NCBI GenBank assembly: GCA_023250155.1
Contig: JAHFBG010000005.1
Span: 89,057-153,056 of the forward strand
DNA from: Candidatus Melainabacteria bacterium
GTDB taxonomy: Bacteria > Cyanobacteriota > Vampirovibrionia > 2-02-FULL-35-15
Direction: 5' to 3'
DNA: 64,000 bases
In this document: piece by piece, positions 1-64,000 of the stretch
Layout of the letters: each line of letters opens with the position of its first letter
Numbering within the stretch: the stretch's first letter is position 1
The notes under the pieces: generated by a model
The model's input: the letters and a program-made list of their open reading frames with translations, nothing else
The model's database searches: none
What the model was told of the DNA's origin: nothing
Position numbers and translations under genes: made by a program

Positions 1-1001
1 AATCAAACAAACAAAATGAGATAAAACAATATTTCCAAGAGACCATTGTGCTCCTGAACAAAGCTAAAGAAGAAGCTTTAGAAAATAAAACCAAATTTCA
101 AAAACACTTACCTTTAATCATAAAATCATATGGGCTGGATTATAATTCACTTCTTACAAGAATAGCGTTTCTTGAAGCCTCTTCCCTATGTCTTGAATTA
201 AAACAAGATCATAAAATCGGGCTATCTATTTTAGAACCCTACATAAAAAACATAAAGAAAACAGATCCTAGAATTATAGAGCTATACACGCATTTTTTAA
301 ATGAAGATGGAAGATATAAAGAAGCAAGAGACGTATTGCTTAAAACAAACTCTATTTATCCAAAAACACCTTTTATTCTAATGGCTCTTGTTGATTTATT
401 TTCAAAGTATGAAAATGATTTCAATAGTGCTGAAAAATATTTATTAGAAGCTTTAAAACTGCTGCCTTATGATAAGGATATTTTATTAAAAGCTTTAGGC
501 TTCTATCAAGGATATAAAGATCCATCGGTCACTGCAAGATATGCATATCTATATGGACTTAGAGCACAGTCAAAACCTGCTTATGAACAAGCACTATCAC
601 TATATCTAAATCTTGGAGATATAAATAAGGCATCTACAATAGCTTCAAAACTATTAAAACTTGATCCTAATGATCCAGAACTTCTTTATTTCGTCAGTAT
701 GTTTTATTATAAAGTAAAAGATTTTAAAAAAGCAATTTCACTACTCAGCAATGGATATGAAATCTGTAGAAGAACCAATATCAGTGATGTTCTTAGACTA
801 GAAATTGGCTATACTTTATCCAGGCTTCACTTACAAACAGGAAATAAAAATGCTGCAATAATTATTGCAAGAGATATACCTCAACTAGCTACAACTACAG
901 AAGATCTTAAAAAACTAGCTGTATTATATAACTCACTTGGATTAACTGACTATTTAAATTACTGTTTAAACAAATTTAAACTTCTAAACAAAACAAATTA
1001 G
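1..1001 (+). CDS. C-terminal TPR portion of a TMTC/PMT-like (membrane GT-C + TPR) protein; reading frame is open to the window start, so the N-terminal membrane domain probably lies upstream
   Basis: The frame has no stop back to nt 3. The 317-aa product aligns with the C-terminal TPR half of the downstream 800-aa paralog (KHLPLIIKSYGLDY / KIPLILKSYGLDY; RYAYLYGLRA in both). Confidence 0.5.
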   Translation, partial: SNKQNEIKQYFQETIVLLNKAKEEALENKTKFQKHLPLIIKSYGLDYNSLLTRIAFLEASSLCLELKQDHKIGLSILEPYIKNIKKTDPRIIELYTHFLNEDGRYKEARDVLLKTNSIYPKTPFILMALVDLFSKYENDFNSAEKYLLEALKLLPYDKDILLKALGFYQGYKDPSVTARYAYLYGLRAQSKPAYEQALSLYLNLGDINKASTIASKLLKLDPNDPELLYFVSMFYYKVKDFKKAISLLSNGYEICRRTNISDVLRLEIGYTLSRLHLQTGNKNAAIIIARDIPQLATTTEDLKKLAVLYNSLGLTDYLNYCLNKFKLLNKTN

Positions 1002-1003
1002 AA

Positions 1004-3406
1004 ATGAATAAAGAAATAAAACAAAAAAACTTTAGAACTTTAGTTGATCTGTTTATTTGCATAGTTATTGTTTTAGTCTTATTTATACCTACAATAAGTA
1101 GACCTTGGATCTCTTATGATGAGAGAGGCATCACTAATGAGTTGTATCTGCCCATACCAACCTCTTTCCAAGAGATATACGAGATTATTGAAAGTTTTGG
1201 TTTAAATTATAGTGTAACTTCTTCAAATACCCTCTACAGTTCAAATTACATAACAAGAACATGTCCACTAAGTACAATCTTAACGCTATCAGTTTTATAT
1301 CTATTTAAGAGCAATTCAATTTACTATCACCTAATGAATTTGTGCTTACATTTAATAACTACTTGTCTTATTTTTATTATTTTAAAGAACTTGCTAAAAG
1401 CCTGTCCAAGACCGTTGATAATTCTTTTAACAATTCTCTGGGGAATTCATCCAGTAGAACTAGAGTCAGTATTATTATCAACAAACTTTGGAGCACTTAT
1501 ATCTTACATGTTCTTTTTTATCTTTCTATTAGACTTCTTAAAAAACAAAGAAAAAAATAAGTCCATTCTTCGACAATGCTTAATACCTCTACTCTTCATG
1601 ATTCCAATGCTCACCAATGAATATATAATCACACTCCCTCTTGTTCTATTTACATTCTCATTCTATGAAAATTATAAAAATAATGATTTTAGAAAAGCTA
1701 TTTCTTTAACCATCATTCACACTAAGCCTTATTTTATTGGACTATTTATATACATACTTTATTTCTTTTTTATATCTCACTACAGTATAAGCCAAACTTC
1801 AAACCATAACTATTTTCTTCTGTTAATAGAACGGGGTTTTTGGCTTTCTCCTCAAGTATTTTTTCACTTGATTAAGCTTGTTTTCTTTCCATTCAAGCTC
1901 TCAATTGATCAAGGAGTCTTTGTAACACTTGGAAAATCTTTATTTGACCCTTATTCTATTTTTTGTATTTTATTTATGTCTATTTGGCTTTTTGTACCAT
2001 TGATATTTTTTCTATCAAAAAGAAAACTAGAAAATCTATTTCTTTTAACCTGGTCTTTTTTCTTTGCTCTATTACCATTTCTACATATTCTTATGCCATC
2101 GTATACCCTTGCTGCAGAACGATATCTTTATGCTCCGTTAGCAATAATGATCATAGGGGTAGGAATCATGTTAAATGAAAACATCCATAAGTACGGGTCC
2201 CGCCCACAAAGTGGGCGAGGCTCGCTCGAAAACCGAGTGGCACGACCCGCACCTACTAGTAAGGGCATACTGCAGTATGCCCTTACACTAATCATAGTGC
2301 TTTGTTTCATGCGCTCATATATTCGAACACAGGACTGGAAAAATGATTTCACTCTTGCCAATTCAACTATTCAAATCACTGACAACTTACTGTTAAAAGG
2401 TATAAGAACACAAGACCTAGGACAAACATTTTTAAAATCAAATCCCAATAATCTTACTAAAGCTTATAAACACTTCACGAAAGCTCAAGAATACTTCTAC
2501 CAAGCCATAGAAAAACTAAAACAAGAAAAAAAAGAAAATCCAAAGATACCACTCATTCTAAAAAGCTATGGACTTGATTATGATTCTCTTAGTGTAAAAG
2601 CTATATATCTAATCTGTGTTGAACCGTTTAACAACAATTCAGAAAATAAAAAAGACTATGAAGATGCCTTGAGAATTCTTATCCCTTATTTAAAACACAT
2701 TAAGATCTTTGATCCACGCACGCTGGAACTCTATGCAAATCTCTTAATAAAAAATAATGATCTAGAAAGTGCAAAAAAGATTTTTCTTTATGCTTACAAT
2801 AAATACCCAACCCAGCAAACATTGCTAATTTCACTAATTCGGTTAAATAGAGATATTGAAAGAAACTTACCCGAAGCAAAAAATTATCTCTTAAAAGCTT
2901 TAAGGTTGTATCCTTATTCAAAAGATATATTGTTCGAAGCAGTAAGATACTATCAGACAGAGAACAATTTAGAAGAATATTCTAGATATGCATATTTATA
3001 TGGACTACGAGCTCACTCTGCTTTTACTTATAGAGAAGCACTTACAGGATTTTTAACTCTTGGAACTCTTGATAAAGCCAAACAAGCTGTAGAAAAACTC
3101 TTGAGACTTGATCCAAGCAATCCAAGAACTTTATATCTTGTAAGTAGTTACTATATAAAAATACAAAACTATGATCTAGCCATTACACTACTAAATCAAG
3201 CATTAACACTTAATCAAAATAAAGACAAACAACTCGAATTTGATTTAAATAACTTATTAGCTAACTTATATCTGGCTCAGGGAAGCATAGAACAAGGCAT
3301 TCACCACATAATAGAAGCATTAAATATAGACAAAGAAAATATAGTCAATAAAAACAAAATGAATGAACTAATTAAAAGATATAGACTAAACCTACATGTA
3401 CCTTAA
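1004..3406 (+). CDS. Polytopic membrane protein with C-terminal TPR repeats, TMTC/PMT-like GT-C glycosyltransferase candidate; carries an in-frame GC-rich repeat insertion
   Basis: N-terminal multi-TM domain with a D-E (SYDERG) motif in the first loop. Conserved FWLSPQVFFHLIKLVFFPF block shared with ORFs 12653..14908 and 31935..33962. C-terminal TPR-like helical repeats. Confidence 0.55.
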   Translation: MNKEIKQKNFRTLVDLFICIVIVLVLFIPTISRPWISYDERGITNELYLPIPTSFQEIYEIIESFGLNYSVTSSNTLYSSNYITRTCPLSTILTLSVLYLFKSNSIYYHLMNLCLHLITTCLIFIILKNLLKACPRPLIILLTILWGIHPVELESVLLSTNFGALISYMFFFIFLLDFLKNKEKNKSILRQCLIPLLFMIPMLTNEYIITLPLVLFTFSFYENYKNNDFRKAISLTIIHTKPYFIGLFIYILYFFFISHYSISQTSNHNYFLLLIERGFWLSPQVFFHLIKLVFFPFKLSIDQGVFVTLGKSLFDPYSIFCILFMSIWLFVPLIFFLSKRKLENLFLLTWSFFFALLPFLHILMPSYTLAAERYLYAPLAIMIIGVGIMLNENIHKYGSRPQSGRGSLENRVARPAPTSKGILQYALTLIIVLCFMRSYIRTQDWKNDFTLANSTIQITDNLLLKGIRTQDLGQTFLKSNPNNLTKAYKHFTKAQEYFYQAIEKLKQEKKENPKIPLILKSYGLDYDSLSVKAIYLICVEPFNNNSENKKDYEDALRILIPYLKHIKIFDPRTLELYANLLIKNNDLESAKKIFLYAYNKYPTQQTLLISLIRLNRDIERNLPEAKNYLLKALRLYPYSKDILFEAVRYYQTENNLEEYSRYAYLYGLRAHSAFTYREALTGFLTLGTLDKAKQAVEKLLRLDPSNPRTLYLVSSYYIKIQNYDLAITLLNQALTLNQNKDKQLEFDLNNLLANLYLAQGSIEQGIHHIIEALNIDKENIVNKNKMNELIKRYRLNLHVP
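2191..2288. repeat. GC-rich nested-palindrome element inserted in frame in a CDS (encodes ..SRPQSGRGSLENRVARPAPTSKGILQYAL..)
   Basis: Local GC spike in AT-rich CDS. Hairpins cgggtc..gacccg, cgcccac-aaa-gtgggcg, and perfect palindrome agggcatactgcagtatgccct. Shares the tcccgccca..ggcgaggctcgct core with the insert in the UbiD gene at 62501..62605. Confidence 0.5.
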
Positions 3407-3466
3407 AACAAGATTGTTTAAAGATGCTTGTTGCTTTTATGATTATCAAATTTAATCATCTGTAAG

Positions 3467-5749
3467 TTAAAAATATTTTAAGACACAATTATGAATTGTA
3501 GCTTGCTGCTTTAAAATATCTTCACTAAAGGCATTAACAAATAACTTGTTTTTCTTAATCGTATGATCTATTTCCATGATCCGCTTCAGATACTTCGTAG
3601 CATCGATTTCACTTTGAAATAAAAGCATTACTTTAGTATTATAAGATTCTGGAAAAATAGCTACTTTTTCACTCAAATATACATTAAAAGTCCAATAAGC
3701 TCTCCTAGGAAAAGTAGAAATATATTTTTCTTGATCTGTAAATTCCAATAACATTGCTTTTGCATTAGGCAAATATTTATCTTCTATCTCAATAAGAGGC
3801 TTTAGCACACCTTCTTGAATTAATTTTTCAATCAATCCTAAATCAACAAATGGAGCTGTTCTACTATCTAAAAACAACCACTTAATATTTAATTCTTTTA
3901 TTAAATAGGGATCTAATGTTTGTAGCAAAGTAATATACGTTGCTTTTCTAGATAAGCTTGAGCCATTAATAGAGTAACAAGGTATCCCTACATAACCAAA
4001 TGGTAAAGAATTTATAGACAATCCACATTCATTGCTTTGTGAATGTTTTTGTAGATACTCAACAATTTCAGTAAATGATTTATCTGCATCTAATTTCCCC
4101 CTTAAGGATAATAATAAATTAGTTGAACTATTAAAAGTACTATCATGTAACCCAAGTTGAATTTTATTTATAAAATCATGATTTAAATAAATAGACGGGG
4201 AAAATATGCCACCTAAGACCAATGTTATAACTGGCTGGGAAATTATTATTACAACAAACAATATATTTTTGAATGTATTTAAAAATCTCACCCGCATTAC
4301 AAATGCCATATTGAATATACACAGTATAAATAAGCAAGTTAAAAGCTCATGTGCAGGATGATAAAGCCTTAAAATGTCTGGGGGAGAAGTCTTTATTAAG
4401 ACAAAAAATGGAATAATATATGAAATCAAAATAAATGACAGAATAAAATTTGTCCAAACAAAATTCTTTCGAATTAACCAGTAAACTACAAATATTGAAA
4501 ATATAAACTGTAACCCTAGTTCACATAAAAAATCCCATGAGAAAAAATTTATAATTCTATGATGATTTAAATCACCAAATCTACCAAAGACCTCAAATTG
4601 AAATGGGTTGGATTTTAGAAGATAGATAAAGAAATCTGGAATATAAGTATAATTTTGACTTATTATTGTAGTTGCTAAACCATTAAAAACTATAATTGCT
4701 ATAAAACAAATCAAACAAATCAGATTCTTAAGAACTAATGACTTGTAATTTGATTGGTTTTTAAATATCAGAAAGAGCATAGAAGACAATAATAAAGAAG
4801 CCATAAAAATATAAAGTATCCACTCTGCTGAATGAAATAACGCCAAAGAGGTAATGAGTATTGGTATTAAGTAAATAAAACTTGAAGTCTTACTTACAAA
4901 GTTAAAATACAAAAAAAGAAGTAGTAAAAAGAACTGAACACCTAAAGTAATTGATGCAAACATAATTCCAGCACTACCTAAATCACTCATGAAGCTTCCA
5001 TGCATTCCAAGAGCACAGACAGATTCAAATAAAGACCAGCTATTAGTAACAGGTTCAATTTTAAAAATATATCGAATTAATGAATCCAGCCAAAGTAAGT
5101 TCCCCGCAAAATAAAAAGCAATACTCCCGGCTAAAGCTTGCAAAAATGATTTTCCCTCTGTAAAAAAATAAACGATGGCAAAGCAAGAGAAAAAGATCAC
5201 AACTACTGAGGTAAGAACTACAAAATGAAATGAATTCAAAACACTAATATGCATGAGCTTAGACAATAATGCACTATATATATCAAAACCATAATGATAT
5301 GGAATAAAAATAGAAGGCCATGAGTATGTCCCTGTGGGAAATTTATCACTTGTAACAAAAAAAGATGCCTGTGAAAGATGGTACCCAAAATCCCAAATAG
5401 ATGACTTATTCAAAGTTAAGTAAGTGAAAAATAAAATAAAGGTACATATTATACTTAAAATTATTAGTTGTTTAAATTCTAATGTATTCTCAAATTTGAA
5501 AACTTTTTCCTTAAAAAAAAGTCCTACTGTAATCGAAATTAAAAATAAAATTAAAATCGATACTAAAGTAGCATTCTGTACACCAATGAAATAAGCCAAG
5601 CTATAAATTAATATTAAAAAAGATGCTGTACCAAATACAAAAGAAAAAGGAAATAAATAAACAATAGAGCTTATATCAAGCAAAGTTCTTAATACAACCC
5701 ATCCAAAAAAAGGTAATATTAAAAATAACAATGAATAAATAGTTATCAT
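3467..5749 (-). CDS. Large polytopic membrane protein, paralog A of a three-member family; putative GT-C-type glycosyltransferase with C-terminal soluble domain
   Basis: 760 aa, many TM helices. Conserved loop (IWDFGYH vs IHDQAWH / IHDKEFH) and C-terminal LDPxLxxELNIKW motif shared with 5803..8121 and 8121..10421. Confidence 0.45.
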   Translation of the reverse strand: MITIYSLLFLILPFFGWVVLRTLLDISSIVYLFPFSFVFGTASFLILIYSLAYFIGVQNATLVSILILFLISITVGLFFKEKVFKFENTLEFKQLIILSIICTFILFFTYLTLNKSSIWDFGYHLSQASFFVTSDKFPTGTYSWPSIFIPYHYGFDIYSALLSKLMHISVLNSFHFVVLTSVVVIFFSCFAIVYFFTEGKSFLQALAGSIAFYFAGNLLWLDSLIRYIFKIEPVTNSWSLFESVCALGMHGSFMSDLGSAGIMFASITLGVQFFLLLLFLYFNFVSKTSSFIYLIPILITSLALFHSAEWILYIFMASLLLSSMLFLIFKNQSNYKSLVLKNLICLICFIAIIVFNGLATTIISQNYTYIPDFFIYLLKSNPFQFEVFGRFGDLNHHRIINFFSWDFLCELGLQFIFSIFVVYWLIRKNFVWTNFILSFILISYIIPFFVLIKTSPPDILRLYHPAHELLTCLFILCIFNMAFVMRVRFLNTFKNILFVVIIISQPVITLVLGGIFSPSIYLNHDFINKIQLGLHDSTFNSSTNLLLSLRGKLDADKSFTEIVEYLQKHSQSNECGLSINSLPFGYVGIPCYSINGSSLSRKATYITLLQTLDPYLIKELNIKWLFLDSRTAPFVDLGLIEKLIQEGVLKPLIEIEDKYLPNAKAMLLEFTDQEKYISTFPRRAYWTFNVYLSEKVAIFPESYNTKVMLLFQSEIDATKYLKRIMEIDHTIKKNKLFVNAFSEDILKQQATIHNCVLKYF

Positions 5750-5802
5750 AAAGTCATATCAATTATTGCTTATTTATAATATAGTGTCAAAATAGGTAAA
5801 CA

Positions 5803-8121
5803 ATGGCACTATCAATCTTAATAACAATCTGTTTTTTTTCAATTTGCACATGTTTTGGATTTTTTTATTTGAGCAAAATTTTGAAAATTAATTCTTTGCT
5901 CTTTTTAATATCATTCTCTACTTCACTAGGCATAAGTTCTTATATTTTTCTTTGTCATCTTTTATCATTTATCATGGGACCTTCAAAAGCTTCAGAGATA
6001 TCTTTATGTGTGTTATTAGCCCTAACTATAATAATATTTCTAACTTGCAAAATAAAAGAAAAACTATTCTTAGAATTTAGCAAAAATAAATTTGGTTACA
6101 TCATATTAATCACAATAATTATAATTGCATGCACTTTTTCTGCAATATATAAGCACAGTATTCATGATCAAGCATGGCATATCCCTCTTGCACAAAGCAT
6201 TTACAAAAACTCTATTTATCCACTAAGAGATTTTTTAAGACCTGATTATGCTCTTATTTATCATTTTGGCGGAGATCTCTTTAGCGGAGCCATAAATCAT
6301 CTTTCTAAAATTGGTATCTTTAATTCTTTTGAGGTAACATCTAGCATTTGTGGTGGCATAACATTCCTAAGCTTGTTTTGTCTAGCTTGGATACTAACTA
6401 AAAAATATAAGTTATCTTTAATTTCAGCATTTTGTTGTTATTTTGGCTCAGGCTTACTCTGGTTAAATGCTCTTAGTACTTATACTACCAAGAACACATC
6501 TAATCTAAGTTTCATAGAAATATTCTTATCGAAAGGTATATATGGGTACATTTATAATTCACCATCTATAACTACTTTTTCATCCTCATCTAGCCTAGGA
6601 TACCCCATCCTGATTTTATGTTTTTTCTTGTTCTACATATTAACTAAGAAAAATAATTTGAAAGATTCCATTCTCTATATTCTTAGCTTGCCTATCTGTT
6701 TATTATCACTTAGCCTTTGTGCAGGCTGGTTATGCTTATCATTTCTAGCCAGTATATCCCTATACTTATTAATAATACTTTTAACAACCCTTATAAAAAA
6801 GAGAAAGATCCCTAGTCTGGCATTCGGCGTTTTTACAATGCTTTTTGTTTTTATTCTTCTGAATATTTTTTTTAGAAATGAAATGTACTCACAAGACCAA
6901 TTTCTTGGACGTTCAAATATTTTCAATATTGTCCTTAAAGAAAATCCATTTACAGTAACTGCTTGGAGCAGTGGGGAGGTATTCACCAAAACTATCTCAT
7001 GTTTTAGCTGGGATTTTATTCAGTCTTTTGGTTTAAGTCTTATACTCTTACCTATAGTTTTTATTTATTTATTAAAGTATAAAAATAAATTCTCTATATT
7101 GCTTTTTCTAGTACCACTTTTAACAATGCCACTGCCCCTATTATTTGAGTTCAAGCTAAGTCCTGTTGACTTTAATAGGCTGTTTGGTTTTGGAAATATC
7201 ATGCTTATACTTTTAACAACAACTGGAATTGGTTTACTTTATAAGAACTTTACTAATAATAAGCTTCTTCTTATAACTTATGTCATGTTCTTTTGTCTCT
7301 CATCACTTGCTGGATTATTAATTGGTGTTTTATTTTGTCCACAAATGTATTCAGATGCAGTCTTTACCAAGACTGCATTGCACAACCTTAGCAAAACAAA
7401 TTCCTTCGATGATTTATTCAAATTTCAAACAGAAATAACTAGAGACGCTCTAATGTCAAAATATTTATTCTCAGATAAATATAAAAGTGAGGTTAACTTC
7501 TTTACAAAATATGGTATGTCTTCTGATGTTGCTATAAGTAGTATCCCAGGTATTCCAATTTATTCTGGAGTTTATACTCTTATTCCATCAATGATGTATG
7601 GGCTAAAGAGTCAAATCTATTCTGGCTTTGACAATATTTATCCAACAGTTATTACTACACTAGATCCACATTTATTAAATGAACTGAATATAAAATGGGT
7701 GGGATATGATGAAGTATCAAAGAAAAAACTTCCTAAAGAAACACTTGACTTTCTAAATGACAGAAATATATTCATGTTGGTTTATTCAAGTCAAATCGAA
7801 CCAGATCCTAAGAATAAAATCTCTTATCAAATATTTCAAGTGAGTAACTTAACAAATCAATTACAAAATTATAAAAGACAAGCAGGATGGATACTGGTAG
7901 ATAAGGAAGGTAACCCAATTGAAATCATACAAAAACTTTATCCTAACATTAGCTTGTTTACTACAGAAAAAAATGCTCTTCAATACTTAAAAAAACTCAT
8001 ATCTCAAAATTTAAATCTTAAAACACAACTAATTACTGCACAACCAATTATTATTAAAATCACGCAAGAACAATTAGCTCAAAGTGGCTTATCTATAAAA
8101 TTAGAGGAGCATATTAATTAA
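5803..8121 (+). CDS. Large polytopic membrane protein, paralog B; putative GT-C-type glycosyltransferase
   Basis: 772 aa. Same architecture and motifs as paralogs A and C. Stop overlaps the next start (TAATG). Confidence 0.45.
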   Translation: MALSILITICFFSICTCFGFFYLSKILKINSLLFLISFSTSLGISSYIFLCHLLSFIMGPSKASEISLCVLLALTIIIFLTCKIKEKLFLEFSKNKFGYIILITIIIIACTFSAIYKHSIHDQAWHIPLAQSIYKNSIYPLRDFLRPDYALIYHFGGDLFSGAINHLSKIGIFNSFEVTSSICGGITFLSLFCLAWILTKKYKLSLISAFCCYFGSGLLWLNALSTYTTKNTSNLSFIEIFLSKGIYGYIYNSPSITTFSSSSSLGYPILILCFFLFYILTKKNNLKDSILYILSLPICLLSLSLCAGWLCLSFLASISLYLLIILLTTLIKKRKIPSLAFGVFTMLFVFILLNIFFRNEMYSQDQFLGRSNIFNIVLKENPFTVTAWSSGEVFTKTISCFSWDFIQSFGLSLILLPIVFIYLLKYKNKFSILLFLVPLLTMPLPLLFEFKLSPVDFNRLFGFGNIMLILLTTTGIGLLYKNFTNNKLLLITYVMFFCLSSLAGLLIGVLFCPQMYSDAVFTKTALHNLSKTNSFDDLFKFQTEITRDALMSKYLFSDKYKSEVNFFTKYGMSSDVAISSIPGIPIYSGVYTLIPSMMYGLKSQIYSGFDNIYPTVITTLDPHLLNELNIKWVGYDEVSKKKLPKETLDFLNDRNIFMLVYSSQIEPDPKNKISYQIFQVSNLTNQLQNYKRQAGWILVDKEGNPIEIIQKLYPNISLFTTEKNALQYLKKLISQNLNLKTQLITAQPIIIKITQEQLAQSGLSIKLEEHIN

Positions 8122-10421
8122 TGTTTTGTTATATAAAGTTTTTTTTATTTTTAATTTCTATTTGTGGCTTTGGTTTTACATCTTTAGTTCAAGTGAATAA
8201 AATAAAATCACTTGTCTTGTTAATTCCATCTTCTATCATAATGGGTACAGCCTCATATTTATTTCTTACTCACATTCTTTCTTTCATTATGGGTCCACAA
8301 TCTGCTTGCATAGTAAGTTTATTAGTTTTAATTGTTTGTACAATAACACTTTTAATTACAAAAAGGAGAGAGTTTTTAAAAATAGAGAATGAATTTACAA
8401 AGAATCAACTTATAAGTTTAATCCTCCTTGCAATATCAATATGTACTCTTACCTGGCTTGCTACAAGCAAGTTTGGTATCCATGACAAAGAATTTCATAT
8501 TCCTGTCGCACTGTCTATATTTCACAACAATATTTATCCTCCAAAAGATTTTTATAGACCTGAATATCTTTTACTCTATCATTATGGGGGAGACATATTA
8601 GCTGGTGCAATAAATCATATTTGCAAGATAGAAATTCTTTCTTGTTATGAATTAACCTCAACAATTTTTAGTGGAACAACATTTTTGTGTTTTTTTGCAC
8701 TGGCTTGGCTAATAACAAATAGTTTTCAAATATCAATTCTTAGTGCATTTTGTACTTATTTTGGCGGTGGACTTTTATGGCTGGACGCTATTATACGATA
8801 TCTCTCAAACACACTACCTGCAAACTCTTATAAATGGGATTTTCTACAAACCCTTTTAAATATTGGCATCCATGGAGGAATAATTGATGCTCCATCTGTT
8901 GGCACATTTGTATCTACAAGCAGCTTTGGTAATCCTTTGCTAATTTTCTCATTGATACTTTTTTGGAAATTCTTCAATGAAACCAATATTAAAATTCAGA
9001 TTGCAAATTTAATCTTTTTAACCATTTCTCTATTTAGTCTGTTCATCACTGCTGAATGGCTTTACATGACGTTTTGGGCAGGAATCATACCATTCTTACT
9101 ATTTCAAGCATTTAAGAGAAAAAATCTTGGTATGAGTGTTGTATTACTTATATCATCAATAATTCTTAATAAAACCCTTGGAAATGCTTTATTCCTACAG
9201 GATTCTATTCATCATCTTGGTCGTGCAAATATTTTTAACATCGGTATAAAAGAAAAATTGTTCTGGGTTACAAGTTGGGGGAGGCTTAGTGATATAACAA
9301 ATGAGTATAGAGAACTATCTTGTTTTTCATGGGATTTTATATCTGAGTTTGGCTTAAGTATGATTCTATTTCCACTTGTAATCATTTATTTATTTAAAGA
9401 AAGAAATAAACTTGCAATTCTTTTATTTCTATGCTCAATATTCACTATGTCACTACCCGTTATTATAGATTTTAAAATAAACCCTGTTGATGCTAATAGA
9501 TTTTTCGGGTTTGGAAACTCCATGTGTGTGATGTTAATTATAATTGGCATAAATAAAATCTTTAATTCCTATACACTTAAAAAGTTTATAGTTAGTGTTA
9601 GCATTATCGGATTTACATTGTCTCCAGTCACAGGACTAGTTCTTAGCTCAATTTTTAGTCCTTATATTTATCTAAGTAAACCGTTTGTCCATCATGTTTT
9701 TAATGAATTGAAAAAAGTTAAATCAATTGCAGAACTACAAGTTAACTTGTTAGCTTTAAATACATTGTTTTCGCAAAATTACAGATTCTATACACTCTAT
9801 CAATTTAAAAATATAATACAATTCTTAAAAGAACATAGCAAGCCAAATGATGTTGCAATTAGTAGCTCTACAGATATTTCTTTATATGCAGGTATTTATA
9901 CTTTAATACCTGCCAATGCATGGCTTTATAAGGATCTTTTATATTCACCATTTGACAGCATTTATTTAACTACACTTACTACTCTAGACTATCATCTATT
10001 AAATGAGCTAAATATTAAGTGGGTCATTCTCAGTAATCGAGCTAAACATAATCTCCCACAAGAAACTCAAAAGAAACTATTAGACAATGATATTTTAAAC
10101 TTAGTTTACATAGATAAGAATAATGATCTTGAAGTATATTACGTAAAAGCTCTAAGGAATATACTTCAAAATACTCCTCGTCAGACCGCTTGGTTATTAG
10201 TAAATAAAACTGGTAACCCTATTGAACCCAACATTCTACAAGAGAATAAAATTTCTTTATTTTCTACTTCATTTAATGCACTATCATATTTAAGCCAATT
10301 AATTAAATTGAAACTTATTGAAAAAAATGAATTGGTCACATCACAAGCTGTTGAGATAAGTAAACTTGAAGAACAAATAAATAAAGGTAATCTAGGAATC
10401 GCCCTGGATAGAAGATTTTAA
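8121..10421 (+). CDS. Large polytopic membrane protein, paralog C; putative GT-C-type glycosyltransferase
   Basis: 766 aa. The YHxGGD..GAINH block and LDYHLLNELNIKWV motif are shared with paralog B. Translationally coupled to paralog B. Confidence 0.45.
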   Translation: MFCYIKFFLFLISICGFGFTSLVQVNKIKSLVLLIPSSIIMGTASYLFLTHILSFIMGPQSACIVSLLVLIVCTITLLITKRREFLKIENEFTKNQLISLILLAISICTLTWLATSKFGIHDKEFHIPVALSIFHNNIYPPKDFYRPEYLLLYHYGGDILAGAINHICKIEILSCYELTSTIFSGTTFLCFFALAWLITNSFQISILSAFCTYFGGGLLWLDAIIRYLSNTLPANSYKWDFLQTLLNIGIHGGIIDAPSVGTFVSTSSFGNPLLIFSLILFWKFFNETNIKIQIANLIFLTISLFSLFITAEWLYMTFWAGIIPFLLFQAFKRKNLGMSVVLLISSIILNKTLGNALFLQDSIHHLGRANIFNIGIKEKLFWVTSWGRLSDITNEYRELSCFSWDFISEFGLSMILFPLVIIYLFKERNKLAILLFLCSIFTMSLPVIIDFKINPVDANRFFGFGNSMCVMLIIIGINKIFNSYTLKKFIVSVSIIGFTLSPVTGLVLSSIFSPYIYLSKPFVHHVFNELKKVKSIAELQVNLLALNTLFSQNYRFYTLYQFKNIIQFLKEHSKPNDVAISSSTDISLYAGIYTLIPANAWLYKDLLYSPFDSIYLTTLTTLDYHLLNELNIKWVILSNRAKHNLPQETQKKLLDNDILNLVYIDKNNDLEVYYVKALRNILQNTPRQTAWLLVNKTGNPIEPNILQENKISLFSTSFNALSYLSQLIKLKLIEKNELVTSQAVEISKLEEQINKGNLGIALDRRF

Positions 10422-10557
10422 AGTGTTATAACAATCTCAATGGTCTTTATAAATGCGCTTAATGACATATTATCCTAAAAATTTCTGCGGGAAACTCCAA
10501 ATTTAATCTATTGATATAATGTTATTTTAAATCTAAGGGTTAATATAGGTCAAAAAC

Positions 10558-11679
10558 TTGATTTCATATTTAAAAAATTTAAAAGATAAGGTAGACCGCC
10601 AAGTTGGTTCTGACTTTGTACAAAGAATTCTTCAATACCAAGGTGCAAAAGGATTAGTGAATCTTGTTAATGTTTCACTTACAGCTCTTCAGGAAGAACA
10701 GCCACCAAGATTAAATTATTTGCCCCCTTGTTTATTTGTAGAGGTAACAAACAGATGTAATCTTACATGTCCTACTTGCCAGCTTGGCACTGATGAAGCA
10801 TATAGAGGTTATAACAAAGGTGATATAAGTTTTGAGAACTTTAAAAAAGTCATTGATCAAATACCTTCTCTTGTTTATGTAACACTACAAGGTGTTGGTG
10901 AACCTCTTTTAAATAAAGACATTATGAAAATGATCCGACATTGTACTGATAGAGGAATTGCTACTTATATAAACACAAATGGCACAATACTTACTGAAAC
11001 AAAATCTCGCGAGCTTATTGAAGCTGGCTTATGCAATCTTTCAATATCAGTAAACAGCTTTAATGAAGATGTCTTTGCCAAAACAAGAAGTGGGGCATCT
11101 ATTACAAAAATCGCAGAAAACATTAAAAAATTTATAGAAATAAAAAGAAGTCTAAATTCAAAAAAACCAATTGTTTCTTTTAGATCCATACTAATGAAAG
11201 AAACTGAGCCTCATATGGAGGAATTGATTTTAAAATCAAGTGAGCTTGGAGTAGATGTATTATATATCCAGCTTTTTATCAGTATGATAGCAGACAAAAG
11301 TCTCATGGAATCTTCACTATCAAAAGATGAGGTTGAAAGCTTTTCAGAAAAGCTTGAGCAATGGAAGAAACAAGTTAAGAATCTTGAAATTGTTACTGAA
11401 AGTTTTGGCAAATCATCTAACAATCTAGGACAATGTAAGCTTCCATGGTTCAGTCCAAATGTAACTGCTGAAGGGTATGTTACACCATGCTGCACCATCA
11501 GCAATCCAAGCATTATAAATATGGGCAATGTTTTTGAAACCCCTTTTGAACAAATTTGGAATTCAGAAAAATTTGTAGAGTTTAGAGGGGGCTTCTATAA
11601 GAAGCAGCCTACAGTATGTACAGGCTGTCCTAGCTATATATTAAAATCGGCTTCTAATGGAAAGCCTGTCTACAATTAA
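10558..11679 (+). CDS. Radical SAM enzyme with C-terminal SPASM-type Cys cluster
   Basis: CNLTCPTC (CxxxCxxC) near the N-terminus, GVGEPLL. C-terminal Cys-rich region (CKLPW..PCCTIS..CTGCP). Confidence 0.65.
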   Translation: MISYLKNLKDKVDRQVGSDFVQRILQYQGAKGLVNLVNVSLTALQEEQPPRLNYLPPCLFVEVTNRCNLTCPTCQLGTDEAYRGYNKGDISFENFKKVIDQIPSLVYVTLQGVGEPLLNKDIMKMIRHCTDRGIATYINTNGTILTETKSRELIEAGLCNLSISVNSFNEDVFAKTRSGASITKIAENIKKFIEIKRSLNSKKPIVSFRSILMKETEPHMEELILKSSELGVDVLYIQLFISMIADKSLMESSLSKDEVESFSEKLEQWKKQVKNLEIVTESFGKSSNNLGQCKLPWFSPNVTAEGYVTPCCTISNPSIINMGNVFETPFEQIWNSEKFVEFRGGFYKKQPTVCTGCPSYILKSASNGKPVYN

Positions 11680-11684
11680 GCCTC

Positions 11685-12656
11685 ATGAGAAAATATACTT
11701 TTCTCATTATCAAACTAGTTCTCTTTGTAGGAATTTGTACTTGGATAGTTAAGTCAGTCAATATCACAGAATCACTTAATGTACTAAAAAAAACAAACCT
11801 GCTTTATTACTTAATAGCTTTTTTATTAAGTAATCTATCCAATATTTTTCTAACAATAAAATGGCATCGATTATCAACACCACTAAATATAAAAAGCAAT
11901 TTTTGGGAGTTATTATGTTTGAATTATATTTCCGTCTTTTATAGCATTTTTATTCCTGGGCAAGCCTCTGGAGAGGTGATTAAAGGACTAAAATTGATAA
12001 AAAAAGAGGGGTCTCATCAAACCATCTGGGTACCAATATTTATCGATAAGATAACCAATGTTTTAATCGTGTTTATAATAGGGTCCATTGCTACTTTATT
12101 AGATAGTAATTTCAGAAAAAATACAAGCTTAGTTATTTTACTTATTACAATAACAGCATTACTAGTGCTTTTGACTTTAATTCTATTCAGTGAAAATACA
12201 ACAAAAATTGTAGATTTTCTAAAAAAAATCCTCATTAATATCCTAACTATATTTAAACTGAATACTCAATTTATTAAAAACTTTTCAGTGGATTATTTTG
12301 AAAATTATAAAAAACAAGATTTAATTCTCTTAGAAACATTAATGTGGAGCTTATTTATAAAAATTCCTCCTGTTTTTTCTTTGTATTTTTTAGCTTTGAG
12401 TTTAAATATTGATTTGAATATAATCCAATCCGCATGGCTATTTTCACTTGTTTCTGTCGTAAGCCTATTACCTATAAGTTTTTCAGGGCTTGGTGTTAGA
12501 GAAGGGACTATAATTGTTTTACTATCAAAAATTGGAATACCAAATTCATTCAGCTTGAGTTTGTCTATGCTAATCTTTACTACAGGAATATTAATGGGAC
12601 TAATAGGAGGAGCACTAGAGCTGGTTTCTAGCTTTAGACTATTTAAGTCAAAATGA
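11685..12656 (+). CDS. Integral membrane protein of the flippase-like / lysyl-PG-synthase-TM-like family (UPF0104-like)
   Basis: About 8 TM helices and no soluble domain. Sits in a glycan locus. Its 3' end overlaps the next gene (ATGA). Confidence 0.4.
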   Translation: MRKYTFLIIKLVLFVGICTWIVKSVNITESLNVLKKTNLLYYLIAFLLSNLSNIFLTIKWHRLSTPLNIKSNFWELLCLNYISVFYSIFIPGQASGEVIKGLKLIKKEGSHQTIWVPIFIDKITNVLIVFIIGSIATLLDSNFRKNTSLVILLITITALLVLLTLILFSENTTKIVDFLKKILINILTIFKLNTQFIKNFSVDYFENYKKQDLILLETLMWSLFIKIPPVFSLYFLALSLNIDLNIIQSAWLFSLVSVVSLLPISFSGLGVREGTIIVLLSKIGIPNSFSLSLSMLIFTTGILMGLIGGALELVSSFRLFKSK

Positions 12657-14908
12657 GTAAAAAGTCTTGGTTCATTAACAACTATCACATTTGGATTCCT
12701 CTTCTAATAACATTTTTAATATATGCAATTTCCCTAATCTACGGATTTAGAAACTTCGATGAAGACATTTTAATAAAGAACTTTTACACACATAAAACAT
12801 TTCAAGAATATATTGAGAAATTTTTTTTAGTTCATGCTGGTGGTGCATCTAAAGCACATGGGTTTTCATTTTCAGGGGTACAGAATACTCATGTGTGTTT
12901 TCTTGGAATGCCAACCATTTATCTGGTGGCTTATCTCTTTAAAGCAAATCCTTTCTTATATCATTCATGGAGCTTGCTGTTACACTCTATTGCAGTAGTC
13001 TTTTTGGTGTTATTTGCACATCGATTAACTCAAGATAAAAAGATTGCAATGTTTACAGCATGCGCCTGGACATTACATCCTACAAATGTAGAGTCAATCA
13101 TTTGGGCTACAAACTGGTTACAGTGCTTAGGAGCAGGATTTTATTTTTTCATCTTGTGGTGGATCACATCAATCATTCATAGTGACATGCCGTGGCATGT
13201 CACTACGCGACAAACCTTTTCAATAATGCTTTTCACTACCATAGCAATTTTATTCACCGAGCACACCATTACCATACCAATTGCAATTTTTGTAACTACT
13301 TTCTATCTCTTAAACAATTTAAAACAAAAAAATGCTTTGCAAAATTCTATAAAAACAAGCTTACCATCATTTGTTGTAATATTTAGTTATTGGCTTATAA
13401 GAAATCTAATGATTTCAAAAGCAATACAAACATCTTCAAGTAATGGGTTTCATGAACTCTTGAATAGACTGCTCTTTTTAACTCCACAAGTTTTTATACA
13501 TCAAATAAAGCTTGTTTTATTTCCAGCAAATCTAACAATTGATCAATTGGATTTATTACATTTAGATCAATCATACTTCAGGAGCTATCACCTAATCTGC
13601 CTAATAACAATTGCATTAATTGGAGTAAGTATATTTCTTCTTAGAAAGAGTTTTCCATTCTTATCTTATGGACTACTGATGTACACGGTAACTCTCTTAT
13701 CTTTTATTCAAATCATTCCACTTTACTCTATGTCAGCTGAAAGATACAACTATTTTGGCTCTGCATTTATTGTCCTTGGAATTATAAGTACAATATTTCA
13801 ACTTAATAAATTTAAAAAAACAGCTCCTTATATAGCTATTTTATGGTGTTTAATACTAGGCATAAGAGGTGAGTTTAGAATATGGGACTGGAAGGATAGT
13901 AAAACACTATTCCGTAGCACAATCAACACAAGCAAATCATTCTTAAAGAAAGGGATTTGGACTTATAACCTTGCTATTTGTGAAGAAGATATAGAGAAAA
14001 AGAAAGTATTATTAACAGAGTCAAATATACTGTTGAAGCGGTTTATTCAACAACCTACAAAACGTTATGAGATTGACAAAAGCGTTGGTTTAATCCTTAC
14101 AAAGTATGAATTAGATCCTGAATCACTACTAGCAAAAGCCTCTGACAGAATAGCTACTAACTATGAAATCTTAGGAGATAAAAAAAATCAATTAAAATAT
14201 CTAAACAAAGCATTAAAATACTCAAGACCTAAATCCCAATCCAGAAGCTTAATCTATAAAAATCTTGGGACTTACTATTTTCAAGAAAGTAATTATAAAA
14301 AATCATTAGATTACTATTTTAGGAGTTATGAAATCTCACCTAATCCTACAATTTCATATGCTATAAGCATTTGTTATCTCAAGCTAAACGATTTTAACAA
14401 CTATGAGAAGTACTTAAAAGAAGCAGCTTCTGTAATTTCTCCATATAATGTTTCACCATTTAAAACCTATGGACAGTTTCTAGAACTAGAAAAGCATGAC
14501 TATGCAAATGCTCTTAAATACTATAAGATAGCAAGTTTACTTGAAAACAATGTTGAGCCTTATATCTTACTTAGTTCTCTTTATTTAAAACAAACTCAGA
14601 TTAATAAAGCCTATGAAATTATAAAGAATGGACTTCATAGTTTTCCAGAAAATCCTACACTCATTTATTTTCGAGGAACGGTAAATTTAAATAAAGGTAA
14701 AATTAATGATGGGCTACAAGATTTAATCAATGTAATTAAAAAAACTGATACTTCAAATGATATTAAAATCGAGGCTTGCCATATTCTTGTTAACCTATTT
14801 CTTAACCAAAATGATTATAATAATGCTAAAAAATATAATGATTTGATTCTATCCATAAATCCCAACGATAAAGAAGCTAATGAGTTAAAAAGAACTGAAA
14901 TTTATTGA
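12653..14908 (+). CDS. Polytopic membrane protein with C-terminal TPR repeats, TMTC/PMT-like GT-C candidate
   Basis: FDEDIL in first loop. FLTPQVFIHQIKLVLFPANLTIDQ block paralogous to the 1004 and 31935 ORFs. TPR-like C-terminal half. Confidence 0.55.
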   Translation: MSKKSWFINNYHIWIPLLITFLIYAISLIYGFRNFDEDILIKNFYTHKTFQEYIEKFFLVHAGGASKAHGFSFSGVQNTHVCFLGMPTIYLVAYLFKANPFLYHSWSLLLHSIAVVFLVLFAHRLTQDKKIAMFTACAWTLHPTNVESIIWATNWLQCLGAGFYFFILWWITSIIHSDMPWHVTTRQTFSIMLFTTIAILFTEHTITIPIAIFVTTFYLLNNLKQKNALQNSIKTSLPSFVVIFSYWLIRNLMISKAIQTSSSNGFHELLNRLLFLTPQVFIHQIKLVLFPANLTIDQLDLLHLDQSYFRSYHLICLITIALIGVSIFLLRKSFPFLSYGLLMYTVTLLSFIQIIPLYSMSAERYNYFGSAFIVLGIISTIFQLNKFKKTAPYIAILWCLILGIRGEFRIWDWKDSKTLFRSTINTSKSFLKKGIWTYNLAICEEDIEKKKVLLTESNILLKRFIQQPTKRYEIDKSVGLILTKYELDPESLLAKASDRIATNYEILGDKKNQLKYLNKALKYSRPKSQSRSLIYKNLGTYYFQESNYKKSLDYYFRSYEISPNPTISYAISICYLKLNDFNNYEKYLKEAASVISPYNVSPFKTYGQFLELEKHDYANALKYYKIASLLENNVEPYILLSSLYLKQTQINKAYEIIKNGLHSFPENPTLIYFRGTVNLNKGKINDGLQDLINVIKKTDTSNDIKIEACHILVNLFLNQNDYNNAKKYNDLILSINPNDKEANELKRTEIY

Positions 14909-15018
14909 TTTTACAAAAGCCTTACAATGTGTTATAAGTTATACAACTTAGAAAAAGTAAGCTATGCAATATACAACAATTTCTGTTAGGTGATTTCTAA
15001 CATTTAATAACCCAATTC

Positions 15019-17382
15019 ATGAAAATCAGCCAATTAATAGGCTCAGCAATACTAAGTACCACTTTTATCGTGGGCTCACAAAGTATTTCTGCAGGTGAAA
15101 AAGATAAACAGCCATCAAAAACCTTAACAGAAAAGAGACTCCAACCTCCACCTAAAATAAAAATAGCCTTAGACCAATTTGATATTACAAAACAAGAAAT
15201 TGTAGATGAGTTATTTAAGAATTTTGAAGATGTAAAACTCGGCAAAAGTGAAAGAGAAGAAATATCTAAATTTTTTAATGACAAGCTACAAACAATAGAT
15301 CGACCTACTGAGTCTTTTACGAAGGGATGTTTTTTATTGTTAGAGCTTTCTCGCAATGAACGAAATCATCATCAAAAATTTATTGAGTGGCTAAACCTAC
15401 AAGCAGAACAATCAATTCGCGATAAATCAAAAGAAAAGCAAAAAATCATAGAAAGTGCTATTAGAGAAGAATTGCGCATGGTAATAAAAACATTGAATCA
15501 TATTGAGCTCTCTAAATCTTTGGTTATACCTTATACAAAACTAATAAAAGAAAATAATTCTAATGCAGACTTTCTAAAGAATGGGATACGAGTTTATGAC
15601 CAATTTAAATCAAGAGGAAGTAAAGAAATCAATGACAACTCAATAGCACTACTTGACAATATCATAGAAGGATTATTAAAACTTCCGCGAAATGAACAAA
15701 AAGAACTTAAAGCTCAGATTCTTTTACTCCCTCAAAATAGTAATTTTCAGTCTGATAATGAAGCAGAACAAAACAGGCTTGTAGAACGATTATCAAAAGC
15801 ATTATGTAAGAATAAAAATGTTGATACCGATGGATTGATACAATTAACTGATTCATTTTTATATAAGGTTCCTTATCTTGGTTCAACTCAAACAGCAACA
15901 AAATGGCATCCTTATACACTCTATAAACTAGTCAATGATAATAAAGAATATTTTGAAAAAAATATTAAAAATATTACTGAAACAACTCAAGATTCTAAAG
16001 ATGAAAAGGCTAGATTAAAGGCAAGAGATGAGCTTCTACAAGCCTATATAACCTTCCAACATATTCCTAGAATAAAAAAGCTTTCTGATACTTACATTAA
16101 TATAGATCCAAAACTTGTTAGTCTTGAAAACTTAGGTAAGCTACAAAAAGAAGTAAGTACTTGGTATAACGATAAGCTAGAAAGACCAATGTTTAAAAGT
16201 ATTGTACAAGCATTAGAAAGTGAATCTGTAGAAACAACTACTTCAAGTAATGGAATACGATATGCTAAAAATGAAAGCTGGAGAGATCTTAACAAACACT
16301 TAGAAATCATAGTGAGGGTTAATCCTGAGCTAAAAAATGAATTTCGAGATGTCTTAATTAAAAGACTTGAAAATGATAAGAGTCCACAAAATAGAGAAAT
16401 GGTATATGAAACAATTAAAAACATATTGTATAACCAAGCATTTATAGAACACCCTCCACTAATGAATCTTATAAAAAAAGGAATTGCTGAGGAATCATCA
16501 AATGGAGCTTATCTCATTGGAGAACTGCTGCCTTCTGGTTGGCGTCCTCACTCATTTGTCAATGCATTTGAAAACTATGATGTAATTAAAGAATTAGACC
16601 CAAAAGAAGTGTCAGCAATTGATGCTATCAAATTTGATCTTATTCGTACTGTAAGTGGTGACACTGATTTATACAAAATTTATCTACCGCGACATTCTTT
16701 TGAACCAACAAAAGATAAAACAATAGATCCTAAAACGCTTAGTGCTATCTTACAACTTAGAGAAAATGCATACATTGCACTTTCTTCTATTAATCTACAC
16801 AGCCTTGAAGCAAGGGCTCATGATAAAAGAATTGATTACCTTGAAAGAAGAATTGAAAGGGTTGGAACCATTCAAACGCTTACCCCAACATGGGGAAAAC
16901 AAGCTGCTTCTCTTACCATGCTTTATCTTCAATATAGCGATACTGTCTTACCTGAAAGCGAAGGTAAAATTTACTTTGAATCAAAGTTAGATTTTTTAAG
17001 GGGAAAATTTTTTGATGGTATTACAAAAACATATGAAATAGAAGGTGAGAAAAAAAAATACACAACTATACCCTTTTTCAATGCAGTATTAGAAAGTGAG
17101 TTCATCAGATTAAACCCAGATGAAAATAGAAAAATTATCGACCAGCTTTATCGTCAAAAAGCTACAAATGCAGAAATTAGAGATCAAATTTTCAGACAAG
17201 AATCAAAACTTCAAAGAAGATATATTGAAATGAAACAAACATTTGCATTAAATTTTTTAACTCTTTTATGTGAGCGTGACCACACAAAGTTTAATGAATA
17301 CCTGCCTTATCTACAAAGACTAGGATATAGAAATGATGAGATTAGAGAAGTAGTAGCTATGTTTCTTGAAACGAAGGACTGA
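15019..17382 (+). CDS. Secreted α-helical protein, member 1 of a two-paralog family (function unknown)
   Basis: N-terminal signal-peptide-like segment (…ILSTTFIVGSQSISA|GE). The C-terminal third aligns with ORF 18935 (LDFLRGKFFDG / LDFLREKFFEG; YEIEGEKKKYTT). Confidence 0.5.
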   Translation: MKISQLIGSAILSTTFIVGSQSISAGEKDKQPSKTLTEKRLQPPPKIKIALDQFDITKQEIVDELFKNFEDVKLGKSEREEISKFFNDKLQTIDRPTESFTKGCFLLLELSRNERNHHQKFIEWLNLQAEQSIRDKSKEKQKIIESAIREELRMVIKTLNHIELSKSLVIPYTKLIKENNSNADFLKNGIRVYDQFKSRGSKEINDNSIALLDNIIEGLLKLPRNEQKELKAQILLLPQNSNFQSDNEAEQNRLVERLSKALCKNKNVDTDGLIQLTDSFLYKVPYLGSTQTATKWHPYTLYKLVNDNKEYFEKNIKNITETTQDSKDEKARLKARDELLQAYITFQHIPRIKKLSDTYINIDPKLVSLENLGKLQKEVSTWYNDKLERPMFKSIVQALESESVETTTSSNGIRYAKNESWRDLNKHLEIIVRVNPELKNEFRDVLIKRLENDKSPQNREMVYETIKNILYNQAFIEHPPLMNLIKKGIAEESSNGAYLIGELLPSGWRPHSFVNAFENYDVIKELDPKEVSAIDAIKFDLIRTVSGDTDLYKIYLPRHSFEPTKDKTIDPKTLSAILQLRENAYIALSSINLHSLEARAHDKRIDYLERRIERVGTIQTLTPTWGKQAASLTMLYLQYSDTVLPESEGKIYFESKLDFLRGKFFDGITKTYEIEGEKKKYTTIPFFNAVLESEFIRLNPDENRKIIDQLYRQKATNAEIRDQIFRQESKLQRRYIEMKQTFALNFLTLLCERDHTKFNEYLPYLQRLGYRNDEIREVVAMFLETKD

Positions 17383-17450
17383 AAGCATCACTTGCTCTAT
17401 CATGTAACATATCTTAAATACAAATAAGTCTTTAAAAAAACTTTATCTTT

Positions 17451-17476
17451 CTGTAACTCCTGGTTACAGTTTTTTT
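17451..17476 (+). terminator. Rho-independent terminator after ORF 15019..17382
   Basis: ctgtaac-tcctg-gttacag hairpin followed by T7. Confidence 0.5.
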
Positions 17477-17535
17477 AAAGCTACCGGGGTATACTCCATA
17501 GGTGTAGGCTAAATATAACTTTTTAGGGGTATAAT

Positions 17536-17877
17536 ATGAATACAACAATGAATGATCCTATTGAACAAAGAGTAAAAACACTAGAATTGAAAGTCGAGTT
17601 TCTTGAAAATTGGAAAAATACTCCTTTTATTCAAGTAACACTTCCAGTCATACTTTCTATTTTCTTGGCTACTTCCTGGAATAATTTTGGATTTACATCC
17701 ATTGATAAAAGATTTGACTCGGTAGAGAAGGGGATGAATAAACTATCATACAGAATTGGAAAGGTAGAAAATCGACTAGGTAAAGTAGAAAACCGATTAG
17801 GTAAAGTAGAAGATCGACTAGACAAAGTAGAGAATCGACTAGGTAAAGTAGAAGTCAAAATCGAAAGACTTAACTAG
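17536..17877 (+). CDS. Small membrane-anchored coiled-coil protein with five tandem heptads (KVENRLG)
   Basis: One central hydrophobic helix. The C-terminus is a 21-nt tandem repeat at 17757..17860 encoding GKVENRL x5. Confidence 0.4.
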   Translation: MNTTMNDPIEQRVKTLELKVEFLENWKNTPFIQVTLPVILSIFLATSWNNFGFTSIDKRFDSVEKGMNKLSYRIGKVENRLGKVENRLGKVEDRLDKVENRLGKVEVKIERLN

Positions 17878-18715
17878 ATTTTATTACTGCATTTGAATTA
17901 AGTTCTTTATAATCAAGCTCTTGATTATCAGACTCAATAAGATATTTTTTAAAAGCATCAGTACCAGGAATAGGTTTATATTTTTTTGAAACTATACTTA
18001 TATCTCTTAAGAGATAATTTTCAAACTCTTCTTTAATAAAATACTGTTTCCTTTTATCTTCAATTATATGAAAGCAATTTCTTTCTAAGTACCTCTCTAA
18101 AAGTTTTTTTTCATCTGCTGCAATCACAGCAAGCACAAATAGCCATAAGTGATCAGTTGTTGCGCCTGCATTATATAACTTCTCACAAGTAGAAGCACCT
18201 ATTCCAAACATTCGATAAATAGCTGGTCGTTCAATTCCATCTCGAAAGATTAGTCTTATTGTTTCTTTTTTCTTTTGTTGTAATTCATTAAACTTTTCTT
18301 CAATCTCTGTATCAGCAATAACGGAGTAAAGATATCGTTCAAGCTCTTCATCAGCTTGTTTCCATCCTCCATCTTCTAGGATAGAAATACAATCCATAGT
18401 CAAATGTTTTATAGGACAGTTTCTTTCAACTCTATTAACCGCAGCATCATAATAAAGCCTGATTTGTTCAGAAGATGCAGAAGCACCTATTAGTTCTGCA
18501 ACTCCTTCTTCAAAGTCTTCTATAGGTAAATCATTTCTATGAAGGTAATTTATTATATGATCATATAACTCAGAATCATCATATAAACTAGTGGATAGAG
18601 AAATTAATTCCCAAATTGTTGTATCACTGAACTTATCAAAAGACTGATATGAAGAGTATTTAGGAAGTGAAGGAAAAGTATCTACTTTTTGTATAGAAAC
18701 ACTCATAAAGTACAA
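17870..18715 (-). CDS. Hypothetical protein, 281 aa, no recognisable domain
   Basis: Long ORF with coding-like composition. Divergently arranged to ORF 18935. Confidence 0.35.
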   Translation of the reverse strand: MYFMSVSIQKVDTFPSLPKYSSYQSFDKFSDTTIWELISLSTSLYDDSELYDHIINYLHRNDLPIEDFEEGVAELIGASASSEQIRLYYDAAVNRVERNCPIKHLTMDCISILEDGGWKQADEELERYLYSVIADTEIEEKFNELQQKKKETIRLIFRDGIERPAIYRMFGIGASTCEKLYNAGATTDHLWLFVLAVIAADEKKLLERYLERNCFHIIEDKRKQYFIKEEFENYLLRDISIVSKKYKPIPGTDAFKKYLIESDNQELDYKELNSNAVIKSS

Positions 18716-18934
18716 ATATTATAGTTTATTCTTAGAGTAGTTGTTCACCTGATTTTATTACAAGCAATAGTCCTTATTCACTCCAGGTGAACAGTTTTAC
18801 TTCTTATGATAAAGTTAGAGGTTAAACATCTTAAACATGTATTTCCATCATTGTTTGACATTAAGATCTTAATTGTGTTATAAATCTTTCAGTTAAATTT
18901 TTATATTTAAGAAGGCAATTATAAGAAATAAATC

Positions 18935-21754
18935 GTGATAAGTAAAATCACTCCAAATAGATTAATAGGTTCCCTAGTACTAGGTTCAGCTTTTATTGTG
19001 GGTTCACAAGGCATATCTGCAGATAAAAAAGAAAGTCCAAAAGTTTTGAATGAGAAAGGTGACAAATCCTTACCTAAACAAAATATAACATTAGACAAAT
19101 TAACTCTTTCAAAAGAAGTATTACAAGAAAAACTATTTAAACAAGTTGAAATATTAAAACCAGGTACAAAAGAAAGAAAAGAAGTACTTGAGATTTTAAA
19201 ACAAAAAGCTGTTTTTGAATTTGAATCTCCAAACAGAAATGAGATTGGGAAAAAGCTAATCCAACTTATGGAGAAAAATAAAAATGCAGAGAGTTGGAAA
19301 GATTTAGCATCAACTATTTTAGATATAATGGAGAAACAAGCATTAGAAAATAAAGAAATTTTACGTGTTGATAACTGGACGGGTAAGGTCGATAAAATAA
19401 AACTCAATGAAGAGTTAATGACTCCATTTGCTAAATGTTTAATATCTGCCTTTGATGATAAATCTCCTGAAGAGTTAAAGACACAAGCTCAAGTTCAAAT
19501 AATCAATTTAATATATCCACCTTTTATATATAAAGAACCTTTCAAAGAATTTCATAAAATACTATTTCAAGAAATAAGTAACGTTCCAGAAGACAAACAA
19601 AAAGAAGTAGCAGTAAAGCTTCGTGACATCACTGGCATTCACTTCAACCATATGGCACATTTACAAAAGCATGAATATACTATCGTGTGGGAATTAGCTA
19701 GAACAATAGCACCTTCCTGTGAAACTATTTTAAAAACAAATTTAAAACTCCTAGCAAGTGATGATTTGACAAAAAAAACTATAGCAACAGATAACTTAAT
19801 AGCTTTAAATAATGTTTTTAGTTTTTCATCGTCAAGATCAGTTTTACATAGAGAAATGAATGCTGTTAAACATATGGATCAGTTTTTCAAAGGAACACTA
19901 ACAAAAGATCCTAAATTACTAAGCACTCAAGAACTAGAAGTCACTATTAAAGCAAGTCAAGCTCTTCTTGAGCTATGTAGTGAAAATCCAATTGAATACC
20001 ATAAATCATATCAAAGCTGGCTACAAAAACAGATTGATAATATACTCATAGATACTTCTAAAGAAAAGCAAATTCTTATAGAAGATGCCATAGCACATGA
20101 GGCAAATCGCAGTTATCTCCACCCACCAGAAATAAGAAAAGAATTTCAACCACTTATAGAAAAATACACAAAACTAACCGTACAGAATTTAGATAATCCT
20201 TTATTTCTAGGTAAAGCTTTAGATACATTTATCATATTCAGGGATCGTATAGTGAACTCATCATACGACATAGACCCTAAAATAAAAAATAACCTTAGTG
20301 AATCTACTATCAACTTATTGGATTTTATAATTGATGGAATTAACAAACTCCCAGAAAGTAAAGAGAAAACTCTTCTTAGGAGTCATATACTTTCAATACC
20401 AGCTTACTTAAGCGCTGAAGAAAAAGCCAAACAAAATAAACTCATTGAAAAGCTCTCTGATTTTTACTGTAAGCAACCTCATAATATAGAAGAGTTTTTA
20501 CAAGTTAGAGGATCCTTATTATATGAAGATCTTACATCTAGCTGGTCTCCTTATATGCTTCATAGTTTTGTATCTAAGAATTTAGACTATTTCGAAAAGA
20601 ATACTAATCAAATTCTTGAATCGCACAAAAAGGCTAAAGAGCCAGAGCATAAGCTATCTACTAGAATCCAAGTACTAGAGCTCTATAAATTCTTTTCAAG
20701 ATTAGAAGAGTCTGAGAATTTGGATGTGTGGTTAAAAACAAGAAATCTAAAAACTCGTTATGAGTTAGGTTCAAAAGAATTACAACCTCTAATATTGAAA
20801 ACAAGTTCTTTCTTTAAAGAAAAACTAGAAAGGCCTTTGTTTAAAATCATCTTATCTGAGATTGACAATGAAACAGTAAAAAGTAAAAAAACAAAAAGTG
20901 GGCAAATCCTTACAGACAATGTAACCTGGAAAGCATTAAACCGAGAACTCCAAATCTTAGTAAAGCTAAGACCATCACTAAGTAGTGAAATCAGAGAAAC
21001 TATAGTTAAGAGATTAAAAAAAGACTCAGATCCACACATCCGCGAAATGTGTTATGAAACTTTAAGAGCTACATTGTCTCGTGAACATAATATTGATAAA
21101 GATCTAATGAGTATTTTAAAAGATGGTATAGCTAAAGAAACCTCACCAGAAGCTATTCGTGGCATAAGTAAAGTTTTATCTGAATATTATATTCTTAGCA
21201 ATAAAAAAGATGGCTCATATTTTAATCCATTTAGAGATCTTTCAAAAGTAAAAGACATAAAATACGAAGAAGTCTCACCCCTATTTACTATTACCTTAGA
21301 CGCTATTCGTATATTAGGAGGAGATGGTGATTTGTTCAAAGCATATCTTCCTCACCATACATTTAAACCTGAAAAGGATGGAAGCATAAATAAAGATGAT
21401 CTTAAAGCCATATTACAGCTTAGAAAAAACGCATTTCTTACCCTTGCAAATACTGGAATTAATATTTCTACATCTGCACCAGACTATAGAGATAGTGTAA
21501 TGAACTATCTGGAAAGAAGATTAGAGAGATATGCTCCTCCAGATGACTTGATAAAAATCTGGGGAGAAGAAGCCACTGCTTTAATAAAAATTTACTCTAC
21601 CCTTGATTCAACAACAAAAAGCAATTCAGAGATTCAATTTAATTCTAAGCTTGATTTTTTAAGAGAAAAGTTTTTTGAGGGCACTCCTACATACTATGAA
21701 ATTGAAGGAAAAAAAAACTATACATCTCAATTCCACTATTCAACCATATCCTAG
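18935..21754 (+). CDS. Secreted α-helical protein, paralog 2 of the 15019 family; N-terminal 939 codons end at a frameshift in an A9 tract
   Basis: GTG start and signal-peptide-like N-terminus. Homology to paralog 1 continues past the stop in the -1 frame. Confidence 0.5.
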   Translation: MISKITPNRLIGSLVLGSAFIVGSQGISADKKESPKVLNEKGDKSLPKQNITLDKLTLSKEVLQEKLFKQVEILKPGTKERKEVLEILKQKAVFEFESPNRNEIGKKLIQLMEKNKNAESWKDLASTILDIMEKQALENKEILRVDNWTGKVDKIKLNEELMTPFAKCLISAFDDKSPEELKTQAQVQIINLIYPPFIYKEPFKEFHKILFQEISNVPEDKQKEVAVKLRDITGIHFNHMAHLQKHEYTIVWELARTIAPSCETILKTNLKLLASDDLTKKTIATDNLIALNNVFSFSSSRSVLHREMNAVKHMDQFFKGTLTKDPKLLSTQELEVTIKASQALLELCSENPIEYHKSYQSWLQKQIDNILIDTSKEKQILIEDAIAHEANRSYLHPPEIRKEFQPLIEKYTKLTVQNLDNPLFLGKALDTFIIFRDRIVNSSYDIDPKIKNNLSESTINLLDFIIDGINKLPESKEKTLLRSHILSIPAYLSAEEKAKQNKLIEKLSDFYCKQPHNIEEFLQVRGSLLYEDLTSSWSPYMLHSFVSKNLDYFEKNTNQILESHKKAKEPEHKLSTRIQVLELYKFFSRLEESENLDVWLKTRNLKTRYELGSKELQPLILKTSSFFKEKLERPLFKIILSEIDNETVKSKKTKSGQILTDNVTWKALNRELQILVKLRPSLSSEIRETIVKRLKKDSDPHIREMCYETLRATLSREHNIDKDLMSILKDGIAKETSPEAIRGISKVLSEYYILSNKKDGSYFNPFRDLSKVKDIKYEEVSPLFTITLDAIRILGGDGDLFKAYLPHHTFKPEKDGSINKDDLKAILQLRKNAFLTLANTGINISTSAPDYRDSVMNYLERRLERYAPPDDLIKIWGEEATALIKIYSTLDSTTKSNSEIQFNSKLDFLREKFFEGTPTYYEIEGKKNYTSQFHYSTIS

Positions 21755-22038
21755 AATATGAATTTATAAAATTAAATCCACAGGAAAACAGAAAAATCAT
21801 TGATGAAATATACAGAACTCCTAAGACAGGTGAACAAGTGAGAGAGATGATTTTTAAAGAAGCACCTAGACTACAAGGCAAGTATCTAAAGATGAGACAA
21901 GATTTTGCATTGACTATTCTAAACACCTTAGCTGACAGTCCACATACAAGTCTTAGTACCCATGCAGATTATTTAAGATTAATGGGTTATAGAGACTATG
22001 AGTTAAAAGAAGCTTTAGAAAATTTTATTCCGCAGTAG
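21716..22038 (+). pseudogene. Out-of-frame C-terminal continuation of paralog 2 (..IPLFNHILEYEFIKLNPQENRKIID..MGYRDYELKEALENFIPQ)
   Basis: Matches the paralog 1 C-terminus (IPFFNAVLESEFIRLNPDENRKIID…LGYRNDEIREVV). One extra A in the A9 run at 21709..21717 would fuse it to 18935..21754. Confidence 0.5.
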
Positions 22039-22043
22039 TTAAA

Positions 22044-22160
22044 AAAAGCATCTTTCATTCCACAGTGCCCTCCCTCAACTCCTCTGACCATTAACTAAGC
22101 GTTAACGGTTCCCCTCGGGGCATTCGGGAGTGGCACTGCTACATCATGCTTTTTTTTACA
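22044..22160 (+). repeat. Copy A of a ~110-nt nested-hairpin repeat element ending in a T-tract; probably acts as a terminator
   Basis: aaagcat…agtgccctccc…ccattaactaagcgttaacgg…cccctcgggg…gggagtggcact…atgcttttttt. Second copy at 23077..23185. Confidence 0.5.
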
Positions 22161-22226
22161 CTTAATCTATCCCAGACCTACTAACAAATCTCTTTTACCA
22201 ACTTCATGTTAATATAATCAACAATT

Positions 22227-23042
22227 ATGGTCATAACAGAAGAAAAAACAAGCAAATCAATTAACGAAAGAGAAAACGCTGTAAGACAAACAAGCACAAT
22301 AAGCTTAAACCTTTTTAATTATTGTTTTTTGATTTATTATTATTTAGTAAAAGAGATTAAAAAAAATGCTCATTATGCTAAAGGAGTATTGCTTGATGTA
22401 GGATGTGGATCTTCTCCATTTCAAAACTATTTTCTACCTCACATAGAAAAATATTTAAAACACGAACATCCCCTTGCTGTAAAACCAAACATTGAATATG
22501 ACTATCTTTCAGAACTACCAGAAATAAACGCACCCACAAATTCAATAGATACAATAATTTCATTCTCAGTTTTAGAACATGTAAGCGAACCATTTGAAGC
22601 CATAAAGGAGTTTAAAAGAATTTTAAAAGATAATGGAGTATTCATGATATCTGTTCCACAGTATTGGCATCTTCATGAAGAACCCCATGACTATCTTAGA
22701 TTTACAAAACACGTACTGAGAGAAAAAATTACTAAATTAGGTTTTAAGATCTTATACATGAAAGAAGAAGGAAAGTCTTTTGCTACTGTAGGCCAGGCTT
22801 TTTGTAATGCAATTATTTTAATGTTTGAATTAAAACATGTTAAAAATATTGTTAATTTTCTATCAGGAAAAAAAGTAGATAATATTGGGAAAAGTATTAT
22901 TTATGCTATTTACAAATCTCCTTTAATTCTTTTAGCAATTATCCTAATACCACTTATCAATTTAATCTTTTTAACCTTAGATCAAATACTAGGTAGCCCA
23001 AGAGATACTATTGGGTATTTTGTTATTGCAAGAAAAGTTTAA
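22227..23042 (+). CDS. Class I SAM-dependent methyltransferase (type 11-like)
   Basis: LLDVGCGSSPF motif I, FSVLEHV motif. Flanked by two copies of the structured repeat. Confidence 0.55.
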   Translation: MVITEEKTSKSINERENAVRQTSTISLNLFNYCFLIYYYLVKEIKKNAHYAKGVLLDVGCGSSPFQNYFLPHIEKYLKHEHPLAVKPNIEYDYLSELPEINAPTNSIDTIISFSVLEHVSEPFEAIKEFKRILKDNGVFMISVPQYWHLHEEPHDYLRFTKHVLREKITKLGFKILYMKEEGKSFATVGQAFCNAIILMFELKHVKNIVNFLSGKKVDNIGKSIIYAIYKSPLILLAIILIPLINLIFLTLDQILGSPRDTIGYFVIARKV

Positions 23043-23076
23043 ATGTATTAACTGGTATTGCATCTCTGAATACAAA

Positions 23077-23185
23077 AAGCATCTTACACTCCATATTGCC
23101 TTCCCTCAGCCCCTCCGACCATTAACTAGGCGTTAACAGTTCCCGTCGGGACATTCGGGAATGGCAATATTAAATCGTGCTTTTT
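23077..23185 (+). repeat. Copy B of the nested-hairpin repeat element
   Basis: About 85% identical to copy A. Differences are compensatory in stems (agtgcc/ggcact becomes attgcc/ggcaat; ctccc/gggag becomes ttccc/gggaa). Confidence 0.5.
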
Positions 23186-23251
23186 GTATTTAGTTATTTA
23201 GCCATCATTGACTTTTTAACAGACCCTGTAATTTGTTGTATATTAATATCC

Positions 23252-24346
23252 ATGAAAGCAGTTATTCTAAGCGGTGGTTCTGGACAAAGATTAGCACCAC
23301 TTACAAACACAATTACAAAACAACTTTTACCTGTTGCAAATAAACCAACATTGTTTCACATATTAGATCTAATCAAAGAAGAAACGCCAATAAAATCTAT
23401 CTGTGTCGTTGTCAGTGAAGAGTATGGTCATAAGGTAAAAGAAACCCTCTTGAACTCAGAACATGCAAAATACTTTGAGTTTGATTTTGTGTTTCAAGAC
23501 AAACCCCTTGGTTTAGCTCATGCTGTGCAGATTACAAATATGCATATGGGTGAAGAACAATTTCTTATGTTTCTTGGAGACATCTTAATAAACAAAGGAG
23601 AGCTAAAAGCTGCCTATGAACAGTTTATAAAAAACAAACCTGAAAGTCTTGTTTTAGTAAAAGAGGTTGAAGACCCAAGACCATATGGAATAGCTGAAGT
23701 TACAAATGGCAAAGTCACAAAGCTTGTAGAAAAGCCTCAGGACCCTAAATCTAATTTATGCTTGTCTGGAATTTATCTTTTTAATCCTTCCATTTTTTAT
23801 GCTATTGCAAATATAAAACCTAGCTATAGAGGTGAACTTGAAATAACGGATGCTGTGGATTTTCTAATACAACAAAAAAACACAGTAGAGTACTACATTA
23901 TAAAAAGCTGGTGGTTTGATGTAGGTACACCTGAAAACATGTTAAAAGGTAATGAGGTTTTATTAAATAACATTTCAAATACCATTAATTCAAAACTTAA
24001 CAATACTGTCAAAATACAAGGAAAAGTATCGATAGATCAAAATGTCATCATTGAAGATTCTGAAATAGTAGGTCCTGTAATCATTGCAAAGAATGCTCAC
24101 ATAAAGGGTTGTAAGATAGGTCCTTATGTAAGCCTTGGTGAAAGTGTCACATTAAAAAACACAAAAGTTGAAAACTCAATAATTAGAGAAAACTCTAGGG
24201 TAAAAAACTTCACAAGGATAATTTCAAATAGTGTTCTTGGAAAAAATGTAGAATTGGCTCTTGAAGACAATACTCAAGCAGTAAGCGGAAACAGCAAAAA
24301 GGTAAAAGTAATTTTAGGAGATGATACAAAATGCACATCATTGTAA
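23252..24346 (+). CDS. Sugar-1-phosphate nucleotidylyltransferase, RmlA-like long form with C-terminal left-handed β-helix
   Basis: MKAVILSGGSGQRLAPLT…KQLLPVANKP N-terminus, G1P-thymidylyltransferase-like. C-terminal hexapeptide-repeat region. Likely true start at Met 23252, not 23177. Confidence 0.7.
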   Translation: MKAVILSGGSGQRLAPLTNTITKQLLPVANKPTLFHILDLIKEETPIKSICVVVSEEYGHKVKETLLNSEHAKYFEFDFVFQDKPLGLAHAVQITNMHMGEEQFLMFLGDILINKGELKAAYEQFIKNKPESLVLVKEVEDPRPYGIAEVTNGKVTKLVEKPQDPKSNLCLSGIYLFNPSIFYAIANIKPSYRGELEITDAVDFLIQQKNTVEYYIIKSWWFDVGTPENMLKGNEVLLNNISNTINSKLNNTVKIQGKVSIDQNVIIEDSEIVGPVIIAKNAHIKGCKIGPYVSLGESVTLKNTKVENSIIRENSRVKNFTRIISNSVLGKNVELALEDNTQAVSGNSKKVKVILGDDTKCTSL

Positions 24347-25314
24347 CTGGTGGTTTAGGTTTTATTGGTTCAAACTTCATTAGACATCTCATCAATGAGA
24401 ATAAAGATATTTTCATTACAAATATTGATGCCCAGACTTATGCAGGAAGGCTTGATAATTTACAAGATATTGAAAAACACAAGAACTATCAGTATTTTAA
24501 GGGAAACATTCAAGACTATGATTTCATTCAAAATATAGTTAGAACTTATAAGCCTGATGCCATAATTAATTTTGCTGCTGAAACCCATGTAGACAGAAGC
24601 ATTACAAAAGCACAACCTTTTATTGAAACAAATATTATTGGCACTCACACGCTGCTTGAAGTAGCACTTAAAGAAAAGCTAAAAAAATACATCCAAATAA
24701 GCACTGATGAAGTCTATGGCTCAATTAATCCACCAGACAAATTCACTGAAACAAATTTAATCAAACCAAATAGTCCATACTCAGCCAGCAAAGCCTCAGC
24801 TGATCACTTAGTCAGAGCATACAATAAAACATATGGCTTAAACACTGTAATCATAAGATGTTCAAACAATTTTGGTCCTTATCAATTCCCTGAAAAAGTG
24901 ATCCCATTATTTATTTCCAATGCTATAGAAAATAAAAAAGTCCCTGTCTATGGTGATGGTTTAAATGTAAGAGATTGGATTTATGTCTTAGATTTCTGTT
25001 CAGCTATTTCACTGATTCTTGAAAAAGGGAAATCTGGTGAAGTCTATAATGTAGGTGGTGATTATGAAACAACAAACCTAGAACTCACAAAAACTATTCT
25101 TAAAAGACTGGAAAAAACAGAAGAATTAATAAACTATGTAGAAGATAGACTAGGACATGATCGTAGATATGCCATGGACACTACAAAAATCAGCACAGAA
25201 CTTGGCTGGAAGAAAAAACACGATTTTAATGAAGCACTAGATTTAACTATAGATTGGTATAAGAAAAACACAGTGTGGGTTGAAAGAAGAACTAAAGCAT
25301 CTGTAGTTAGATAA
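24331..25314 (+). CDS. rfbB: dTDP-glucose 4,6-dehydratase
   Basis: TGGLGFIGSNF Rossmann motif, STDEVYG, YSASKASADHLVRAY catalytic YxxxK. Overlaps the upstream gene by 16 nt. Confidence 0.85.
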   Translation: MHIIVTGGLGFIGSNFIRHLINENKDIFITNIDAQTYAGRLDNLQDIEKHKNYQYFKGNIQDYDFIQNIVRTYKPDAIINFAAETHVDRSITKAQPFIETNIIGTHTLLEVALKEKLKKYIQISTDEVYGSINPPDKFTETNLIKPNSPYSASKASADHLVRAYNKTYGLNTVIIRCSNNFGPYQFPEKVIPLFISNAIENKKVPVYGDGLNVRDWIYVLDFCSAISLILEKGKSGEVYNVGGDYETTNLELTKTILKRLEKTEELINYVEDRLGHDRRYAMDTTKISTELGWKKKHDFNEALDLTIDWYKKNTVWVERRTKASVVR

Positions 25315-25421
25315 ATACAACATGAATCCCAGATTGCTAAACCTATTAATCAAAGAAGGAGAAGGCTTAACCACTGAGTTCAAAGAAAAAATCACATCTA
25401 ACAATATATTTATACCCATTC

Positions 25422-25452
25422 TTGAGTTATAAAACCCTAGTTTATAACTCAA
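25422..25452. terminator. Bidirectional hairpin between convergent rfbB and asnB-like genes
   Basis: Perfect 11-bp stem ttgagttataa / ttataactcaa with 7-nt loop. Confidence 0.35.
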
Positions 25453-25511
25453 TATCTTTAAAAAATTCCTTAAACCCTCTAACATTTCCAGGGAATTGTT
25501 TCTCTAAAACA

Positions 25512-27509
25512 CTAAGCTAAAACAGCTTTAGTGATCTTACGCCCATCTATTTTTCGTTTCAAGAGCTTTTCAACAACTGGTTTAGATGGTTTATACATAG
25601 AAGATTTTATGAAGTTTTTATAAAGCAACACGGTGGATAAAAGAAAGATAAATGTTTGATTCTCTCTGTGACTTATTTGATTTTTTGGTGTATTTTTTAA
25701 TTTTTCAATTAACTTAAGTACAAAATCCGAATTTATAAAATCAATCTTTTTTAACTCATTCTCAGATAATACACAAGACAGATAATCAATCGGTTTATCA
25801 GTGTGTAAAAAAGCAGCTGCATCTGGTGATCTATATGCATGTTTAGATTTTTCTATAACGCTCTTTGGAATACAACCTTTAAAAGCTTGCTTTAGAATGT
25901 ATTTTTCTTCTACATCATTTCTTAACTTTAAATCTATAGGCAAAGAACATGCAAAATTTACAACATTTGGATCTAAAAATGGCAACCTGCTTTCTACACC
26001 ATGTGAAAAGCTCATCCTATCACCCTGGGTAGACAAAAGATATCCAGCTAACATTGTTCTTGACTCTAAATACTGAGACTTTTGTAATTTTGTTAAGTGA
26101 TTAAACTCATCCTTATGCAAATCTAAATATTTTTTTAAACAGTTAAGTCCATCTCCCAAAGAAGATAAGATACGAGTATTAAAGCTAGAACTATTAAATC
26201 TTGTTTCATGCGAAAACAACCCAGGTATTTTTTCATCTACTGATCTATCATAAAGAGCCATAAGTTTAGGAGCATTTTCCTGAAAGAATTCCTCATAAGG
26301 ATTTAATATTTGTAGACGAGATTTCTTTTCTTCACTAGATAAACTATTCCATGAGATTCTTAATAATGTTTCTTTAAATAAATCATATCCTAAAAAAAAC
26401 TCATCTGATCCTTCGCCAGTTAAAACGACTTTTATTCCTTCTTTTTGTACCATTTTAGATAAAAGATACATTGGAACAAAAGCTGTTCTAAAGACAGGTA
26501 CCTCTGCATGCCAAAGTGCACTTAAAAAAGATTCTCTAATGTGATCATTGGTAACACACAAACTACTATGCTTTGTACCCAGATATTCGCTGACTTCTTT
26601 TTGATATTTTGACTCATCAAATAGAGGATCTTCAAAAGCAATTGAAAAAGTCCTTACAGTGTGATTTGAAAGCTTTGTAGCAAGGTATGTTGTAATCGAA
26701 GAATCAATACCCCCACTAAGGTAAGTACCAACTTCTACATCACTCCTCAAACGGATTTTGACACTATCTGACAGAACTTCTCTGGTTCTTTCAATAGCTT
26801 CATCTTCAGAGCCAGAAAAAGTAGATGTTTTAAAATCCAGAAGATAATAAGGTTCAATTTTTGCAGAGCCTTTTTCATCTACTAAAACATAGCTTCCAAT
26901 TGGTACCTGATGAATATTTTTATATACAGTTTGATCTGGCAATGAGGTCCAGATAGTAAATGCTGAGCGTAATTGATCAAGATCAAAATCTATTTCTATA
27001 TTCTTATGAGGAATAAATGATTTTATTTCAGAAGCAAAATACCATTGTCCATTAAGATTTGTATAATATAACGGTCTTTCACCAAACTTATCTCTTACTA
27101 AATAAAGCTTACATTCTTTTTTGTCATAAATTGCAAATGCAAAGCCACCGTTTAGTTGAATAAATGACTTTTCGCGCCAAGCTATAAAAGCATTTAATAC
27201 AACTTCTGTATCAGAGTTCGTTCTAAATACATAACTAAGTTCTTCTAACTCGCTCCTTAGTTCTTTATAGTTATAAACTTCACCACTATAGACTATCCAG
27301 TAACGCTCAGAAACATCTGAAATAGGTTGTTGACCTGAAATTAAATCAATAATACTAAGCCTGGCTGTTCCAAAAGCAACTCTATCATCAAAGTAATATC
27401 CCATTTCATCTGGGCCACGATGAGTGATCATAGAGAGCATTTCACAAATCAACTCTGGATAAGTCTCTGGACTTTCATTAATATTATAAAATCCAACTAT
27501 TCCACACAT
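25512..27509 (-). CDS. Asparagine synthase (glutamine-hydrolysing)-like amidotransferase, WbpS-type in glycan clusters
   Basis: MCGIVGF N-terminal nucleophile, class II glutamine amidotransferase domain, SGGIDSS PP-loop. Confidence 0.8.
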   Translation of the reverse strand: MCGIVGFYNINESPETYPELICEMLSMITHRGPDEMGYYFDDRVAFGTARLSIIDLISGQQPISDVSERYWIVYSGEVYNYKELRSELEELSYVFRTNSDTEVVLNAFIAWREKSFIQLNGGFAFAIYDKKECKLYLVRDKFGERPLYYTNLNGQWYFASEIKSFIPHKNIEIDFDLDQLRSAFTIWTSLPDQTVYKNIHQVPIGSYVLVDEKGSAKIEPYYLLDFKTSTFSGSEDEAIERTREVLSDSVKIRLRSDVEVGTYLSGGIDSSITTYLATKLSNHTVRTFSIAFEDPLFDESKYQKEVSEYLGTKHSSLCVTNDHIRESFLSALWHAEVPVFRTAFVPMYLLSKMVQKEGIKVVLTGEGSDEFFLGYDLFKETLLRISWNSLSSEEKKSRLQILNPYEEFFQENAPKLMALYDRSVDEKIPGLFSHETRFNSSSFNTRILSSLGDGLNCLKKYLDLHKDEFNHLTKLQKSQYLESRTMLAGYLLSTQGDRMSFSHGVESRLPFLDPNVVNFACSLPIDLKLRNDVEEKYILKQAFKGCIPKSVIEKSKHAYRSPDAAAFLHTDKPIDYLSCVLSENELKKIDFINSDFVLKLIEKLKNTPKNQISHRENQTFIFLLSTVLLYKNFIKSSMYKPSKPVVEKLLKRKIDGRKITKAVLA

Positions 27510-27514
27510 GATTT

Positions 27515-28549
27515 CTAAATCTCGCTAAGTGCTAGCCCAACCTTATCCATTTGGTCTGTTAATTCGGAGAAATCAGGGATTTCAGTTACTTTTTTAAGAC
27601 CTAGCTCTCTATCCATCAATCCATATCTAACCTGTTCTGCAACTTCAAATTCATATGCATGAAATTTGTGTTTTTTATAGTGAATGGCAACTCCTAAATC
27701 ATTCAGCAAGCAGTTGCTGGAATTTCTTCCAGTATCTTGTGGTTTAATCCAACCTAAGTCTTTAATTGCAGTAATGATATCTTCTTCACCTATTGAAAGA
27801 GTAAGCATAGGATTAATGATAGTTACAGAGTTTCTATTTGCATTTGAAATTAAACTATCTTTGATAAAGAAAAATTTACTTGAACCTTGTCCAAATAAAC
27901 TATTATATTTCTCTAACAATGGCTTCTTTAATTGTTCTCTTTGTATTAAATTCATATTTAGCATAGAAGCATTTTTTGGCACCTGCCCACCAATATAACC
28001 ACCAGCTACAATTGGAGCTTCATGCAATAGTGCAAGCTTTATCATATAGTTGTTTATTAAATTTATACATGAATTACAAACAGAACTCACTCTTTTAATA
28101 GCAGCTTGATTTTGAACACCACCAGTTGTGATACTTGTTTTATACATATTCATCATAAAACTAGGTGCGGGTTTAAACATTAAAAAATCTACCCCCAAAG
28201 CTTCAGTAACTATGTAACAATTTTTTACCGCCTGTGAAGACATAAAATCATTGTCAATGGTAACTGCCAAACAGTTTAAATTATAGTGTTTAGTAAGATG
28301 CATTAAAGTATATGTAGAATCTTTACCACCACTATAAGCTACAATACAGTCATATTCACCTTTTCCTCTACTTTTCTCAATTTCAGCTTCCATTAAAGCT
28401 TGTAGTTGATTCCTCTCAGACTCAAGATCTTTTGAATCAGGGGTTTCTTGGCAGTACTCGCAAAGTCCTTTTTCATTAAAACTTATATTCGGAAAAGTCT
28501 CTGGAATAGTACATCTAATACAGCGTTGTAACTCACTGGCTTTTTTCAT
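27515..28549 (-). CDS. N-acetyl sugar amidotransferase (PP-loop ATPase, WbpG/WbuX-like)
   Basis: N-terminal Cys-x2-Cys…Cys-x2-Cys zinc ribbon (CIRCTIPETFP…CEYCQ) followed by AYSGGKDSTY PP-loop. Confidence 0.65.
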   Translation of the reverse strand: MKKASELQRCIRCTIPETFPNISFNEKGLCEYCQETPDSKDLESERNQLQALMEAEIEKSRGKGEYDCIVAYSGGKDSTYTLMHLTKHYNLNCLAVTIDNDFMSSQAVKNCYIVTEALGVDFLMFKPAPSFMMNMYKTSITTGGVQNQAAIKRVSSVCNSCINLINNYMIKLALLHEAPIVAGGYIGGQVPKNASMLNMNLIQREQLKKPLLEKYNSLFGQGSSKFFFIKDSLISNANRNSVTIINPMLTLSIGEEDIITAIKDLGWIKPQDTGRNSSNCLLNDLGVAIHYKKHKFHAYEFEVAEQVRYGLMDRELGLKKVTEIPDFSELTDQMDKVGLALSEI

Positions 28550-28805
28550 TTGTTTTATCCTTTACAAATTTAGTTAATGCATTTAAAGATCTTATAGAAT
28601 CTGATAGCAGTTCCTCATCTATTACTTTAATCTTATATTTCTTTTCAAGAAACAGAACCAACTCTACACAACCAAAAGAATCAATAACTCCAGACGAGAA
28701 AAGATCTGTATCTGGCGTAACATTTACACCATCAAAGTTAAAGAGGAATTGTTTTGTCAAATAACTTTCAATCTCTTTTTTTGCTTCATCTGTTTTAATT
28801 AGCAT
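28533..28805 (-). CDS. Acyl carrier protein-like
   Basis: 90 aa. DLFSSGVIDSFGCVELVLFLEKKYKIKV matches the ACP DSL/phosphopantetheine-site helix II pattern. Confidence 0.55.
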   Translation of the reverse strand: MLIKTDEAKKEIESYLTKQFLFNFDGVNVTPDTDLFSSGVIDSFGCVELVLFLEKKYKIKVIDEELLSDSIRSLNALTKFVKDKTNEKSQ

Positions 28806-28836
28806 TTATTACCTCATTTGAAAAGCGAATTTTTTA

Positions 28837-29559
28837 CTATACCCACATATGGTAGTAATACTCTTTTTTCCTTAGTTTTGTAAATCCAAGTCGATTAAAA
28901 AAATTCATTGAAACTAAATTATCTTCATAAAACCTAGTGGCTAAAGTGGTTACAGTAGTGTTGTCCTTTATTGATTTTATATTGTCTTTGACTAATTGCA
29001 AAGGTGCAAAACCAATACGATAAGTTGGTTTAACTAAAAGTTCTTGTAGAAAAAGTAAATCATCGCTTGTAATTCGTAAGAAATGAAACCCTTCTAACTT
29101 ATTTTCTTTAGAGAAAAGTCCTAATGAGTATTTTGGGTAGGTATTAGCCAAATGCTTGAGTATTGTTAGCTTATGCTCTAGAACTGTTTCTTTTTTAATT
29201 TTTATATCTTTGGAATATCTGTTTGGTGGATAAATATCTAAAAGTTCTTTAACTTCATTCCAATTAGAATTGTCAAGCTCTTTAACCTTAAATAAAGATG
29301 GAATGTTTTCTATGTTCTTCCAAACCTGATTTATATCTGCTTCAACCTCATGTATAACACCTACATAAGAAAAACCATTTAGTTCCACAGGTTCTAACGA
29401 ACTAAGAACTATAAGATTATAATTATTTTGTTGTGCAGCTTCTGAAATAAGTTTCTCATCTTCTTTTTTAAGATTTCTAAAATCTTCTAAAGTCAAATTA
29501 CCAACCTTTGGTGCAATAACCCCTGAATCAAACGAATTTTCTTCAATTTTAAACTTCAT
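28837..29559 (-). CDS. Hypothetical protein, possibly GNAT-fold N-acyltransferase
   Basis: 240 aa. C-terminal ATRFYEDNLVSMNFFNRLGF resembles the GNAT motif. Adjacent to ACP and amidotransferases. Confidence 0.3.
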   Translation of the reverse strand: MKFKIEENSFDSGVIAPKVGNLTLEDFRNLKKEDEKLISEAAQQNNYNLIVLSSLEPVELNGFSYVGVIHEVEADINQVWKNIENIPSLFKVKELDNSNWNEVKELLDIYPPNRYSKDIKIKKETVLEHKLTILKHLANTYPKYSLGLFSKENKLEGFHFLRITSDDLLFLQELLVKPTYRIGFAPLQLVKDNIKSIKDNTTVTTLATRFYEDNLVSMNFFNRLGFTKLRKKEYYYHMWV

Positions 29560-29831
29560 ATTAATACCTAAACAAACAACGATTAACTAATTCTAGCACT
29601 CTAATTTTAAGAAGGAAATTTTTCTATCTACCGCCGATTTTTTCGCTGCGCTCCCAAAACCGGCTTTCCTTAGTGCTTCCGGTCTGCTATTTATAATACC
29701 TTACAGATTTTACCGAATAAATCAGATAAAATCTTACCTTATAAGTTGTTTACTTAAAATTATTATGCTAGTTAGGTAATAACAATAAATTCATCAAGAC
29801 CTTTTCTTTAGAAGGTTATTTGCTTTAATTC

Positions 29832-30752
29832 TTACAAACCTATCTGACTTGAAATCACATATAAAGGACGTTTCTTTACTTCAGAAAAAGTCTTACCAAG
29901 ATAGATTCCTATAATTCCAAGAATAGTTATTATTACACCGGACAGGAAATACAGTGAAACAAATAAGCTTGTCCAACCTGTTACAGGAGATCCAAGAAAT
30001 ATAGCTCTAAGTAAAATATAGGTACCATAAACAAATGCAATAAAAGACAGACTAAAGCCAAGCATAGTAACAACTCTTAGTGGTTTGTCTGAATAAGAAA
30101 TAATTGTCCCAATAGCTAGATGAATCATCTTTCCTAAAGTATAGGTACTAGAACCCTCAGTTCTTTTACCATGGATCACATCAATACTTGCAGTTGAAAA
30201 CCCTGTCCATTGAACAAGTCCATGAATGTATCTGTTTTCTTCTCGAATCTGTTTCAAGTTTTCTACAACCTTCCTTGAAAGTATCCTAAAAGCACCAACT
30301 TCTGAATCACAATTCATATCGGTTAAATAATTAAAAACTTTATAAAATAACCAGTTTTGAAAAACCTTTATTAAAGAGTCTTTTCTTTTTCCACGTCTTG
30401 CTAAAACCACATCAAAACCTTCTTTAGCTTTGTTATAGAGCTTTATAATCTCTTCTGGGTTGTCTTGTAAGTCACAGTCTATAATAACAACCCATTCTCC
30501 CTTACATGTATCAAGACCAGCAGTAATTGCATTATGCTGCCCAAAATTTCTTGATAGTCTTATGCCTTTTACTCTGCTGTCTTTTTTAGAACTTTCTATT
30601 ATTGATTCCCATGAATTATCTGGGCTACCATCATCTATTAAAAGTATTTCAAAATCATTAGTAATCTTGCTCAAAGTCTCAATGAGTTGAGCCACTAAAA
30701 TATCTACCATCTTCTTTGCTTTATATACAGGGCTAACTACACTTATATCCAT
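29832..30752 (-). CDS. Polyprenyl-phosphate glycosyltransferase, GT2 (ArnC/GtrB-like) with C-terminal TM helices
   Basis: VVSPVYKA…IDDGSPD…LSRNFGQ…IDCDLQD motifs. Two C-terminal TM segments. Confidence 0.75.
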   Translation of the reverse strand: MDISVVSPVYKAKKMVDILVAQLIETLSKITNDFEILLIDDGSPDNSWESIIESSKKDSRVKGIRLSRNFGQHNAITAGLDTCKGEWVVIIDCDLQDNPEEIIKLYNKAKEGFDVVLARRGKRKDSLIKVFQNWLFYKVFNYLTDMNCDSEVGAFRILSRKVVENLKQIREENRYIHGLVQWTGFSTASIDVIHGKRTEGSSTYTLGKMIHLAIGTIISYSDKPLRVVTMLGFSLSFIAFVYGTYILLRAIFLGSPVTGWTSLFVSLYFLSGVIITILGIIGIYLGKTFSEVKKRPLYVISSQIGL

Positions 30753-30765
30753 AAATAGTTTCTAC

Positions 30766-31932
30766 CTAACTTGCTAACTCCTTACTTAATAGAACTTTTC
30801 CTCTTAAGAATGATCCTATACTATCAATTACATAATCTTGTTCTTCCTCTGTCATATCATTATAAAAGGGTAATCTAAGAAGTCTTCTACTAATATTCTC
30901 AGTAACAGGCAAATCTCCTTCTTTAAATCCTAATTGTAATCCCATTGGTGATGAGTGGAGAGGGACATAATGAAAAACACTTGTTATTCCCTGCTGTTTT
31001 AAATGGTTAATCAAATCATTTCTCTGTATCTCATTTTCAAGCATAATATAAAACATATGATAGTTTGACACACAATCGTGAGGAATAACTGGTAGTTGAA
31101 TTTTTCCTTCTTTTTCTAAATCGTGCAACCCCTTATAATATCTATCAAAAATATTTTTACGAATGCTGTTTATCTTATCCATATTTTCAAGCTGTGCATA
31201 TAAAAAAGCAGCCAATACATCTGAAGGAAGATAAGAGCTACCAATATCTACCCATGTATACTTATCTATTTCACCCCTAAAAAACTTGCTTCGATTTGTT
31301 CCTTTTTCTCTAACTATTTCAGCACGTTCTATAAATCTTTCGTCATTTATTACTAAAGCTCCACCCTCACCACAAATAAAATTCTTAGTTTCATGAAAAC
31401 TATAACAACCAAATGTTCCTATAGTTCCTAAGAAATTATTCTTGTACATAGCATTAACACCTTGTGCAGCATCTTCAACTACATAGAGATTATGCTTCTT
31501 TGCTATGTCATTAATTTTATCCATGTTACAGGATACTCCTGCATAATGCACAGGAACAATCGCTTTAGTTTTTGATGTGATTTTTTCTTCAATTAAACTT
31601 TCATCTATGTTTTTTGTGTCAAGCCTTATATCTACAAAAACAGGTTTTGCTCCACGCAGCATAAAAGAATTTACTGTAGACACAAAAGTATAAGAAGGTG
31701 CTATCACTTCATCTCCCTCTTTTAAATCTATAAGAATAGAAGCTAATTCTAATGAATGTGTACATGAGGTAGTCAATAAAACTTTCTTTGCACCAAATAC
31801 CCTTTCCATAAGGTCATGGCATTTTTTAGTGTACAAACCATCACCTGAAATCTTTCCACTTAAGACAGAACTTTTAATATATTCAAGTTCAAGTCCTGTA
31901 AATGATGGCTTATTAAATGGTATTTTTTTCAT
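30766..31932 (-). CDS. DegT/DnrJ/EryC1/ArnB-family PLP-dependent sugar aminotransferase
   Basis: Typical family length (388 aa) and motifs, including a conserved Lys region (SFHETKN). Confidence 0.85.
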   Translation of the reverse strand: MKKIPFNKPSFTGLELEYIKSSVLSGKISGDGLYTKKCHDLMERVFGAKKVLLTTSCTHSLELASILIDLKEGDEVIAPSYTFVSTVNSFMLRGAKPVFVDIRLDTKNIDESLIEEKITSKTKAIVPVHYAGVSCNMDKINDIAKKHNLYVVEDAAQGVNAMYKNNFLGTIGTFGCYSFHETKNFICGEGGALVINDERFIERAEIVREKGTNRSKFFRGEIDKYTWVDIGSSYLPSDVLAAFLYAQLENMDKINSIRKNIFDRYYKGLHDLEKEGKIQLPVIPHDCVSNYHMFYIMLENEIQRNDLINHLKQQGITSVFHYVPLHSSPMGLQLGFKEGDLPVTENISRRLLRLPFYNDMTEEEQDYVIDSIGSFLRGKVLLSKELAS

Positions 31933-31934
31933 AC

Positions 31935-33962
31935 TTATACTTTACTACTTAATAAAGAATCAATCTCATATAGTCTAGCTTTTGCTTTATCACTAAAGGG
32001 GTTTAACCGTAACATAATACGAAGTGTTTGTTTAGCTTCTTCATACATCTTATTTTCTACAAATATTCTAGCAGCTTGATAATACAATTCCTCTCCCGTT
32101 ACAAAAAGAGCTTTATCATAAGAAATACTTTTTTCTAAATAGGATAAAGCTTTATCATTATTGCCTATTTTACTATAAAACAACCCAGCAAAAAGATATG
32201 GAAAGGATGACTTCGGATTTAGTTTGATATAGTTTTCTACTAAAGGTATAGCTTCATTATATTTTTTGGTTCTTAACACAATTTCAATAAACGTAGTATT
32301 GTAAGAAAGTTGAAACTTAGGATTATTGATTATAGCCTGCTTTGTAGCTTCCCAAGCCATATCCCACTTGTTTACTCGTACCAAGAAGCTTGCAATTTCA
32401 TTCCATCCAATATAATTACCTTTTACCACTAATGCAGAATCAAAAGCCTTACTTAGATCATCAAAACGTTTTGTTTCTACAAGAAAATTAAATATTAATC
32501 TATAAACCAAGTAATTATATTGCATTTGCATTGGTCCATAGCTAATTGCAAGACTAGGTTTAAGATCTAGGAATTTATCAAGCCAATCTTCAATAATAGA
32601 ACCTTTACTTAAAAAGCCAGATAGTCTATCTAATTCATTTTGTTTTCTTGCTTGCTCTATAGCAAGCTTAACCCATAATGGCTTATTCCATACAGGGGCT
32701 TCTTTAACACAATATACAAACTGATTTAGAAAATCTTTGCTAGATGGCATATAGTATAAAGTTCTACTAATCAAAAAACAAAATAAAGAAAGACAAATCA
32801 ATAAAACAAGCTTACGTTTAACTATTGATTTTGTTAACAATCCAAATAAAGCCAAAGTTAAACCTAAACTTGGAATGTATAAATATCTTAAAGCCACTAT
32901 TGAAAACAAAGGAATTATTTGAATTACTAATAACATAGAAATTAAAAACCATATTATACCTATGCTAAATAAAGGAATTGTTCTAAAAAATACTATTGCA
33001 AAAATTATTAAAGCAATTACAATACACTGGCAAAATATACTATATGGGCTCAATAAAGAATCACCTACCATATACCACTCAGCAGCACTGTCAACTAACC
33101 CGTATGGACAGAAAAATAGTTTTAAATAATGAACAAGTAATTGAGGAGAAAACCAAACTGCTCTAAATAAGATATCTTTCATTGAACCTATTTCCATCCA
33201 CCTGGTTACTAGATTTGCACTTTCTATCAAACCACCATTAGTCGCTAGATACCTTACTAAAAAATAAACAGGATAAATTGAAATTATTGAAAATAATAAT
33301 GAGAGATTTCTTTTTGTGATCAATTCTTCTCTCTTTAAAAAACAGAGAATAAAAAACAACAAAATAGGAAAAAATAAAAAATACTCTACAGACATTATCC
33401 CAAGAAGAAAAAATATATTACCTACTAACATTAGTAAATAACTTTTATATGTAATATTTCTATCTGCTACCTTTAAGTAAAGTAAAAAATAACTTAATAT
33501 AAAACCAAATCCCATTATCCCTGGACCAACTACAAGCCTAGTTAACTGTTGTTGATTAACAGGGTGTATTGTCCACAAAGAAACAATTAAAACTGATATT
33601 AATTTACTGCTAGTAATCCGACAGAATAAAATTGTAGCTAATACACAAACGATACATTGTGCAAAATATTGATAAAGATGAAAACCAAATGGAAAGGCAT
33701 TTTTACCAAAGAAAAAATTGATCAAAAAACACTGCAAACAATGAACTGGCATATAATGATCAGATACCATCCCTGTAACAGAATAAAAGGATTTAATCAC
33801 TAATTGAAAGTCCTTTGTCTGTGGAGTAATTACAAAGGAATCATCACCCCATGCTTGTCCAAAATAAATTGATTGATAATATAAAAAGCAAAACAATAAA
33901 GATGGAATGAGAAAATAATATTTTTCCAATACTCTCAAAATATAGCTTGTAATGATTTTCAT
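31935..33962 (-). CDS. Polytopic membrane protein with C-terminal TPR repeats, TMTC/PMT-like GT-C candidate
   Basis: WGDDSF first-loop acidic motif. VWFSPQLLVHYLKLFFCPYG block paralogous to the 1004 and 12653 ORFs. TPR C-terminus. Confidence 0.55.
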   Translation of the reverse strand: MKIITSYILRVLEKYYFLIPSLLFCFLYYQSIYFGQAWGDDSFVITPQTKDFQLVIKSFYSVTGMVSDHYMPVHCLQCFLINFFFGKNAFPFGFHLYQYFAQCIVCVLATILFCRITSSKLISVLIVSLWTIHPVNQQQLTRLVVGPGIMGFGFILSYFLLYLKVADRNITYKSYLLMLVGNIFFLLGIMSVEYFLFFPILLFFILCFLKREELITKRNLSLLFSIISIYPVYFLVRYLATNGGLIESANLVTRWMEIGSMKDILFRAVWFSPQLLVHYLKLFFCPYGLVDSAAEWYMVGDSLLSPYSIFCQCIVIALIIFAIVFFRTIPLFSIGIIWFLISMLLVIQIIPLFSIVALRYLYIPSLGLTLALFGLLTKSIVKRKLVLLICLSLFCFLISRTLYYMPSSKDFLNQFVYCVKEAPVWNKPLWVKLAIEQARKQNELDRLSGFLSKGSIIEDWLDKFLDLKPSLAISYGPMQMQYNYLVYRLIFNFLVETKRFDDLSKAFDSALVVKGNYIGWNEIASFLVRVNKWDMAWEATKQAIINNPKFQLSYNTTFIEIVLRTKKYNEAIPLVENYIKLNPKSSFPYLFAGLFYSKIGNNDKALSYLEKSISYDKALFVTGEELYYQAARIFVENKMYEEAKQTLRIMLRLNPFSDKAKARLYEIDSLLSSKV

Positions 33963-34915
33963 TTTGTTGCAACTATAAGTAAAGAACTACCAAAAGGAAA
34001 CCGCATACCAATTTTAATGAGTATTGTTTCAAGATTCAATATTACTTCAAAAACTGTATTTAAAATAGTATTTAACTTAAACTCAGAATAAAGATCAAAT
34101 TTACCATTTAGCAATTTCAACCTCATCCTGGATAGTGTAATAAAAGGTAGTAAAAATGCTACAAAAGATGTCGAAGTTAGAACTTTAAATCCAGCATTTT
34201 CTATCTTAGTTTTTAATTCATTGATTCCATATCGCCTCTTGTGAAAGCTTACTTCATCAACCTTACTCCATAAGAATTTATGTTGTGGAACTGTTAAAAT
34301 CAACCCACCACCAGGCTTAATTGCTTTGTACATTTGCTCCAAAACTTCTTCATCCTCTTTAATATGTTCTAAAACATCAAACGCTCCCATTACATCAAAC
34401 TCTTCTTTAAATGGTATTAATCTAGCATCCATTTGAAAGAACTTAGCCTTAGTTCTTTTCTTAGCAAACTCCAATCCTTCTTTAAATATCTCACTTCCAT
34501 ATAAATCTAAATCAGGAAAAGCTTTTTCAATTCCAGAAAGAACAAAACCTGTTCCACAACCTACTTCAAAGAAATCTGTTGCATGTGGAAAATATTTACC
34601 TAAAGTCCATACTATTAACTTGTTTCTACTACAAAACCAAAAATTAGATGCTTCCAAGCTTGCTAGATTTTCAAAATAACCAGAAGCAAAACCTTCATTA
34701 GCTTGTGAAGAATCATTTGAAAAGAAAAGAAAACCGTTATTGCTTTGTGGCTCATATCCACAAGCTGGACAAATCCAATTATTTCTTTCAAAGTCTTTTT
34801 TACAACTTATACAAACCTTCATATTAGTTTTATCTTCTACCCCAAACTTAAACTTCACTAATAACATCAAATCCTTTAAAGCAATAAGTTTTTTTATTGT
34901 ACCAAGAATACTCAT
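33959..34915 (-). CDS. SAM-dependent methyltransferase with N-terminal zinc ribbon
   Basis: CISCKK…CPACGY zinc ribbon, EVGCGTGF motif I, FDVLEHI. True start may be the internal Met (MKVCISC). Confidence 0.6.
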   Translation of the reverse strand: MSILGTIKKLIALKDLMLLVKFKFGVEDKTNMKVCISCKKDFERNNWICPACGYEPQSNNGFLFFSNDSSQANEGFASGYFENLASLEASNFWFCSRNKLIVWTLGKYFPHATDFFEVGCGTGFVLSGIEKAFPDLDLYGSEIFKEGLEFAKKRTKAKFFQMDARLIPFKEEFDVMGAFDVLEHIKEDEEVLEQMYKAIKPGGGLILTVPQHKFLWSKVDEVSFHKRRYGINELKTKIENAGFKVLTSTSFVAFLLPFITLSRMRLKLLNGKFDLYSEFKLNTILNTVFEVILNLETILIKIGMRFPFGSSLLIVATK

Positions 34916-34979
34916 AATTACTAATTTATAGTTCGTGGTTCATGATGAACTATGAACTATTGATGAAGCTATTAAGATA

Positions 34980-36725
34980 TTAATTCCTCTCATATACAGC
35001 ATAAATATCAGCACCATTACTTGATGAGTCATTGACTTGTATCTCAGTCTTTATATGATAATTCTTTAATAAAAAAGAGTTTAACCAATTTAAAAATAAC
35101 TTCATCTTTTCAAGATGCCAGTCTTGTAGATGTACAGAATGAGGTAAAACTATAATCTTTGGCGGCATGCTCAAAAAGTCTTTCTTTACAAGCTCAATAC
35201 TATTATCAATGTATTGTTTATATGAAAAATACTCAGAAACTGCAGTAGTAGAACACAACCTTTTCATATAAACATACATAGTAATTGGAAAATATACAGC
35301 TTGGGCTTTACTGTTCGGCAAATCCAATATATAAACTGTATCTTTTTTATTTGGTATAAAACTATTAATTAAATCAGCAACAATAGGTACATAGTATACC
35401 CTGTTTGGATTCTTTTCTTTTCTTGTGACAGGATCTTCAAATGATTCTGGCTGATAAAACATATTCAATTTAACACTTTCACTAATTTGGTTTAATAATG
35501 CAGGAGTCACTAAATATAATCTATGTATAAAAAAGACAATAACAAGTCCAAATACTAAAATCTTTAAAAATTTGACTGAAGGAAAATAGTTAAAAATATC
35601 TTGAATTAACAAGATAAGAAAGATTGACACTGGTACCCATACTAAGATGTAGTAATAAGCACCATAACCACCAGGCGCTATGACTGCACAAATATTTCCA
35701 AAACTCCATATACTTATAAGTACAATAAATATATGAGAAGGATTGCTTGAACGAGTAAAACAAGATCTAAGTCCTATAAAAACCATGCCAAACAAAGATA
35801 TACCAAGCAATAAAAGATTGCTTAATATAGATTGTGCATTGTGGACAGTTGAAGAAACATCTCTTCTTAAAAACATATGAATGCTAGAAACAAATGATTG
35901 AGCTGATTTTACAGCATCATCACTATAGACTCCTACATCAAAACATCTATGCCAATAAGCCACTAAATCTACTTTGTAGAGATAGATTCCTAGATTAAAT
36001 AACAATAAACCAAGCAACATTCCACCAAACAAACAAAACAAATTGCTACTGTTTTTCTTAATTAGCTCTCTTTTAAAGATTGTCAAATACACTAACCAAC
36101 ACATATAAGCAATGAGCAATACACCACCACTAGCTTTAAACATAATAGGCATAGAAGCAAATAGACCTGCAAGCACAGATAGTAAAAAAGCGTTTGTACC
36201 CTGTATAGCTTTAAGTAAAGAAAAAAATGACAACAAAGAAAATAAAACAATAAAATACTCTGCTTCCAATGTAAAAGCAGATTCAAATTCGTGTTTCAAT
36301 CCCCATCCTCCAATGGGTGTTAGCTGAACTAGTATCCAAACTAATACAGCTAATCCTACATAAAACTCACTGGTAAACAAAGTCTTGCATATTAAAAACA
36401 TTAAAATACCAATCATTATTACAATAAAGGTTTGAATAAAATGAACTACAATAATAGACCACGTACCAAATCCAAACAGTTTCAATACCAATGCATAAAC
36501 TAAAATCAACAAAGTCAAACAAGGTCTTTCTGGTGGATGAAAATGTAATCCATTTAAATAGTGTTGCCCCCAAATAAAATAAAAACCTTCATTTTGACTG
36601 CTGCAAAGAACTGAGAGATTAAATGGTAACTTTAGTAAAAAGTAAAACACCAATGAACCAATAAAAATATAAGTACCTAATCTATTGTAGAAATCTTTAT
36701 TTAAAGCTGGTTTGAACATATTCAA
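34980..36725 (-). CDS. Polytopic membrane protein (about 12 TM), possibly a GT-C-like glycosyltransferase
   Basis: 581 aa, highly hydrophobic, in glycan locus. No clear DE motif (QNEGFY), so family is uncertain. Confidence 0.35.
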   Translation of the reverse strand: MNMFKPALNKDFYNRLGTYIFIGSLVFYFLLKLPFNLSVLCSSQNEGFYFIWGQHYLNGLHFHPPERPCLTLLILVYALVLKLFGFGTWSIIVVHFIQTFIVIMIGILMFLICKTLFTSEFYVGLAVLVWILVQLTPIGGWGLKHEFESAFTLEAEYFIVLFSLLSFFSLLKAIQGTNAFLLSVLAGLFASMPIMFKASGGVLLIAYMCWLVYLTIFKRELIKKNSSNLFCLFGGMLLGLLLFNLGIYLYKVDLVAYWHRCFDVGVYSDDAVKSAQSFVSSIHMFLRRDVSSTVHNAQSILSNLLLLGISLFGMVFIGLRSCFTRSSNPSHIFIVLISIWSFGNICAVIAPGGYGAYYYILVWVPVSIFLILLIQDIFNYFPSVKFLKILVFGLVIVFFIHRLYLVTPALLNQISESVKLNMFYQPESFEDPVTRKEKNPNRVYYVPIVADLINSFIPNKKDTVYILDLPNSKAQAVYFPITMYVYMKRLCSTTAVSEYFSYKQYIDNSIELVKKDFLSMPPKIIVLPHSVHLQDWHLEKMKLFLNWLNSFLLKNYHIKTEIQVNDSSSNGADIYAVYERN

Positions 36726-36805
36726 TCAACACTATTATAATGGGAGCTTATAAGAAAATGTGAATTTGTTTTGCCCTATACAAATAAGGTATAATTTACT
36801 AACTA

Positions 36806-38020
36806 ATGTCTAAAAGCTTAAAAGTCTTAATGGTAAACTACGAATTCCCTCCTATAGGTGGTGGGGGCGGTACTACCACACGTTTCCTAGCTAAGTATAT
36901 GGTAAGACTTGGATTAGATGTTTCTCTGATTACATCAAAACCAGGAAATGACAACACTCTAATTCATCCTGATGGATTTAAAATTTATTATGTAGGTCCT
37001 ACAAGGACCAATCACACTACTACCTATATATCAGAGCTAGCACGTTTCATGGGAACAACTATTTTCTATGCAAAAAATCTTATTAAAACCATAAATCCAG
37101 ACATCATACATTGTTTTTTTGCAATACCCTGTGGAGCATTTGGGCTTTATTGTAAAAAGACTTTCAATATTCCATATATAACTTCTACCCTGGGTGCTGA
37201 TGTTCCTGGTTTTAATATAGGAGATAAAAGATTAAATGCTTATCACTTTTTAACACAATCTCTTACAAAATCAATCTGGAACAATTCATCTTTTATAGTA
37301 GCAAACAGCTCATCACTAAAAGAACTCTGTGAAAAGTTTATGCCAAGCCTTTCATTAAAACATCATTCAATCACTAATGGCGTTGATACAGAAGTGTTTT
37401 ACCCAAGCTCATTACACAACACACCTGAAAACAATATCGTAAAACTACTATTCGTTAGTCGATTAAGCTCACAGAAAGGTGTTGAAACATTAATCAAAGC
37501 ATGTGGAATATTGCTTCAACGAAAAGTTTCAAACTTCAAATTAACTATTGTTGGTGATGGTCCATTAAAAGATAGAATGTTTTCATTGATTAATGAGTAT
37601 AAATTAAAAGATAAAATTGATTTCCTGGGATGGGTTAGGCTTGAAGAACTACCAGATATTTACAGAGACTCTAATGTTTTTATTTTGCCATCTGTTATGG
37701 AAGGTATGCCTAGCGTAGTTCTACAAGCCATGGCTTGTGGGCTTCCCATCATAGCTTCTAAAGTAAAAGGTTTTGAAGAGGTCTTAGAGGAAAATGTAAA
37801 TGGTTTATTAGCTGAGTATAATGATGAAATAGCTTTTGCTAATGCCATTGAACAATTAATAAAATCACCTGACTTATTAAACAAAATGTCTAAAAACAGT
37901 TTTGAAAAGTCTAAGCAGTTTTCATGGAAAACAATTGCTGAAAGATATTTAGAGCTTTATGAAAAGGCTTTATACACTACTATAAAGTCAAAAGAAGTGG
38001 CACCTGCTATTTCTTCCTAA
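36806..38020 (+). CDS. Glycosyltransferase family 4 (GT-B)
   Basis: N-terminal EFPPIGGGGG loop. C-terminal E..G.P..EAMA-like motif (MEGMPSVVLQAMACGLPIIAS). Confidence 0.75.
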   Translation: MSKSLKVLMVNYEFPPIGGGGGTTTRFLAKYMVRLGLDVSLITSKPGNDNTLIHPDGFKIYYVGPTRTNHTTTYISELARFMGTTIFYAKNLIKTINPDIIHCFFAIPCGAFGLYCKKTFNIPYITSTLGADVPGFNIGDKRLNAYHFLTQSLTKSIWNNSSFIVANSSSLKELCEKFMPSLSLKHHSITNGVDTEVFYPSSLHNTPENNIVKLLFVSRLSSQKGVETLIKACGILLQRKVSNFKLTIVGDGPLKDRMFSLINEYKLKDKIDFLGWVRLEELPDIYRDSNVFILPSVMEGMPSVVLQAMACGLPIIASKVKGFEEVLEENVNGLLAEYNDEIAFANAIEQLIKSPDLLNKMSKNSFEKSKQFSWKTIAERYLELYEKALYTTIKSKEVAPAISS

Positions 38021-38909
38021 CAGTAAGAACAATCGGAGTGTACATCTGAAAAGCATTTAAAACATCTGCTACTAAAAATGATATTTTTAATTTTTGTACT
38101 AACTGTACAAGTGGTCTAATAGTACGAAGTGAAGCCCAGTCACTATAATTTCCTATAGTCAAGCGATTTTTAAATATATCTTTCCCCCAGCTTAAAACCT
38201 TAGCTTTGTCACTAATCTCTTTTAAGATTTCTCTAATGCTAAATGGGCTAATTAGTTGTAAAGTATCTATGTAATCAGGATTTTGACCAATTAGTTTAAT
38301 ATAAATCTTAGCTAAAAATCTATTCGTTAAGCATGGCCAAAGTACTCCATAATGCCCTTCCCAAAATGAAAAATAATTTGGGACTACAAACTGCAAATAA
38401 CCACCAGGTCTTAAAATACGAAGTGATTCTCTTAGTACAAGCCTTGGATCTTTTACATGTTCAAGCACATTTGTAGAGTAAACTAAATCAAAACTATTGT
38501 CTTCAAATGGTAACTCTTCAGCAAACCCTTTCACCACTATATCTTTAGGCAGGTTATATTCTTCCAGTAATGCTTTTGATATTTCATTGAAGGGTGAAAA
38601 CTCATCTTTTGATGGCTCTACACCATAAGCATCAATATTGTATTTTGTTCTAGCTGTTATTAAAAAAGTACCAACACCTGCACCAATTTCTAAAAGTTTT
38701 TTCCCTTGAAAACTATAAGACTCCTGTTTATTTACTTCTGACTGAAATAACTCAATTTGCTCTATAGCTCTTTCAGAAGTTAAGAACTCAGCCGCAACTA
38801 GCCTAGTATCTCTACTTAAAAGCTCACCAACTGATTCTTTTAAAGCTACTGCTAATTTATCTACTATTGATTTATCTTTTGAAATTAAGGTAACCATTAT
38901 CTCTTTCAT
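38007..38909 (-). CDS. SAM-dependent methyltransferase
   Basis: LEIGAGVGTF motif I, VYSTNVLEHV, RPGGYL. Confidence 0.6.
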   Translation of the reverse strand: MKEIMVTLISKDKSIVDKLAVALKESVGELLSRDTRLVAAEFLTSERAIEQIELFQSEVNKQESYSFQGKKLLEIGAGVGTFLITARTKYNIDAYGVEPSKDEFSPFNEISKALLEEYNLPKDIVVKGFAEELPFEDNSFDLVYSTNVLEHVKDPRLVLRESLRILRPGGYLQFVVPNYFSFWEGHYGVLWPCLTNRFLAKIYIKLIGQNPDYIDTLQLISPFSIREILKEISDKAKVLSWGKDIFKNRLTIGNYSDWASLRTIRPLVQLVQKLKISFLVADVLNAFQMYTPIVLTVRKK

Positions 38910-39032
38910 TATGACTCAAGCAACGTGTATATTCAAGAGTAAAGAATGTACATTCTTCTTAACCAAGTTAAAAGTAAATACTAGGAACCTAGAGAACAAC
39001 ACAATCAACAATACAAGTATAATAATTAAGTC

Positions 39033-40115
39033 ATGAAAGAAAAAATGCTTAAGTATCTTTGTTGTCCTGAATGTAGCTCTAATATAGAGTTAGCTAGACA
39101 TAAAGGAATTGACTCAACAAATCATATCACTGAGGGTGAATTAGTTTGTACTGGATGCAAAAATACTTATCCCATTATAAGTGGCGTGCCATTTTTCTGT
39201 TTAAATACAGATGATAAAACAGTAGACTTAAATAGAAAGAATTTTGCCAGTGAGTGGAACTACTTTACATCCTCAATGGGAGATAAAAATGAACAGCTTG
39301 CAAAAGATGAATTAGAAAGTTATTTTTCTCCATTTGTTCAGTTTAAAGATTTAGAAGATAAGAGTGTTCTTGAAGGTGGTTGTGGTGGTGGAAGATTAGT
39401 TTATGCAGCAGCAAAATACTCAGGGGCAAAAGAGATAATAGGCGTTGACTTATCAAATGCAGTAATAACAGCTTTTAAAAACACCAGACATCTCCCTAAT
39501 GTTTCAATTATTCAGGCAGATATTACAAATCTACCTTTTAAAAAAGATAAAATGTTTGATTTTATTTATTCTGTTGGTGTATTACACCACATGCCAAATC
39601 CATATTTAGGTTTCAGCTCTTTAGTAGAACATTTAAAAAAAGATGGCAAGATCCTTGCCTGGGTATATGGAAAAGAAGGAAACTCACTATACATAAACTT
39701 TGCAGACCCAATAAGGAAACTAATCACTTCAAGGTTTCCATTTAAAGTAAATCTTTACTTATCATGTTTTATATCACTTATCGTATGGGGCATCATATTA
39801 GGTTTTTATTCTCCACTCAATTTAATATTGAAAGAAAAAAATACTAATAAAGTCTTACCTTTTAATGAATACTTTAACTATTTTAGAAAAAGAGGATTTA
39901 AAGATTTTTGGAGAACTGTTTTTGATAAAATGGTTCCAACAATTTCATACTATATTTCGCATGAAGAATTTAAAACTTGGTTTGAAAAAAGCAATCTAGA
40001 ATATGAAACATATTTTCGAAATGGGCATAGCTGGACTGGGATTGGAAAATCTGCTGTAGGTCTGAGTCGCGACTCAGACCTACAGCAACATGGGTTTAAA
40101 ACAACGTATAAATAA
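39033..40115 (+). CDS. SAM-dependent methyltransferase with N-terminal Trm112-like zinc-ribbon
   Basis: LKYLCCPEC…CTGC zinc ribbon, VLEGGCGGGRL motif I, VGVLHHM. The C-terminal tail is encoded by a 34-nt palindrome. Confidence 0.6.
   Translation: MKEKMLKYLCCPECSSNIELARHKGIDSTNHITEGELVCTGCKNTYPIISGVPFFCLNTDDKTVDLNRKNFASEWNYFTSSMGDKNEQLAKDELESYFSPFVQFKDLEDKSVLEGGCGGGRLVYAAAKYSGAKEIIGVDLSNAVITAFKNTRHLPNVSIIQADITNLPFKKDKMFDFIYSVGVLHHMPNPYLGFSSLVEHLKKDGKILAWVYGKEGNSLYINFADPIRKLITSRFPFKVNLYLSCFISLIVWGIILGFYSPLNLILKEKNTNKVLPFNEYFNYFRKRGFKDFWRTVFDKMVPTISYYISHEEFKTWFEKSNLEYETYFRNGHSWTGIGKSAVGLSRDSDLQQHGFKTTYK
40054..40087. repeat. 34-nt perfect palindrome (17-bp arms, no loop), GC-rich, inside the 3' end of the methyltransferase CDS
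   Basis: gctgtaggtctgagtcg|cgactcagacctacagc read directly. Confidence 0.6.
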
Positions 40116-40254
40116 ACGGTGCTAATGCTGAACCTTCAGTAAAAACAATTAAAGCACCAAGCAAAACTAAAAAAACAATAATAGGAGTTAACCACCATTT
40201 TTTTCTTGTCTTTAAAAATTCCCAGAACTCTGAAACGATTGAAAGATTGCTCAT
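40096..40254 (-). CDS. Small membrane protein (52 aa), SxtK/DUF5989-like, not in the ORF track
   Basis: Reverse-strand ORF translates to MSNLSIVSEFWEFLKTRKKWWLTPIIVFLVLLGALIVFTEGSALAPFIYTLF. This matches the conserved small partner of carbamoyltransferase/SGNH gene sets. Confidence 0.5.
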   Translation of the reverse strand: MSNLSIVSEFWEFLKTRKKWWLTPIIVFLVLLGALIVFTEGSALAPFIYTLF

Positions 40255-40260
40255 AATTTC

Positions 40261-41628
40261 TTATCCCTTAGTATAAAAAACATTCTTAGTCACTAAAAAA
40301 TTATAAACGTATTTTGCAATTTCATGGGACATTTCAGGAGAATAATGATCTATGTCTATATACAATGGTTTTTTCATATTTTCCTGTATATCAGCCAGCC
40401 ATAAGAAATCATTTCCCATATTATGCTTCTTAATAAAGTCTTCCATATAAGCATAACCATACTTAGAATACATAAACCTACCAAATCCCTTACCTGCAAA
40501 TATATGATATTTCAAATCATATTTATAAGTAGGAACGGGTTGCCATATGAAAAATGTTTTTACATTGAAATGTTCACCTATTAGTTCAATGATTTTCTTA
40601 TTCATTACATATCTTTCAACTACAGTTCTTATCATAGGTAAATCATTGTACTCAGACTCACTACTAACAGCTCCTTTTATTTTTGCTTCACCCTCATGTC
40701 CTTTTTTAAAATTTTTGATGGCTGAAAGCAAAGGTAAACTAAGCAAATCAGTACCTTTATCTTCCATAAATTTTCTTAGGTTTTCTGTAAACAATGGCTC
40801 ATCACTATAATAATAAAAATCATTTAAACCATCTATGAAAATCGCAACATCTGGCTTTACACCTGATGTTATAAGCTTTTCAAATAGTATTCTTTCTTGT
40901 GATGAAAAGTAATGACCTCGTCCAAAGTTATAAATATAAGCATTTTTCTTTGAGTTCTGATTCCCACAAAGCTCTTGTAAATAAGAAGCAATGGTTTCAT
41001 TGTCAGGAACACCATAATTAAACGTAGTTGACCCACCAAATAAAAAAATATTTAAGTTTTTAGGATCAGGCGGCCATGGACCTTGATTTTTTGTAACTCT
41101 AAAACCATTTTCACTTACATTAACATACTTACCTTTACATGCCCTCTCTTTAAACTGTGTATAAGGCTCATAAACATAAGGTCTAGACCATGTTTCATAT
41201 AAGAATTTGGGTATCTCTGACTCTTTCAAAGTAGCATACAAAGGTATAAGTTCTTGCCTATATCCTAAAAAAATCTGCTCTCTATAATAAGCCGCATCTT
41301 TAAGTAAAGAAAAGCCATACAAAACACCGTTAAAAAATATAAACAATAAAATCGAGCTAACAATTGTTATTGCAGAATATTTATAATACTGCCCCATCTT
41401 TTTCAGTGACAAGAAACTACTTTTCAAAAAGACAATAACAAATCCTAATACAATTAGACTCAGGCTTATTAGCTCTAAAGGGATTCTATAACTTAACTCT
41501 ACGATTGCATATGGTGAAACAAATTTTTCTAATACAAAGCGACTCGATATTATACCCAAGAAAATAAAAAATATTCCGACTATGGTTTTTAAGTTTTTCA
41601 TGCTTGCCTCATTAGAACTGTCTTTCAT
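40261..41628 (-). CDS. Membrane-anchored SGNH/GDSL-like hydrolase or O-acyltransferase (AlgX/AlgJ-like)
   Basis: N-terminal TM. FLFGGSTTF (GDS-like block), IFIDGLND (GxND), C-terminal DIDHYS (DxxH). Confidence 0.45.
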   Translation of the reverse strand: MKDSSNEASMKNLKTIVGIFFIFLGIISSRFVLEKFVSPYAIVELSYRIPLELISLSLIVLGFVIVFLKSSFLSLKKMGQYYKYSAITIVSSILLFIFFNGVLYGFSLLKDAAYYREQIFLGYRQELIPLYATLKESEIPKFLYETWSRPYVYEPYTQFKERACKGKYVNVSENGFRVTKNQGPWPPDPKNLNIFLFGGSTTFNYGVPDNETIASYLQELCGNQNSKKNAYIYNFGRGHYFSSQERILFEKLITSGVKPDVAIFIDGLNDFYYYSDEPLFTENLRKFMEDKGTDLLSLPLLSAIKNFKKGHEGEAKIKGAVSSESEYNDLPMIRTVVERYVMNKKIIELIGEHFNVKTFFIWQPVPTYKYDLKYHIFAGKGFGRFMYSKYGYAYMEDFIKKHNMGNDFLWLADIQENMKKPLYIDIDHYSPEMSHEIAKYVYNFLVTKNVFYTKG

Positions 41629-42055
41629 AGTTTAACTTATTGAATGATTCTTTTTTTCTTTTTATCCAGTATGTTTGTAACTCTTTATTAAATCTTAGAT
41701 TTAAAGAATCTTTTGAAGTCATTTTATTTAAGAGACCAAGTGGTGTAACCACAACATAAAATAAAAGACATAAAATGACTCTTGTCATAACAGCACCAAT
41801 AATAAGTCCTACTGCCATCCAGATTTTTTGAATGGGTTTAAGAATAATAGGAATTAACAATCCTGATAGTATAAAAAATAATGACAAAATAAAGAAATAA
41901 ATATAATGCTCTTTATGTCTCCACCACAGGCTTCCACCAATGAAGCCAAATACAACACCAACTACTATTCCAAACTCTCTTAACTCTTTCTTTCCACTTT
42001 TTATATTTTTAATTTCTTCTAAAATCATCTTCTTTTCCTTCTTAGTCACGATCAA
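41612..42055 (-). CDS. SxtJ-like small membrane protein
   Basis: 147 aa, 3 TM. Sits between carbamoyltransferase and SGNH genes as in SxtI/J/K-type modules. Confidence 0.4.
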   Translation of the reverse strand: MIVTKKEKKMILEEIKNIKSGKKELREFGIVVGVVFGFIGGSLWWRHKEHYIYFFILSLFFILSGLLIPIILKPIQKIWMAVGLIIGAVMTRVILCLLFYVVVTPLGLLNKMTSKDSLNLRFNKELQTYWIKRKKESFNKLNYERQF

Positions 42056-42071
42056 TCGTATCCCTCCTATA

Positions 42072-43889
42072 TCAATCTAACTCAAACTCTTTTTGCCAAT
42101 GAATATCTTCTTCTAATGGCTTTTGCTCTTTTTTATCTACAAGAAAATTGCCCATGATTAAGTAATCCATATTCGTTCTCATAAAGCAAAGATACGCTTC
42201 TTCTGGAGTACAAACAATAGGCTCTCCTCTAACATTAAACGAAGTGTTTATTACCACTCCACAACCATCCTTTTCATTTAGCTTGGAAATCATTTTATGA
42301 TATAAAAAATTGTCAGCCTTATCTACAGTCTGAACACGTGCAGAGTAGTCTACATGGGTCACTGCAGGAATAGTAGATCTGGCAATATTCAGCTTATCAA
42401 TTCCAAAAAGACTTTCTTCATCTTTTGTCATTTTACGTCGTATTTCTTCTTTTACTGGAGCGACTAGAAGCATATAAGGACTTTCAGAAGATAAATCAAA
42501 ATAATCTTGCACTTTTTCTTTTAAAACAGACGGTGCAAATGGTCTAAAACTTTCTCTAAATTTTATTTTTAAATTCATTTGTTCCTGCATCTTTGGAGAT
42601 CTGGCATCACCTATAATCGACCTAGCACCAAGGGCTCTAGGACCAAATTCCATTCTCCCTTGAAACCACCCTATTACTTTCTCACCACTAATTAACTCAG
42701 CAACCTTTCCTGCAATCTCATTGTCACTTAATTCAATATAAGGAATGTTTTTTGTTTTTAAGAAATTCTGTATATAGTTCTTATCAAAACCAGGTCCAAG
42801 ATATGAACCTTTCTGAGAGTCTTTTTTTCCACTTGCAATTCTTTTATTTCCAAGGTACTGATACCAAACAAACAATGCAGCACCTAAAGCACTACCAGCA
42901 TCTCCGGCTGCTGGCTGTATCCATATATTTTTAAATGGACTATCACGTAATATTCTTCCATTTCCTACACAGTTCAAAGCCACACCACCAGATAAGCACA
43001 AGTTTTTTAATCTTGTTTCTTTATGAGCATATTTAGCCATTCTAAGCATAATCTCTTCAGTGACTTCCTGTATCGATCGTGCAATGTCCATGTCTTTTTG
43101 AGTAAGCTTAGTCTCTGGTTTTCTTGGTTTGCTATCAAACAATTTACTAAATGCAGCATTGGTCATAGTAAGCCCAACACAATAGTCAAAATACTTCATG
43201 TTCAATCTAAATGATCCATCTTCTTTTAAATCTACTAATTCACTTAAAATAAGGTCTTTGTATTTTGGCTCTCCATACGGTGCTAATCCCATAAGCTTAT
43301 ATTCACCAGAGTTGACCTTAAACCCTGTATAGTATGTGAATGCAGAATATAATAATCCTAATGAATGGGGGAATTTTATCTCTGAAAGCAACTCTATTGA
43401 ATTATCTCTACCAATTCCCATGCTAGTAGTTGCCCATTCACCAACTCCATCCATGGTTAATATCGCTGCTTCTTGGTATGGCGATGGAAAAAAAGCACTG
43501 GAAGCATGAGACTCATGATGTTCTGGGAATATAAGCTTTCCACCATAGTTAAGTTCTTTTTGAATAAACTCTTTCATCCACAACTTTTGTTTTATCCAAA
43601 GAGGTATTGCTTTTAGAAAAGACTTTATACCAAACGGTGCATATGTCAAATATGTTTCTAAAATACGCTCAAATTTAATAAATGACTTCTCATAAAATGC
43701 TACAAAATCTAAATCAGATACTTGTATTTTTCCTTCTTGTAAACAATACTGAATAGCATTCCTTGGAAAAGCTGCATCATGTTTCTTTCGTGTGAATCGC
43801 TCTTCCTGAGCAGCCGCCACAATAACACCATCCTGCACCAAACAAGCTGCACTATCATGATAAAAAGCTGAGATTCCTAATATATTCAT
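42072..43889 (-). CDS. Carbamoyltransferase (NodU/CmcH family)
   Basis: MNILGISAFYHDSAACLV N-terminus (YrdC/Kae1-like fold), 605 aa, C-terminal carbamoyltransferase domain. Confidence 0.85.
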   Translation of the reverse strand: MNILGISAFYHDSAACLVQDGVIVAAAQEERFTRKKHDAAFPRNAIQYCLQEGKIQVSDLDFVAFYEKSFIKFERILETYLTYAPFGIKSFLKAIPLWIKQKLWMKEFIQKELNYGGKLIFPEHHESHASSAFFPSPYQEAAILTMDGVGEWATTSMGIGRDNSIELLSEIKFPHSLGLLYSAFTYYTGFKVNSGEYKLMGLAPYGEPKYKDLILSELVDLKEDGSFRLNMKYFDYCVGLTMTNAAFSKLFDSKPRKPETKLTQKDMDIARSIQEVTEEIMLRMAKYAHKETRLKNLCLSGGVALNCVGNGRILRDSPFKNIWIQPAAGDAGSALGAALFVWYQYLGNKRIASGKKDSQKGSYLGPGFDKNYIQNFLKTKNIPYIELSDNEIAGKVAELISGEKVIGWFQGRMEFGPRALGARSIIGDARSPKMQEQMNLKIKFRESFRPFAPSVLKEKVQDYFDLSSESPYMLLVAPVKEEIRRKMTKDEESLFGIDKLNIARSTIPAVTHVDYSARVQTVDKADNFLYHKMISKLNEKDGCGVVINTSFNVRGEPIVCTPEEAYLCFMRTNMDYLIMGNFLVDKKEQKPLEEDIHWQKEFELD

Positions 43890-45565
43890 CGTGAGTGATC
43901 TATTTGATAGATTACAACATGTTCCTGTTCATTGTATCCAAGCGGCTTATACATCCCATTTAATATAGGTTTACCTTGGATAATAAGATCTTTATTGTTT
44001 TGAAGTAACCAGTCACTAGATCTTAAAAACAAGTATTCAATTGGCTCTGGTAAAATCTTATTAACTTGCATTAATTGATCATTTGTAGCATCTTTAAAGA
44101 TCTGAATGACTGGATAAGTCACATAAGTAGTATGTATTCCATCGTTAAAGTATATAAACCGAGGTCTTGATCCACCTAATACCTGTTCAATTAATTCAGC
44201 TCTTCGTTTAGCTGGAATATGATAGTAATCTTCATTATAAACATATTGAACTATTGTTGATATAAAAAGAGGGGAGTAAATAAATATAAACAAGAGTGAC
44301 ACCAATGCATTCAGTATTTTAGGATGTAATTGCTTAAAAGATTTAACATATTCACTATTTGCTCTAAATACAATTACTACTAAACAAAGATAAACAGGTA
44401 AATAGTAGTAATTATAACGCCAAATATTTGAATGATATGACCTAAATAAAACATCAAAAATTAAATTAAAACTAATTATAGAAGAAAAGGAAAATAAAAC
44501 AAAAATTCTTTGAATAGAAGAAAGATACCTCCATCCAGAAAATGACAATAGGAACACCAAGAAAAGCATCAGAATATATAGTCCTAAAAATACAAAACAG
44601 GAAGTTAGATGTAGTATTTCACCTGTATATGGAAGATAATTTGTAGGGTAAATAAAATAAGGTAAAATAATCATTTTAAAAAAGTAAATAAGGTTTTTAA
44701 TTACATTGCCTGTAAAATCATTAAAATACCCACCTAAAAAATTTGCATATACCTGAGTAAGATCTTGTTCTGGTGAAAAGTTCATCATGGGTGCAACAGG
44801 AAGAAATATAAATTTGTTGGCAATACAAAAAAGAATCACAAATAAGCCAAAAGAAGAAGCTAAAAAAGCAAAAAATGGGATTTTTGTATTGATCATTTTC
44901 CCAGTAATATTTGTCCTATAAGCCGCTACTATAAAACAAAGTATTCCAAAGAAATAACCTATATACAAGCTCTTATATAAAAATAAAATCAATAAAGAAA
45001 GTGAGATTTTAAGTATCGTCCAAAAATTAAATGCACCTTTATCATAATCTTTAAAAATTAAATAAACAAATAAACAAAGCAACAGGCATCCACACTGTTC
45101 CATCATTGCAGTGTCACAATTTTTTAAAATACCCGGAGTAAATAAATATGAGAGAGAAACAATAAAAGCCAATTTATGACTATCTTTTACAAGAGTTAAA
45201 ATAATAAAATACATTAGTATGCAAACACCAAGTCCACATAACCAATTAGCAAAATAAGCTACATACATTGACACTCCAAAGATTTTAAAAAATATTGCTA
45301 AGAAAACAGAATAGAGTGGGTAGTTAATAATATGTGTAGGATAACCATACTTTATAAGACCCATTATGGTATACGACCTTGCTTCAAAATCACCATCCTG
45401 AGCTATTCCTCTGGCTATAGACATATAATTCACTTCATCCCAGCCAAGTTTTTGCTCAAATAGAACTTGAACAACGACATAAGTTATTAACCAGATTAAT
45501 ATAATTAGTGAAACATAAACAATGTTTTTTTTGTCAGGCATTAATTTTGTTTTCATTTCTAGCAA
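43886..45565 (-). CDS. GT39/GT83 (PMT/ArnT-like) GT-C glycosyltransferase
   Basis: KLGWDEVNY DE motif in first loop, then YxxxxxxxGW/MxxxxxxxxG pattern. About 11 TM. Confidence 0.6.
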   Translation of the reverse strand: MLEMKTKLMPDKKNIVYVSLIILIWLITYVVVQVLFEQKLGWDEVNYMSIARGIAQDGDFEARSYTIMGLIKYGYPTHIINYPLYSVFLAIFFKIFGVSMYVAYFANWLCGLGVCILMYFIILTLVKDSHKLAFIVSLSYLFTPGILKNCDTAMMEQCGCLLLCLFVYLIFKDYDKGAFNFWTILKISLSLLILFLYKSLYIGYFFGILCFIVAAYRTNITGKMINTKIPFFAFLASSFGLFVILFCIANKFIFLPVAPMMNFSPEQDLTQVYANFLGGYFNDFTGNVIKNLIYFFKMIILPYFIYPTNYLPYTGEILHLTSCFVFLGLYILMLFLVFLLSFSGWRYLSSIQRIFVLFSFSSIISFNLIFDVLFRSYHSNIWRYNYYYLPVYLCLVVIVFRANSEYVKSFKQLHPKILNALVSLLFIFIYSPLFISTIVQYVYNEDYYHIPAKRRAELIEQVLGGSRPRFIYFNDGIHTTYVTYPVIQIFKDATNDQLMQVNKILPEPIEYLFLRSSDWLLQNNKDLIIQGKPILNGMYKPLGYNEQEHVVIYQIDHSR

Positions 45566-47270
45566 TTGCTCCTATAGCTGGCTCTTGTAATCTATAAACA
45601 ACAACTTTATTCTCTAAATCTACCCCATAATATACATAAGAGTTATCAACTATAGGTTGTCCTTTTAATATGTTAGCTTCATTTTCTTTAAATAGTGGAT
45701 TTTCTGGCTGAAGAAATAAAAACTCTATAGGCTTTGGAAGTTTGTGATTTATAAGTTTAAGCTGATCATTAGACATATCCATTAAAACAACTCTCATTGG
45801 ATATAAATCCCAATTGGTATGCTGTCCAGTATTGAAGTAAATAAACATAGGATTTATATTTCCAACAAATTTTCTTACTATTTCAGCATTTTTATGTGCA
45901 ATACCATGATATAAATCTTTATTCCATTGAGAGATTCTCAAGGCATCTAAATTGAGTGGAACATATACAAGTAGAATAAATATCAAAGCAATAACACTAC
46001 TGCCTTTTTTATATTCACACATAAAAGGTAAAAAATATTTTCTGTTGACCCATAAAATGATTCCTGATGAAATTAAAAGCAATGGTACATAAAGTAAATT
46101 ATACCTACACCTAACACCAATACAACTACCTGCAATTAAATTAAAAATAGTATTTAAGATCAAAATTGAAGTTATTGTAAGAACAATAAAAGCTCTATGT
46201 ACAGGCAAAAGCTCTTTCCATGATAGAAATAAAAAAACTACGATATAGATGAAAATTAAATAATATAATCCAAATTCAAGCCAAGCCGGACTAAAATTAT
46301 ACATTGCTTCTGTATCCATTCCTAAGACTAACATTGGAAACCTTGGGAAATAATATATAACCACATTTTGAATAAAGCCACTAAAGTTATTAATTGCATT
46401 ATTAATAGGATTATGAAAAAAGCCACCTGCAAAATCTGCATACGTACCCAAGATTTCTGTCTTTCTATCAAAGTTCATCATAGGTGCTAAAGGAAGAAAA
46501 ATATATTTTGTAAAAATAAAATAAATACTTGAAAACACACCAAGATAAATAAATAGATGTGCATACCAAGGTCGTTTTGTTTTAACACTTAATCCCATTT
46601 GTTTCACATTACAAAGCATAAAAATAAGAATAATAAAACCAAAAACAATACCGATAAAAAGACTCTTAAAGAAATAAAGCCATATAGCTGCTATTGCCAG
46701 CAAGACTATATTAATCTTACCTTTTGAAATATCTTTAAATATAAAATAAGTAAAAATAGACACTAAGGCACAACCTGGAACCTCCATCATCGCTGAATCA
46801 CAATAGTCCACAATCCTAGGTAAAAATAAAAAAGTTATTCCTGTAAAAAAAGAAAACAGTCTATGATTAGTCATTAATAGCATAGTTAAATAAACAAAAA
46901 TACAAACCACTAAACCACAAAGCCATGTTGAAAAGTAAGCTACATTAATCGATGTTCCAAATAGTTTAAAAAAAATGGCAAGATATGTAGAGTAAACAGG
47001 ATAATGATGAGTATGCTGTGGAAAAGGATATTTAATCGTGCCTAAAACGGTCGTAGTTCTAGTACTGAAATCAAAATCTTTTACTATGCCTTTAGCAGTA
47101 GATAAATAACTGTTTTCATCCCATACAATTTTTTGCTCCCAACAAAGTGTACAAATCACATATATAATCAGCCAAATAAAAAAAATTAAAGCAGGGTATA
47201 AATATTTGGCTTTATCATTATCTATAGAAAATACCTTTTCTATAGGATTCTTACCCACATTACTTATCAT
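45534..47270 (-). CDS. GT39/GT83 (PMT/ArnT-like) GT-C glycosyltransferase, tandem paralog
   Basis: KIVWDENSY DE motif. Collinear similarity to 43886..45565. 32-nt overlap with it. Confidence 0.6.
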   Translation of the reverse strand: MISNVGKNPIEKVFSIDNDKAKYLYPALIFFIWLIIYVICTLCWEQKIVWDENSYLSTAKGIVKDFDFSTRTTTVLGTIKYPFPQHTHHYPVYSTYLAIFFKLFGTSINVAYFSTWLCGLVVCIFVYLTMLLMTNHRLFSFFTGITFLFLPRIVDYCDSAMMEVPGCALVSIFTYFIFKDISKGKINIVLLAIAAIWLYFFKSLFIGIVFGFIILIFMLCNVKQMGLSVKTKRPWYAHLFIYLGVFSSIYFIFTKYIFLPLAPMMNFDRKTEILGTYADFAGGFFHNPINNAINNFSGFIQNVVIYYFPRFPMLVLGMDTEAMYNFSPAWLEFGLYYLIFIYIVVFLFLSWKELLPVHRAFIVLTITSILILNTIFNLIAGSCIGVRCRYNLLYVPLLLISSGIILWVNRKYFLPFMCEYKKGSSVIALIFILLVYVPLNLDALRISQWNKDLYHGIAHKNAEIVRKFVGNINPMFIYFNTGQHTNWDLYPMRVVLMDMSNDQLKLINHKLPKPIEFLFLQPENPLFKENEANILKGQPIVDNSYVYYGVDLENKVVVYRLQEPAIGAIARNENKINA

Positions 47271-48153
47271 TAAAAATCCTTTTTTTCATTAGGACAGCAA
47301 TTAAACCTAAAGAAAGTGTAAAGAGTGCAATGCCTTGTACAATAACATAAACCATAATCCCAAAAGAAACACTTAAACCTTCTGTAAAAACAGGAACTAG
47401 CAATGCTACCAAACCTAACATACTAATCACTCCTGCAATTAACATAAACAATTTAATAGGATTATAAAGTGTAATAGTCTCAGTTAGAATTTGTGCAGAT
47501 CTTAAAATATCTCGAACATACCTTACTTTAGACTTTCCGATACGTGGTCTGTATTCAATGGGAAAATAATATACAGATAAGCCTTCAAGAATAAAAATCA
47601 GTGTAGTAGACAATGAAAAAGAAAATCCACTAGATGTATGTGGAAAATATTTTATAATGGTTGATTTTCTAAATACTCTAAGACCAGAGTTTACATCAAG
47701 GATCTTTTCTCCTGCCACGAACTGAGCTAATTGTTTAAAACAATATCTTGAAAGTTTTTTTAAGAAAGGGTCAAAGCTTTTTAAATTTGTTCTTTTCCCA
47801 ATAATCAAGTCATATCCTTCTTCAAGTTTTTTCATCATCAGTAAAATGTCTTCAATAGGATATGTGCCATCAGCATCTGTAATTGCAATAATATCTCCAG
47901 AGGCAGCAGCAATACCTTTCTTTATAGAAAATCCATAACCTTTATTGTAAGGATTTCTAACAAGCTTAATATCTGCTCGATTTTTTAAAATCTCATGAGT
48001 ACCATCAAATGAGCCATCATCTACAATTACTATTTCCCATAAAACTTTTCCTAATAAGAATTTAATCTCATCTATTGTTTTTTCAATCGCACCTCTCTCA
48101 TTAAAACAAGGAATTACAAGTGAAATTTTTTCTGTTTTGTCTGCTTTTTCCAT
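47260..48153 (-). CDS. Polyprenyl-phosphate sugar synthase, GT2 (Dpm1/ArnC-like)
   Basis: ISLVIPCFNE…VDDGSFDGT…ITDADG motifs. C-terminal TM helices. Overlaps downstream GT39 by 11 nt. Confidence 0.8.
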   Translation of the reverse strand: MEKADKTEKISLVIPCFNERGAIEKTIDEIKFLLGKVLWEIVIVDDGSFDGTHEILKNRADIKLVRNPYNKGYGFSIKKGIAAASGDIIAITDADGTYPIEDILLMMKKLEEGYDLIIGKRTNLKSFDPFLKKLSRYCFKQLAQFVAGEKILDVNSGLRVFRKSTIIKYFPHTSSGFSFSLSTTLIFILEGLSVYYFPIEYRPRIGKSKVRYVRDILRSAQILTETITLYNPIKLFMLIAGVISMLGLVALLVPVFTEGLSVSFGIMVYVIVQGIALFTLSLGLIAVLMKKRIFNDK

Positions 48154-48375
48154 TGTATTTTTTAATTATATTATAAGAAGGTATTACTCATCTTACTTAA
48201 CACTTTTAGACTTTGTATATCAATATCACTTATCTCATCAACAGTATTTATAGTCATTCAATTCATTATATCTAAGGGTTACCTATTTTTTAATGCTAAT
48301 AGTTAAATACATTTCTGTTATAATGTTTTTTGCTAAAATTAAGTACTCTTCTATAAATATAAAGAAAAAAATAAA

Positions 48376-49107
48376 ATGCCAGCATTTACACTTAAAAACT
48401 CAAAACCCGGCGAAGACTTCATTTTATGGAATGAAGAGATGTCCAGGACCTATAACCAAGAAGAGTACTATGAGAAGTCTAATTTTGCCATAATATGGAT
48501 TGAAAAAAAAAGATTGGCTGCAATAAGTAGTTTAATTAAAAACCACTTAGAACAAGCTAACCTCACAGATCCAACAATCCTAGAAGTAGGATGTGGGACT
48601 GGTCAGGTCCTTGAAGAGATTGCACATAAAATAAAAACTAAAAACTTGATTGGAATAGATCCTTTAGAACATTGGTTAAAAAAGGCTAAAGAAAAGCTCA
48701 ATGGCAAAGCTAAGTTAATGAAGGGGTTTGGAGAAGATCTTCCATTTGAAAATAACTCTATAGACTATATCGTTTGTACAGAAGTTTTAGAACATGTAAT
48801 AGATCCAAAAGTTGTTTTAATGGAATTTAACAGGGTTTTAAAAAAAGAAGGCTTAATAATAATTTCAATACCAAATGAAAAATTAATAAATAATTTAAAA
48901 GAGTTAATAAATTCTTTTAAGCTTTATAACAAGCTATTTCCAAACATTCAAAAAGACAATGATTGGCATATACACGATTTCGATTTAAAGCTACTAAATC
49001 ATTACATTCCAGATAAATTAGAAATCCTTCCACCTATACACTTTATTCCTCATTACTTCACACCACTTAGATATGTAATAGCTCTTCGAAAGAAAACTGC
49101 TAATTAA
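48376..49107 (+). CDS. SAM-dependent methyltransferase (type 11)
   Basis: LEVGCGTGQVL motif I, VCTEVLEHV, LKKEGLII. Confidence 0.65.
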   Translation: MPAFTLKNSKPGEDFILWNEEMSRTYNQEEYYEKSNFAIIWIEKKRLAAISSLIKNHLEQANLTDPTILEVGCGTGQVLEEIAHKIKTKNLIGIDPLEHWLKKAKEKLNGKAKLMKGFGEDLPFENNSIDYIVCTEVLEHVIDPKVVLMEFNRVLKKEGLIIISIPNEKLINNLKELINSFKLYNKLFPNIQKDNDWHIHDFDLKLLNHYIPDKLEILPPIHFIPHYFTPLRYVIALRKKTAN

Positions 49108-49129
49108 AGTAAAGCCTATACTTTCCAAA

Positions 49130-50923
49130 TTACATGCCACCACTTTTGTTTTGAGAATTGATAATTAAAAATCTTTCAAAATCTACTGGCTGACCAAATA
49201 AAAAATTTACCCCAAATTGTGTCTGTTGGCGAAGCGCATCCCAATTCACCAATAGTTTAAAATCTTTTGGTCCAACCTTTGCTCTAACTTGTCGTTCTAT
49301 AAGTTCATCTGCTTTTACATTATAAGTCCCATAGCCACCTAATGTAACCCATTCAGTTAGCTTTACATCACCATCGAGAGAAACACTTTGCATACCTTGA
49401 ATAAATTGATCATAAAACAATGGTGATTTACCACTTACATATCCTTGATCATAACCAATCTCAAATGTAGCAGGGCCCACCGTGTTGTCTAATAAAGGAC
49501 CTCCTGTAAATATTCCTTGGAAATCCCCCGTGGAATATGCCCTGAAAGCATTTCTAGTTCTAACTCTTAGAGCAGTATTGAATTTTTCAGCACCTAGTTT
49601 AAATATAGGCTTACTCACTAATGAAATTTGTTCTTCTGTTTTAAATGCAGTATTTTGAAAATTCATTTGATCTCCAGAACCTTTTAAAAACTGTTGGTAG
49701 CGTGATGGCAAAATACCCGGGCTACTTTGTACCCAGCTACCAGCAGTTCTAAAATTTATACCGGATTCTGAAAATGGAACTTTGATTTTCCTCTTATCTA
49801 CCAATTCAACATTTATTTGTGCCAATGTACTACCTAAAAAACCATCATCAAGGTAATAGTTATAAGCACTGCGAAACTCTGTATGCCTCCCAAATCTTTG
49901 TCTAAATTGACCAATAAAACGTTGTTTCAAAGAACCATAGGAACCCTCTAAAATTGTAGATGGTCCATAAAAACCAACCATACCACCAAACCCTAAAGCA
50001 TTACTTGAACCAAGCTGCCCAAATGGAGATAAAGAAAGAATATGGTAGTCTGTAACATTCAAATTAAATGTAGGACCAAAAGCAAGTCCACCCAATGCTC
50101 CTTGTGTACCAAAAGTAGGAGCAATTAATGGTGCAGTTCTAACTTTTGGATCTGAATTAACAGTAGTCGTAAATTTAGGAGTGACAGGAAGAGAAAAATT
50201 CTGAAAGTGTACTCTTGCTCCATACACAGTTAGGTTATTGATTTTTTTAGAGTTATCATAAACAATCTTTTCTGCAGTGACCCTATACTTTGGAGACTTT
50301 GATACATCATCCCATACAGGTCGTGCTTTTGAAGCTCTTGATTGTTTTTGGCTATAAAATGTACGAGGATGCTTTCTTGCACCAAATCCTTGAGCTACCC
50401 TAATAGGTTCATCCAGTCTCAATCTTCCATGTTCATATTCAATTTTATCGTCTGGTGAACTAGCTACATTTCTTGATCTAATTACAGCCCCTTCTAAAAC
50501 AGTCTTTGGCTGAGTTAATAAGTATTTGTTTGATGTTACATCAAATTTAAAAGAATCTCCAACTGTAACTATCCCACCACGTGTAATTTTAATATTTCCT
50601 TTTGCTTCCACATGCTGATCTGAGCCATAATAAATAATTTCATCAGCTTCAAGTTTTGCTCCCTGATCAACAATGTGTGCAGTTGCCATACCATATGTAA
50701 TATAAACATTAGATTCATGATCATATTCAACATCATCACCCTCAAGTTCAAGATAAACAGCTTTTGCCTTTAAGGTAGTATCTGAGGATTGATTTCCAAC
50801 TACTGATTGCTGATTGTTTTTTTTATGGAATGGATTTTTTAAAATACTTGCTCTTACTTCTACAGGAAGCACAAAGATAAAAGAAAAAATTAAAACAACC
50901 AATAAATAAGTTTGCTTTTTCAT
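49130..50923 (-). CDS. Outer-membrane β-barrel protein with LptD/OstA-like N-terminal domain (tentative)
   Basis: Signal peptide (MKKQTYLLVVLIFSFIFVLPVEVRA). Gly/Ser-rich amphipathic β-strand composition with aromatic residues near the C-terminus. Confidence 0.4.
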   Translation of the reverse strand: MKKQTYLLVVLIFSFIFVLPVEVRASILKNPFHKKNNQQSVVGNQSSDTTLKAKAVYLELEGDDVEYDHESNVYITYGMATAHIVDQGAKLEADEIIYYGSDQHVEAKGNIKITRGGIVTVGDSFKFDVTSNKYLLTQPKTVLEGAVIRSRNVASSPDDKIEYEHGRLRLDEPIRVAQGFGARKHPRTFYSQKQSRASKARPVWDDVSKSPKYRVTAEKIVYDNSKKINNLTVYGARVHFQNFSLPVTPKFTTTVNSDPKVRTAPLIAPTFGTQGALGGLAFGPTFNLNVTDYHILSLSPFGQLGSSNALGFGGMVGFYGPSTILEGSYGSLKQRFIGQFRQRFGRHTEFRSAYNYYLDDGFLGSTLAQINVELVDKRKIKVPFSESGINFRTAGSWVQSSPGILPSRYQQFLKGSGDQMNFQNTAFKTEEQISLVSKPIFKLGAEKFNTALRVRTRNAFRAYSTGDFQGIFTGGPLLDNTVGPATFEIGYDQGYVSGKSPLFYDQFIQGMQSVSLDGDVKLTEWVTLGGYGTYNVKADELIERQVRAKVGPKDFKLLVNWDALRQQTQFGVNFLFGQPVDFERFLIINSQNKSGGM

Positions 50924-50995
50924 AAGTCTAAGTACTAATTATATTCTACGAGACATATGTAAAGATTAAGAAGTGCCATACGCTATTATACTCAT

Positions 50996-52234
50996 GTGAT
51001 TCTAAAGAAGTTAAAACTTACCAATTTTAGGAATTACTTAGATTTCGAGGAAGGATTTCATCATTTAAAAACCATTATTATTGGCCAAAACGCACAGGGT
51101 AAAAGTAATATACTTGAAGCTATTAACATTCTTGCTACTAGTCAATCTGATAGAGCAGAAAAAGATAGTAATCTCGTATATTGGAATAAAGAGTACGCTC
51201 TTATATTTGCAAATATTAAAACAAAAGAAGATGACTTAGATATTGCTCTGCAAATAAATTCAACAGGAAGAAGAAAACTTAAAATGAATGGTGTAGCAAA
51301 AAAGGCTCCACAAGCCGATCTTGTAGGAAATTTTTTCAGTGTAATGTTTTCTTGCGATGATTTATATCTTATTAAAGGCTCGCCATCGATTCGAAGAAAC
51401 TGGATTGACAATGTATTATTTCAGCTTGACACAAAATACCATAAAGCTCTTCAAAACTATCAAAAATCAGTAGTTCAAAAAAACGCTCTTTTAAAAAAAG
51501 CACAAGAAGGCAACCTGTCAAGAAAAGCATTAAAGGAACAATTAGATATTTGGAATGAGCAAATTTTAAACTTTGGCACAGAGGTCATTTATACCAGAAT
51601 AAATTTTATAGCCGATCTACAACCCATAGCAAAAGACTTCCAGGACAGGATTTCAAAACAAACTGAAGATTTAGATATGATTTACAAGTCAACAATTCAG
51701 AACTTAGCACTCAGCACTCAGCTATCAGCTATCAGCACAGAAACAGAGAAGCAGGAGACAGGAGACAAGAAACAGGAAACAGAAGACAAGAAGATCATGC
51801 CTCATGCCTCATGTCTCAATCCCCAATCCTTGAGAGAATCCTTCAAACAAGCTCTTGATAAGTCCTTTGACGAAGAGTTAGCCCGTGGTCAGTCAGTAAT
51901 AGGTCCACATAGAGATGATTTAATATTTCTAATAAATAAAAAAGAAGCTAAATCATTTGCAAGCCAGGGACAACAAAGATCCTTTGTACTTTCTATAAAA
52001 CTTGCTGAGTTACAGATTATTGAAAACAGGAAAGGTGAAATCCCTGTTTTACTTTTAGATGATGTATTTGCAGAATTAGATGAAAGTAGACAGGATTTTC
52101 TATTACATAATTTGCCTAAAAATATACAAATTTTTTTAACTACAACTCATCTAAGTGATGTTCAAAAGGAGTTTTTACAAGAGGCACAAATATTAGAAGT
52201 AGAAGCAGGTAAAATAAAAGTAAAACATTTATAA
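50996..52234 (+). CDS. recF: DNA replication/repair protein RecF, with a ~45-aa low-complexity insertion
   Basis: LKLTNFRNY…GQNAQGKSNILEAI Walker A, C-terminal LLLDDVFAELD Walker B. Extra STQLSAISTETEKQETGDKKQETEDKK..PHASCLNPQSL segment. Confidence 0.85.
   Translation: MILKKLKLTNFRNYLDFEEGFHHLKTIIIGQNAQGKSNILEAINILATSQSDRAEKDSNLVYWNKEYALIFANIKTKEDDLDIALQINSTGRRKLKMNGVAKKAPQADLVGNFFSVMFSCDDLYLIKGSPSIRRNWIDNVLFQLDTKYHKALQNYQKSVVQKNALLKKAQEGNLSRKALKEQLDIWNEQILNFGTEVIYTRINFIADLQPIAKDFQDRISKQTEDLDMIYKSTIQNLALSTQLSAISTETEKQETGDKKQETEDKKIMPHASCLNPQSLRESFKQALDKSFDEELARGQSVIGPHRDDLIFLINKKEAKSFASQGQQRSFVLSIKLAELQIIENRKGEIPVLLLDDVFAELDESRQDFLLHNLPKNIQIFLTTTHLSDVQKEFLQEAQILEVEAGKIKVKHL
51706..51835. repeat. 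In-frame low-complexity microsatellite-like insertion in recF (cagcactcagctatcagctatcagc; ggagacaggagacaagaaacaggaaacagaagacaag; atgcctcatgcctcatg; ctcaatccccaatcc)
   Basis: Direct repeats read directly. Shares the tcaatcc motif with the UbiD insert. Confidence 0.45.
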
Positions 52235-52242
52235 TAAGTACA

Positions 52243-52584
52243 ATGCTTGAAAATACTTTCGACAAAAAAACAAAAAGACAAAAAAGTAATCTCACAAAAA
52301 TAAGTGAATTAATTACCGTTGTTAAGGAAAATCTTGGCATTGAGCAAAGCTTAAAAGTAAAAGCATTAAAAGAGTTGTGGCCTTTAGTTACAAGTTTCAA
52401 CATTTCAAAACAAAGTCAGCCAGCATATTTTGACAGAGAAAACAATCTTGTCATTTCAGTAAAGAGCGGGACTCTTGCAGTAGAACTGTCTATGCAAAAA
52501 AGTAGTATTTTAGAGCGTTTAAAACAAGCAACAAAAGACACAAGCATTACTTTTAAGGATATTAGGTTTATAAATAGGTCCTAG
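52243..52584 (+). CDS. DUF721/DciA-like protein (putative helicase loader) in the canonical recF–gyrB slot
   Basis: 113 aa. Position between recF and gyrB. ELWPLV…LVISVKSGTLAVELSMQKSSILERL pattern. Confidence 0.5.
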   Translation: MLENTFDKKTKRQKSNLTKISELITVVKENLGIEQSLKVKALKELWPLVTSFNISKQSQPAYFDRENNLVISVKSGTLAVELSMQKSSILERLKQATKDTSITFKDIRFINRS

Positions 52585-52679
52585 GGGGCTTTATATACAA
52601 CAATTGTTTTACAGATAGTTTTTTATCTAATGAAATGATAAAATAAGAGTTCATAAAATAAAAGCTCAACAATTAAACT

Positions 52680-54695
52680 ATGTCAAAAATAGACACTGCA
52701 AAAGATAAAGAACTACAAGGAAATGGCTCCTATTCAGCAAGTGATATTGAGGTTTTAGAAGGATTAGATGCTGTAAGACGTCGACCTGGTATGTATATTG
52801 GTGGTGTTGATCAAAAAGCTTTACATCATTGTGTCTATGAAATCGTGGACAATTCCATTGATGAAGCTTTAGCTGGCTATTGTACAGATATTAAAGTTTC
52901 TATAAATACTGATGATTCTATTACTGTAGAAGATAATGGACGAGGGATTCCTGTAGAAAAGGTTTCAAAGACTGGCTTATCTGGCGTTGAGACGGTTTTT
53001 ACCGTATTGCATTCTGGAGGAAAGTTTGGAACTAATGCTAGCTACAAAGTTTCTGGTGGTCTTCATGGAGTAGGAGCATCTTGTGTAAATGCAGTTTCTA
53101 CTAAAATGCAGGTAGAGGTTTACAGAGATGGGCAGATCCATTTCGTTGAATTTTATGGTGATAATTCAGATGGAATTGCAGGACTTAGCAAAAAATCTCT
53201 TAAAGTAACAGGAAGAACTGATAAAAGAGGAACTAAAGTTACCTTTTGGCCTGACCCAAAAATCTTTAAAGAACAAGAGACCGGTAAAATGCCTATTTGC
53301 AATAGAGAGGTAATAGCTGCAAGACTACGTGAAATGGCATTTTTAAATAAAGCATTAAAAATAATTTTTACTGATGAAAGACTTCAAAAATCTGATCCCC
53401 ATTATGAAGAGACTTTCTTTTATGAAGGTGGGATTAAAAGCTATGTCCAGTTATTGAATTCTACAAAGCCTTGTCTCCACAAAGAAGTTATTTATTTTGA
53501 AAGCACTAAGGAGGATGTTGTAGCTGAAATTGCAATGCAGTATACAGATACTTACAGTGAGTCAATTTTTGCCTTTGCAAACAATATTAACAATCCTGAT
53601 GGAGGTACACATCTAACAGGCTTTAGAAATGCTCTAACAAGAATTATAAATGATTATGCAAGAAAGTCAGAACTATTAAAAGAAAACGATCAAAACCTCG
53701 TGGGTGAAGATGTTAGAGAAGGACTAACTGCAATCATTTCTGTAAAAGTCAAAGACCCACAGTTTGAAAGCCAAACCAAAGTCAAGCTTTTAAACAACGA
53801 AGTTCAAACTGCTGTAATATCTATTTTAGGTCAAGAATTAAAAGACTGGCTAGACAGAAATCCAAAAGAGTCAAAAATTATTATCCAAAAAGCAATGCAA
53901 GCTAGAGATGCTCGTGAAGCAGCAAGAAAAGCTAAAAACCTTATACGAAGACAATCTGTACTAGAGTCTGCTGGTGGACTTCCAGGAAAACTTGCTGACT
54001 GTACTAGTAGAGATCCTGAGCGATGCGAAGTATTCATAGTAGAAGGTGATTCGGCAGGCGGTTCAGCTAAGCAAGGTCGCGACAGAATGTACCAAGCTAT
54101 TCTTCCGCTTAGAGGAAAGATATTAAATGTTGAGCGAGCAAGAATTGGAAAGATTTATGACAATACTGAAATCCAAGCATTAATTCAAGCCATTGGTTTA
54201 TCTACCATTGGAGATGACGTGCTTAGACCAAATATCGATGAGTTGGACTTGGATAAGATAAGATATCACAAAGTTATAATAATGACAGATGCCGATGTAG
54301 ACGGAGCTCATATTAGAACGTTACTTTTAACCTTCTTTTTTAGATATGCAAGACCTATCATTGAAAATGGATATATGTTTATTGCTCAACCACCTTTGTA
54401 TAAAGTTGAAAAAAATAAAAAGGTTACCTACTGCTACAACGAACATCAGCTAGAATTAGCAAAAGCAGAATTAGGCGACAAAGCAAGCATACAGCGATTT
54501 AAAGGACTTGGAGAAATGATGCCAGAACAATTATGGAATACTACAATGAATCCTGAAAAAAGGACATTAAAACAAGTTTCTTTTGAAGATGCAGCGGAAG
54601 CAGATAGAATATTTGATGTTTTAATGGGAGATGCTGTAGGTCCAAGACGTGAATTTATAGAAGAGCATGCGGGTTTAGCCATTCTTGATGTTTAA
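52680..54695 (+). CDS. gyrB: DNA gyrase subunit B
   Basis: GHKL ATPase motifs (YEIVDNSIDEALAGY, GLHGVGASCVNAVS), Toprim EGDSAGGSAKQGRDR, PLRGKILNVE, C-terminal GLGEMMPEQLW. Confidence 0.95.
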   Translation: MSKIDTAKDKELQGNGSYSASDIEVLEGLDAVRRRPGMYIGGVDQKALHHCVYEIVDNSIDEALAGYCTDIKVSINTDDSITVEDNGRGIPVEKVSKTGLSGVETVFTVLHSGGKFGTNASYKVSGGLHGVGASCVNAVSTKMQVEVYRDGQIHFVEFYGDNSDGIAGLSKKSLKVTGRTDKRGTKVTFWPDPKIFKEQETGKMPICNREVIAARLREMAFLNKALKIIFTDERLQKSDPHYEETFFYEGGIKSYVQLLNSTKPCLHKEVIYFESTKEDVVAEIAMQYTDTYSESIFAFANNINNPDGGTHLTGFRNALTRIINDYARKSELLKENDQNLVGEDVREGLTAIISVKVKDPQFESQTKVKLLNNEVQTAVISILGQELKDWLDRNPKESKIIIQKAMQARDAREAARKAKNLIRRQSVLESAGGLPGKLADCTSRDPERCEVFIVEGDSAGGSAKQGRDRMYQAILPLRGKILNVERARIGKIYDNTEIQALIQAIGLSTIGDDVLRPNIDELDLDKIRYHKVIIMTDADVDGAHIRTLLLTFFFRYARPIIENGYMFIAQPPLYKVEKNKKVTYCYNEHQLELAKAELGDKASIQRFKGLGEMMPEQLWNTTMNPEKRTLKQVSFEDAAEADRIFDVLMGDAVGPRREFIEEHAGLAILDV

Positions 54696-54771
54696 TTCCT
54701 TAACCAATAAAAAGTTTAATTTTTTATGTATTGATTATAGTACTTAAGTACGGTATTATTTTTACTAATTT

Positions 54772-55473
54772 ATGATAACCAGAATACCAAACCAAACTCC
54801 AAATTTGGATCTAAACCAACGCACGAGAAAATATCTTGAGTTGGTAAGTCACTCCCATCCTGACGAATTAAAAAAACTTGGTGTAGATACTACTAACCTT
54901 GATAAATTAAATGGTGAAGCTGTAAAAAAGTTTGCAATGCTTGTAAAACCAATTCAAATCCAGGCTTTCTGTGAGCTATTAAAAACTTTCAATACTCATG
55001 AACTTGCAGAAATGACAAACCCTAATACAGGAGTTGTCCATATAAATGAAAGAATTGTTGCAGCACAACTCTTAATCGAAAAAGGAATTTCACCTGAGGA
55101 TAGACAACTTGAGTTAGATATCGTTAAGGATGAAGAGGATTTTCCAATAGCAGGCAGCAACTATGATAAAGATACAAAAGAAAATGATGGATTATTAAGA
55201 GCGGAACTTGTTGAGGCACTTATAAAATCTGGCGACAAAAGTCATGAGCTTATAGAAGCACTTAAAGAAATACTAAATAATATGATAGCTGAACCGTCAT
55301 TATCTAAGATTCTTGAAAATGGCTTAAATACAAAAAATCATAATTTTTATTTTACCGCCTTTTTATACTTCTTATCGGAACTATATCATCTTGACAAGAA
55401 ATCTGCCGAAGAAATAATGAAACCATTTGGTATTTCAAAGGAAAGTCTTAATCCTGGATTTATCTCTAATTAA
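54772..55473 (+). CDS. Hypothetical protein (233 aa)
   Basis: ORF with coding-like composition only. Confidence 0.35.
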   Translation: MITRIPNQTPNLDLNQRTRKYLELVSHSHPDELKKLGVDTTNLDKLNGEAVKKFAMLVKPIQIQAFCELLKTFNTHELAEMTNPNTGVVHINERIVAAQLLIEKGISPEDRQLELDIVKDEEDFPIAGSNYDKDTKENDGLLRAELVEALIKSGDKSHELIEALKEILNNMIAEPSLSKILENGLNTKNHNFYFTAFLYFLSELYHLDKKSAEEIMKPFGISKESLNPGFISN

Positions 55474-55733
55474 TAGTGATGTAATTTACAATCAACTTTG
55501 TAATCATTCTTGTGCTTTTTACATATTGATTTTAAGTCTTTCTGTTACTACCTACCGCTCGTTTCGCACGAATGCTCAACTCGCTCTTCTTTCACATCGC
55601 TTTTTGGTGAATAAATCACACAAAAAACTTAGTTATGCTCTTATACACTGTAGCTAAGTAGTAACTCTTTCTGTTAAACTCTTTAAAAGATGAGTAGTTA
55701 TGCTGATTTATCTATTCTGGAAAGGCAATATAA

Positions 55734-56741
55734 ATGGTAGAAACCCTTGTAAAAAAAGAAACGAGTGAAAATCCCTTATTAACACATATGAATGGAAAAC
55801 GAACAGTAAAAATATTTTCAGGCCGAGCAAATGTACCTCTTTCTACGGACATTTGTAATTATCTAAACTTACCGCTTGGGAAAATAAAAATAGATCCTTT
55901 TTCTGATGGTGAGTTATACGTTCAGATACAAGAAAGCGTACGTGGTTGTGATGTATTTGTAATCCAGCCTACATGCCCACCCGTAAATGAAAATATAATG
56001 GAGCTTTTAATTGTAATTGACGCACTAAAGAGAGCTAGTGCAGAAAAAATTACACTAGTAATGCCTTACTATGGTTATGGTAGACAAGACAGAAAAGCTG
56101 CTGGCAGAGAAGCTATTACAGCAAAACTTGTAGCAGATTTACTTGGTCAAGCTGGTACGACAAGAATACTTGCATTAGATTTACATGCTACACAAATAGT
56201 AGGATTTTTTGATGTTCTTGTAGATCATTTATTTGCAACACCTGTATTAGTAGATCACATAAAGTCATTAAATTTAAAAGATATTGTTGTAGTAAGCCCT
56301 GACGTAGGTGGCGTAACAAGAGCTAGAGCGTTTGCTAAAAAATTAAACGATGCTCCTATTGCTATTCTTGATAAAAGAAGACCAGTAGATAAACACAATA
56401 CAGTTGAAGTCATAAATATCATCGGAGAAATTAAAGGTAAGACTTGCATCATAGTAGATGACATGATTGATACAGCAGGGACCATTACCCAAGGTGCAGA
56501 GCTCTTAGCTAAAGAAGGTGCTAAAGAAGTCTTAGCTTGTTCTACACATGCTGTTTTATCTGGTCCAGCAAAAGATAGAATTGACAAATCTCCATTAACT
56601 ACTTTAATAGTAACAAACTCAATACCAGTACCATCTGAAAGAAAACCTAAAAAATTAACGACATTAAGTGTAGCTGGTTTACTTGCTGAAGCTATTAAGA
56701 GAATTCATCTAGATGACTCTGTTAGTGAGATGTTTGAATAG
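55734..56741 (+). CDS. prs: Ribose-phosphate pyrophosphokinase
   Basis: FSDGELYVQIQESVRGCDVFVIQPT; PRPP-binding loop IVDDMIDTAGTI. Confidence 0.9.
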   Translation: MVETLVKKETSENPLLTHMNGKRTVKIFSGRANVPLSTDICNYLNLPLGKIKIDPFSDGELYVQIQESVRGCDVFVIQPTCPPVNENIMELLIVIDALKRASAEKITLVMPYYGYGRQDRKAAGREAITAKLVADLLGQAGTTRILALDLHATQIVGFFDVLVDHLFATPVLVDHIKSLNLKDIVVVSPDVGGVTRARAFAKKLNDAPIAILDKRRPVDKHNTVEVINIIGEIKGKTCIIVDDMIDTAGTITQGAELLAKEGAKEVLACSTHAVLSGPAKDRIDKSPLTTLIVTNSIPVPSERKPKKLTTLSVAGLLAEAIKRIHLDDSVSEMFE

Positions 56742-56920
56742 TACAGTGTGTCTGTACGCATGGACTTAACCATATAAGATATAATACTTTATGTTTTCTC
56801 ATTAGAGACAATAAAAAGTAAATTCTAAGCAAAGGATGTTGCGATGAGCAATATTCTTTGCGTCGAGAGGGAAAAGGAAAAATCTTGTTTGATCCGAGAT
56901 TTTTCCGATTAAAAAGAAAA

Positions 56921-56992
56921 GGGCAGTTAGCGCAGTGGTAGCGCACCTCGTTTACACCGAGGGGGTCATAGGTTCAAATCCTATACTGCCCA
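56921..56992 (+). tRNA. tRNA-Val (anticodon TAC)
   Basis: Hand-folded cloverleaf: acceptor GGGCAGT/ACTGCCC, D arm GCGC-AGTGGTA-GCGC, anticodon arm CCTCG-TTTACAC-CGAGG, T arm ATAGG-TTCAAAT-CCTAT. No encoded CCA. Confidence 0.8.
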
Positions 56993-57011
56993 AGTTTTTA
57001 TATAGCGCTCT

Positions 57012-57040
57012 GCATTTCATAATGAAATGCTTCGCTTTTT
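57012..57040 (+). terminator. Rho-independent terminator after tRNA-Val
   Basis: gcatttcat-a-atgaaatgc hairpin followed by ttcgcttttt. Confidence 0.5.
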
Positions 57041-57254
57041 GTGATTTCATTTCACGACGTTCCGGTTTTTCGCTTATGGAAAAACCTACACTTGGGATTT
57101 TGCTATAACAATCTTCATAAAATAGGTTAACGACCTTAACCTAGAATACAGATTCTAGAAATCTTAAATCAATATAAATAATTCACCTTAACCACTCTTT
57201 GTATTGTGAAATATAACCTATATAAATTAATACTATTGTGAAAGGATTTTTTAA

Positions 57255-60224
57255 ATGAACAAGTATATTCCAGCCAAATTATTTTTATCTTTTATATTAA
57301 TGGTCCAGTTATTGGTCTTACAAAATTTTTATCCTTTATATTCTCAAGCAGCGATGCCAACCTGTAGTGGAACCACAGCTGTATGCCCTTCTGGCCAAAC
57401 TGCGGTTTGTACAAATGGCCATGTTGGTACAGCAAAGTGTGTAGCACAAATTTATGGTGCACCTTATATACCAGGCTGTGAAACAGAGACTGCTTTCTAT
57501 ACTGATGATGCTAATTGTGTTAGCTCATCAACTACTAGCTCATCAACTACTAGTTCATCGACCACAAGCTCATCAACTACCAGCTCTACTAGTGGAACAT
57601 TGTCGATTACAAGTAATTCCCCTTTACCAAATGGCTCATTAAATACTTCTTACTTTAATTCACTTCAAGCTACAGGTGGTTCCCTTCCATATACCTGGTC
57701 ATGGGTTACTGGTTTCCTGCCAAGTGGTTTATTATTTACTACAAACGGTATATTGAACGGTACTCCTACTCAATCTGGTACTTTTACTCCTACCTTTAGA
57801 GTTACTGATTCTTTTAATCAAACTGCTCAACGAACTTTTTCTCTTACTATTGGAGCTCCTATATCAATTACAAGCAGTTCTGTTTTACCTAACGGTACAT
57901 CAAACTCTTTTTATTCTAATACACTTCAAGCTACTGGCGGCACTCTTCCTTACTCCTGGACATTTATTGCAGGTACTTTACCTAGTGGTTTATCATTTAG
58001 TTCTAATGGTGTTTTAAGTGGTACTCCTACTCAATCGGGTACATTCACTCCTACCTTTAGAGTTACTGATGCTTTTGGACAATCCAGCCAACAAACCTTC
58101 TCCCTTACAGTAAATTCTTTTCTGTCAATTACAACTAATGCTTTATCTAATGGTACTTTAAACTCTTTTTATTCCAATACACTTCAAGCTACTGGCGGCA
58201 ACCTTCCTTATACCTGGGCATTTATTGCAGGTACTTTACCTAGCGGTTTATCATTTAGTTCTAATGGTGTTTTAAGTGGTACTCCTACTCAATCGGGTAC
58301 ATTCACACCTACCTTTAGAGTTATTGATGCCATTGGACAATCTAGCCAAAGAACTTTCTCTCTTACTGTAAATTCCTCCCTATCAATTACAACTAGTGCT
58401 TTATCTAATGGTACTTTAAACTCTTTTTATTCCAATACACTTCAAGCTACTGGCGGCACTCTTCCTTACTCCTGGACATTTATTGCAGGTACTTTACCTA
58501 GTGGTTTATCATTTAGTTCTAACGGTGTCTTAAGTGGTACTCCTACCCAATCTGGTACTTTCACTCCTACCTTTAGAGTTACTGATGCTTTTGGACAATC
58601 CAGCCAACAAACCTTCTCTCTTACGGTAAATTCTTCTCTGTCAATTACAAGTACTACTTTATCTAACGGTACTTTAAACTCTTTTTATTCCAATACACTT
58701 CAAGCTACTGGCGGCACTCTTCCTTATTCTTGGTCATTTATTGCAGGTACTTTACCGAGTGGTTTATCATTTAGTTCTAATGGCGTTTTAAGTGGCACTC
58801 CTACTCAATCTGGTACATTCACTCCTACCTTTAGAGTTACTGATGCTCTTGGTAGCACTTTTCAAAGAACTTTCTCTCTTACTGTCAATTCTTCTCTATC
58901 AATTACAACTAGTGCTTTATCCAATGGTATTTTAAATACTTTTTACTCTTATACAGTCCAAGCTACTGGCGGTACTCTTCCATATAGCTGGTCACTTATT
59001 GCTGGTACTTTAGCAAGCGGTTTATCGTTTAGTTCAAATGGTATTGTAAGTGGTACTCCTACTCAAACAGGTACTTTTACTCCTACCTTTAGAGTTATTG
59101 ATGCCCTTGGACAGTCTAGCCAAAGAACTTTCTCTTATACCATTGCCTTACCATTATCTATTACAACTAGTCCTACCCTACCTAATGGTTCTCTAATTGC
59201 TTCTTACTCCAATACACTTCAAGCTACTGGTGGTACTCTTCCTTATACCTGGTCATTTATTGCTGGTACTTTACCTAGTGGTTTATCATTTAGCTCAAAT
59301 GGGGTTGTAAGTGGTACTCCTACTCAAACAGGCACATTCACTCCTACTTTTAGAGTTACTGATGCTCTTAGTCAATCTAGTCAACGAACTTTCTCCATTA
59401 CTGTAGATTCTTCTCAATGCCCTGTATGTCCACTTGGTTCTCCATTAGTACAATGCTCTAATACTTGTACACAACAAGTTATTAATTGTGAAGGAATGAG
59501 CTATACAAATAGCTGTGACTTCCAAATGAGTTATTGCGGCTGTATCCCAACAACATCTTCAAGCAGCTCATCATCTTCTTCAAGCAGCTCTTCTGGAGGG
59601 GTTTGTCAAAGACCTTGTGGAATAGGTTGTTGTACATCTAATCAACTCTGTGTTGTATATGATCCTTGTATGGGGAGTCCTGGTTGTTTAGCACCTATTG
59701 TTCAATATTGTGCTTCACCAACCGGTGGTGCAGTCAACCTCCCATTCTGTTCATATGGAAGTGTAATGTGTGATGTGGGTTCACCGTTGTGTTCTTCAGG
59801 AAGCAATCTTCCTATCTGTGGTTCAACACTAGGATTTACTGGTGACTTAGCTGGTCCTGCATGTACAAATCTAACAACAACAGTATTAAATGTAGGAAAT
59901 GTCTCTTGTTCACAACAACCTCTAAGCAGACTTTCTCTTGATAATGATGTTACTTGTAATAAGAACAAGCTGTGTCCATCAGGGAAGCGATATAGAGCTT
60001 GTAGAGAAGATAGAACAACATGTAAGTGTGTTTGTCCATTTAGAATTAGAGGACAAAAAGTTACACCTACTTGTAATTCCACAGATACACCAATCTGTTC
60101 AAAAGGCTTAACACCTAAGTGCGGAAATGAAAACAATATTCCATTCTGCTCTAAAGGAAAACTATTCTGTGTAGAACCAACTGCACAATCGATAGATTTA
60201 ACTGATACTATTGAGTGTAAGTAA
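57255..60224 (+). CDS. Secreted surface/adhesin-like protein: signal peptide, Ser/Thr-rich linker, ~7.5 tandem He_PIG/cadherin-like Ig repeats, poly-Ser tract, Cys-rich C-terminal domain
   Basis: MNKYIPAKLFLSFILMVQLLVL signal sequence. SSSTTSSSTT linker. ~81-aa repeats with LP.G..F...G.LSGTPT..GTF.PTFRV.D motif. S13GG tract. Many Cys in the last 230 aa. Confidence 0.65.
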   Translation: MNKYIPAKLFLSFILMVQLLVLQNFYPLYSQAAMPTCSGTTAVCPSGQTAVCTNGHVGTAKCVAQIYGAPYIPGCETETAFYTDDANCVSSSTTSSSTTSSSTTSSSTTSSTSGTLSITSNSPLPNGSLNTSYFNSLQATGGSLPYTWSWVTGFLPSGLLFTTNGILNGTPTQSGTFTPTFRVTDSFNQTAQRTFSLTIGAPISITSSSVLPNGTSNSFYSNTLQATGGTLPYSWTFIAGTLPSGLSFSSNGVLSGTPTQSGTFTPTFRVTDAFGQSSQQTFSLTVNSFLSITTNALSNGTLNSFYSNTLQATGGNLPYTWAFIAGTLPSGLSFSSNGVLSGTPTQSGTFTPTFRVIDAIGQSSQRTFSLTVNSSLSITTSALSNGTLNSFYSNTLQATGGTLPYSWTFIAGTLPSGLSFSSNGVLSGTPTQSGTFTPTFRVTDAFGQSSQQTFSLTVNSSLSITSTTLSNGTLNSFYSNTLQATGGTLPYSWSFIAGTLPSGLSFSSNGVLSGTPTQSGTFTPTFRVTDALGSTFQRTFSLTVNSSLSITTSALSNGILNTFYSYTVQATGGTLPYSWSLIAGTLASGLSFSSNGIVSGTPTQTGTFTPTFRVIDALGQSSQRTFSYTIALPLSITTSPTLPNGSLIASYSNTLQATGGTLPYTWSFIAGTLPSGLSFSSNGVVSGTPTQTGTFTPTFRVTDALSQSSQRTFSITVDSSQCPVCPLGSPLVQCSNTCTQQVINCEGMSYTNSCDFQMSYCGCIPTTSSSSSSSSSSSSSGGVCQRPCGIGCCTSNQLCVVYDPCMGSPGCLAPIVQYCASPTGGAVNLPFCSYGSVMCDVGSPLCSSGSNLPICGSTLGFTGDLAGPACTNLTTTVLNVGNVSCSQQPLSRLSLDNDVTCNKNKLCPSGKRYRACREDRTTCKCVCPFRIRGQKVTPTCNSTDTPICSKGLTPKCGNENNIPFCSKGKLFCVEPTAQSIDLTDTIECK
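57597..59410 (+). repeat. Tandem ~243-nt coding repeats (~7.5 copies); some units near-identical at nucleotide level
   Basis: Repeat units 2 and 4 encode identical peptide stretches (TLPYSWTFIAGTLPSGLSFSSNGVLSGTPTQSGTFTPTFRVTDAFGQSSQQTFSLTVNS). Confidence 0.7.
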
Positions 60225-60329
60225 AACTCCAGCCAATAGCAAATTGGGGAATTAAACAAAGAGGAATCTACTCACAGATAACGTTAGTAGATTCTTCATT
60301 TTGTTCAGAGTGACTTTACTGGTTTATAA

Positions 60330-61667
60330 TCAATACTTATCTCGTAATACTTCTTCTTGCTCTTCGCGAGGTATTTCTTCATTTGTTAATTCGCCAGAAA
60401 TACTCTTTGTTCTTATAATACTTGCACCTATAGAGCTTAGTTTCTGATCCAGATTTTCATAACCACGATCCAGATGGATTAGTCCTGTTACTTCAGTTTT
60501 ACCTTCTGCTATTAAGCCTGCTACAACTAAACCTGCTCCCCCACGTATATCACGAGCTATTATTTTCGTACCACTTAGTTTTTTGACTCCATTAATTACA
60601 GCAACGTTATTGCTTACTTTTATGTCTGCTCCCATCCTTACCAATTCATTTATATTAGCAAAGCGTTCTTCATAGATAGTTTCTTTTATTGTACTTGTAC
60701 CATTGGCTACAGAAAGCGGTACTGTAATTAGTGCCTGAACATCTGTAGGAAAGCCTGGATACCATCCTGTGCTAATGGTTACTGCATTAAGTTTTTTTGT
60801 GTTTGGCTTAGTTTTCAATGTATACGGATCTATTATTTCAACTAATGCACCAGCCTCCTGTAACTTACTTAAGGTAGCTTGTATGTGTTCTATATTTATA
60901 TTTTTCAATACAAGCTCTCCACCTGTACATATTCCAGCCATTAAATAAGTACTAGCTTCTAACCTATCTGAAATAGCTGTATATTCAGTAGAATGTAATT
61001 CTTTTGGGCTTATTCCTTTAATTGTAATTTGGTGTGTTCCAGCTCCTTGAATTTTTGCTCCCATAGAAATTAAGAAGTTTGCAAGATCTGTTATTTCTGG
61101 ATCACAAGCTGCATTTTCAATAATCGTTTCCCCATCTGCTAAAACACTTGCAAGCATAATATTTTCAGTAGCACCATTACTTGGTAAATCAAGGTAAACT
61201 CGTGTACCTGTTAACTTGTTTGCATGGGCAATCATATACCCTTGATCAAAAACAATCTCAGCTCCTAAAGCTTTCAACCCCTTTTCATGAAGATCCAGTC
61301 TGCGAGCCCCTATTTGACACCCACCTGGTAATGCTACTTTTGCTTCCTTAAACCTTCCAACTAAAGCACCTAAAACATTGAACGAAGCCCTCAATCTATT
61401 TACTAGTTCGTTCGGTGCAAATGAACCAGAAATTTCAGAGCTATCAATTTCTAAAGTACTATTTTTAAACTTAACTTTTGCTCCTAAAAATTCTAAAACC
61501 TCTAACATGCTGTATACATCAGCAAGATTTGGTACATTTTTTATGTAGACAGAGCCTGGGTAAAGCAGTGATGCAGCCATTTGTTTTAAAACAGCATTTT
61601 TAGCACCAGCAACGGTTAATTCACCTGATAATTTATTTCCACCAGTTATGACTAATTTTTCTTCCAT
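60330..61667 (-). CDS. murA: UDP-N-acetylglucosamine 1-carboxyvinyltransferase
   Basis: MEEKLVITGGNKLSGELTVAGAKNAVLK N-terminus, 445 aa, EPSP-synthase-like fold length and motifs. Confidence 0.9.
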   Translation of the reverse strand: MEEKLVITGGNKLSGELTVAGAKNAVLKQMAASLLYPGSVYIKNVPNLADVYSMLEVLEFLGAKVKFKNSTLEIDSSEISGSFAPNELVNRLRASFNVLGALVGRFKEAKVALPGGCQIGARRLDLHEKGLKALGAEIVFDQGYMIAHANKLTGTRVYLDLPSNGATENIMLASVLADGETIIENAACDPEITDLANFLISMGAKIQGAGTHQITIKGISPKELHSTEYTAISDRLEASTYLMAGICTGGELVLKNINIEHIQATLSKLQEAGALVEIIDPYTLKTKPNTKKLNAVTISTGWYPGFPTDVQALITVPLSVANGTSTIKETIYEERFANINELVRMGADIKVSNNVAVINGVKKLSGTKIIARDIRGGAGLVVAGLIAEGKTEVTGLIHLDRGYENLDQKLSSIGASIIRTKSISGELTNEEIPREEQEEVLRDKY

Positions 61668-61783
61668 TTTTATTTCCTTTTAATTACCTGGCCAAATTAA
61701 CACAAATAGGCATTGTAGCATTTATTCCTATTTATTTTAACTATTCCACAGATTCTTTATACCCCGATTTATAATGAAAAGCT

Positions 61784-63436
61784 ATGGCCTACAGAGATCT
61801 TAGAGAGTTCTTAAATAAACTTGAGGAGCTAAATGAACTTCAAAGAATAAGAGTTCAGGTTGACCCTTATTTAGAAGTCTCTGAAATTACAGATAGGGTC
61901 TCAAAGGGTATACATGAGAAAAACAAAGCCTTACTTTTCGAAAATATTAAAGGGTATCAGATTCCAATATTGATTAATACCTTAGGCTCTTATAAAAGAA
62001 TGAATCTAGCTCTTGGTATTAATTCCTTTAAAGAGATTGCTCAAAGGATTGAAAAGTTCCTTGAAAAGAAAGTACCTGACAATCTTATTGGCAAATTAGG
62101 TATGCTGCCAAAATTAATAGAACTAGCCTCAATCCCTCCCAAAATGACTAAATTTGCTCCATGCCAAGAAATAGTGATTACAAATCCAGCTGAGCCTATG
62201 TTAGATAAGCTCCCTATTATTACAGCATGGCCTGAAGATGCAGCCCCTTTTATTACACTTACAGTAGTTATTACTAAAGATCCAAAAACAGGTGTTAGAA
62301 ACATTGGAATGTATAGGCTTCAAAAGCTCAACAATAGTACTACCTGCATGCACTGGCATAAGCATCATGATGGAGCACAAAACTATTTAGAAACAGCTAT
62401 TGAATCCCAGTTAAATCAAGTTAAAGATACTTTGTGTAAGGAAGTAAGTGCTATTGAAAACGAAAAAGCTCTAGAAGAATTTGTTGGTATAATGAGCAAT
62501 CCGCGGTCAGCGGTCAACAATCAGCCAACAGCTTCTACTCAATCCTCAATCCTCCCGCCCAATGAGGCGAGGCTCGCTGGAAGCGGCAATCCTCAATCCT
62601 CCCGTAAAATGGAAGTAGCTGTAGTTATAGGCTGTGATCCTAGTGTTATGTACGCAGCATCAGCACCTCTTCCACCAGGAATAGATGAGTTTCTATTTGC
62701 TGGATTTTTAAGAAGTTCACCAGTAGAACTTATTAAGTGTAAAACAATAGATGTTGAAGTTCCTGCAACAAGCGAAATAGTCCTAGAAGGATATGTAGAT
62801 TTAGATGAACTTACTACTGAAGGTCCATTTGGAGATCATACAGGCTTTTACAGTATGCCAGCCTTATTCCCAAAATTTCATATTACAGCAATGACACATA
62901 GAAAAGATCCTATTTATTCAACCATTATTGTAGGAAAACCTCCTATGGAGGATTGTTATATGGGTAAAGCAACAGAACAAATTTTCTTACCTTTAATTAG
63001 AGTGTTTTTACCTGAAATTGTAGATATGAATTTACCATTTGAAGGCGTATTTCACAATTGTGCAATAGTAAGCATAAAGAAAAAATACCCTGCACATGCA
63101 AAAAAAGTAATGAGTGCTATTTGGGGTATAGGACAATTAATGTTTACAAAATATGTTATCGTCGTAGATGATGATATCAATGTTCATGATTTATCTGAGG
63201 TGGCATTTAAAGTTTTTGCAAATACTGATCCCAAGCGTGACTCAATGTTTAGTGAAGGACCTACCGATATATTAGATCATGCATCTACCATATCGTCTAT
63301 CAGTGGCAAGATGGGACTAGATGCTACAAGAAAATGGAAATCAGAAGGATATACCCGTCAGTGGCCTTCTGAAATGACCATGGATTCTAAGACCAAAGAT
63401 CTTGTATCAAATCGATGGAATGAGTACGGTTTATAA
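61784..63436 (+). CDS. UbiD-family (prenylated-FMN-dependent) decarboxylase with ~45-aa in-frame GC-rich insertion
   Basis: N-terminal YRDLREFLNKLEE…, FENIKGY; central and C-terminal UbiD blocks. 550 aa, longer than typical UbiD because of the SNPRSAVNNQPTASTQSSILPPNEARLAGSGNPQSS insert. Confidence 0.8.
   Translation: MAYRDLREFLNKLEELNELQRIRVQVDPYLEVSEITDRVSKGIHEKNKALLFENIKGYQIPILINTLGSYKRMNLALGINSFKEIAQRIEKFLEKKVPDNLIGKLGMLPKLIELASIPPKMTKFAPCQEIVITNPAEPMLDKLPIITAWPEDAAPFITLTVVITKDPKTGVRNIGMYRLQKLNNSTTCMHWHKHHDGAQNYLETAIESQLNQVKDTLCKEVSAIENEKALEEFVGIMSNPRSAVNNQPTASTQSSILPPNEARLAGSGNPQSSRKMEVAVVIGCDPSVMYAASAPLPPGIDEFLFAGFLRSSPVELIKCKTIDVEVPATSEIVLEGYVDLDELTTEGPFGDHTGFYSMPALFPKFHITAMTHRKDPIYSTIIVGKPPMEDCYMGKATEQIFLPLIRVFLPEIVDMNLPFEGVFHNCAIVSIKKKYPAHAKKVMSAIWGIGQLMFTKYVIVVDDDINVHDLSEVAFKVFANTDPKRDSMFSEGPTDILDHASTISSISGKMGLDATRKWKSEGYTRQWPSEMTMDSKTKDLVSNRWNEYGL
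62501..62605. repeat. GC-rich repeat element inserted in frame in the UbiD gene; contains a ctcaatcctcaatcctcccg direct repeat and the shared tcccgccca…ggcgaggctcgct core
   Basis: Sequence read directly. The core matches the element at 2191..2288. Confidence 0.5.
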
Positions 63437-63438
63437 CA

Positions 63439-64000
63439 ATGTATTTTTTACTTCACCCTATTTCATCGATCAATCACCTAGTTGCAAGAATTGTAACTGA
63501 TCAGCTTTCAGTTTTAGCATCCCTGATTTTTTTTATCTTCTTATCATTAAATTATAAAAAGCCTTTCTGGCAAAAAGCTGACGACGATATTAAACTATGG
63601 AGTAACGAATCAAAAGACTCTTTTTTAAAGAAGCGTTCTGAAGATTTTGCACTTTTTGGCAATGCAATTTTTCATATCTTGTTTTCAGTAGTATTGGCTA
63701 TTCTTTTTTTTATTGTAAAGCATAGTACTAGCGAAGTTTTTCCAATTCTATTTGTTCTTATTTTTTCCTGGGGATTAAACAGATTAACGAAATTGATTTA
63801 TAAGAGAGAAAGACCAGAATACTCTTCAAATGTGGTAAAACGACGATTGAGCTATTGTTTCCCAAGTGGACATGTAATGGCAAGCATATCGATTTATTTT
63901 TTTAGTGCTGTTATTTTACAAAATCATATTTCTTTTATACCTTGGTATTTAATTGCACTATTAGTCTCATATTTTGTAATTATGTCAAGGATTTATTTGA
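63439..64000 (+). CDS. PAP2-family phosphatase (phosphatidic acid / undecaprenyl-pyrophosphate phosphatase-like), 3' truncated by window end
   Basis: KLIYKRERP, PSGH and SRIYL motifs (KxxxxxxRP / PSGH / SRxxxxxH) in a multi-TM protein. Not in the ORF track because there is no stop in the window. Confidence 0.6.
   Translation, partial: MYFLLHPISSINHLVARIVTDQLSVLASLIFFIFLSLNYKKPFWQKADDDIKLWSNESKDSFLKKRSEDFALFGNAIFHILFSVVLAILFFIVKHSTSEVFPILFVLIFSWGLNRLTKLIYKRERPEYSSNVVKRRLSYCFPSGHVMASISIYFFSAVILQNHISFIPWYLIALLVSYFVIMSRIYL

Follow-up and report, generated by a model that had tools for sequence, protein, structure and literature searches.

The window, a 64-kb stretch of DNA that was analysed as a whole, contained a class I SAM-dependent methyltransferase (MTase) gene flanked by two direct repeats, copy A upstream and copy B downstream (Table 1). 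The first-pass annotation had proposed that two repeats of about 110 nt bracket this gene, and this was borne out by a repeat search (direct copies at 22040-22154 and 23071-23185, 83% identity), by MAFFT (mean column identity of 87% over 146 columns) and by BLAST (E = 2e-18), with the identity between A and B lying at 81-87%. The core module was 110-116 nt long and non-coding, with stop codons in all six frames of the apical hairpin. Both copies ended in the T-tract already described, and both also started with a matching A-run. Copy A started 2 nt past the stop codon of an upstream gene of roughly 1030 aa, which was frameshifted at an A9 run in the window, and copy B started 31 nt past a stop codon; the distances to the downstream ATG were 70 nt and 66 nt, respectively. 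The -10-like box CATGTTAATATAATCAAC downstream of copy A was conserved, also in relatives without the repeat, and the TTGTATATT part of the promoter-like TTAACA-17-TATATT downstream of copy B was kept in relatives too. The GC content of the element was 45-52% against about 30% for the genome, i.e. about 15 points above the background, which counts in favor of a mobile origin. A chlamydial origin, to which the low GC and a futalosine-pathway gene had pointed, was discarded because homologs of the MTase and of NuoC were named Melainabacteria / Caenarcanales.

Table 1. Features at the MTase locus, in positions of the window (CM, covariance model)
Feature	Position	Strand	Remark
3' end of roughly 1030-aa gene	21751..22038	+	stop immediately before copy A
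Copy A, core module, 116 nt	22041..22156	+	CM score 129.7 bits
Copy A, helix P1	22041-22051/22146-22156		
Copy A, helix P2	22062-22074/22126-22139		bulged T 22131
Copy A, helix P4	22078-22086/22113-22121		
Copy A, helix P3	22087-22095/22101-22109		
Copy A, apical loop	22096-22100		
-10-like box CATGTTAATATAATCAAC	22204..22221	+	6-23 nt before MTase ATG; read from sequence
Class I SAM-dependent MTase	22227..23042	+	Methyltransf_11/23 + hydrophobic C-terminus
176-nt segment with copy B	23053..23228	+	absent from MTase-rmlA spacer of closest relatives L015, L006
Copy B, core module, 112 nt	23074..23185	+	CM score 130.6 bits
Copy B, helix P1	23074-23082/23177-23185		
Copy B, helix P2	23093-23105/23157-23170		bulged T 23162
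Copy B, helix P4	23109-23117/23144-23152		
Copy B, helix P3	23118-23126/23132-23140		
Copy B, apical loop	23127-23131		
Promoter-like TTAACA-17-TATATT	23216..23244	+	ends 8 nt before rmlA-like ATG (23252)

Each copy folded into a single imperfect rod hairpin of roughly 50 bp, and on either strand the folds of both were far more stable than those of shuffled sequence, with z-scores of -5.5 to -7.6 as RNA and -4.9 to -6.2 as DNA. Three of the nested hairpins named in the first-pass annotation were present, namely the outer stem AAAAAGCAT/ATGCTTTTT, the second stem AGTGCC-CTCCC / GGGAG-T-GGCACT with its T bulged, and the third stem ACC-A-TTAAC / GTTAA-C-GGT. The fourth, cccc-tc-gggg, was unsupported, having a 2-nt loop, 66.7% pairing across the copies and no covariation. 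Its bases paired at least equally well with the C-rich 5' segment, thus making the whole element a single rod, and a three-way junction carrying a small cccNtcNggg hairpin was rejected in favor of this rod. In copy B the outer stem extended into the non-homologous flanks (23066-23081 / 23178-23193).

The conservation of this fold was evident from the compensatory changes. Between A and B, the two G-C to T-A pair changes noticed earlier were real, whereas the change of cccctcgggg to cccgtcggga was not compensatory. Across the six copies now available, of which four came from related DNA, 10 pairs had changed on both sides, where shuffles gave 4.8±1.5 such pairs (0 of 500) and slid controls 0-2; 88.9% of the cells in the six-copy alignment were paired, and a hand-curated table gave 29-36 Watson-Crick pairs per copy. 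The outer stem was found in three different solutions (GCAT/ATGC, CCAGC/GCTGG and CCAGT/ACTGG), the P2 helix showed a symmetric 2-bp indel in both arms, and the apical hairpin of the copy at locus L011 was wholly replaced with the pairing kept. The unpaired ATTC, the bulged T and the TCC bulge were invariant, an asymmetry of loops and bulges that a palindrome maintained by template switching would tend to lose. The fold of the element is conserved and the sequence of its stems is not. The earlier view that the structure is under constraint was thus upheld by compensated substitutions, symmetric two-arm indels and fixed asymmetric loops in six copies from at least four lineages, which argues against a passively decaying duplication. 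Only six copies were needed to see stem covariation, symmetric indels and conserved bulges, so that the family makes a compact example.

In each of the five full copies, the fold of the bottom strand, antisense to the genes, was more stable than that of the top strand by 8-18 kcal/mol. Mismatches on the top strand were A·C in 10 cases and G·U in 4, counts that are not independent and from which the functional strand cannot be read; together with the more stable bottom strand, they mean that the sequence does not favor a role in the top-strand mRNA.

Searches outside the window yielded the four further copies, at loci L004, L005, L006 and L011 of other Melainabacteria DNA, and with a covariance model, as proposed in the first-pass annotation, the copies scored 66-131 bits. 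The L004 copy adjoined the 3' side of nuoC, with its outer inverted repeat directly following the stop codon, and the L005 copy lay downstream of a truncated HEPN gene, facing a convergent gene. The copies of L006/7/8 and L011 lay upstream of MTase orthologs, that of L011 inside the final codons of the preceding TPR gene. Together with A and B, the copies represented at least four lineages and no fewer than five distinct sites, and all six had the orientation of the upstream gene. The core of copy B was 96-98% identical to those of L004 and L005, compared with 76-84% for the MTase genes between lineages. L004 and L005 carried an extra 17-nt inverted repeat, ATACCATTTGTGAAAAT / ATTTTTCACGTTTGGTAT, which was missing from A, B and L011, and the shells outside the core module had no homology between the window-type and the L005-type copies.

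BLAST found no third copy in the 64-kb window, where the core motifs occurred exactly twice against 0.00-0.05 occurrences expected by chance. The CM search of about 361 kb of related Melainabacteria loci (those of MTase and nuoC orthologs) gave no copies beyond the ones found by BLAST. A 19-nt core was present in two JGI metagenome contigs only, with 0 matches in an exact-pattern scan of the GTDB representative genomes. Among viral contigs, two scans gave 0 matches and a third gave 28, all of which failed the CM and were chance matches; BLAST against plasmids and phages gave no match. At the gathering threshold, the only Rfam match over the window was a tRNA, and at a permissive threshold the element gave E-values of 2.4 or worse and L004-L006 gave nothing. 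To look for more insertions, a profile of the peptides that would result if the element were read within an ORF was run against 5.8 billion proteins and returned 4 candidates, none of which scored. The family therefore looks low-copy and lineage-restricted, and it is a previously undescribed family, of a familiar kind, of hairpin-forming intergenic repeats in uncultured Melainabacteria.

Synteny analysis, another of the proposed checks, showed that the MTase gene was kept in the relatives and that the repeats were what the relatives lacked. About 16 related lineages had the gene in the same envelope-polysaccharide cluster, and the repeat was missing from most of them, being absent from 13 of the roughly 16 orthologous loci. 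The order in L009 and L012-L022 was DUF2298 genes, radical SAM/SPASM, LPG_synthase_TM, TPR, MTase, rmlA-like and rmlB, with gaps of 7 and 50 nt flanking the MTase. The gene order shows that the MTase gene is an ancestral member of the cluster and not cargo, and the filled and empty sites show that the repeats are the inserted DNA. L015 was empty where L006 held a 224-nt insertion flanked by the 10-bp direct repeat TAYCCACATG, a duplication that surrounded a composite including another palindromic repeat. Around the insertion of B a TTAAC target-site duplication is possible and not clear, and none was evident for A or L011. The termini consisted of the A-run/T-run stem plus 4-5 bp, with no terminal repeats beyond it in A, B and L011, and no conserved terminal tag or flanking tetranucleotide was found across the copies. 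The three copies in the upstream spacer had three different insertion points and different shells, and unrelated palindromic repeats occupied the same spacer in L009, L016 and L022, a pattern more suggestive of a hot spot for insertion than of a dedicated regulator. Comparison of the filled and empty sites shows that the element has been mobile. No transposase, RAYT (Y1) or recombinase was encoded among the ORFs of the window, and no HUH/Y1, tyrosine or serine recombinase gene lay beside any copy. The suggestion that the repeats are an sRNA family in the usual sense was not supported, as they had no Rfam match and no promoter of their own, were missing at most of the orthologous loci and also occurred in unrelated contexts.

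The layout of both copies, with an A-run, a long hairpin and a T-run just past stop codons and before promoter-like boxes, makes terminator-like behavior plausible. By canonical intrinsic terminator criteria (a G+C-rich stem of 5-20 bp, a loop of 3-8 nt and then a T-run), a consensus scan of 20500-25500 returned no terminator-like site: the T-run was present, but the closing stem surrounded a structured domain of about 95 nt. A large internal loop interrupted the outer stem after just 2-4 G-C pairs, which speaks against a terminator-like element. The window contained a canonical A7-stem-T7 bidirectional terminator elsewhere (17430-17480), and the ends of the element copied its layout.

Taking these results together, we consider it moderately probable that A and B are members of a low-copy, lineage-restricted, non-autonomous family of mobile palindromic elements of the MITE/REPIN/SPRITE kind in groundwater Melainabacteria (Vampirovibrionia). 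The unit of about 110-116 nt would fold, as single-stranded DNA or RNA, into one long imperfect rod, in which the A-run/T-run outer stem is followed by a 13-bp stem whose bulged T is fixed, then by a C/G-rich stem whose asymmetric loops are fixed, and at the apex by a 9-bp hairpin. Because the fold is preserved and the stem sequence is not, we infer that the element spreads by way of an enzyme that recognizes the folded strand, of the IS200/RAYT type or of another structure-specific type; the host's tolerance of the element, or its use of it, may rest on the fold too. Insertion would take place into intergenic DNA right behind stop codons, repeatedly beside the MTase gene, and in or beside other palindromic repeats. 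When co-transcribed with the upstream gene, the element would place a hairpin of roughly 50 bp with U-runs at the 3' end of the mRNA, a structure that could act as a bidirectional terminator, as a stabilizer or as a target of RNase III, and that would stand between the upstream gene and the promoter-like box of its downstream neighbor. The copy number that looks very low for a MITE (2 in 64 kb and none further in about 361 kb), the lack of a transposase, RAYT or recombinase gene in the window and the lack of a clear target-site duplication for A, B and L011 count against a mobile element, and the flanking of one gene, the MTase, by four of the six copies could mean local function and not mobility.

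Short non-coding units, filled and empty sites, and dispersed copies are features that the element shares with MITEs. Among the known systems, SPRITEs have AAAA/TTTT termini and lie at the 3' ends of coding sequences (PMC3049150). The Melainabacteria element is likewise a small non-coding interspersed repeat near CDS 3' ends, in which an A-run and the complementary T-run form the sole terminal inverted repeat, with a long duplex and then a U-rich tract, longer than in normal terminators; both are of fairly low copy number, without a clear target-site duplication, and clustered or nested with other repeats. Pneumococcal BOX, RUP and SPRITE repeats are known to insert into one another (PMC10969869). 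The shared termini, long duplex with U-rich tail and CDS 3' position amount to a resemblance and not to family membership, and no sequence relationship is expected because the phyla differ. SPRITEs are AT-rich relative to their own genome, whereas the present element is GC-richer than its genome; the SPRITE duplex is 18 bp long, whereas the rod here has multiple helices and conserved asymmetric loops; and SPRITEs reach 30 copies per genome, whereas 2 were seen here in 64 kb and the roughly 360 kb scanned from relatives added none.

With REPINs and the REP-RAYT system the element shares two inverted arms that form a long hairpin, compensatory changes, a fold predicted for ssDNA or mRNA, an extragenic position, and proposed roles in termination and mRNA stability (PMC3116915, PMC3733652); compensatory changes are frequent in REPIN hairpins (PMC3116915). 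However, REPINs number hundreds per genome and have REP units of 20-40 nt, GTAG/CGTC tags and a RAYT gene, none of which was found for the element in the 64-kb window, and here the apical core was most conserved and the outer arms variable, the reverse of REPINs. The Correia elements of Neisseria and ERIC/IRU of Enterobacteria, MITEs with an effect on mRNA, are also imperfect palindromes, about 100-150 nt long and transcribed together with their neighbors. RNase III or RNase E targets the hairpins of Correia and ERIC elements, which can end transcription or change the stability of the mRNA (PMC10969869). Correia elements differ in having 26-bp terminal inverted repeats, a TA duplication and hundreds of copies, compared with the simple A/T runs at the ends here, and ERIC elements act as RNase E sites in an orientation-dependent manner. 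Integron attC sites resemble it as imperfect palindromes of 57-141 bp in which structure and not sequence is conserved, with conserved extrahelical bases, one strand as the active folded form, and direct repeats flanking single ORFs; unlike them, the element has no R''/R' core sites, integrase or cassette array, its core is highly conserved in sequence, and the bracketed gene is ancestral.

An alternative is that the element is a cis-acting structured RNA (a leader, an insulator or a 3'-UTR element) selected at the MTase and rmlA-like boundaries and not mobile. The concentration of four of the six copies in the two spacers around the MTase, all in gene orientation, is consistent with it, as are the covariation, the conserved loops and the similar spacing to the downstream ATG; moreover, the copies found through orthologs (L006 and L011) both lay in the upstream spacer despite about 360 kb of other intergenic DNA scanned. 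We nevertheless regard it as unlikely, given the many orthologous loci without the element, the different insertion points and shells of the three upstream copies, the unrelated contexts after nuoC and HEPN, the unrelated palindromes that fill the same spacer, and the lack of an Rfam match.

The element may instead be a folded ssDNA site on which a structure-specific enzyme (recombinase, transposase or nickase) acts, in which the bottom-strand DNA hairpin would be functional and any RNA effect incidental. The covarying stems, the conserved asymmetric bulges (T and TCC), a fixed A·C/G·T position and the consistently greater stability of the bottom strand as both DNA and RNA agree with such a site, which has parallels in attC, IS200/IS605 ends, REP/RAYT and Xer-exploiting hairpins; the uniform orientation relative to the genes would be expected if insertion were tied to one replication strand, and the 10-bp flanking duplication in L006 fits as well. 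Set against the absence of recombinase genes of the HUH/Y1, tyrosine and serine types in the window and beside the copies, of attC-type R''/R' core sites at the ends and of a conserved flanking tetranucleotide, and against the low copy number, its probability appears low. It is similarly doubtful that the conserved 55-nt core, whose asymmetric loops are fixed and whose stems covary, is a functional folded module of an undescribed kind, either an ssDNA or RNA structure that is recognized by a protein and passes from one Melainabacteria genome to another with no conventional transposase, homing to the apices of palindromes or terminators already present beside particular genes, or a new structured bottom-strand ncRNA.

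Still less probable is a local duplication of an ordinary intergenic terminator that is drifting, with apparent covariation produced by quasipalindrome template switching and not by selection. The presence of only two copies per 64 kb, ends like those of the canonical terminator at 17430-17480, and single-side mismatches with an ordinary transition bias and no strand preference would suit such a duplication, but near-identical cores were found at unrelated loci of other lineages, the sites were empty in relatives, the asymmetric loops and bulges that template switching would symmetrize were kept, and the GC content was 15 points over the background. Finally, two imperfect-palindrome direct repeats do surround a single ORF, but the cassette-like insertion of the MTase suggested in the first-pass annotation, with the repeats as attC-like boundaries that delivered the gene, is refuted and retains hardly any probability, since the MTase has the same position in the same cluster of relatives lacking both repeats, the closest relatives have one repeat or none, the window has no integrase, the ends mismatch RYYYAAC / GTTRRRY, and the repeats themselves are the inserted DNA. 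The locus cautions against taking direct repeats on both sides of a gene as proof of a cassette.

The family outlined above is the first account, in outline, of small repeats, mobile or structured, in Melainabacteria, an uncultured sister group of Cyanobacteria that is not photosynthetic, and it shows that interchangeable palindromic inserts lie between genes of their envelope-polysaccharide clusters. Its practical use is modest. Melainabacteria MAGs can be annotated with the covariance model, and two contigs ended inside repeats, so that fragmentation of Melainabacteria assemblies may be partly due to them. If termination or RNase processing proved true, the element would provide this lineage with a natural insulator part.

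Two ~110-nt hairpin repeats flanking the methyltransferase (MTase) gene, as the first-pass annotation had described, are real and lie far above chance, because the copies are alike, their motifs are non-random and their folds beat shuffled controls on both strands. The two copies, A and B, of a ~115-nt element had a mean column identity of 87% in the MAFFT alignment and a BLAST E value of 2e-18, and each core motif occurred exactly twice in the window, with ~0 expected by chance. Compared with shuffled controls, both copies folded with z-scores of -5.5 to -7.6 as RNA and -4.9 to -6.2 as DNA on both strands. With a GC content of 45-47%, they are GC-rich inside an AT-rich genome (window GC ~30%). 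BLAST found no third copy across the 64-kb window.

Coordinates and contexts of the repeat copies and neighbouring features (window positions unless a fetched related locus, L0xx, is named)
Feature	Position	Description
Copy A	22040-22154	repeat finder, direct repeat, 83% identity to copy B
Copy B	23071-23185	repeat finder, direct repeat, 83% identity to copy A
Copy in L004		directly after nuoC; NuoC homologs likewise Melainabacteria
Copy in L005		after truncated HEPN gene of an NTase/HEPN pair, facing a convergent gene
Box before MTase gene	22204-22221	TAATATAAT; box CATGYTAATATAATCAAC, kept in relatives
Box before rmlA-like gene	23230-23244	box TTGTATATT, kept in relatives; end of the promoter-like site TTAACA-17-TATATT (23216-23244)
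GTCATTGCGAG-type repeats	L009 8715-8881; L016 9866-9963; L020 18984-19067; L023 2735-2833; L022 near 9946	separate palindromic family
Two-hairpin motif, ~95 nt	L011 10860-10955; L077 1405-1500	TGTAGGATTTGTC..GCAAATCCG ... GGAAG.TC.AGCTT.TCT.GAGCTAT
Palindrome, 36 bp	40052-40087	TGCTGTAGGTCTGAGTCG|CGACTCAGACCTACAGCA

The ORF at 22227-23042 encodes a SAM-dependent class I enzyme (Methyltransf_11/23) and not a DNA methyltransferase. Closely homologous proteins number ~70 (62-86% identity) and carry the name Candidatus Melainabacteria; scanning genomes added Candidatus Caenarcanales to the hosts. By gene content, the window is a large envelope-polysaccharide/glycosylation region, with DUF2298/PMT-like membrane proteins with TPR repeats, radical SAM/SPASM, LPG_synthase_TM, glycosyltransferases, several methyltransferases, rmlA-like, rmlB, AsnB and DegT aminotransferase genes, followed by recF, gyrB, prs, tRNA-Val, murA and a futalosine-pathway decarboxylase. 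No transposase or recombinase gene was found among the window's encoded genes.

The earlier proposal that the MTase gene is a cassette-like insertion, possibly missing from relatives, is refuted by synteny in ~16 distinct orthologous loci, where the gene was kept in the same cluster and it was the repeat that was mostly absent, and by clean empty sites in L015 and L006, two closely related loci. Of the ~16 loci, three (the window, L006/7/8, counted as one, and L011) carried the element 5' of the MTase gene, and the window alone had it on the 3' side. The order of two DUF2298 genes, radical SAM, LPG_synthase_TM, TPR, MTase, rmlA-like and rmlB was conserved in related lineages, with gaps around the MTase gene of 7 nt (5') and 50 nt (3') in L012-L014, 49 nt (3') in L009 and similarly short ones in other relatives. 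The empty upstream site of L015 reads stop-TACCCACATG-CTAATATAATCAAC-ATG, and L006 carries, compared with it, a 224-nt insertion that follows TATCCACATG and ends just 5' of a second TACCCACATG. The MTase/rmlA-like spacer of both loci is GTATTAAC-GA-TTAATTTGTTGTATATT; that of the window has 176 nt extra (23053-23228), copy B included. In L011, the element takes the place of the final three codons of the TPR gene on its 5' side. Conserved gene order with short gaps, together with empty sites in the closest relatives, means that, on the loci compared, the MTase gene is ancestral and not cargo, and the repeats are DNA inserted around it.

Both copies found via orthologs (L006 and L011) lie in the spacer 5' of the MTase gene, and a dedicated regulator at this spacer keeps some weight for that reason, although the spacer also houses unrelated palindromic repeats in other lineages, of the GTCATTGCGAG... 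type in L009 and L016 and as a variant in L022. The L006 element is itself nested in such a palindrome, with the outer repeat TCGAGGATGTCAT/ATGACATCCTCGA, and copy B is nested in 8 bp that extend its outer stem. To us this makes the spacer a hot spot that tolerates or attracts inserted palindromes, and falls short of proof for a dedicated regulator. Members of the separate family (GTCATTGCGAG ... CTCGCAATGAC) turn up repeatedly at Melainabacteria loci, in several cases in this spacer 5' of the MTase gene, and the outer inverted repeat that encloses the L006 copy is similar to their ends. A different conserved motif, ~95 nt long and with two hairpins, sits just 5' of the gene after the MTase ortholog (FAD-oxidoreductase-like in L011, rmlA-like in L077), had no Rfam match and may be an unrelated RNA with a leader or regulatory role.

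One metagenome pattern scan gave two more copies, L004 and L005, on two JGI contigs and in unrelated contexts; the 19-nt core had no match in the GTDB representative genomes. No element was found in viral, plasmid and phage collections, and no more copies in ~361 kb of Melainabacteria loci, so that the family is rare within searchable data. The core of copy B was 96-98% identical to L004 and L005, whereas the MTase genes differed by 16-24% between lineages. All six copies were oriented like their upstream gene, which fits RNA-level constraint or strand-specific insertion alike.

One rod-like fold fits all copies, and RNAfold gave the same fold unaided for L005. From the outside inwards, it consists of helix P1 (an A-run plus 4-5 bp, paired with a T-run), an asymmetric internal loop, P2 (11-13 bp, always with a bulged T), a TCA/ATTC loop, P4 (GCCCC..CG / CG..GGGGC with a TCC bulge), P3 (ACC-A-TTAAC / GTTAA-C-GGT) and a 5-nt apical loop, with 29-36 Watson-Crick pairs per copy and no mismatches in L005. 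A covariance model trained on four copies scored all six at 66-131 bits, with 88.9% of the cells paired on its alignment. Both-side changes occurred in 10 pairs, compared with 4.8±1.5 in column shuffles (0/500) and 0-2 with slid partners, among six sequences and with part of the double changes being symmetric indels; the covariation evidence from these sequences is good but not overwhelming. The earlier claim of covarying nested stems held for P1, P2 and the apical stems, which vary yet pair, and failed for the fourth hairpin, cccc-tc-gggg, which was 66.7% paired without covariation; support for P4 is conservation only. P1 read GCAT/ATGC in the window, CCAGC/GCTGG in L005 and CCAGT/ACTGG in L006, and P2 read AGTGCC/GGCACT, ATTGCC/GGCAAT or GCATTG/CAATGC, the last with a symmetric 2-bp deletion in both arms. 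L011 carried a half-changed T·C intermediate at the very pair resolved differently by A and B, and its apical hairpin had a wholly different sequence (AAC-C-ATCC / GGAT-A-GTT) with the shape kept, including the A/C mismatch.

Because the stems are compensated and the asymmetric loops and bulges invariant, the alignment indicates an element constrained as a folded single strand rather than plain decay. In 5/5 full copies, folding was 8-18 kcal/mol better for the strand antisense to the neighbouring genes, and top-strand mismatches were A·C (10) versus G·U (4), counts that are non-independent; the constrained molecule may be RNA or DNA, and either strand. A functional ssDNA or RNA module of a new kind is a rather improbable reading of the conserved core. 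Palindrome repair by template switching was rejected as the whole cause, since asymmetry would tend to vanish, yet loops and bulges are invariant.

The ends of the element repeat the layout of a canonical bidirectional intrinsic terminator at 17430-17480 (A7 - CTGTAAC..GTTACAG - T7, short stem), with a ~95-nt rod in place of the loop. This terminator sits between ORFs 15019-17382 (+) and 17870-18715 (-) and shows that A-run/T-run terminators are used by the organism; the element itself failed a canonical terminator scan. The distance from the preceding stop codon is 2 nt for copy A and 31 nt for copy B, and conserved -10-like boxes lie downstream of both, ~8 nt from the next ATG. No Shine-Dalgarno sequence was present at the MTase and rmlA-like starts in the window and relatives, and their mRNAs are suggested to be near-leaderless. 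Because the copies follow stop codons and precede these boxes, transcription from the upstream gene would give that gene's transcript a terminal long hairpin with U-runs, which could serve as a weak terminator, 3' stabiliser or RNase III substrate, by analogy with the terminator/stabiliser/RNase III roles documented for Correia, ERIC and REP/BIME elements (PMC10969869) and proposed for SPRITE (PMC3049150).

Among known kinds, small interspersed palindromic repeats come closest. The element resembles SPRITE (PMC3049150) in its AAAA/TTTT termini, over-long duplex with a U-rich tail, CDS 3'-end position, modest copy number and nesting with other repeats, and REPINs (PMC3116915) in hairpin covariation. 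Membership in either family was rejected: the window has no RAYT, the element shows no REP tags or high copy number, and no sequence link is expected. Its most conserved part is the apical core and its outer arms are variable, which is unusual.

Several other features were observed. A perfect G+C-rich palindrome without spacer (40052-40087) falls within the 3' portion of the Trm112p-methyltransferase ORF 39033-40115, with no second occurrence in the rest of the window or the fetched loci. In the window, ~7 kb (15019-22038) separates the TPR gene from the MTase gene, which adjoin in most relatives (L009, L011, L012, L018, L021); its ORFs (787 aa, 281 aa on the minus strand and ~1030 aa) have no Pfam domain, and at least the last gene of the block is common to L015 and L006. 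At an A9 run (21709-21718), a frameshift divides that gene, which lies 5' of copy A: a 939-aa ORF ends at 21754 and the same protein carries on in the next frame to 22038. The L015 ortholog is one unbroken frame, and the frameshift is also present in the independent ENA assembly L001; the gene may be a pseudogene, or the run a site of slippage or of a homopolymer error common to both assemblies. Two short independent assemblies of the same strain, L002 (starting at window 22056) and L003 (window 22084-23123), break inside repeat copies, which suggests that the repeats, or more copies in those samples, fragment assemblies of the organism. L019 (CAZRTB010000002.1), titled "uncultured Gammaproteobacteria bacterium", carries a Melainabacteria-type MTase (69% identity) with an rmlA-like gene directly after it, and its taxonomic label is probably wrong.

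Follow-up and report, generated by a model that had tools for sequence, protein, structure and literature searches.

A WecE-type aminotransferase, a GtrB/ArnC-type GT2 and a TPR-tailed GT-C enzyme in a conserved Melainabacteria gene cluster with a possible role in envelope glycosylation

Gene content of the locus

Three contiguous ORFs for a GT2, an aminotransferase and a GT-C enzyme (306, 388 and 675 aa, respectively) were identified in the window analysed here, a stretch of 64,000 nucleotides from a Candidatus Melainabacteria bacterium (Table 1). They lie exactly where the original prediction had placed them and are co-oriented as it claimed, all on the minus strand, which it had not specified; furthermore, Pfam, NCBIfam and PDB matches agreed with the types assigned to the three enzymes. 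Since long ORFs with strong profile matches occur here at a GC content of 31%, they are not chance products. The methyltransferase and TPR protein genes overlap by 4 nt, followed in the order of transcription by gaps of 2 nt (TPR protein to aminotransferase) and 13 nt (aminotransferase to GT2), and no terminator-like site was found between these tightly packed genes (-4, 2 and 13 nt). The co-oriented run extends from a 581-aa GT-C, its first gene, to an AsnB-like amidotransferase, its last, and therefore holds two GT-C enzymes within one operon; this second GT-C, the methyltransferase and the downstream acyl-carrier tailoring cassette had been overlooked when the module was described as three genes. 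The locus adjoins recF-gyrB, has unusually many GT-C enzymes and is variable between genomes. A GT4 gene adjoins the operon divergently, in the window as well as in the related locus L002 and in L001, a second assembly of the window organism.

Table 1. Features of the locus (positions counted from the first nucleotide of the window)
Feature	Position	Strand	Basis
RmlA, long-form glucose-1-phosphate thymidylyltransferase	23177..24346 (likely true start 23252)	+	NCBIfam TIGR01208
RmlB, dTDP-glucose 4,6-dehydratase, maker of the WecE substrate	24331..25314	+	NCBIfam TIGR01181
Glutamine-dependent asparagine-synthase-like (AsnB-like) amidotransferase	25512..27509	-	Pfam Asn_synthase E 3.7e-81, GATase_7
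PP-loop ATPase, WbuX/N-acetyl-sugar amidotransferase type	27515..28549	-	NCBIfam, PDB
Acyl carrier protein	28533..28805	-	Pfam PP-binding 22.8 bits, cutoff 20.8
240-aa protein, C-terminal half weakly GNAT-like, candidate N-acyltransferase	28837..29559	-	Sub-cutoff profile matches
GtrB/ArnC-type GT2 polyprenyl-phosphate glycosyltransferase, 306 aa, two C-terminal TM helices	29832..30752	-	Pfam, PDB, NCBIfam
WecE orthologue, dTDP-4-keto-6-deoxy-D-glucose 4-aminotransferase, 388 aa	30766..31932	-	NCBIfam, Pfam, PDB
675-aa TPR-tailed GT-C, whole ORF	31935..33962	-	
C-terminal helical-repeat/TPR domain, residues 411-675	31938..32732	-	Periplasmic location predicted
GT-C membrane domain, residues 1-410, ~11 TM helices	32733..33962	-	
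D40-D41 codons, DD motif, first extracytoplasmic loop	33840..33845	-	Family conservation
Class I SAM methyltransferase, N-terminal CxxC...CxxC zinc ribbon	33959..34915	-	Pfam Methyltransf_11/12/25
Second GT-C, 581 aa, no TPR, C-terminal alpha/beta domain	34980..36725	-	AF2, Foldseek
GT4	36806..38020		
SxtJ-like protein, small multi-TM	41612..42055		

The aminotransferase belongs to the DegT family, as predicted (Pfam DegT_DnrJ_EryC1, E 5.7e-94), but not to the ArnB type that had been proposed with it. It passed both NCBIfam models of WecE (PRK11706, 605.4 bits, cutoff 375; TIGR02379, 565.2 bits, cutoff 434.85) and matched E. coli WecE (PDB 4piw) over residues 3-371 with 470 bits and 59% identity, the SFHETKN motif with its PLP-binding lysine being kept in this alignment. 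An ArnB identity was rejected, since PRK11658 gave only 232.8 bits against a cutoff of 631 and the WecE models scored far higher; likewise, ArnB itself gave only 180 bits, against 470 for 4piw. RmlA (346.6 bits, cutoff 320) and RmlB (468.9 bits, cutoff 365) are indeed encoded upstream, as expected, neither RmlC nor RmlD was found within the window, and WecE is the sole enzyme found there that would use the RmlA/RmlB product. Because the WecE models are passed and RmlA/RmlB supply exactly the substrate of WecE, the earlier proposal of a dTDP-4-amino-4,6-dideoxyhexose derivative as donor is well supported. The predicted product is dTDP-4-amino-4,6-dideoxy-D-galactose, with the galacto stereochemistry suggested by orthology.

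The GT2 (Pfam Glycos_transf_2, E 1.1e-28) keeps an IDxDLQD motif, shows hydropathy peaks at residues 224-292 and aligns full-length, both C-terminal TM helices included, to Synechocystis GtrB 5ekp (227 bits, 37% identity), its closest solved relative being a GtrB. It also aligns full-length to ArnC 9bhc (147 bits), and an ArnC equivalog was rejected (PRK10714, 179.3 bits, cutoff 529), the protein being a homologue only and closer to GtrB; the NCBIfam PgfS score (229) was likewise below the equivalog cutoff. Characterised GtrB-type enzymes take UDP-sugars (PMC11127046), and a dTDP-sugar donor would be unprecedented for a GT2 of this type.

The 675-aa protein has a multi-TM GT-C fold, with protein O-mannosyltransferases as best fold matches, and a TPR tail that sets it apart from ArnT, as had been noticed (TPR_8 above the Pfam cutoff, together with TPR structural matches). 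Among 42 family members, W38, D40 and D41 of the AWGDD stretch at residues 37-41 are invariant or nearly so (D40 and D41 at least 90% conserved), and the remaining conserved polar residues map to predicted outer loops. The DD position corresponds to that of the DD/DE motif that is catalytic in TMTC, ArnT and PMT (PMC7801869). Neither PMT_2 nor DUF1736 matched any of these 42 sequences at E<=1, and the PMT_2 cutoff was passed only by distant relatives (27% and 26% identity, E 2e-18 and 3e-18). The bacterial TPR-tailed GT-C family is very large (~3100 clusters at 50% identity).

The model of the 581-aa GT-C (AF2 pLDDT 88.8) matched AglB 3waj, AftA, ArnT 5ezm and ALG3 in Foldseek, and PMT_2 was matched by 5 of 30 members of its family. 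In the tailoring cassette, the 240-aa protein gave matches to Pfam FR47 (E 0.0037) and NCBIfam RimI (E 6e-4), both below cutoff, and had no relative in PDB, while the PP-loop ATPase matched TIGR03573 (E 1.4e-37, 130 bits, below the cutoff of 203) and the N-acetyl sugar amidotransferase 8wex (E 2e-6).

No large ORF of the window contains domains of ArnA (UDP-GlcA decarboxylase plus formyltransferase), the ArnD deformylase or ArnE/F. There is no small multi-TM ORF in the operon and no candidate for a GtrA-family or other small flippase at 25-37 kb of the window; the sole small multi-TM ORF lying between larger genes encodes the SxtJ-like protein, and one further such ORF runs off the window end at 63439. 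Moreover, the window has neither a phosphoglycosyl transferase nor Wzx, Wzy or an ABC exporter, and its Leloir-type enzymes amount to a single GT4, so that it gives no evident sign of the amino sugar being handled through conventional Und-PP repeat units; equivalents of WecA, WecD, WecF and Wzx/Wzy were also not found there.

Conservation among related Melainabacteria loci

Gene neighbourhoods were compared across 13 loci, namely the window and 12 relatives from Melainabacteria. WecE homologues (70-79% identical) are placed no more than two genes from the TPR GT-C in nine of the 12 (10 of 13 with the window), the TPR GT-C of L012 and L015 having no WecE in view, and the GT2 directly follows WecE in seven of 13 (window, L002, L004, L009, L011, L014 and L016). 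Since these neighbourhoods are kept although the proteins are only 41-70% identical, a functional link among the genes is supported. The three genes are genuine, their types were assigned correctly, and they remain grouped across Melainabacteria.

The position of the GT2 between WecE and amine-tailoring genes recurs in L002, L009, L014 and L016, where the acyl carrier protein is kept and the gene for the 240-aa protein directly follows the GT2. In L006/L007, WecE lies on one side of the GT2 and WbqC plus Formyl_trans_N on the other. In some relatives a formyltransferase takes the place of the ACP cassette, an echo of ArnA; Formyl_trans_N was confined to two of the related loci, L007 and L011, and in L011 its gene belongs to the cluster but is located upstream of the TPR GT-C. 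Methyltransferase homologues occur within the module in L002, L004, L006, L009 and L016, and L002 resembles the window in that the corresponding end of its run carries a homologue of RmlB (90% identical) encoded on the other strand.

The 581-aa-type GT-C heads the operon in the window, L002, L009 and L016. The modules of L004, L006 and L014 have no member of its family and that of L011 has none adjacent to it, and all four of these loci keep TPR GT-C, WecE and GT2 together. In L018, an orthologous GT2 (59% identical to that of the window) is directly upstream of a 581-aa GT-C homologue, with no WecE within 9 kb of the pair. This pairing weakens the assignment of partner and sugar to the GT2, which may serve a 581-aa-type GT-C and carry another sugar. 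The GT4 is not beside WecE in L004, L006, L009, L011 or L014.

Proposed pathway and competing explanations

The three genes plausibly constitute a system by which a modified amino sugar would be joined to a target beyond the cytoplasmic membrane, and their context supports the proposal of an Arn/Gtr-like logic. We give an even chance to the proposal that they are the core of a Melainabacteria-specific envelope-glycosylation operon, in which the sugar would pass to a lipid carrier and then to a GT-C. From strong homology, RmlA and RmlB would provide dTDP-4-keto-6-deoxy-D-glucose, to be converted by the WecE orthologue into dTDP-4-amino-4,6-dideoxy-D-galactose (Fuc4N). The gene context suggests the later steps: the amine would be tailored, the window candidates being the methyltransferase and the GNAT-like/ACP/PP-loop/AsnB cassette, and formyltransferase plus WbqC acting instead in some relatives; the GtrB/ArnC-type GT2 would load the tailored sugar on polyprenyl phosphate at the cytoplasmic face; a putative flippase step would carry it across the membrane; and the 675-aa GT-C, with DD motif and TPR domain probably periplasmic, would pass the single sugar to an extracytoplasmic acceptor. 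The second GT-C may take the same lipid donor to a different acceptor.

A comparable division of labour is known from three-component Gtr-type periplasmic glycosylation (GtrA/GtrB/Gtr*; CsbB/GtcA/YfhO; GacI/GacL; PMC11127046), where a GtrB-type GT2, anchored by a small C-terminal TM part, works together with a GT-C using a polyprenyl-P-monosaccharide outside the membrane, the role predicted here. The window differs from these systems in that no GtrA-like flippase gene was found, in its embedded genes for amino-sugar synthesis and tailoring, in its two GT-Cs and in a predicted dTDP-sugar donor instead of a UDP-sugar.

By analogy with TfpW (pilin) and TMTC1-4 (cadherins), lipid A is a less likely acceptor than a protein or polymer. 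TfpW, the pilin D-arabinofuranosyl transferase of Pseudomonas aeruginosa, has 646 aa, ~11 TM helices, a DDx in the first periplasmic loop, a periplasmic C-terminal TPR and a polyprenyl-P-monosaccharide donor (bioRxiv 10.1101/2020.04.19.049825). This bacterial GT-C resembles the 675-aa protein in size and architecture; however, tfpW adjoins its pilin acceptor gene, with no such gene adjacent in the window, and its donor comes from a UbiA/DprE-type route without a GT2. The eukaryotic TMTC1-4 O-mannosyltransferases share the ~11-TM N-terminal GT-C, the DD motif in EL1 and a non-cytoplasmic C-terminal TPR array, and an R-Y-x-Y-x-P motif before TM10 of the 675-aa protein resembles the TMTC ERxxY motif. 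In contrast, DUF1736 is not matched, most of the remaining TMTC motifs (SHKSYRP, KE(T/Q)xxT, DW) are not recognisable, the host is bacterial, and the predicted donor is an amino sugar instead of Dol-P-Man. It is possible, albeit less likely than not, that the GT2 takes a dTDP-linked N-tailored 4-amino-4,6-dideoxyhexose to form polyprenyl-P-Fuc4N(acyl/formyl), a lipid-linked donor that would be new, with which the TMTC/TfpW-like GT-C would O-glycosylate envelope proteins.

Genes for one common surface glycan may cluster without sharing a sugar. The GT2 could be an ordinary GtrB that supplies one GT-C or both with polyprenyl-P-glucose or the product of another UDP-hexose, with WecE feeding dTDP-Fuc4N(acyl) to a cytoplasmic Leloir glycosyltransferase, e.g., the GT4, and the clustering reflecting only the decoration of the same surface structure. 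The GtrB affinity of the GT2 and the UDP-sugar preference of such enzymes, the L018 pair, the divergent GT4 in the window, L002 and L001, and the missing Arn-typical deformylase and flippase all fit this explanation. We nevertheless regard it as rather doubtful, as six independent loci or more have the GT2 placed between WecE and amine-tailoring genes, five loci do not keep the GT4 beside WecE, and the window is without a priming phosphoglycosyl transferase, Wzx/Wzy or ABC exporter for cytoplasmic assembly. In E. coli ECA synthesis, WecE, orthologous to that of the window, is likewise supplied by RmlA/RmlB, and the dTDP-Fuc4NAc goes to cytoplasmic WecF, acting on Und-PP-linked lipid II, a route different from the one proposed here.

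In the Arn pathway (ArnB, ArnA, ArnC, ArnD, ArnE/F and ArnT), which places L-Ara4N on lipid A, the formyltransferase step comes before ArnC. The window shares with it a sugar-nucleotide 4-aminotransferase, a GT2 homologous to ArnC throughout and predicted to load polyprenyl phosphate, and a GT-C transferase, and the Formyl_trans_N enzyme of relatives resembles the ArnA N-terminal domain. The ArnB-ArnC-ArnT logic put forward originally is partly supported, through gene context and the formyltransferases in relatives' operons; the window has no equivalents of ArnA, ArnD or ArnE/F. It further differs from the Arn pathway in its predicted nucleotide sugar, a dTDP-6-deoxyhexose (RmlA/RmlB, WecE) and not a UDP-pentose (Ugd, ArnA), and in a GT-C nearer to PMT/TMTC than to ArnT. 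A true Arn-like modification of lipid A or LPS core, in which the amino sugar would go to lipid A phosphates and alter surface charge, the TPR serving as scaffold only, would agree with the gene order and the relatives' formyltransferase. We consider it improbable: the aminotransferase scores below the equivalog cutoff for ArnB and the GT2 below that for ArnC; the window is without the ArnA decarboxylase, ArnD and ArnE/F; the amine, if left N-acylated, would not be cationic; the best fold matches of the GT-C are protein O-mannosyltransferases; and the two characterised GT-Cs with a TPR tail, TfpW and TMTC, modify proteins.

Use of the GT2 product by the 581-aa GT-C, leaving the TPR GT-C with another lipid-linked donor or another role in the same pathway, would suit the L018 pair and the four operons headed by the 581-aa type, but is quite unlikely given the four loci that keep TPR GT-C, WecE and GT2 together without it alongside and the invariant DD motif, which suggests that the TPR protein itself is catalytic.

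Significance for the Melainabacteria envelope

All components belong to known families, and nothing established is overturned. If the proposed coupling is real, dTDP-sugar donors would be added to the range of GtrB/ArnC-type enzymes, one more lipid-linked amino sugar would join the known periplasmic glycosyl donors, and the bacterial TPR-tailed GT-C family would receive its first donor assignment. If, moreover, envelope proteins were the acceptors, prokaryotes would have an equivalent of TMTC-type protein glycosylation in which an amino sugar replaces mannose. Melainabacteria are the non-photosynthetic sister group of cyanobacteria and, to our knowledge, their envelope glycobiology is essentially unstudied; the locus gives a first look at their cell-surface chemistry.

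Gene layout and predicted amino-sugar supply

The three genes singled out in the original prediction, encoding an aminotransferase, a GT2 glycosyltransferase and a GT-C/TPR transferase, are present as co-oriented open reading frames whose coordinates agree exactly with those stated there, and form the centre of a nine-gene run on the minus strand (table below). The module was nevertheless drawn too narrowly, since a second GT-C gene, a methyltransferase gene and a tailoring cassette belonging to the same run had been overlooked. Tight gene spacing makes co-transcription of the run likely. A consensus scan was uninformative: between the genes of the run it detected no terminator-like sites, the single minus-strand match falling within the gene of the 581-aa protein, and promoter-like sites were not in excess but fewer than in shuffled sequence.

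Features of the co-oriented run and of its surroundings in the window
Feature	Position	Strand	Remarks
TPR-tailed GT-C paralogue	1004..3406
DUF2298-type paralogues (three)	3467..5749; 5803..8121; 8121..10421
Radical-SAM/SPASM enzyme, LPG_synthase_TM-family protein, TPR-tailed GT-C paralogue	10558..14908		tightly linked; last is 12653..14908
Charged soluble protein	15019..17382		787 aa
Charged soluble protein	18935..21754		939 aa
RmlA	23177..24346	+	probable start 23252; converges on run end
RmlB	24331..25314	+	converges on run end
Whole run	36725 down to 25512	-	nine genes
581-aa membrane protein (GT-C)	34980..36725	-	head of run; 64-nt gap to methyltransferase
Methyltransferase	33959..34915	-	4-nt overlap with 675-aa gene
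675-aa protein (TPR GT-C)	31935..33962	-	2-nt gap to aminotransferase
Aminotransferase	30766..31932	-	388 aa; 13-nt gap to GT2
GT2	29832..30752	-	306 aa; 272-nt gap to 240-aa protein gene
240-aa protein, ACP, PP-loop enzyme, AsnB-like enzyme	downstream of GT2, in that order	-	end of run
Carbamoyltransferase block	40096..43889		includes a 455-aa protein and a 52-aa single-TM ORF
SxtJ-like small membrane protein	41612..42055
Carbamoyltransferase	42072..43889
PMT_2 protein	43886..45565
PMT_2 protein	45534..47270
Second GT2	47260..48153		297 aa
recF-gyrB and 597-aa single-TM protein	49130..54695
He_PIG repeat protein	57255..60224		989 aa

The ArnB-type label given to the aminotransferase was not borne out: this DegT_DnrJ_EryC1 protein (Pfam, E 5.7e-94) scored 233 bits against the NCBIfam ArnB model, whose cutoff is 631, and passed both WecE cutoffs (PRK11706, 605 bits vs 375; TIGR02379, 565 vs 435). 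Its closest solved relative is Escherichia coli WecE (4piw; 470 bits, 59% identity over 370 aligned positions), with ArnB reaching 180 bits in the PDB search, and the SFHETKN lysine motif of WecE is kept. Because curated cutoffs were passed, 4piw was the best match and the lysine motif is retained, the enzyme is assigned as a WecE orthologue, predicted to make the dTDP derivative of 4-amino-4,6-dideoxy-D-galactose (Fuc4N). RmlA (long form) and RmlB lie above NCBIfam equivalog cutoffs, and neither RmlC nor RmlD was found among the open reading frames of the window, which leaves WecE as the only visible consumer of dTDP-4-keto-6-deoxyglucose there. Together, these genes support the predicted donor, a dTDP-4-amino-4,6-dideoxyhexose derivative.

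The genes downstream of GT2 look like an amine-tailoring set, comprising a 240-aa protein that is weakly GNAT-like and has no relative in the PDB, an ACP, a PP-loop amidotransferase resembling WbuX (E 1.4e-37, below cutoff) and an AsnB-like glutamine amidotransferase. Kinship of the 240-aa protein with the WbqC proteins occupying the equivalent position elsewhere was rejected (hhalign probability 0.2%). A zinc-ribbon class I methyltransferase is encoded between both GT-C genes; its reading as a TylM1/DesVI-type sugar N-methyltransferase was unsupported, the PDB matches being to generic class I enzymes only.

The glycosyltransferases of the run

GT2 aligns end to end, both C-terminal TM helices included, with Synechocystis GtrB (5ekp; 227 bits, 37% identity), and likewise with ArnC (147 bits), and it retains the IDxDLQD motif. 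Its matches to the PgfS and ArnC models of NCBIfam lie under the equivalog cutoffs. GT2 is therefore classed, from its homology, as a predicted polyprenyl-phosphate glycosyltransferase of the GtrB/ArnC type whose sugar specificity is not readable from sequence. The donors of characterised GtrB-type enzymes are UDP-sugars (PMC11127046), which counts against a model based on a dTDP-sugar.

In the 675-aa protein, Pfam and NCBIfam recognised only TPR repeats, confined to the last ~120 residues, leaving the membrane part without a match; for the 675-aa sequence, PDB searches returned only TPR proteins, and sequence and profile searches gave no membrane-domain relative for this protein, the 581-aa protein or the A2 profile. 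About 44 homologous sequences (37-70% identity) make up its small family, whose few named members derive from Candidatus Melainabacteria MAGs, and a Pfam scan of 42 members gave no GT-C family match except one to PTPS_related. In a cluster-representative library, nine clusters were recovered at E<=1e-30 and 3100 at E<=1e-3; the distant relatives scanned were membrane-plus-TPR proteins, two of them above the Pfam PMT_2 cutoff. Within the family alignment, AWGDD (residues 37-41) is nearly invariant and directly follows TM1, the position at which TMTC, ArnT and PMT enzymes carry their catalytic DD/DE motif (PMC7801869). The model helices and alternating K/R clusters (residues 1-15, 115-119, 168-172, 210-218, 327 and 378-384) fit 11 TM segments, N-terminus in and C-terminus out, a topology that would place on the outer face the TPR domain and all conserved polar residues (H69, H133-P134-N136, R142, E193, R267, Q274, H278, W296 and RYxYxP at 359-364). 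On these three features, namely the motif after TM1, the inferred 11-TM topology and the TPR domain that it would turn outward, the GT-C/TPR label was correct.

The first gene of the run encodes another GT-C, the 581-aa protein, whose AF2 model (pLDDT 88.8) gave Foldseek matches to AglB, AftA, ArnT and ALG3; PMT_2 was matched by 5 of 30 members of its family. Global hhalign comparison of the two GT-C families gave only 78% probability, and they would be distant relatives at best.

The surrounding glycosylation island

Nine large multi-TM GT-C or GT-C-like proteins, falling into four groups, are encoded in the window (1004..17382, 31935..36725, 43886..47270): three TPR-tailed paralogues (profile E 8e-30 and 3e-44), three DUF2298-type paralogues, the 581-aa GT-C in a group of its own, and a PMT_2 pair (37% mutual identity). 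Against these nine stands a single Leloir-type GT4, and no Wzx, Wzy, priming phosphoglycosyl transferase or ABC exporter was found in the window.

A second GT2 and GT-C pair is also present, in which the stop of the 297-aa GT2, a protein with C-terminal TM helices, overlaps the start of the PMT_2 protein. With the GT2 of the run it shares only 24.5% identity, but it is 74-80% identical across relatives and, in related loci (L006, L009, L015, L018), is always followed by a homologue of one or other member of the PMT_2 pair. The neighbouring carbamoyltransferase/SxtJ-like block recurs in L002, L015 and L018, and suggests O-carbamoylation of a surface glycan. Elsewhere, the genes of an LPG_synthase_TM-family protein, a possible lipid flippase for these systems, and of a TPR-tailed GT-C paralogue overlap by 4 nt, and two highly charged paralogues, 35% identical over 610 residues, match no Pfam family.

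The island adjoins recF-gyrB and the conserved 597-aa protein in the window and in loci L003-L007 and L014. The distance between the TPR GT-C and the 597-aa protein in relatives is 2-5 genes (about 4-6 kb), and the genes between them always include an AsnB-like and a B12/radical-SAM gene; since about 15 kb of extra genes are inserted there in the window, the site behaves like a variable surface-glycan locus.

Conservation of the module and its relation to known systems

Thirteen distinct loci with a TPR GT-C family member were compared (the window and 12 others), the named ones all from Melainabacteria or Caenarcanales MAGs. In 10 of them (window, L002, L003, L004, L005, L006, L009, L011, L013, L014) the TPR GT-C has a WecE homologue (70-79% identity) no more than two genes away; in L016 the homologue is about 3.3 kb away on the opposite strand, and it is missing from the stretches available for L012 and L015. 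WecE is directly followed by a GT2 of the same type in the window, L002, L004, L009, L011, L014 and L016, and in L006 the GT2 lies three genes beyond. The GT2s split into two subclades with about 45% mutual identity, each of which is found next to WecE. In the closest relative, L002, the GT2 (11756..12676) belongs to the other subclade and is only 46% identical to that of the window, while its neighbours reach 55-78% (WecE 78%, TPR GT-C 70%, PP-loop 70%, AsnB 65%, methyltransferase 65%, ACP 56%, GNAT-like 55%), which suggests GT2 replacement within an otherwise syntenic operon.

Tailoring genes vary between loci. The GNAT-like/ACP/PP-loop/AsnB cassette occurs in the window, L002, L009, L014 and L016; WbqC with Formyl_trans_N in L006/L007 and L011, the latter also carrying a sulfotransferase and an APS kinase; and an ATP-grasp enzyme was called in L013, with an unannotated 408-aa open reading frame at the equivalent place in L005. 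In L007 the order is TPR GT-C, WecE, methyltransferase, PhyH, methyltransferase, GT2, WbqC and formyltransferase. An Arn-like scheme, in which GT2 would act on an N-blocked amino sugar, draws its best support from the placement of GT2 amid amino-sugar genes and the appearance of a formyltransferase.

In this context, RmlA, RmlB and WecE would, by strong homology, supply dTDP-Fuc4N, whose amine would then be tailored. Gene context leaves roughly even odds that GT2 forms polyprenyl-P-Fuc4N(R), which some further protein would flip across the membrane for transfer to an extracytoplasmic acceptor by the TPR GT-C, possibly also by the 581-aa GT-C. Alternatively, GT2 could act with the GT-C that lacks TPR repeats, transfer another sugar, or do both, since in L018 a GT2 59% identical to that of the window lies directly upstream of a 581-aa GT-C homologue with no WecE within 9 kb, and L017, too, has the 581-aa type in the absence of WecE. 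On the other hand, with a single Leloir GT4 and none of the export or priming genes listed above, the window shows no evident conventional route through the cytoplasm for the amino sugar either. In L012 (9053..12013), the TPR GT-C is beside neither WecE nor GT2 and comes immediately after a UbiA-family prenyltransferase. In mycobacteria, Pseudomonas and Citrobacter, enzymes of the UbiA type make the polyprenyl-phosphoribose donors that GT-Cs use (PMC11127046), so that in L012 the TPR GT-C family may draw on another lipid-donor route.

Both characterised kinds of TPR-tailed GT-C glycosylate proteins: Pseudomonas aeruginosa TfpW (646 aa, 11 TM helices, DDx motif, periplasmic TPR domain) modifies pilin (bioRxiv 10.1101/2020.04.19.049825), and TMTC1-4 glycosylate cadherins (PMC7801869). 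This analogy favours a protein or glycan acceptor, as originally suggested. Because eukaryotic TMTCs act on cadherin domains, the protein with seven cadherin-like/Ig He_PIG repeats (E 7e-90), about 23 kb from the module, might speculatively be a candidate acceptor.

In brief, gene context supports the proposed mirroring of the Arn pathway as regards the working logic, which would resemble that of Arn or Gtr-type three-component systems, but membership was not borne out: the ArnB and ArnC equivalog tests failed, and the window encodes no flippase of the GtrA or ArnE/F kind and neither an ArnD-like deformylase nor an ArnA-like decarboxylase. Literature searches retrieved nothing on envelope glycosylation in Melainabacteria and no characterised WecE/GtrB/GT-C module. 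Each part belongs to a known family. The module, so far found only in Melainabacteria, is best described as a putative new version of the polyprenyl-P-sugar to GT-C route, with a predicted dTDP-amino-sugar input derived from WecE and a TMTC/TfpW-like TPR-tailed transferase. Tentatively, and with the odds against it, it may represent a GtrB-type enzyme that uses a dTDP-sugar to make a new lipid-linked amino sugar, together with a bacterial TMTC-like protein glycosyltransferase.

Follow-up and report, generated by a model that had tools for sequence, protein, structure and literature searches.

Introduction

The closest described counterpart of the genes considered here is part of the saxitoxin cluster, where sxtI (1839 bp), sxtJ (405 bp), sxtK (165 bp) and sxtL (about 1280 bp; PMC2679770) lie adjacent on one strand and SxtL is a GDSL lipase (PMC2679770, PMC2684587). 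SxtL has been annotated, by prediction, as the decarbamoylating enzyme of the cluster, and SxtJ and SxtK are simply presumed to work together with SxtI (PMC2679770). Genes like sxtJ, K and L are also clustered in the suomilide BGC (PMC10157211). Characterised relatives of the carbamoyltransferase described below modify their final acceptor directly (PMC9633730), and carbamoylation of LPS-core heptose has been attributed to Pseudomonas WapO (PMC8005017). A different kind of group transfer depends on FXYXXF, a tyrosine acyl-shuttle motif described from DltX and bacterial MBOATs, which passes its group to the serine of an SGNH protein in the DltX/DltD and PatA/PatB pairs (PMC12148441). DltX itself is a 48-aa protein with its N-terminus inside, one TM helix and a tail ending in FIYNEF (PMC5541007).

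We analysed a stretch of 64,000 nucleotides from Candidatus Melainabacteria (hereafter, the window) that encodes the same four protein types as sxtI–L: a carbamoyltransferase (CT), an SxtJ-family protein, an SGNH-fold protein and a DUF5989 microprotein. Their genes, of 1818, 417, 1368 and 159 bp, match sxtI, sxtJ, sxtL and sxtK in size, and the Pfam model matching the 138-aa protein bears the SxtJ name; the 52-aa and SGNH proteins are putatively linked to SxtK and SxtL by Pfam names, annotations, gene sizes and order (PMC2679770, PMC2684587). The two loci differ in gene order, which is I-J-L-K in the window and I-J-K-L in the saxitoxin cluster, and in context, a glycan operon of a Melainabacteria-like genome as against an alkaloid pathway.

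Results

A carbamoyltransferase module in a glycan operon

The four genes make up the 3' half of a seven-gene minus-strand operon, which opens with the gene for an ArnC/GtrB-like polyprenyl-phosphate sugar synthase, followed by genes for two GT-C transferases (Table 1). The best solved relatives of the synthase are ArnC (4.9e-19), DPMS and GtrB/sll0501, and a GT2 gene occupies the same position in a syntenic locus, L168. The two GT-C proteins are paralogues that share 37% identity, and the first of them is kept in loci L168 and L039. Coding regions are tightly packed: the 3' end of the GT2 gene overlaps the start of the first GT-C gene by 11 nt, the stop of the second GT-C gene overlaps the CT start by 4 nt, and the 3' end of the SxtJ gene overlaps the SGNH start by 17 nt. 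The operon promoter listed in Table 1 is a weak candidate, as a consensus scan found no enrichment of promoter-like sites relative to shuffled sequences. Genes flanking the module code for GT2, GT-C and GT4 glycosyltransferases, methyltransferases, DegT and AsnB, and the evidence that it works in a glycan context is strong.

Table 1. Features of the operon and their positions in the window
Feature	Position	Strand	Remarks
GT2 glycosyltransferase, polyprenyl-phosphate sugar synthase type	47260..48153	-	First operon gene; Pfam Glycos_transf_2, 103.8 bits
GT-C-type membrane glycosyltransferase, paralogue 1, 578 aa	45534..47270	-	PMT_2, 29.2 bits (cut-off 26.1)
GT-C-type membrane glycosyltransferase, paralogue 2, 559 aa	43886..45565	-	PMT_2, 18.5 bits (below cut-off)
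Class III (TobZ/GdmN/NovN-type) O-carbamoyltransferase, 605 aa	42072..43889	-	Predicted ATP- and carbamoyl-phosphate-dependent; Pfam and PDB matches
SxtJ-family small membrane protein, 138 aa	41612..42028	-	Start revised to ATG at 42028; PF19588, 35.9 bits (cut-off 24.4)
Membrane-anchored SGNH-fold protein, 455 aa	40261..41628	-	Anchored by three N-terminal TM helices; the catalytic domain is predicted to lie outside
DUF5989 microprotein, 52 aa	40096..40254	-	K/R-rich N-terminus, one TM helix (21-39), 13-residue tail
Codons of F47-I-Y49-T-L-F52 (FXYXXF match)	40099..40116	-	Tyr49 codon at 40108..40110
Shine-Dalgarno-like AAGGGA	40264..40269	-	9 nt 5' of the DUF5989 ATG, within the final SGNH codons; read from sequence
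Candidate sigma-70-like promoter, TTAAAA-17-TATAAT	48265..48293	-	10/12 consensus match, the best in the 222-bp gap upstream of GT2

This layout resembles the Arn (ArnC/ArnD/ArnEF/ArnT) and Gtr (GtrA/GtrB/GtrC) systems, in which an ArnC/DPMS/GtrB-like GT2 is likewise followed by GT-C/PMT_2 transferases, with genes for a modifying enzyme and for small membrane proteins beside them. The window operon does combine an Und-P-sugar synthase of the GT2 type with GT-C, paralogue 1 scoring above the PMT_2 cut-off. At the same time, its modifying enzyme is a carbamoyltransferase, its GT-C gene is present as two paralogues, and Pfam and NCBIfam models detected no homologue of ArnD, ArnE/F or GtrA among the operon proteins.

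A complete carbamoyltransferase with an SxtJ-family partner

As judged from its sequence, the CT is a complete cytoplasmic O-carbamoyltransferase predicted to form carbamoyl-AMP. Both the Kae1-like N-domain and the YrdC-like C-domain are complete (PF02543 is covered from 2 to 346 of 346 positions, PF16861 from 1 to 170 of 170), and the protein aligns over its full length to 7xb6, NovN and GdmN, with E-values of 1e-74 to 1e-91 for solved structures that also include TobZ (1.7e-91 for PDB 7xb6). The five catalytic and metal-binding residues of GdmN (H27, H133, H137, D156 and D333) align with H11, H124, H128, D147 and D330, so that the Fe-binding His/His/Asp/Asp set and the catalytic base His (H11) are all retained. 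Hydropathy analysis found no TM or other hydrophobic segment in the CT. The preliminary description had called this protein a NodU/CmcH carbamoyltransferase; it is indeed a complete class III enzyme and a member of that family, but not a NodU orthologue, scoring 128.9 bits against an equivalog cut-off of 1000 for NCBIfam NF041651. It shares with TobZ, GdmN, NovN and NodU/CmcH the two-domain Kae1-like and YrdC-like build, the conserved Fe-site and the catalytic His, but lacks the C-terminal dimerisation domain of GdmN. Moreover, these relatives are soluble, stand-alone enzymes with soluble-metabolite acceptors, whereas members of the clade to which the window CT belongs have SxtJ and DUF5989 as gene neighbours or fusion partners.

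The SxtJ-family protein has three hydrophobic segments and K/R-rich termini, and has invariant N-I-K-S, P..L.P, W-M and Y-E-x-Q-F columns in common with 18 homologues. It had been described as a 147-aa SxtJ-like protein with three TM segments, of which the family assignment and the segments hold but the length does not: the family alignment begins at Met10 and the L168 orthologue is 138 aa long, and we therefore moved the start accordingly (Table 1).

A divergent membrane-anchored SGNH protein

The description of the next protein as a membrane-anchored SGNH enzyme is borne out by its N-terminal TM helices and by the presence of all catalytic blocks, with block I (S200), II (G238), III (N269) and V (D425/H428) invariant or nearly so in 71 homologues. 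It has the SGNH alpha/beta fold, yet scores only 23.1 bits against Pfam Lipase_GDSL_2 (gathering score 32.9); it is a member of a divergent subfamily, many of whose members do match this model (PF13472). By a wide margin, its closest solved structure is CgnD (PDB 8a2n), a soluble SGNH-fold hydrolase of crocagin biosynthesis that slowly cleaves a leader peptide; unlike CgnD, the window protein is anchored by its three N-terminal TM helices and belongs to a glycan operon. Esterases make up most of the remaining structural neighbours, but PatB and OatA are also among the matches, and SGNH transferases and hydrolases are consequently not separable by fold alone.

A conserved microprotein ending in FXYXXF

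The 52-aa ORF, first noticed as a likely SxtK/DUF5989 gene, proved to be a real one: it scores 91 bits against PF19451 (cut-off 27), covers 48 of the 49 model positions and shows a substitution pattern of the coding type. Its homologues run to thousands (2794 clusters, from at least 577 species genomes). Across 103 triads of CT, SxtJ and DUF5989, mean pairwise identity is 60% for DUF5989 and 63% for the CT, so that the microprotein is conserved on a par with the enzyme.

Its C-terminus is essentially invariant. Among 254 unique DUF5989 sequences, 250 have F(-6), 252 have Y(-4) and 251 have F(-1), and these residues invariably stand at the very end of the protein. When 12,178 other ORFs were searched for an FXYXXF C-terminus, only two MBOATs and one DUF5989-like ORF were found, and in the window the DUF5989 ORF alone ends in this way. 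The window tail, FIYTLF, resembles those of DltX (FIYNEF) and PatA (FIYANF), and the likeness to DltX extends to the whole protein: about 50 aa, a K/R-rich N-terminus, one TM helix and a tail of 13–15 residues ending in F-x-Y-x-x-F-COOH. Membership in the DltX family (PF12459) was nevertheless rejected, with no hmmscan match at E-values up to 10 and an hhalign probability of 0.3%. No Pfam MBOAT match was found among the scanned ORFs of the window that could supply a partner, and just 2 of 160 sampled loci contain MBOATs, which carry a motif of their own. An N-in/C-out orientation is predicted for DUF5989 from its K/R distribution and from K/R-rich fusion linkers, although the three-segment hydropathy count of SxtJ would invert it.

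Linkage and natural fusions of the triad

SxtJ and DUF5989 were said to habitually accompany carbamoyltransferases of this kind, and gene neighbourhoods agree: CT and SxtJ are adjacent and on the same strand in 56 of 80 DUF5989-anchored genome loci, and both SxtJ and DUF5989 are present in 50 of the 59 CT-anchored metagenome loci with enough flank. CT–SxtJ–DUF5989 is thus a conserved triad, spread over at least 15 phyla, and it is repeatedly fused in nature. SxtJ is joined to the CT C-terminus in several natural proteins (P0373, P0405, P0384 and others), and all three are joined in P0409 and P0419. In P0479 and P0507 the CT is followed by SxtJ-like TMs, a K/R loop, one TM and an SGNH domain; in P0425 and P0401 it is linked through one TM to SGNH, each time with a mini-SxtJ before and a DUF5989 gene directly after.

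SGNH/GDSL proteins are the top family among 100 co-directional neighbours (9 members, plus 4 AlgX-like), the gene lying between SxtJ and DUF5989 or just after DUF5989 in about 12 of 80 loci. Pairs of DUF5989 and SGNH occur without a CT in loci L039, L060 and L073; most triads have no SGNH gene, and the SGNH family also occurs without a CT. GT9 heptosyltransferases account for 8 of the neighbours, 3' of the triad. Three loci have an orphan DUF5989 gene immediately upstream of the gene for carbamoyl-phosphate synthase, which ties DUF5989 to carbamoyl chemistry. As RefSeq names for these genes exist, their identity and association are already known; what we add are the natural fusions, SGNH as the commonest extra neighbour, in agreement with sxtI-J-K-L, and the DltX-like build of DUF5989 with its FXYXXF end.

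Discussion

The preliminary description is supported on the whole, and the two observations by which it could have been refuted, a 52-aa ORF lacking homologues and a CT lacking its catalytic residues, were looked for and not made. It predicted O-carbamoylation together with a separate O-acylation or deacylation of the glycan, which is only one reading of the module. The FXYXXF tail and the CT-TM-SGNH fusions suggest that the SGNH protein is perhaps part of the carbamoyl pathway itself. We tentatively propose, giving it slightly less than an even chance, that the four genes form the core of a membrane machine that carbamoylates an envelope glycan through a relay from the CT to Tyr49 of DUF5989 and on to Ser200 of the SGNH protein. 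The glycan would be made by the same operon, through its ArnC/GtrB-like Und-P-sugar synthase and two GT-C transferases acting in the periplasm. DUF5989 would act like DltX: the Kae1-like transferase domain of the CT would carbamoylate the Tyr49 phenol, with SxtJ probably serving in the membrane as a conduit or as a place to dock; the tail of 13 residues would then hand the group over to Ser200 in the SGNH domain outside the cytoplasm, from which it would finally pass to a hydroxyl of the exported glycan. The weakest step is the passage of the activated group to Tyr49, which is predicted to be at the outer face.

The CT could instead work much like the modifying enzymes of Arn systems, carbamoylating a lipid-linked sugar directly at the inner leaflet (here the Und-P-sugar from the operon GT2, elsewhere lipid A-core or Und-PP-oligosaccharide), after which the sugar would be flipped and transferred by GT-C. 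SxtJ and DUF5989 would be tethers or flip/presentation helpers, and the SGNH protein would work on that glycan independently, outside the cytoplasm, as an O-acetyl esterase or transferase, which is essentially the preliminary reading. This is a real possibility, if on balance a doubtful one. The acceptor-transfer domain of the CT is complete, with its catalytic His, and its relatives act on their final acceptor (PMC9633730); an ArnC-like GT2 with GT-C is the layout in which cytoplasmic modification precedes flipping; WapO is thought to act on LPS-core heptose (PMC8005017), and heptosyltransferases are among the neighbours that follow the triad; the scarcity of SGNH genes in triads and the SGNH family members without a CT are easily accommodated; and anchoring accounts equally well for the CT–SxtJ and CT–SxtJ–DUF5989 fusions. 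Direct transfer leaves unexplained, however, why a mere anchor should be conserved as much as an enzyme, and does not account for an invariant FXYXXF-COOH on the predicted outer face that is otherwise specific to MBOATs and DltX, for CTs joined through a TM to an SGNH domain outside and neighboured by DUF5989, or for DUF5989-SGNH pairs in loci without a CT.

That the SGNH protein removes groups outside the membrane, as an SxtL-like decarbamoylase or a CgnD-like esterase/amidase that DUF5989 and SxtJ regulate or position, seems improbable to us. The annotation of SxtL as a decarbamoylating GDSL lipase (PMC2679770) is itself a prediction, and the structural closeness to CgnD and to esterases is offset by the matches to PatB and OatA; in addition, a hydrolase has no need of a tyrosine-bearing shuttle microprotein, and fusing an installing CT to a removing domain would be futile unless strongly regulated. 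We consider it very unlikely that the motif is coincidental or structural, for example an aromatic anchor at the membrane interface, with SxtJ and DUF5989 serving non-catalytically in assembly, stability or product export. Short motifs can converge, homology to DltX is undetectable, and saxitoxin, a soluble small molecule, needs no envelope relay; but this reading would have to explain an ending that some 250 of 254 sequences, drawn from at least 15 phyla, keep unchanged and place precisely at the C-terminus, that among the control ORFs is shared by genuine MBOATs and one DUF5989-like ORF alone, and whose partnership with SGNH mirrors DltX-DltD and PatA-PatB.

The proposed relay would offer a mechanism, open to test, for a gene trio that is widespread and also found in the saxitoxin cluster. 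If it is true, carbamoylation would be possible on a side of the membrane without ATP and carbamoyl phosphate. Compared with the DltX system, the gene neighbours are alike, in that the shuttle is accompanied by an adenylate-forming enzyme, DltA in the one case and the YrdC-like domain of the CT in the other, and by an SGNH protein anchored in the membrane, for which the known systems have DltD or PatB. The window differs in having no MBOAT and no carrier protein, its membrane partner being the small SxtJ, and the group transferred would be carbamoyl rather than the D-alanyl or acetyl of the DltX and PatA systems. CT-SxtJ-DUF5989, with or without SGNH, might conceivably, though we hold this with some doubt, be a third class of tyrosine-mediated transfer across the membrane beside MBOAT-SGNH and AT3-SGNH, and the first to move carbamoyl, with a free-standing DltX-like microprotein as the carrier and an SGNH enzyme or another acceptor enzyme as the finisher outside. 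Such a class would extend to hundreds of species in at least 15 phyla, and it would give roles to the long-unexplained SxtJ, SxtK and SxtL, the last carbamoylation of saxitoxin synthesis then running through the same relay.

Identity of the four genes

The preliminary description read this minus-strand region as a carbamoyltransferase, a small SxtJ-like membrane protein, a membrane-anchored SGNH protein and a 52-aa SxtK/DUF5989 protein, and all four ORFs are present where it placed them. The class III O-carbamoyltransferase (CT) is matched along its full length by both Pfam domains (349 + 243 bits), and it aligns full length with 7xb6, NovN, GdmN and TobZ (E 1e-74 to 1e-91). Loss of its catalytic residues, raised as a possible objection, is not seen: the Fe ligands and catalytic base of GdmN (PMC9633730), H133, H137, D156, D333 and H27, are retained as H124, H128, D147, D330 and H11. 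The protein has no hydrophobic segment, and the NodU family score rejects it as a NodU orthologue. The SxtJ protein matches PF19588 at 35.9 bits (gathering score 24.4), so the family assignment stands, but not the length of 147 aa, since the family, including the orthologue in a groundwater relative (L168), begins at window Met10. The SGNH protein reaches the Pfam GDSL family only below threshold (23.1 versus 32.9 bits).

The 52-aa ORF matches PF19451 (DUF5989) at 91 bits versus 27 and, far from lacking homologs, has 2794 homologous protein clusters. An AAGGGA ribosome-binding site lies 9 nt upstream of its ATG, and the differences from 79 homologous genes number 1530, 548 and 2669 at codon positions 1, 2 and 3, respectively. 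Because of the ribosome-binding site, the homolog clusters and this codon-position pattern, the ORF is a real gene; it had been called unannotated, whereas public data already call and label it. The identification of the module is right. On that level it is an ordinary module, a new member of families that have names in Pfam and RefSeq.

Coordinates of features in the window and in sampled genome and metagenome loci (L-numbers)
Feature	Position	Strand	Size	Remark
CT	42072..43889	-	605 aa	
SxtJ-family membrane protein	41612..42028	-	138 aa	corrected start
SxtJ C-terminus	41612..41629	-		conserved Y-E-x-Q-F/Y
SGNH-fold protein	40261..41628	-	455 aa	putative catalytic Ser200; SGNH domain about residues 120-455
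DUF5989 protein	40096..40254	-	52 aa	
Perfect palindrome	40060..40079		20 nt	GTCTGAGTCGCGACTCAGAC; directly 3' of DUF5989 stop codon
Trm112-methyltransferase gene	39033..40115			convergent; overlaps DUF5989 gene by 20 nt
Several paralogous protein sets	1004..21754; 31935..33962		750-940 aa	little or no Pfam signal
Paralogous pair	5803..8121; 8121..10421			43% identity; DUF2298-like
Paralogous pair	15019..17382; 18935..21754			35% identity
Proteins with TPR tails	1004..3406; 12653..14908; 31935..33962			
tRNA-Val	56921..56992			
Ig-repeat protein	57255..60224		989 aa	seven He_PIG/PKD-type Ig-like repeats; downstream of tRNA-Val
MBOAT gene, L132	2671-4098			ends FIYVKF
MBOAT gene, L025	1399-2181			ends FIYFQF
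Mini-SxtJ, L172	4696-4935			
Mini-SxtJ, L173	4721-4984			
Orphan DUF5989 and flanking genes, L060	5983-8255			SGNH/AlgX-like gene on either side
Orphan DUF5989 and flanking genes, L073	1318-2862			flanked by SGNH/AlgX-like genes
Orphan DUF5989, L051, L055, L056	~7001..7159			
CarA-like gene, L051, L055, L056	~7166..8371			directly after DUF5989
Tandem DUF5989-like ORFs, L148	5158-5466			second 39 aa, ends FPYALF
DUF5989 on S. meliloti pSym (L170)	NZ_CP019487.1 465504-481656			

Operon and surroundings

A seven-gene operon, its reading frames overlapping or nearly abutting, has these four genes as its 3' half. It comprises a GT2 (a polyprenyl-phosphate sugar synthase, with ArnC, DPMS and GtrB as its best relatives of solved structure), two paralogous GT-C/PMT_2-type membrane transferases with 37% mutual identity, and then CT, SxtJ, SGNH and DUF5989 in that order. 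L168 shares all seven genes and also the convergent Trm112-methyltransferase, with SGNH identity of only 52%. The GC content is about 31%, and the nearest named homologues are Candidatus Melainabacteria proteins. The neighbouring 25 kb hold GT2, GT4, DegT, AsnB, a nucleotidyltransferase and many SAM methyltransferases, and recF and gyrB come next, which marks the region as a chromosomal glycan island.

A scan for promoters and terminators was not informative, as it gave no more matches than expected from shuffled sequence. The palindrome beyond the DUF5989 gene, which sits within the 3' end of the Trm112-methyltransferase gene and carries no T-run, could act as a terminator in both directions or as a regulatory hairpin; the overlap between these two convergent genes recurs in L168. 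Elsewhere in the window, the 750-940-aa paralogues are probably further GT-C-type membrane glycosyltransferases, unusually numerous for one island, and the Ig-repeat protein is probably a surface protein with no relation to the module.

The C-terminal motif of DUF5989

DUF5989 has a K/R-rich N-terminus and a single TM helix, and its last 13 residues form a tail that finishes with F47-I-Y49-T-L-F52-COOH, the orientation being predicted. FXYXXF is the 'acyl shuttle' motif: an acyl group on its tyrosine goes to the catalytic Ser of an SGNH protein anchored in the membrane (DltD, PatB), and this protein modifies an envelope polymer (PMC12148441). For PatB such a transfer has been assayed with acetyl-FIYANF. 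Among 254 unique DUF5989 sequences, F(-6) is found in 250, Y(-4) in 252 and F(-1) in 251, with the protein end always there. A control set of 12,178 further ORFs in the sampled loci, each 35 aa or longer, contained just three that end in F.Y..F: two true MBOATs, which serve as positive controls for the motif search, and one second DUF5989-like ORF. Within the window the ending occurs in the DUF5989 ORF alone (1/720 ORFs).

The literature yielded no paper on DUF5989 and none linking DltX with a carbamoyltransferase, the two occurring together just in unrelated gene lists, subscription journals being largely uncovered, and the DUF5989 profile found no match among PDB sequences. A 2025 JBC paper on PatA/PatB reports that the other MBOAT acylation pathways show no DltX-like microprotein and have the motif on the MBOAT itself (PMC12148441). 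Both MBOAT genes from our control set share their loci with a triad of CT, SxtJ and DUF5989, and in L132 the MBOAT lies directly 3' of the SxtJ-DUF5989-CT block, so MBOAT acylation and the CT module can coexist side by side. SxtJ also has a conserved end: in alignment A2, Tyr(-5) is present in 177/245 sequences and F or Y(-1) in 235/245, on a K/R-rich and presumably cytoplasmic tail, and the last hydrophobic region has a nearly invariant Arg mid-way.

Distribution of the triad

The claim that such small proteins habitually accompany these carbamoyltransferases is borne out from both directions. Scanning species-representative genomes with the DUF5989 alignment gave at least 577 matches, and the top 80 of them come from at least 15 phyla; CT and SxtJ immediately adjoin DUF5989 on the same strand in 56 of these 80 loci, while the other 24 show no CT in the available flank, at least five of them ending at contig edges. 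The reverse sample consisted of 80 metagenome loci, each anchored on a CT with 57-77% identity to that of the window; the 59 loci with at least 800 bp downstream carried SxtJ plus DUF5989 (50), SxtJ alone (6) or neither (3). Gene order in the CT-anchored triads is CT-SxtJ-DUF5989 or SxtJ-DUF5989-CT.

The triad's 100 co-directional neighbours are glycan genes, the top single family being GDSL/SGNH (9, plus 4 AlgX-like), followed by GT2, GT4 and GT9 heptosyltransferases (8 each), with methyltransferases, Wzy_C and carbamoyl-phosphate synthase further down. The SGNH gene lies between SxtJ and DUF5989, as in the window, or right after DUF5989, as in the saxitoxin-cluster block sxtI-J-K-L; I-J-L-K, the layout of the window, is a variant that recurs. 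An SGNH gene is adjacent in only about 10-15% of triads, and we rejected the idea that every triad needs one as its fourth partner; the window SGNH family also has distant or paralogous members in polysaccharide loci that have no CT, SxtJ or DUF5989. We likewise rejected a much stronger conservation of DUF5989 than of the genes around it, an impression that came from ranking bias, the top matches being 77-90% identical. Across 103 matched triads, identity is 60% for DUF5989, 63% for CT and 31% for SxtJ, so that DUF5989 is about as conserved as CT and only SxtJ is clearly lower.

DUF5989 is also found on S. meliloti pSym and 46 other plasmids. These include megaplasmids of Sinorhizobium meliloti and S. 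fredii, where the order is SxtJ-DUF5989-CT, as well as plasmids of Planctomycetes, among them pPL62-1, on which DUF5989 has exosortase/EpsI genes and a sugar O-acetyltransferase beside it. The small gene is unannotated in many of these records. Since the triad is present on these megaplasmids and in cultured Planctomycetes, genetics is feasible.

Fusions and unusual arrangements

We looked at the 150 top-ranking CT representatives of a library of 1.84 billion proteins and found fusions of CT-SxtJ (P0373, P0405, P0384, P0381, P0375, P0490), CT-SxtJ-DUF5989 (P0409, P0419), CT-(SxtJ-like TMs)-K/R-rich loop-TM-SGNH (P0479, P0507) and CT-single TM-SGNH (P0425, P0401), besides one N-terminal GDSL-CT fusion and CT-methyltransferase fusions. 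These natural fusions speak for joint action of the four proteins at the membrane, and the single TM between CT and SGNH places the two domains, by prediction, on opposite membrane sides. The structure of P0409 predicted from its single sequence was unusable (pLDDT 37).

Both CT-TM-SGNH genes are directly followed by a DUF5989 gene and preceded by a gene for a 79-87-aa 'mini-SxtJ', which suggests that the C-terminal half is the functional core of SxtJ. The mini-SxtJ proteins match that half only, with one long hydrophobic stretch holding the conserved Arg, plus the tail. DUF5989 also occurs apart from the triad: the orphans in L060 and L073 have no CT or SxtJ nearby, and those followed by the small subunit of carbamoyl-phosphate synthase (CarA-like) have neither within 7 kb. 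L039, also from Melainabacteria, reads GT-C/GT-C/SxtJ/SGNH/DUF5989 and is syntenic with the window, with CT absent.

A proposed carbamoyl relay and its alternatives

The best explanation, which we hold tentatively and on analogy, may be a carbamoyl version of the Dlt/Pat relay; we infer all of its mechanism from sequence, context and the literature. Carbamoyl-AMP is the intermediate formed by CTs of this class. The cytoplasmic CT would make it and load Tyr49 of DUF5989, with SxtJ as membrane partner; the DUF5989 tail would then pass the group to Ser200 of the SGNH domain, predicted to lie outside, and the SGNH domain would carbamoylate the glycan assembled by the GT-C enzymes. Beyond the motif, support for this relay comes from SGNH adjacency and the CT-SGNH fusions, from DUF5989-SGNH pairs that occur without CT (L039, L060, L073), from DUF5989 genes directly upstream of carbamoyl-phosphate synthase genes in some loci, and from DUF5989 being as conserved as the CT enzyme.

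The relay also has weak points. It lacks a channel-forming MBOAT or AT3, SxtJ has no invariant His, we see no path from an active site in the cytoplasm to a Tyr on the outer face, most triads have no adjacent SGNH gene, and the topology is a prediction. The main rival, only somewhat less probable, is the conventional reading: CT itself would carbamoylate a lipid-linked sugar, doing so at the inner leaflet, with SxtJ and DUF5989 as anchors or adaptors and SGNH as a separate esterase or acetyltransferase; the CT-SGNH fusions and the near-invariant tail are left unexplained by that reading. A hydrolytic editing role for SGNH seems unlikely. The fold closest to the SGNH domain is a hydrolase (CgnD, on whose cluster PMC10070186 gives no information as to SxtJ/K-like genes), a further weak point of the relay, and PatB, OatA and OafB rank mid-table; the ranking does not favour transferases and supports neither side, and the SGNH protein gave only low-complexity noise against PDB sequences. 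That the DUF5989 motif is coincidental we consider very improbable, given its constancy at the protein end and its rarity among control ORFs.

Comparison with known systems

From the first description of the saxitoxin cluster onwards, SxtJ and SxtK have had no assigned function; reviews just depict an 'SxtI/J/K complex'. Beyond the named families, the tail offers a concrete one-residue hypothesis (Tyr49) for what SxtJ, SxtK and SxtL do, and this raises the interest of the module. If the carbamoyl relay is true, DUF5989 would make a second family bearing this tail, very widespread and served by a different loading enzyme, and the acyl-tyrosine relay principle would cover carbamoyl as well as acyl groups, and adenylating transferases as well as MBOAT and AT3. 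It would also explain how envelope glycans could be carbamoylated after export, where ATP and carbamoyl phosphate are absent.

The closest comparison is with DltX, which in B. thuringiensis has 48 aa, a predicted N-in orientation, one TM and the tail GFHDTNTSTFIYNEF (PMC5541007). DUF5989 is like it in size, in its one TM and in its FXYXXF tail, but homology between the two is undetectable by profile comparison; the likeness appears to be one of shared architecture and motif, a functional analogy rather than family membership.
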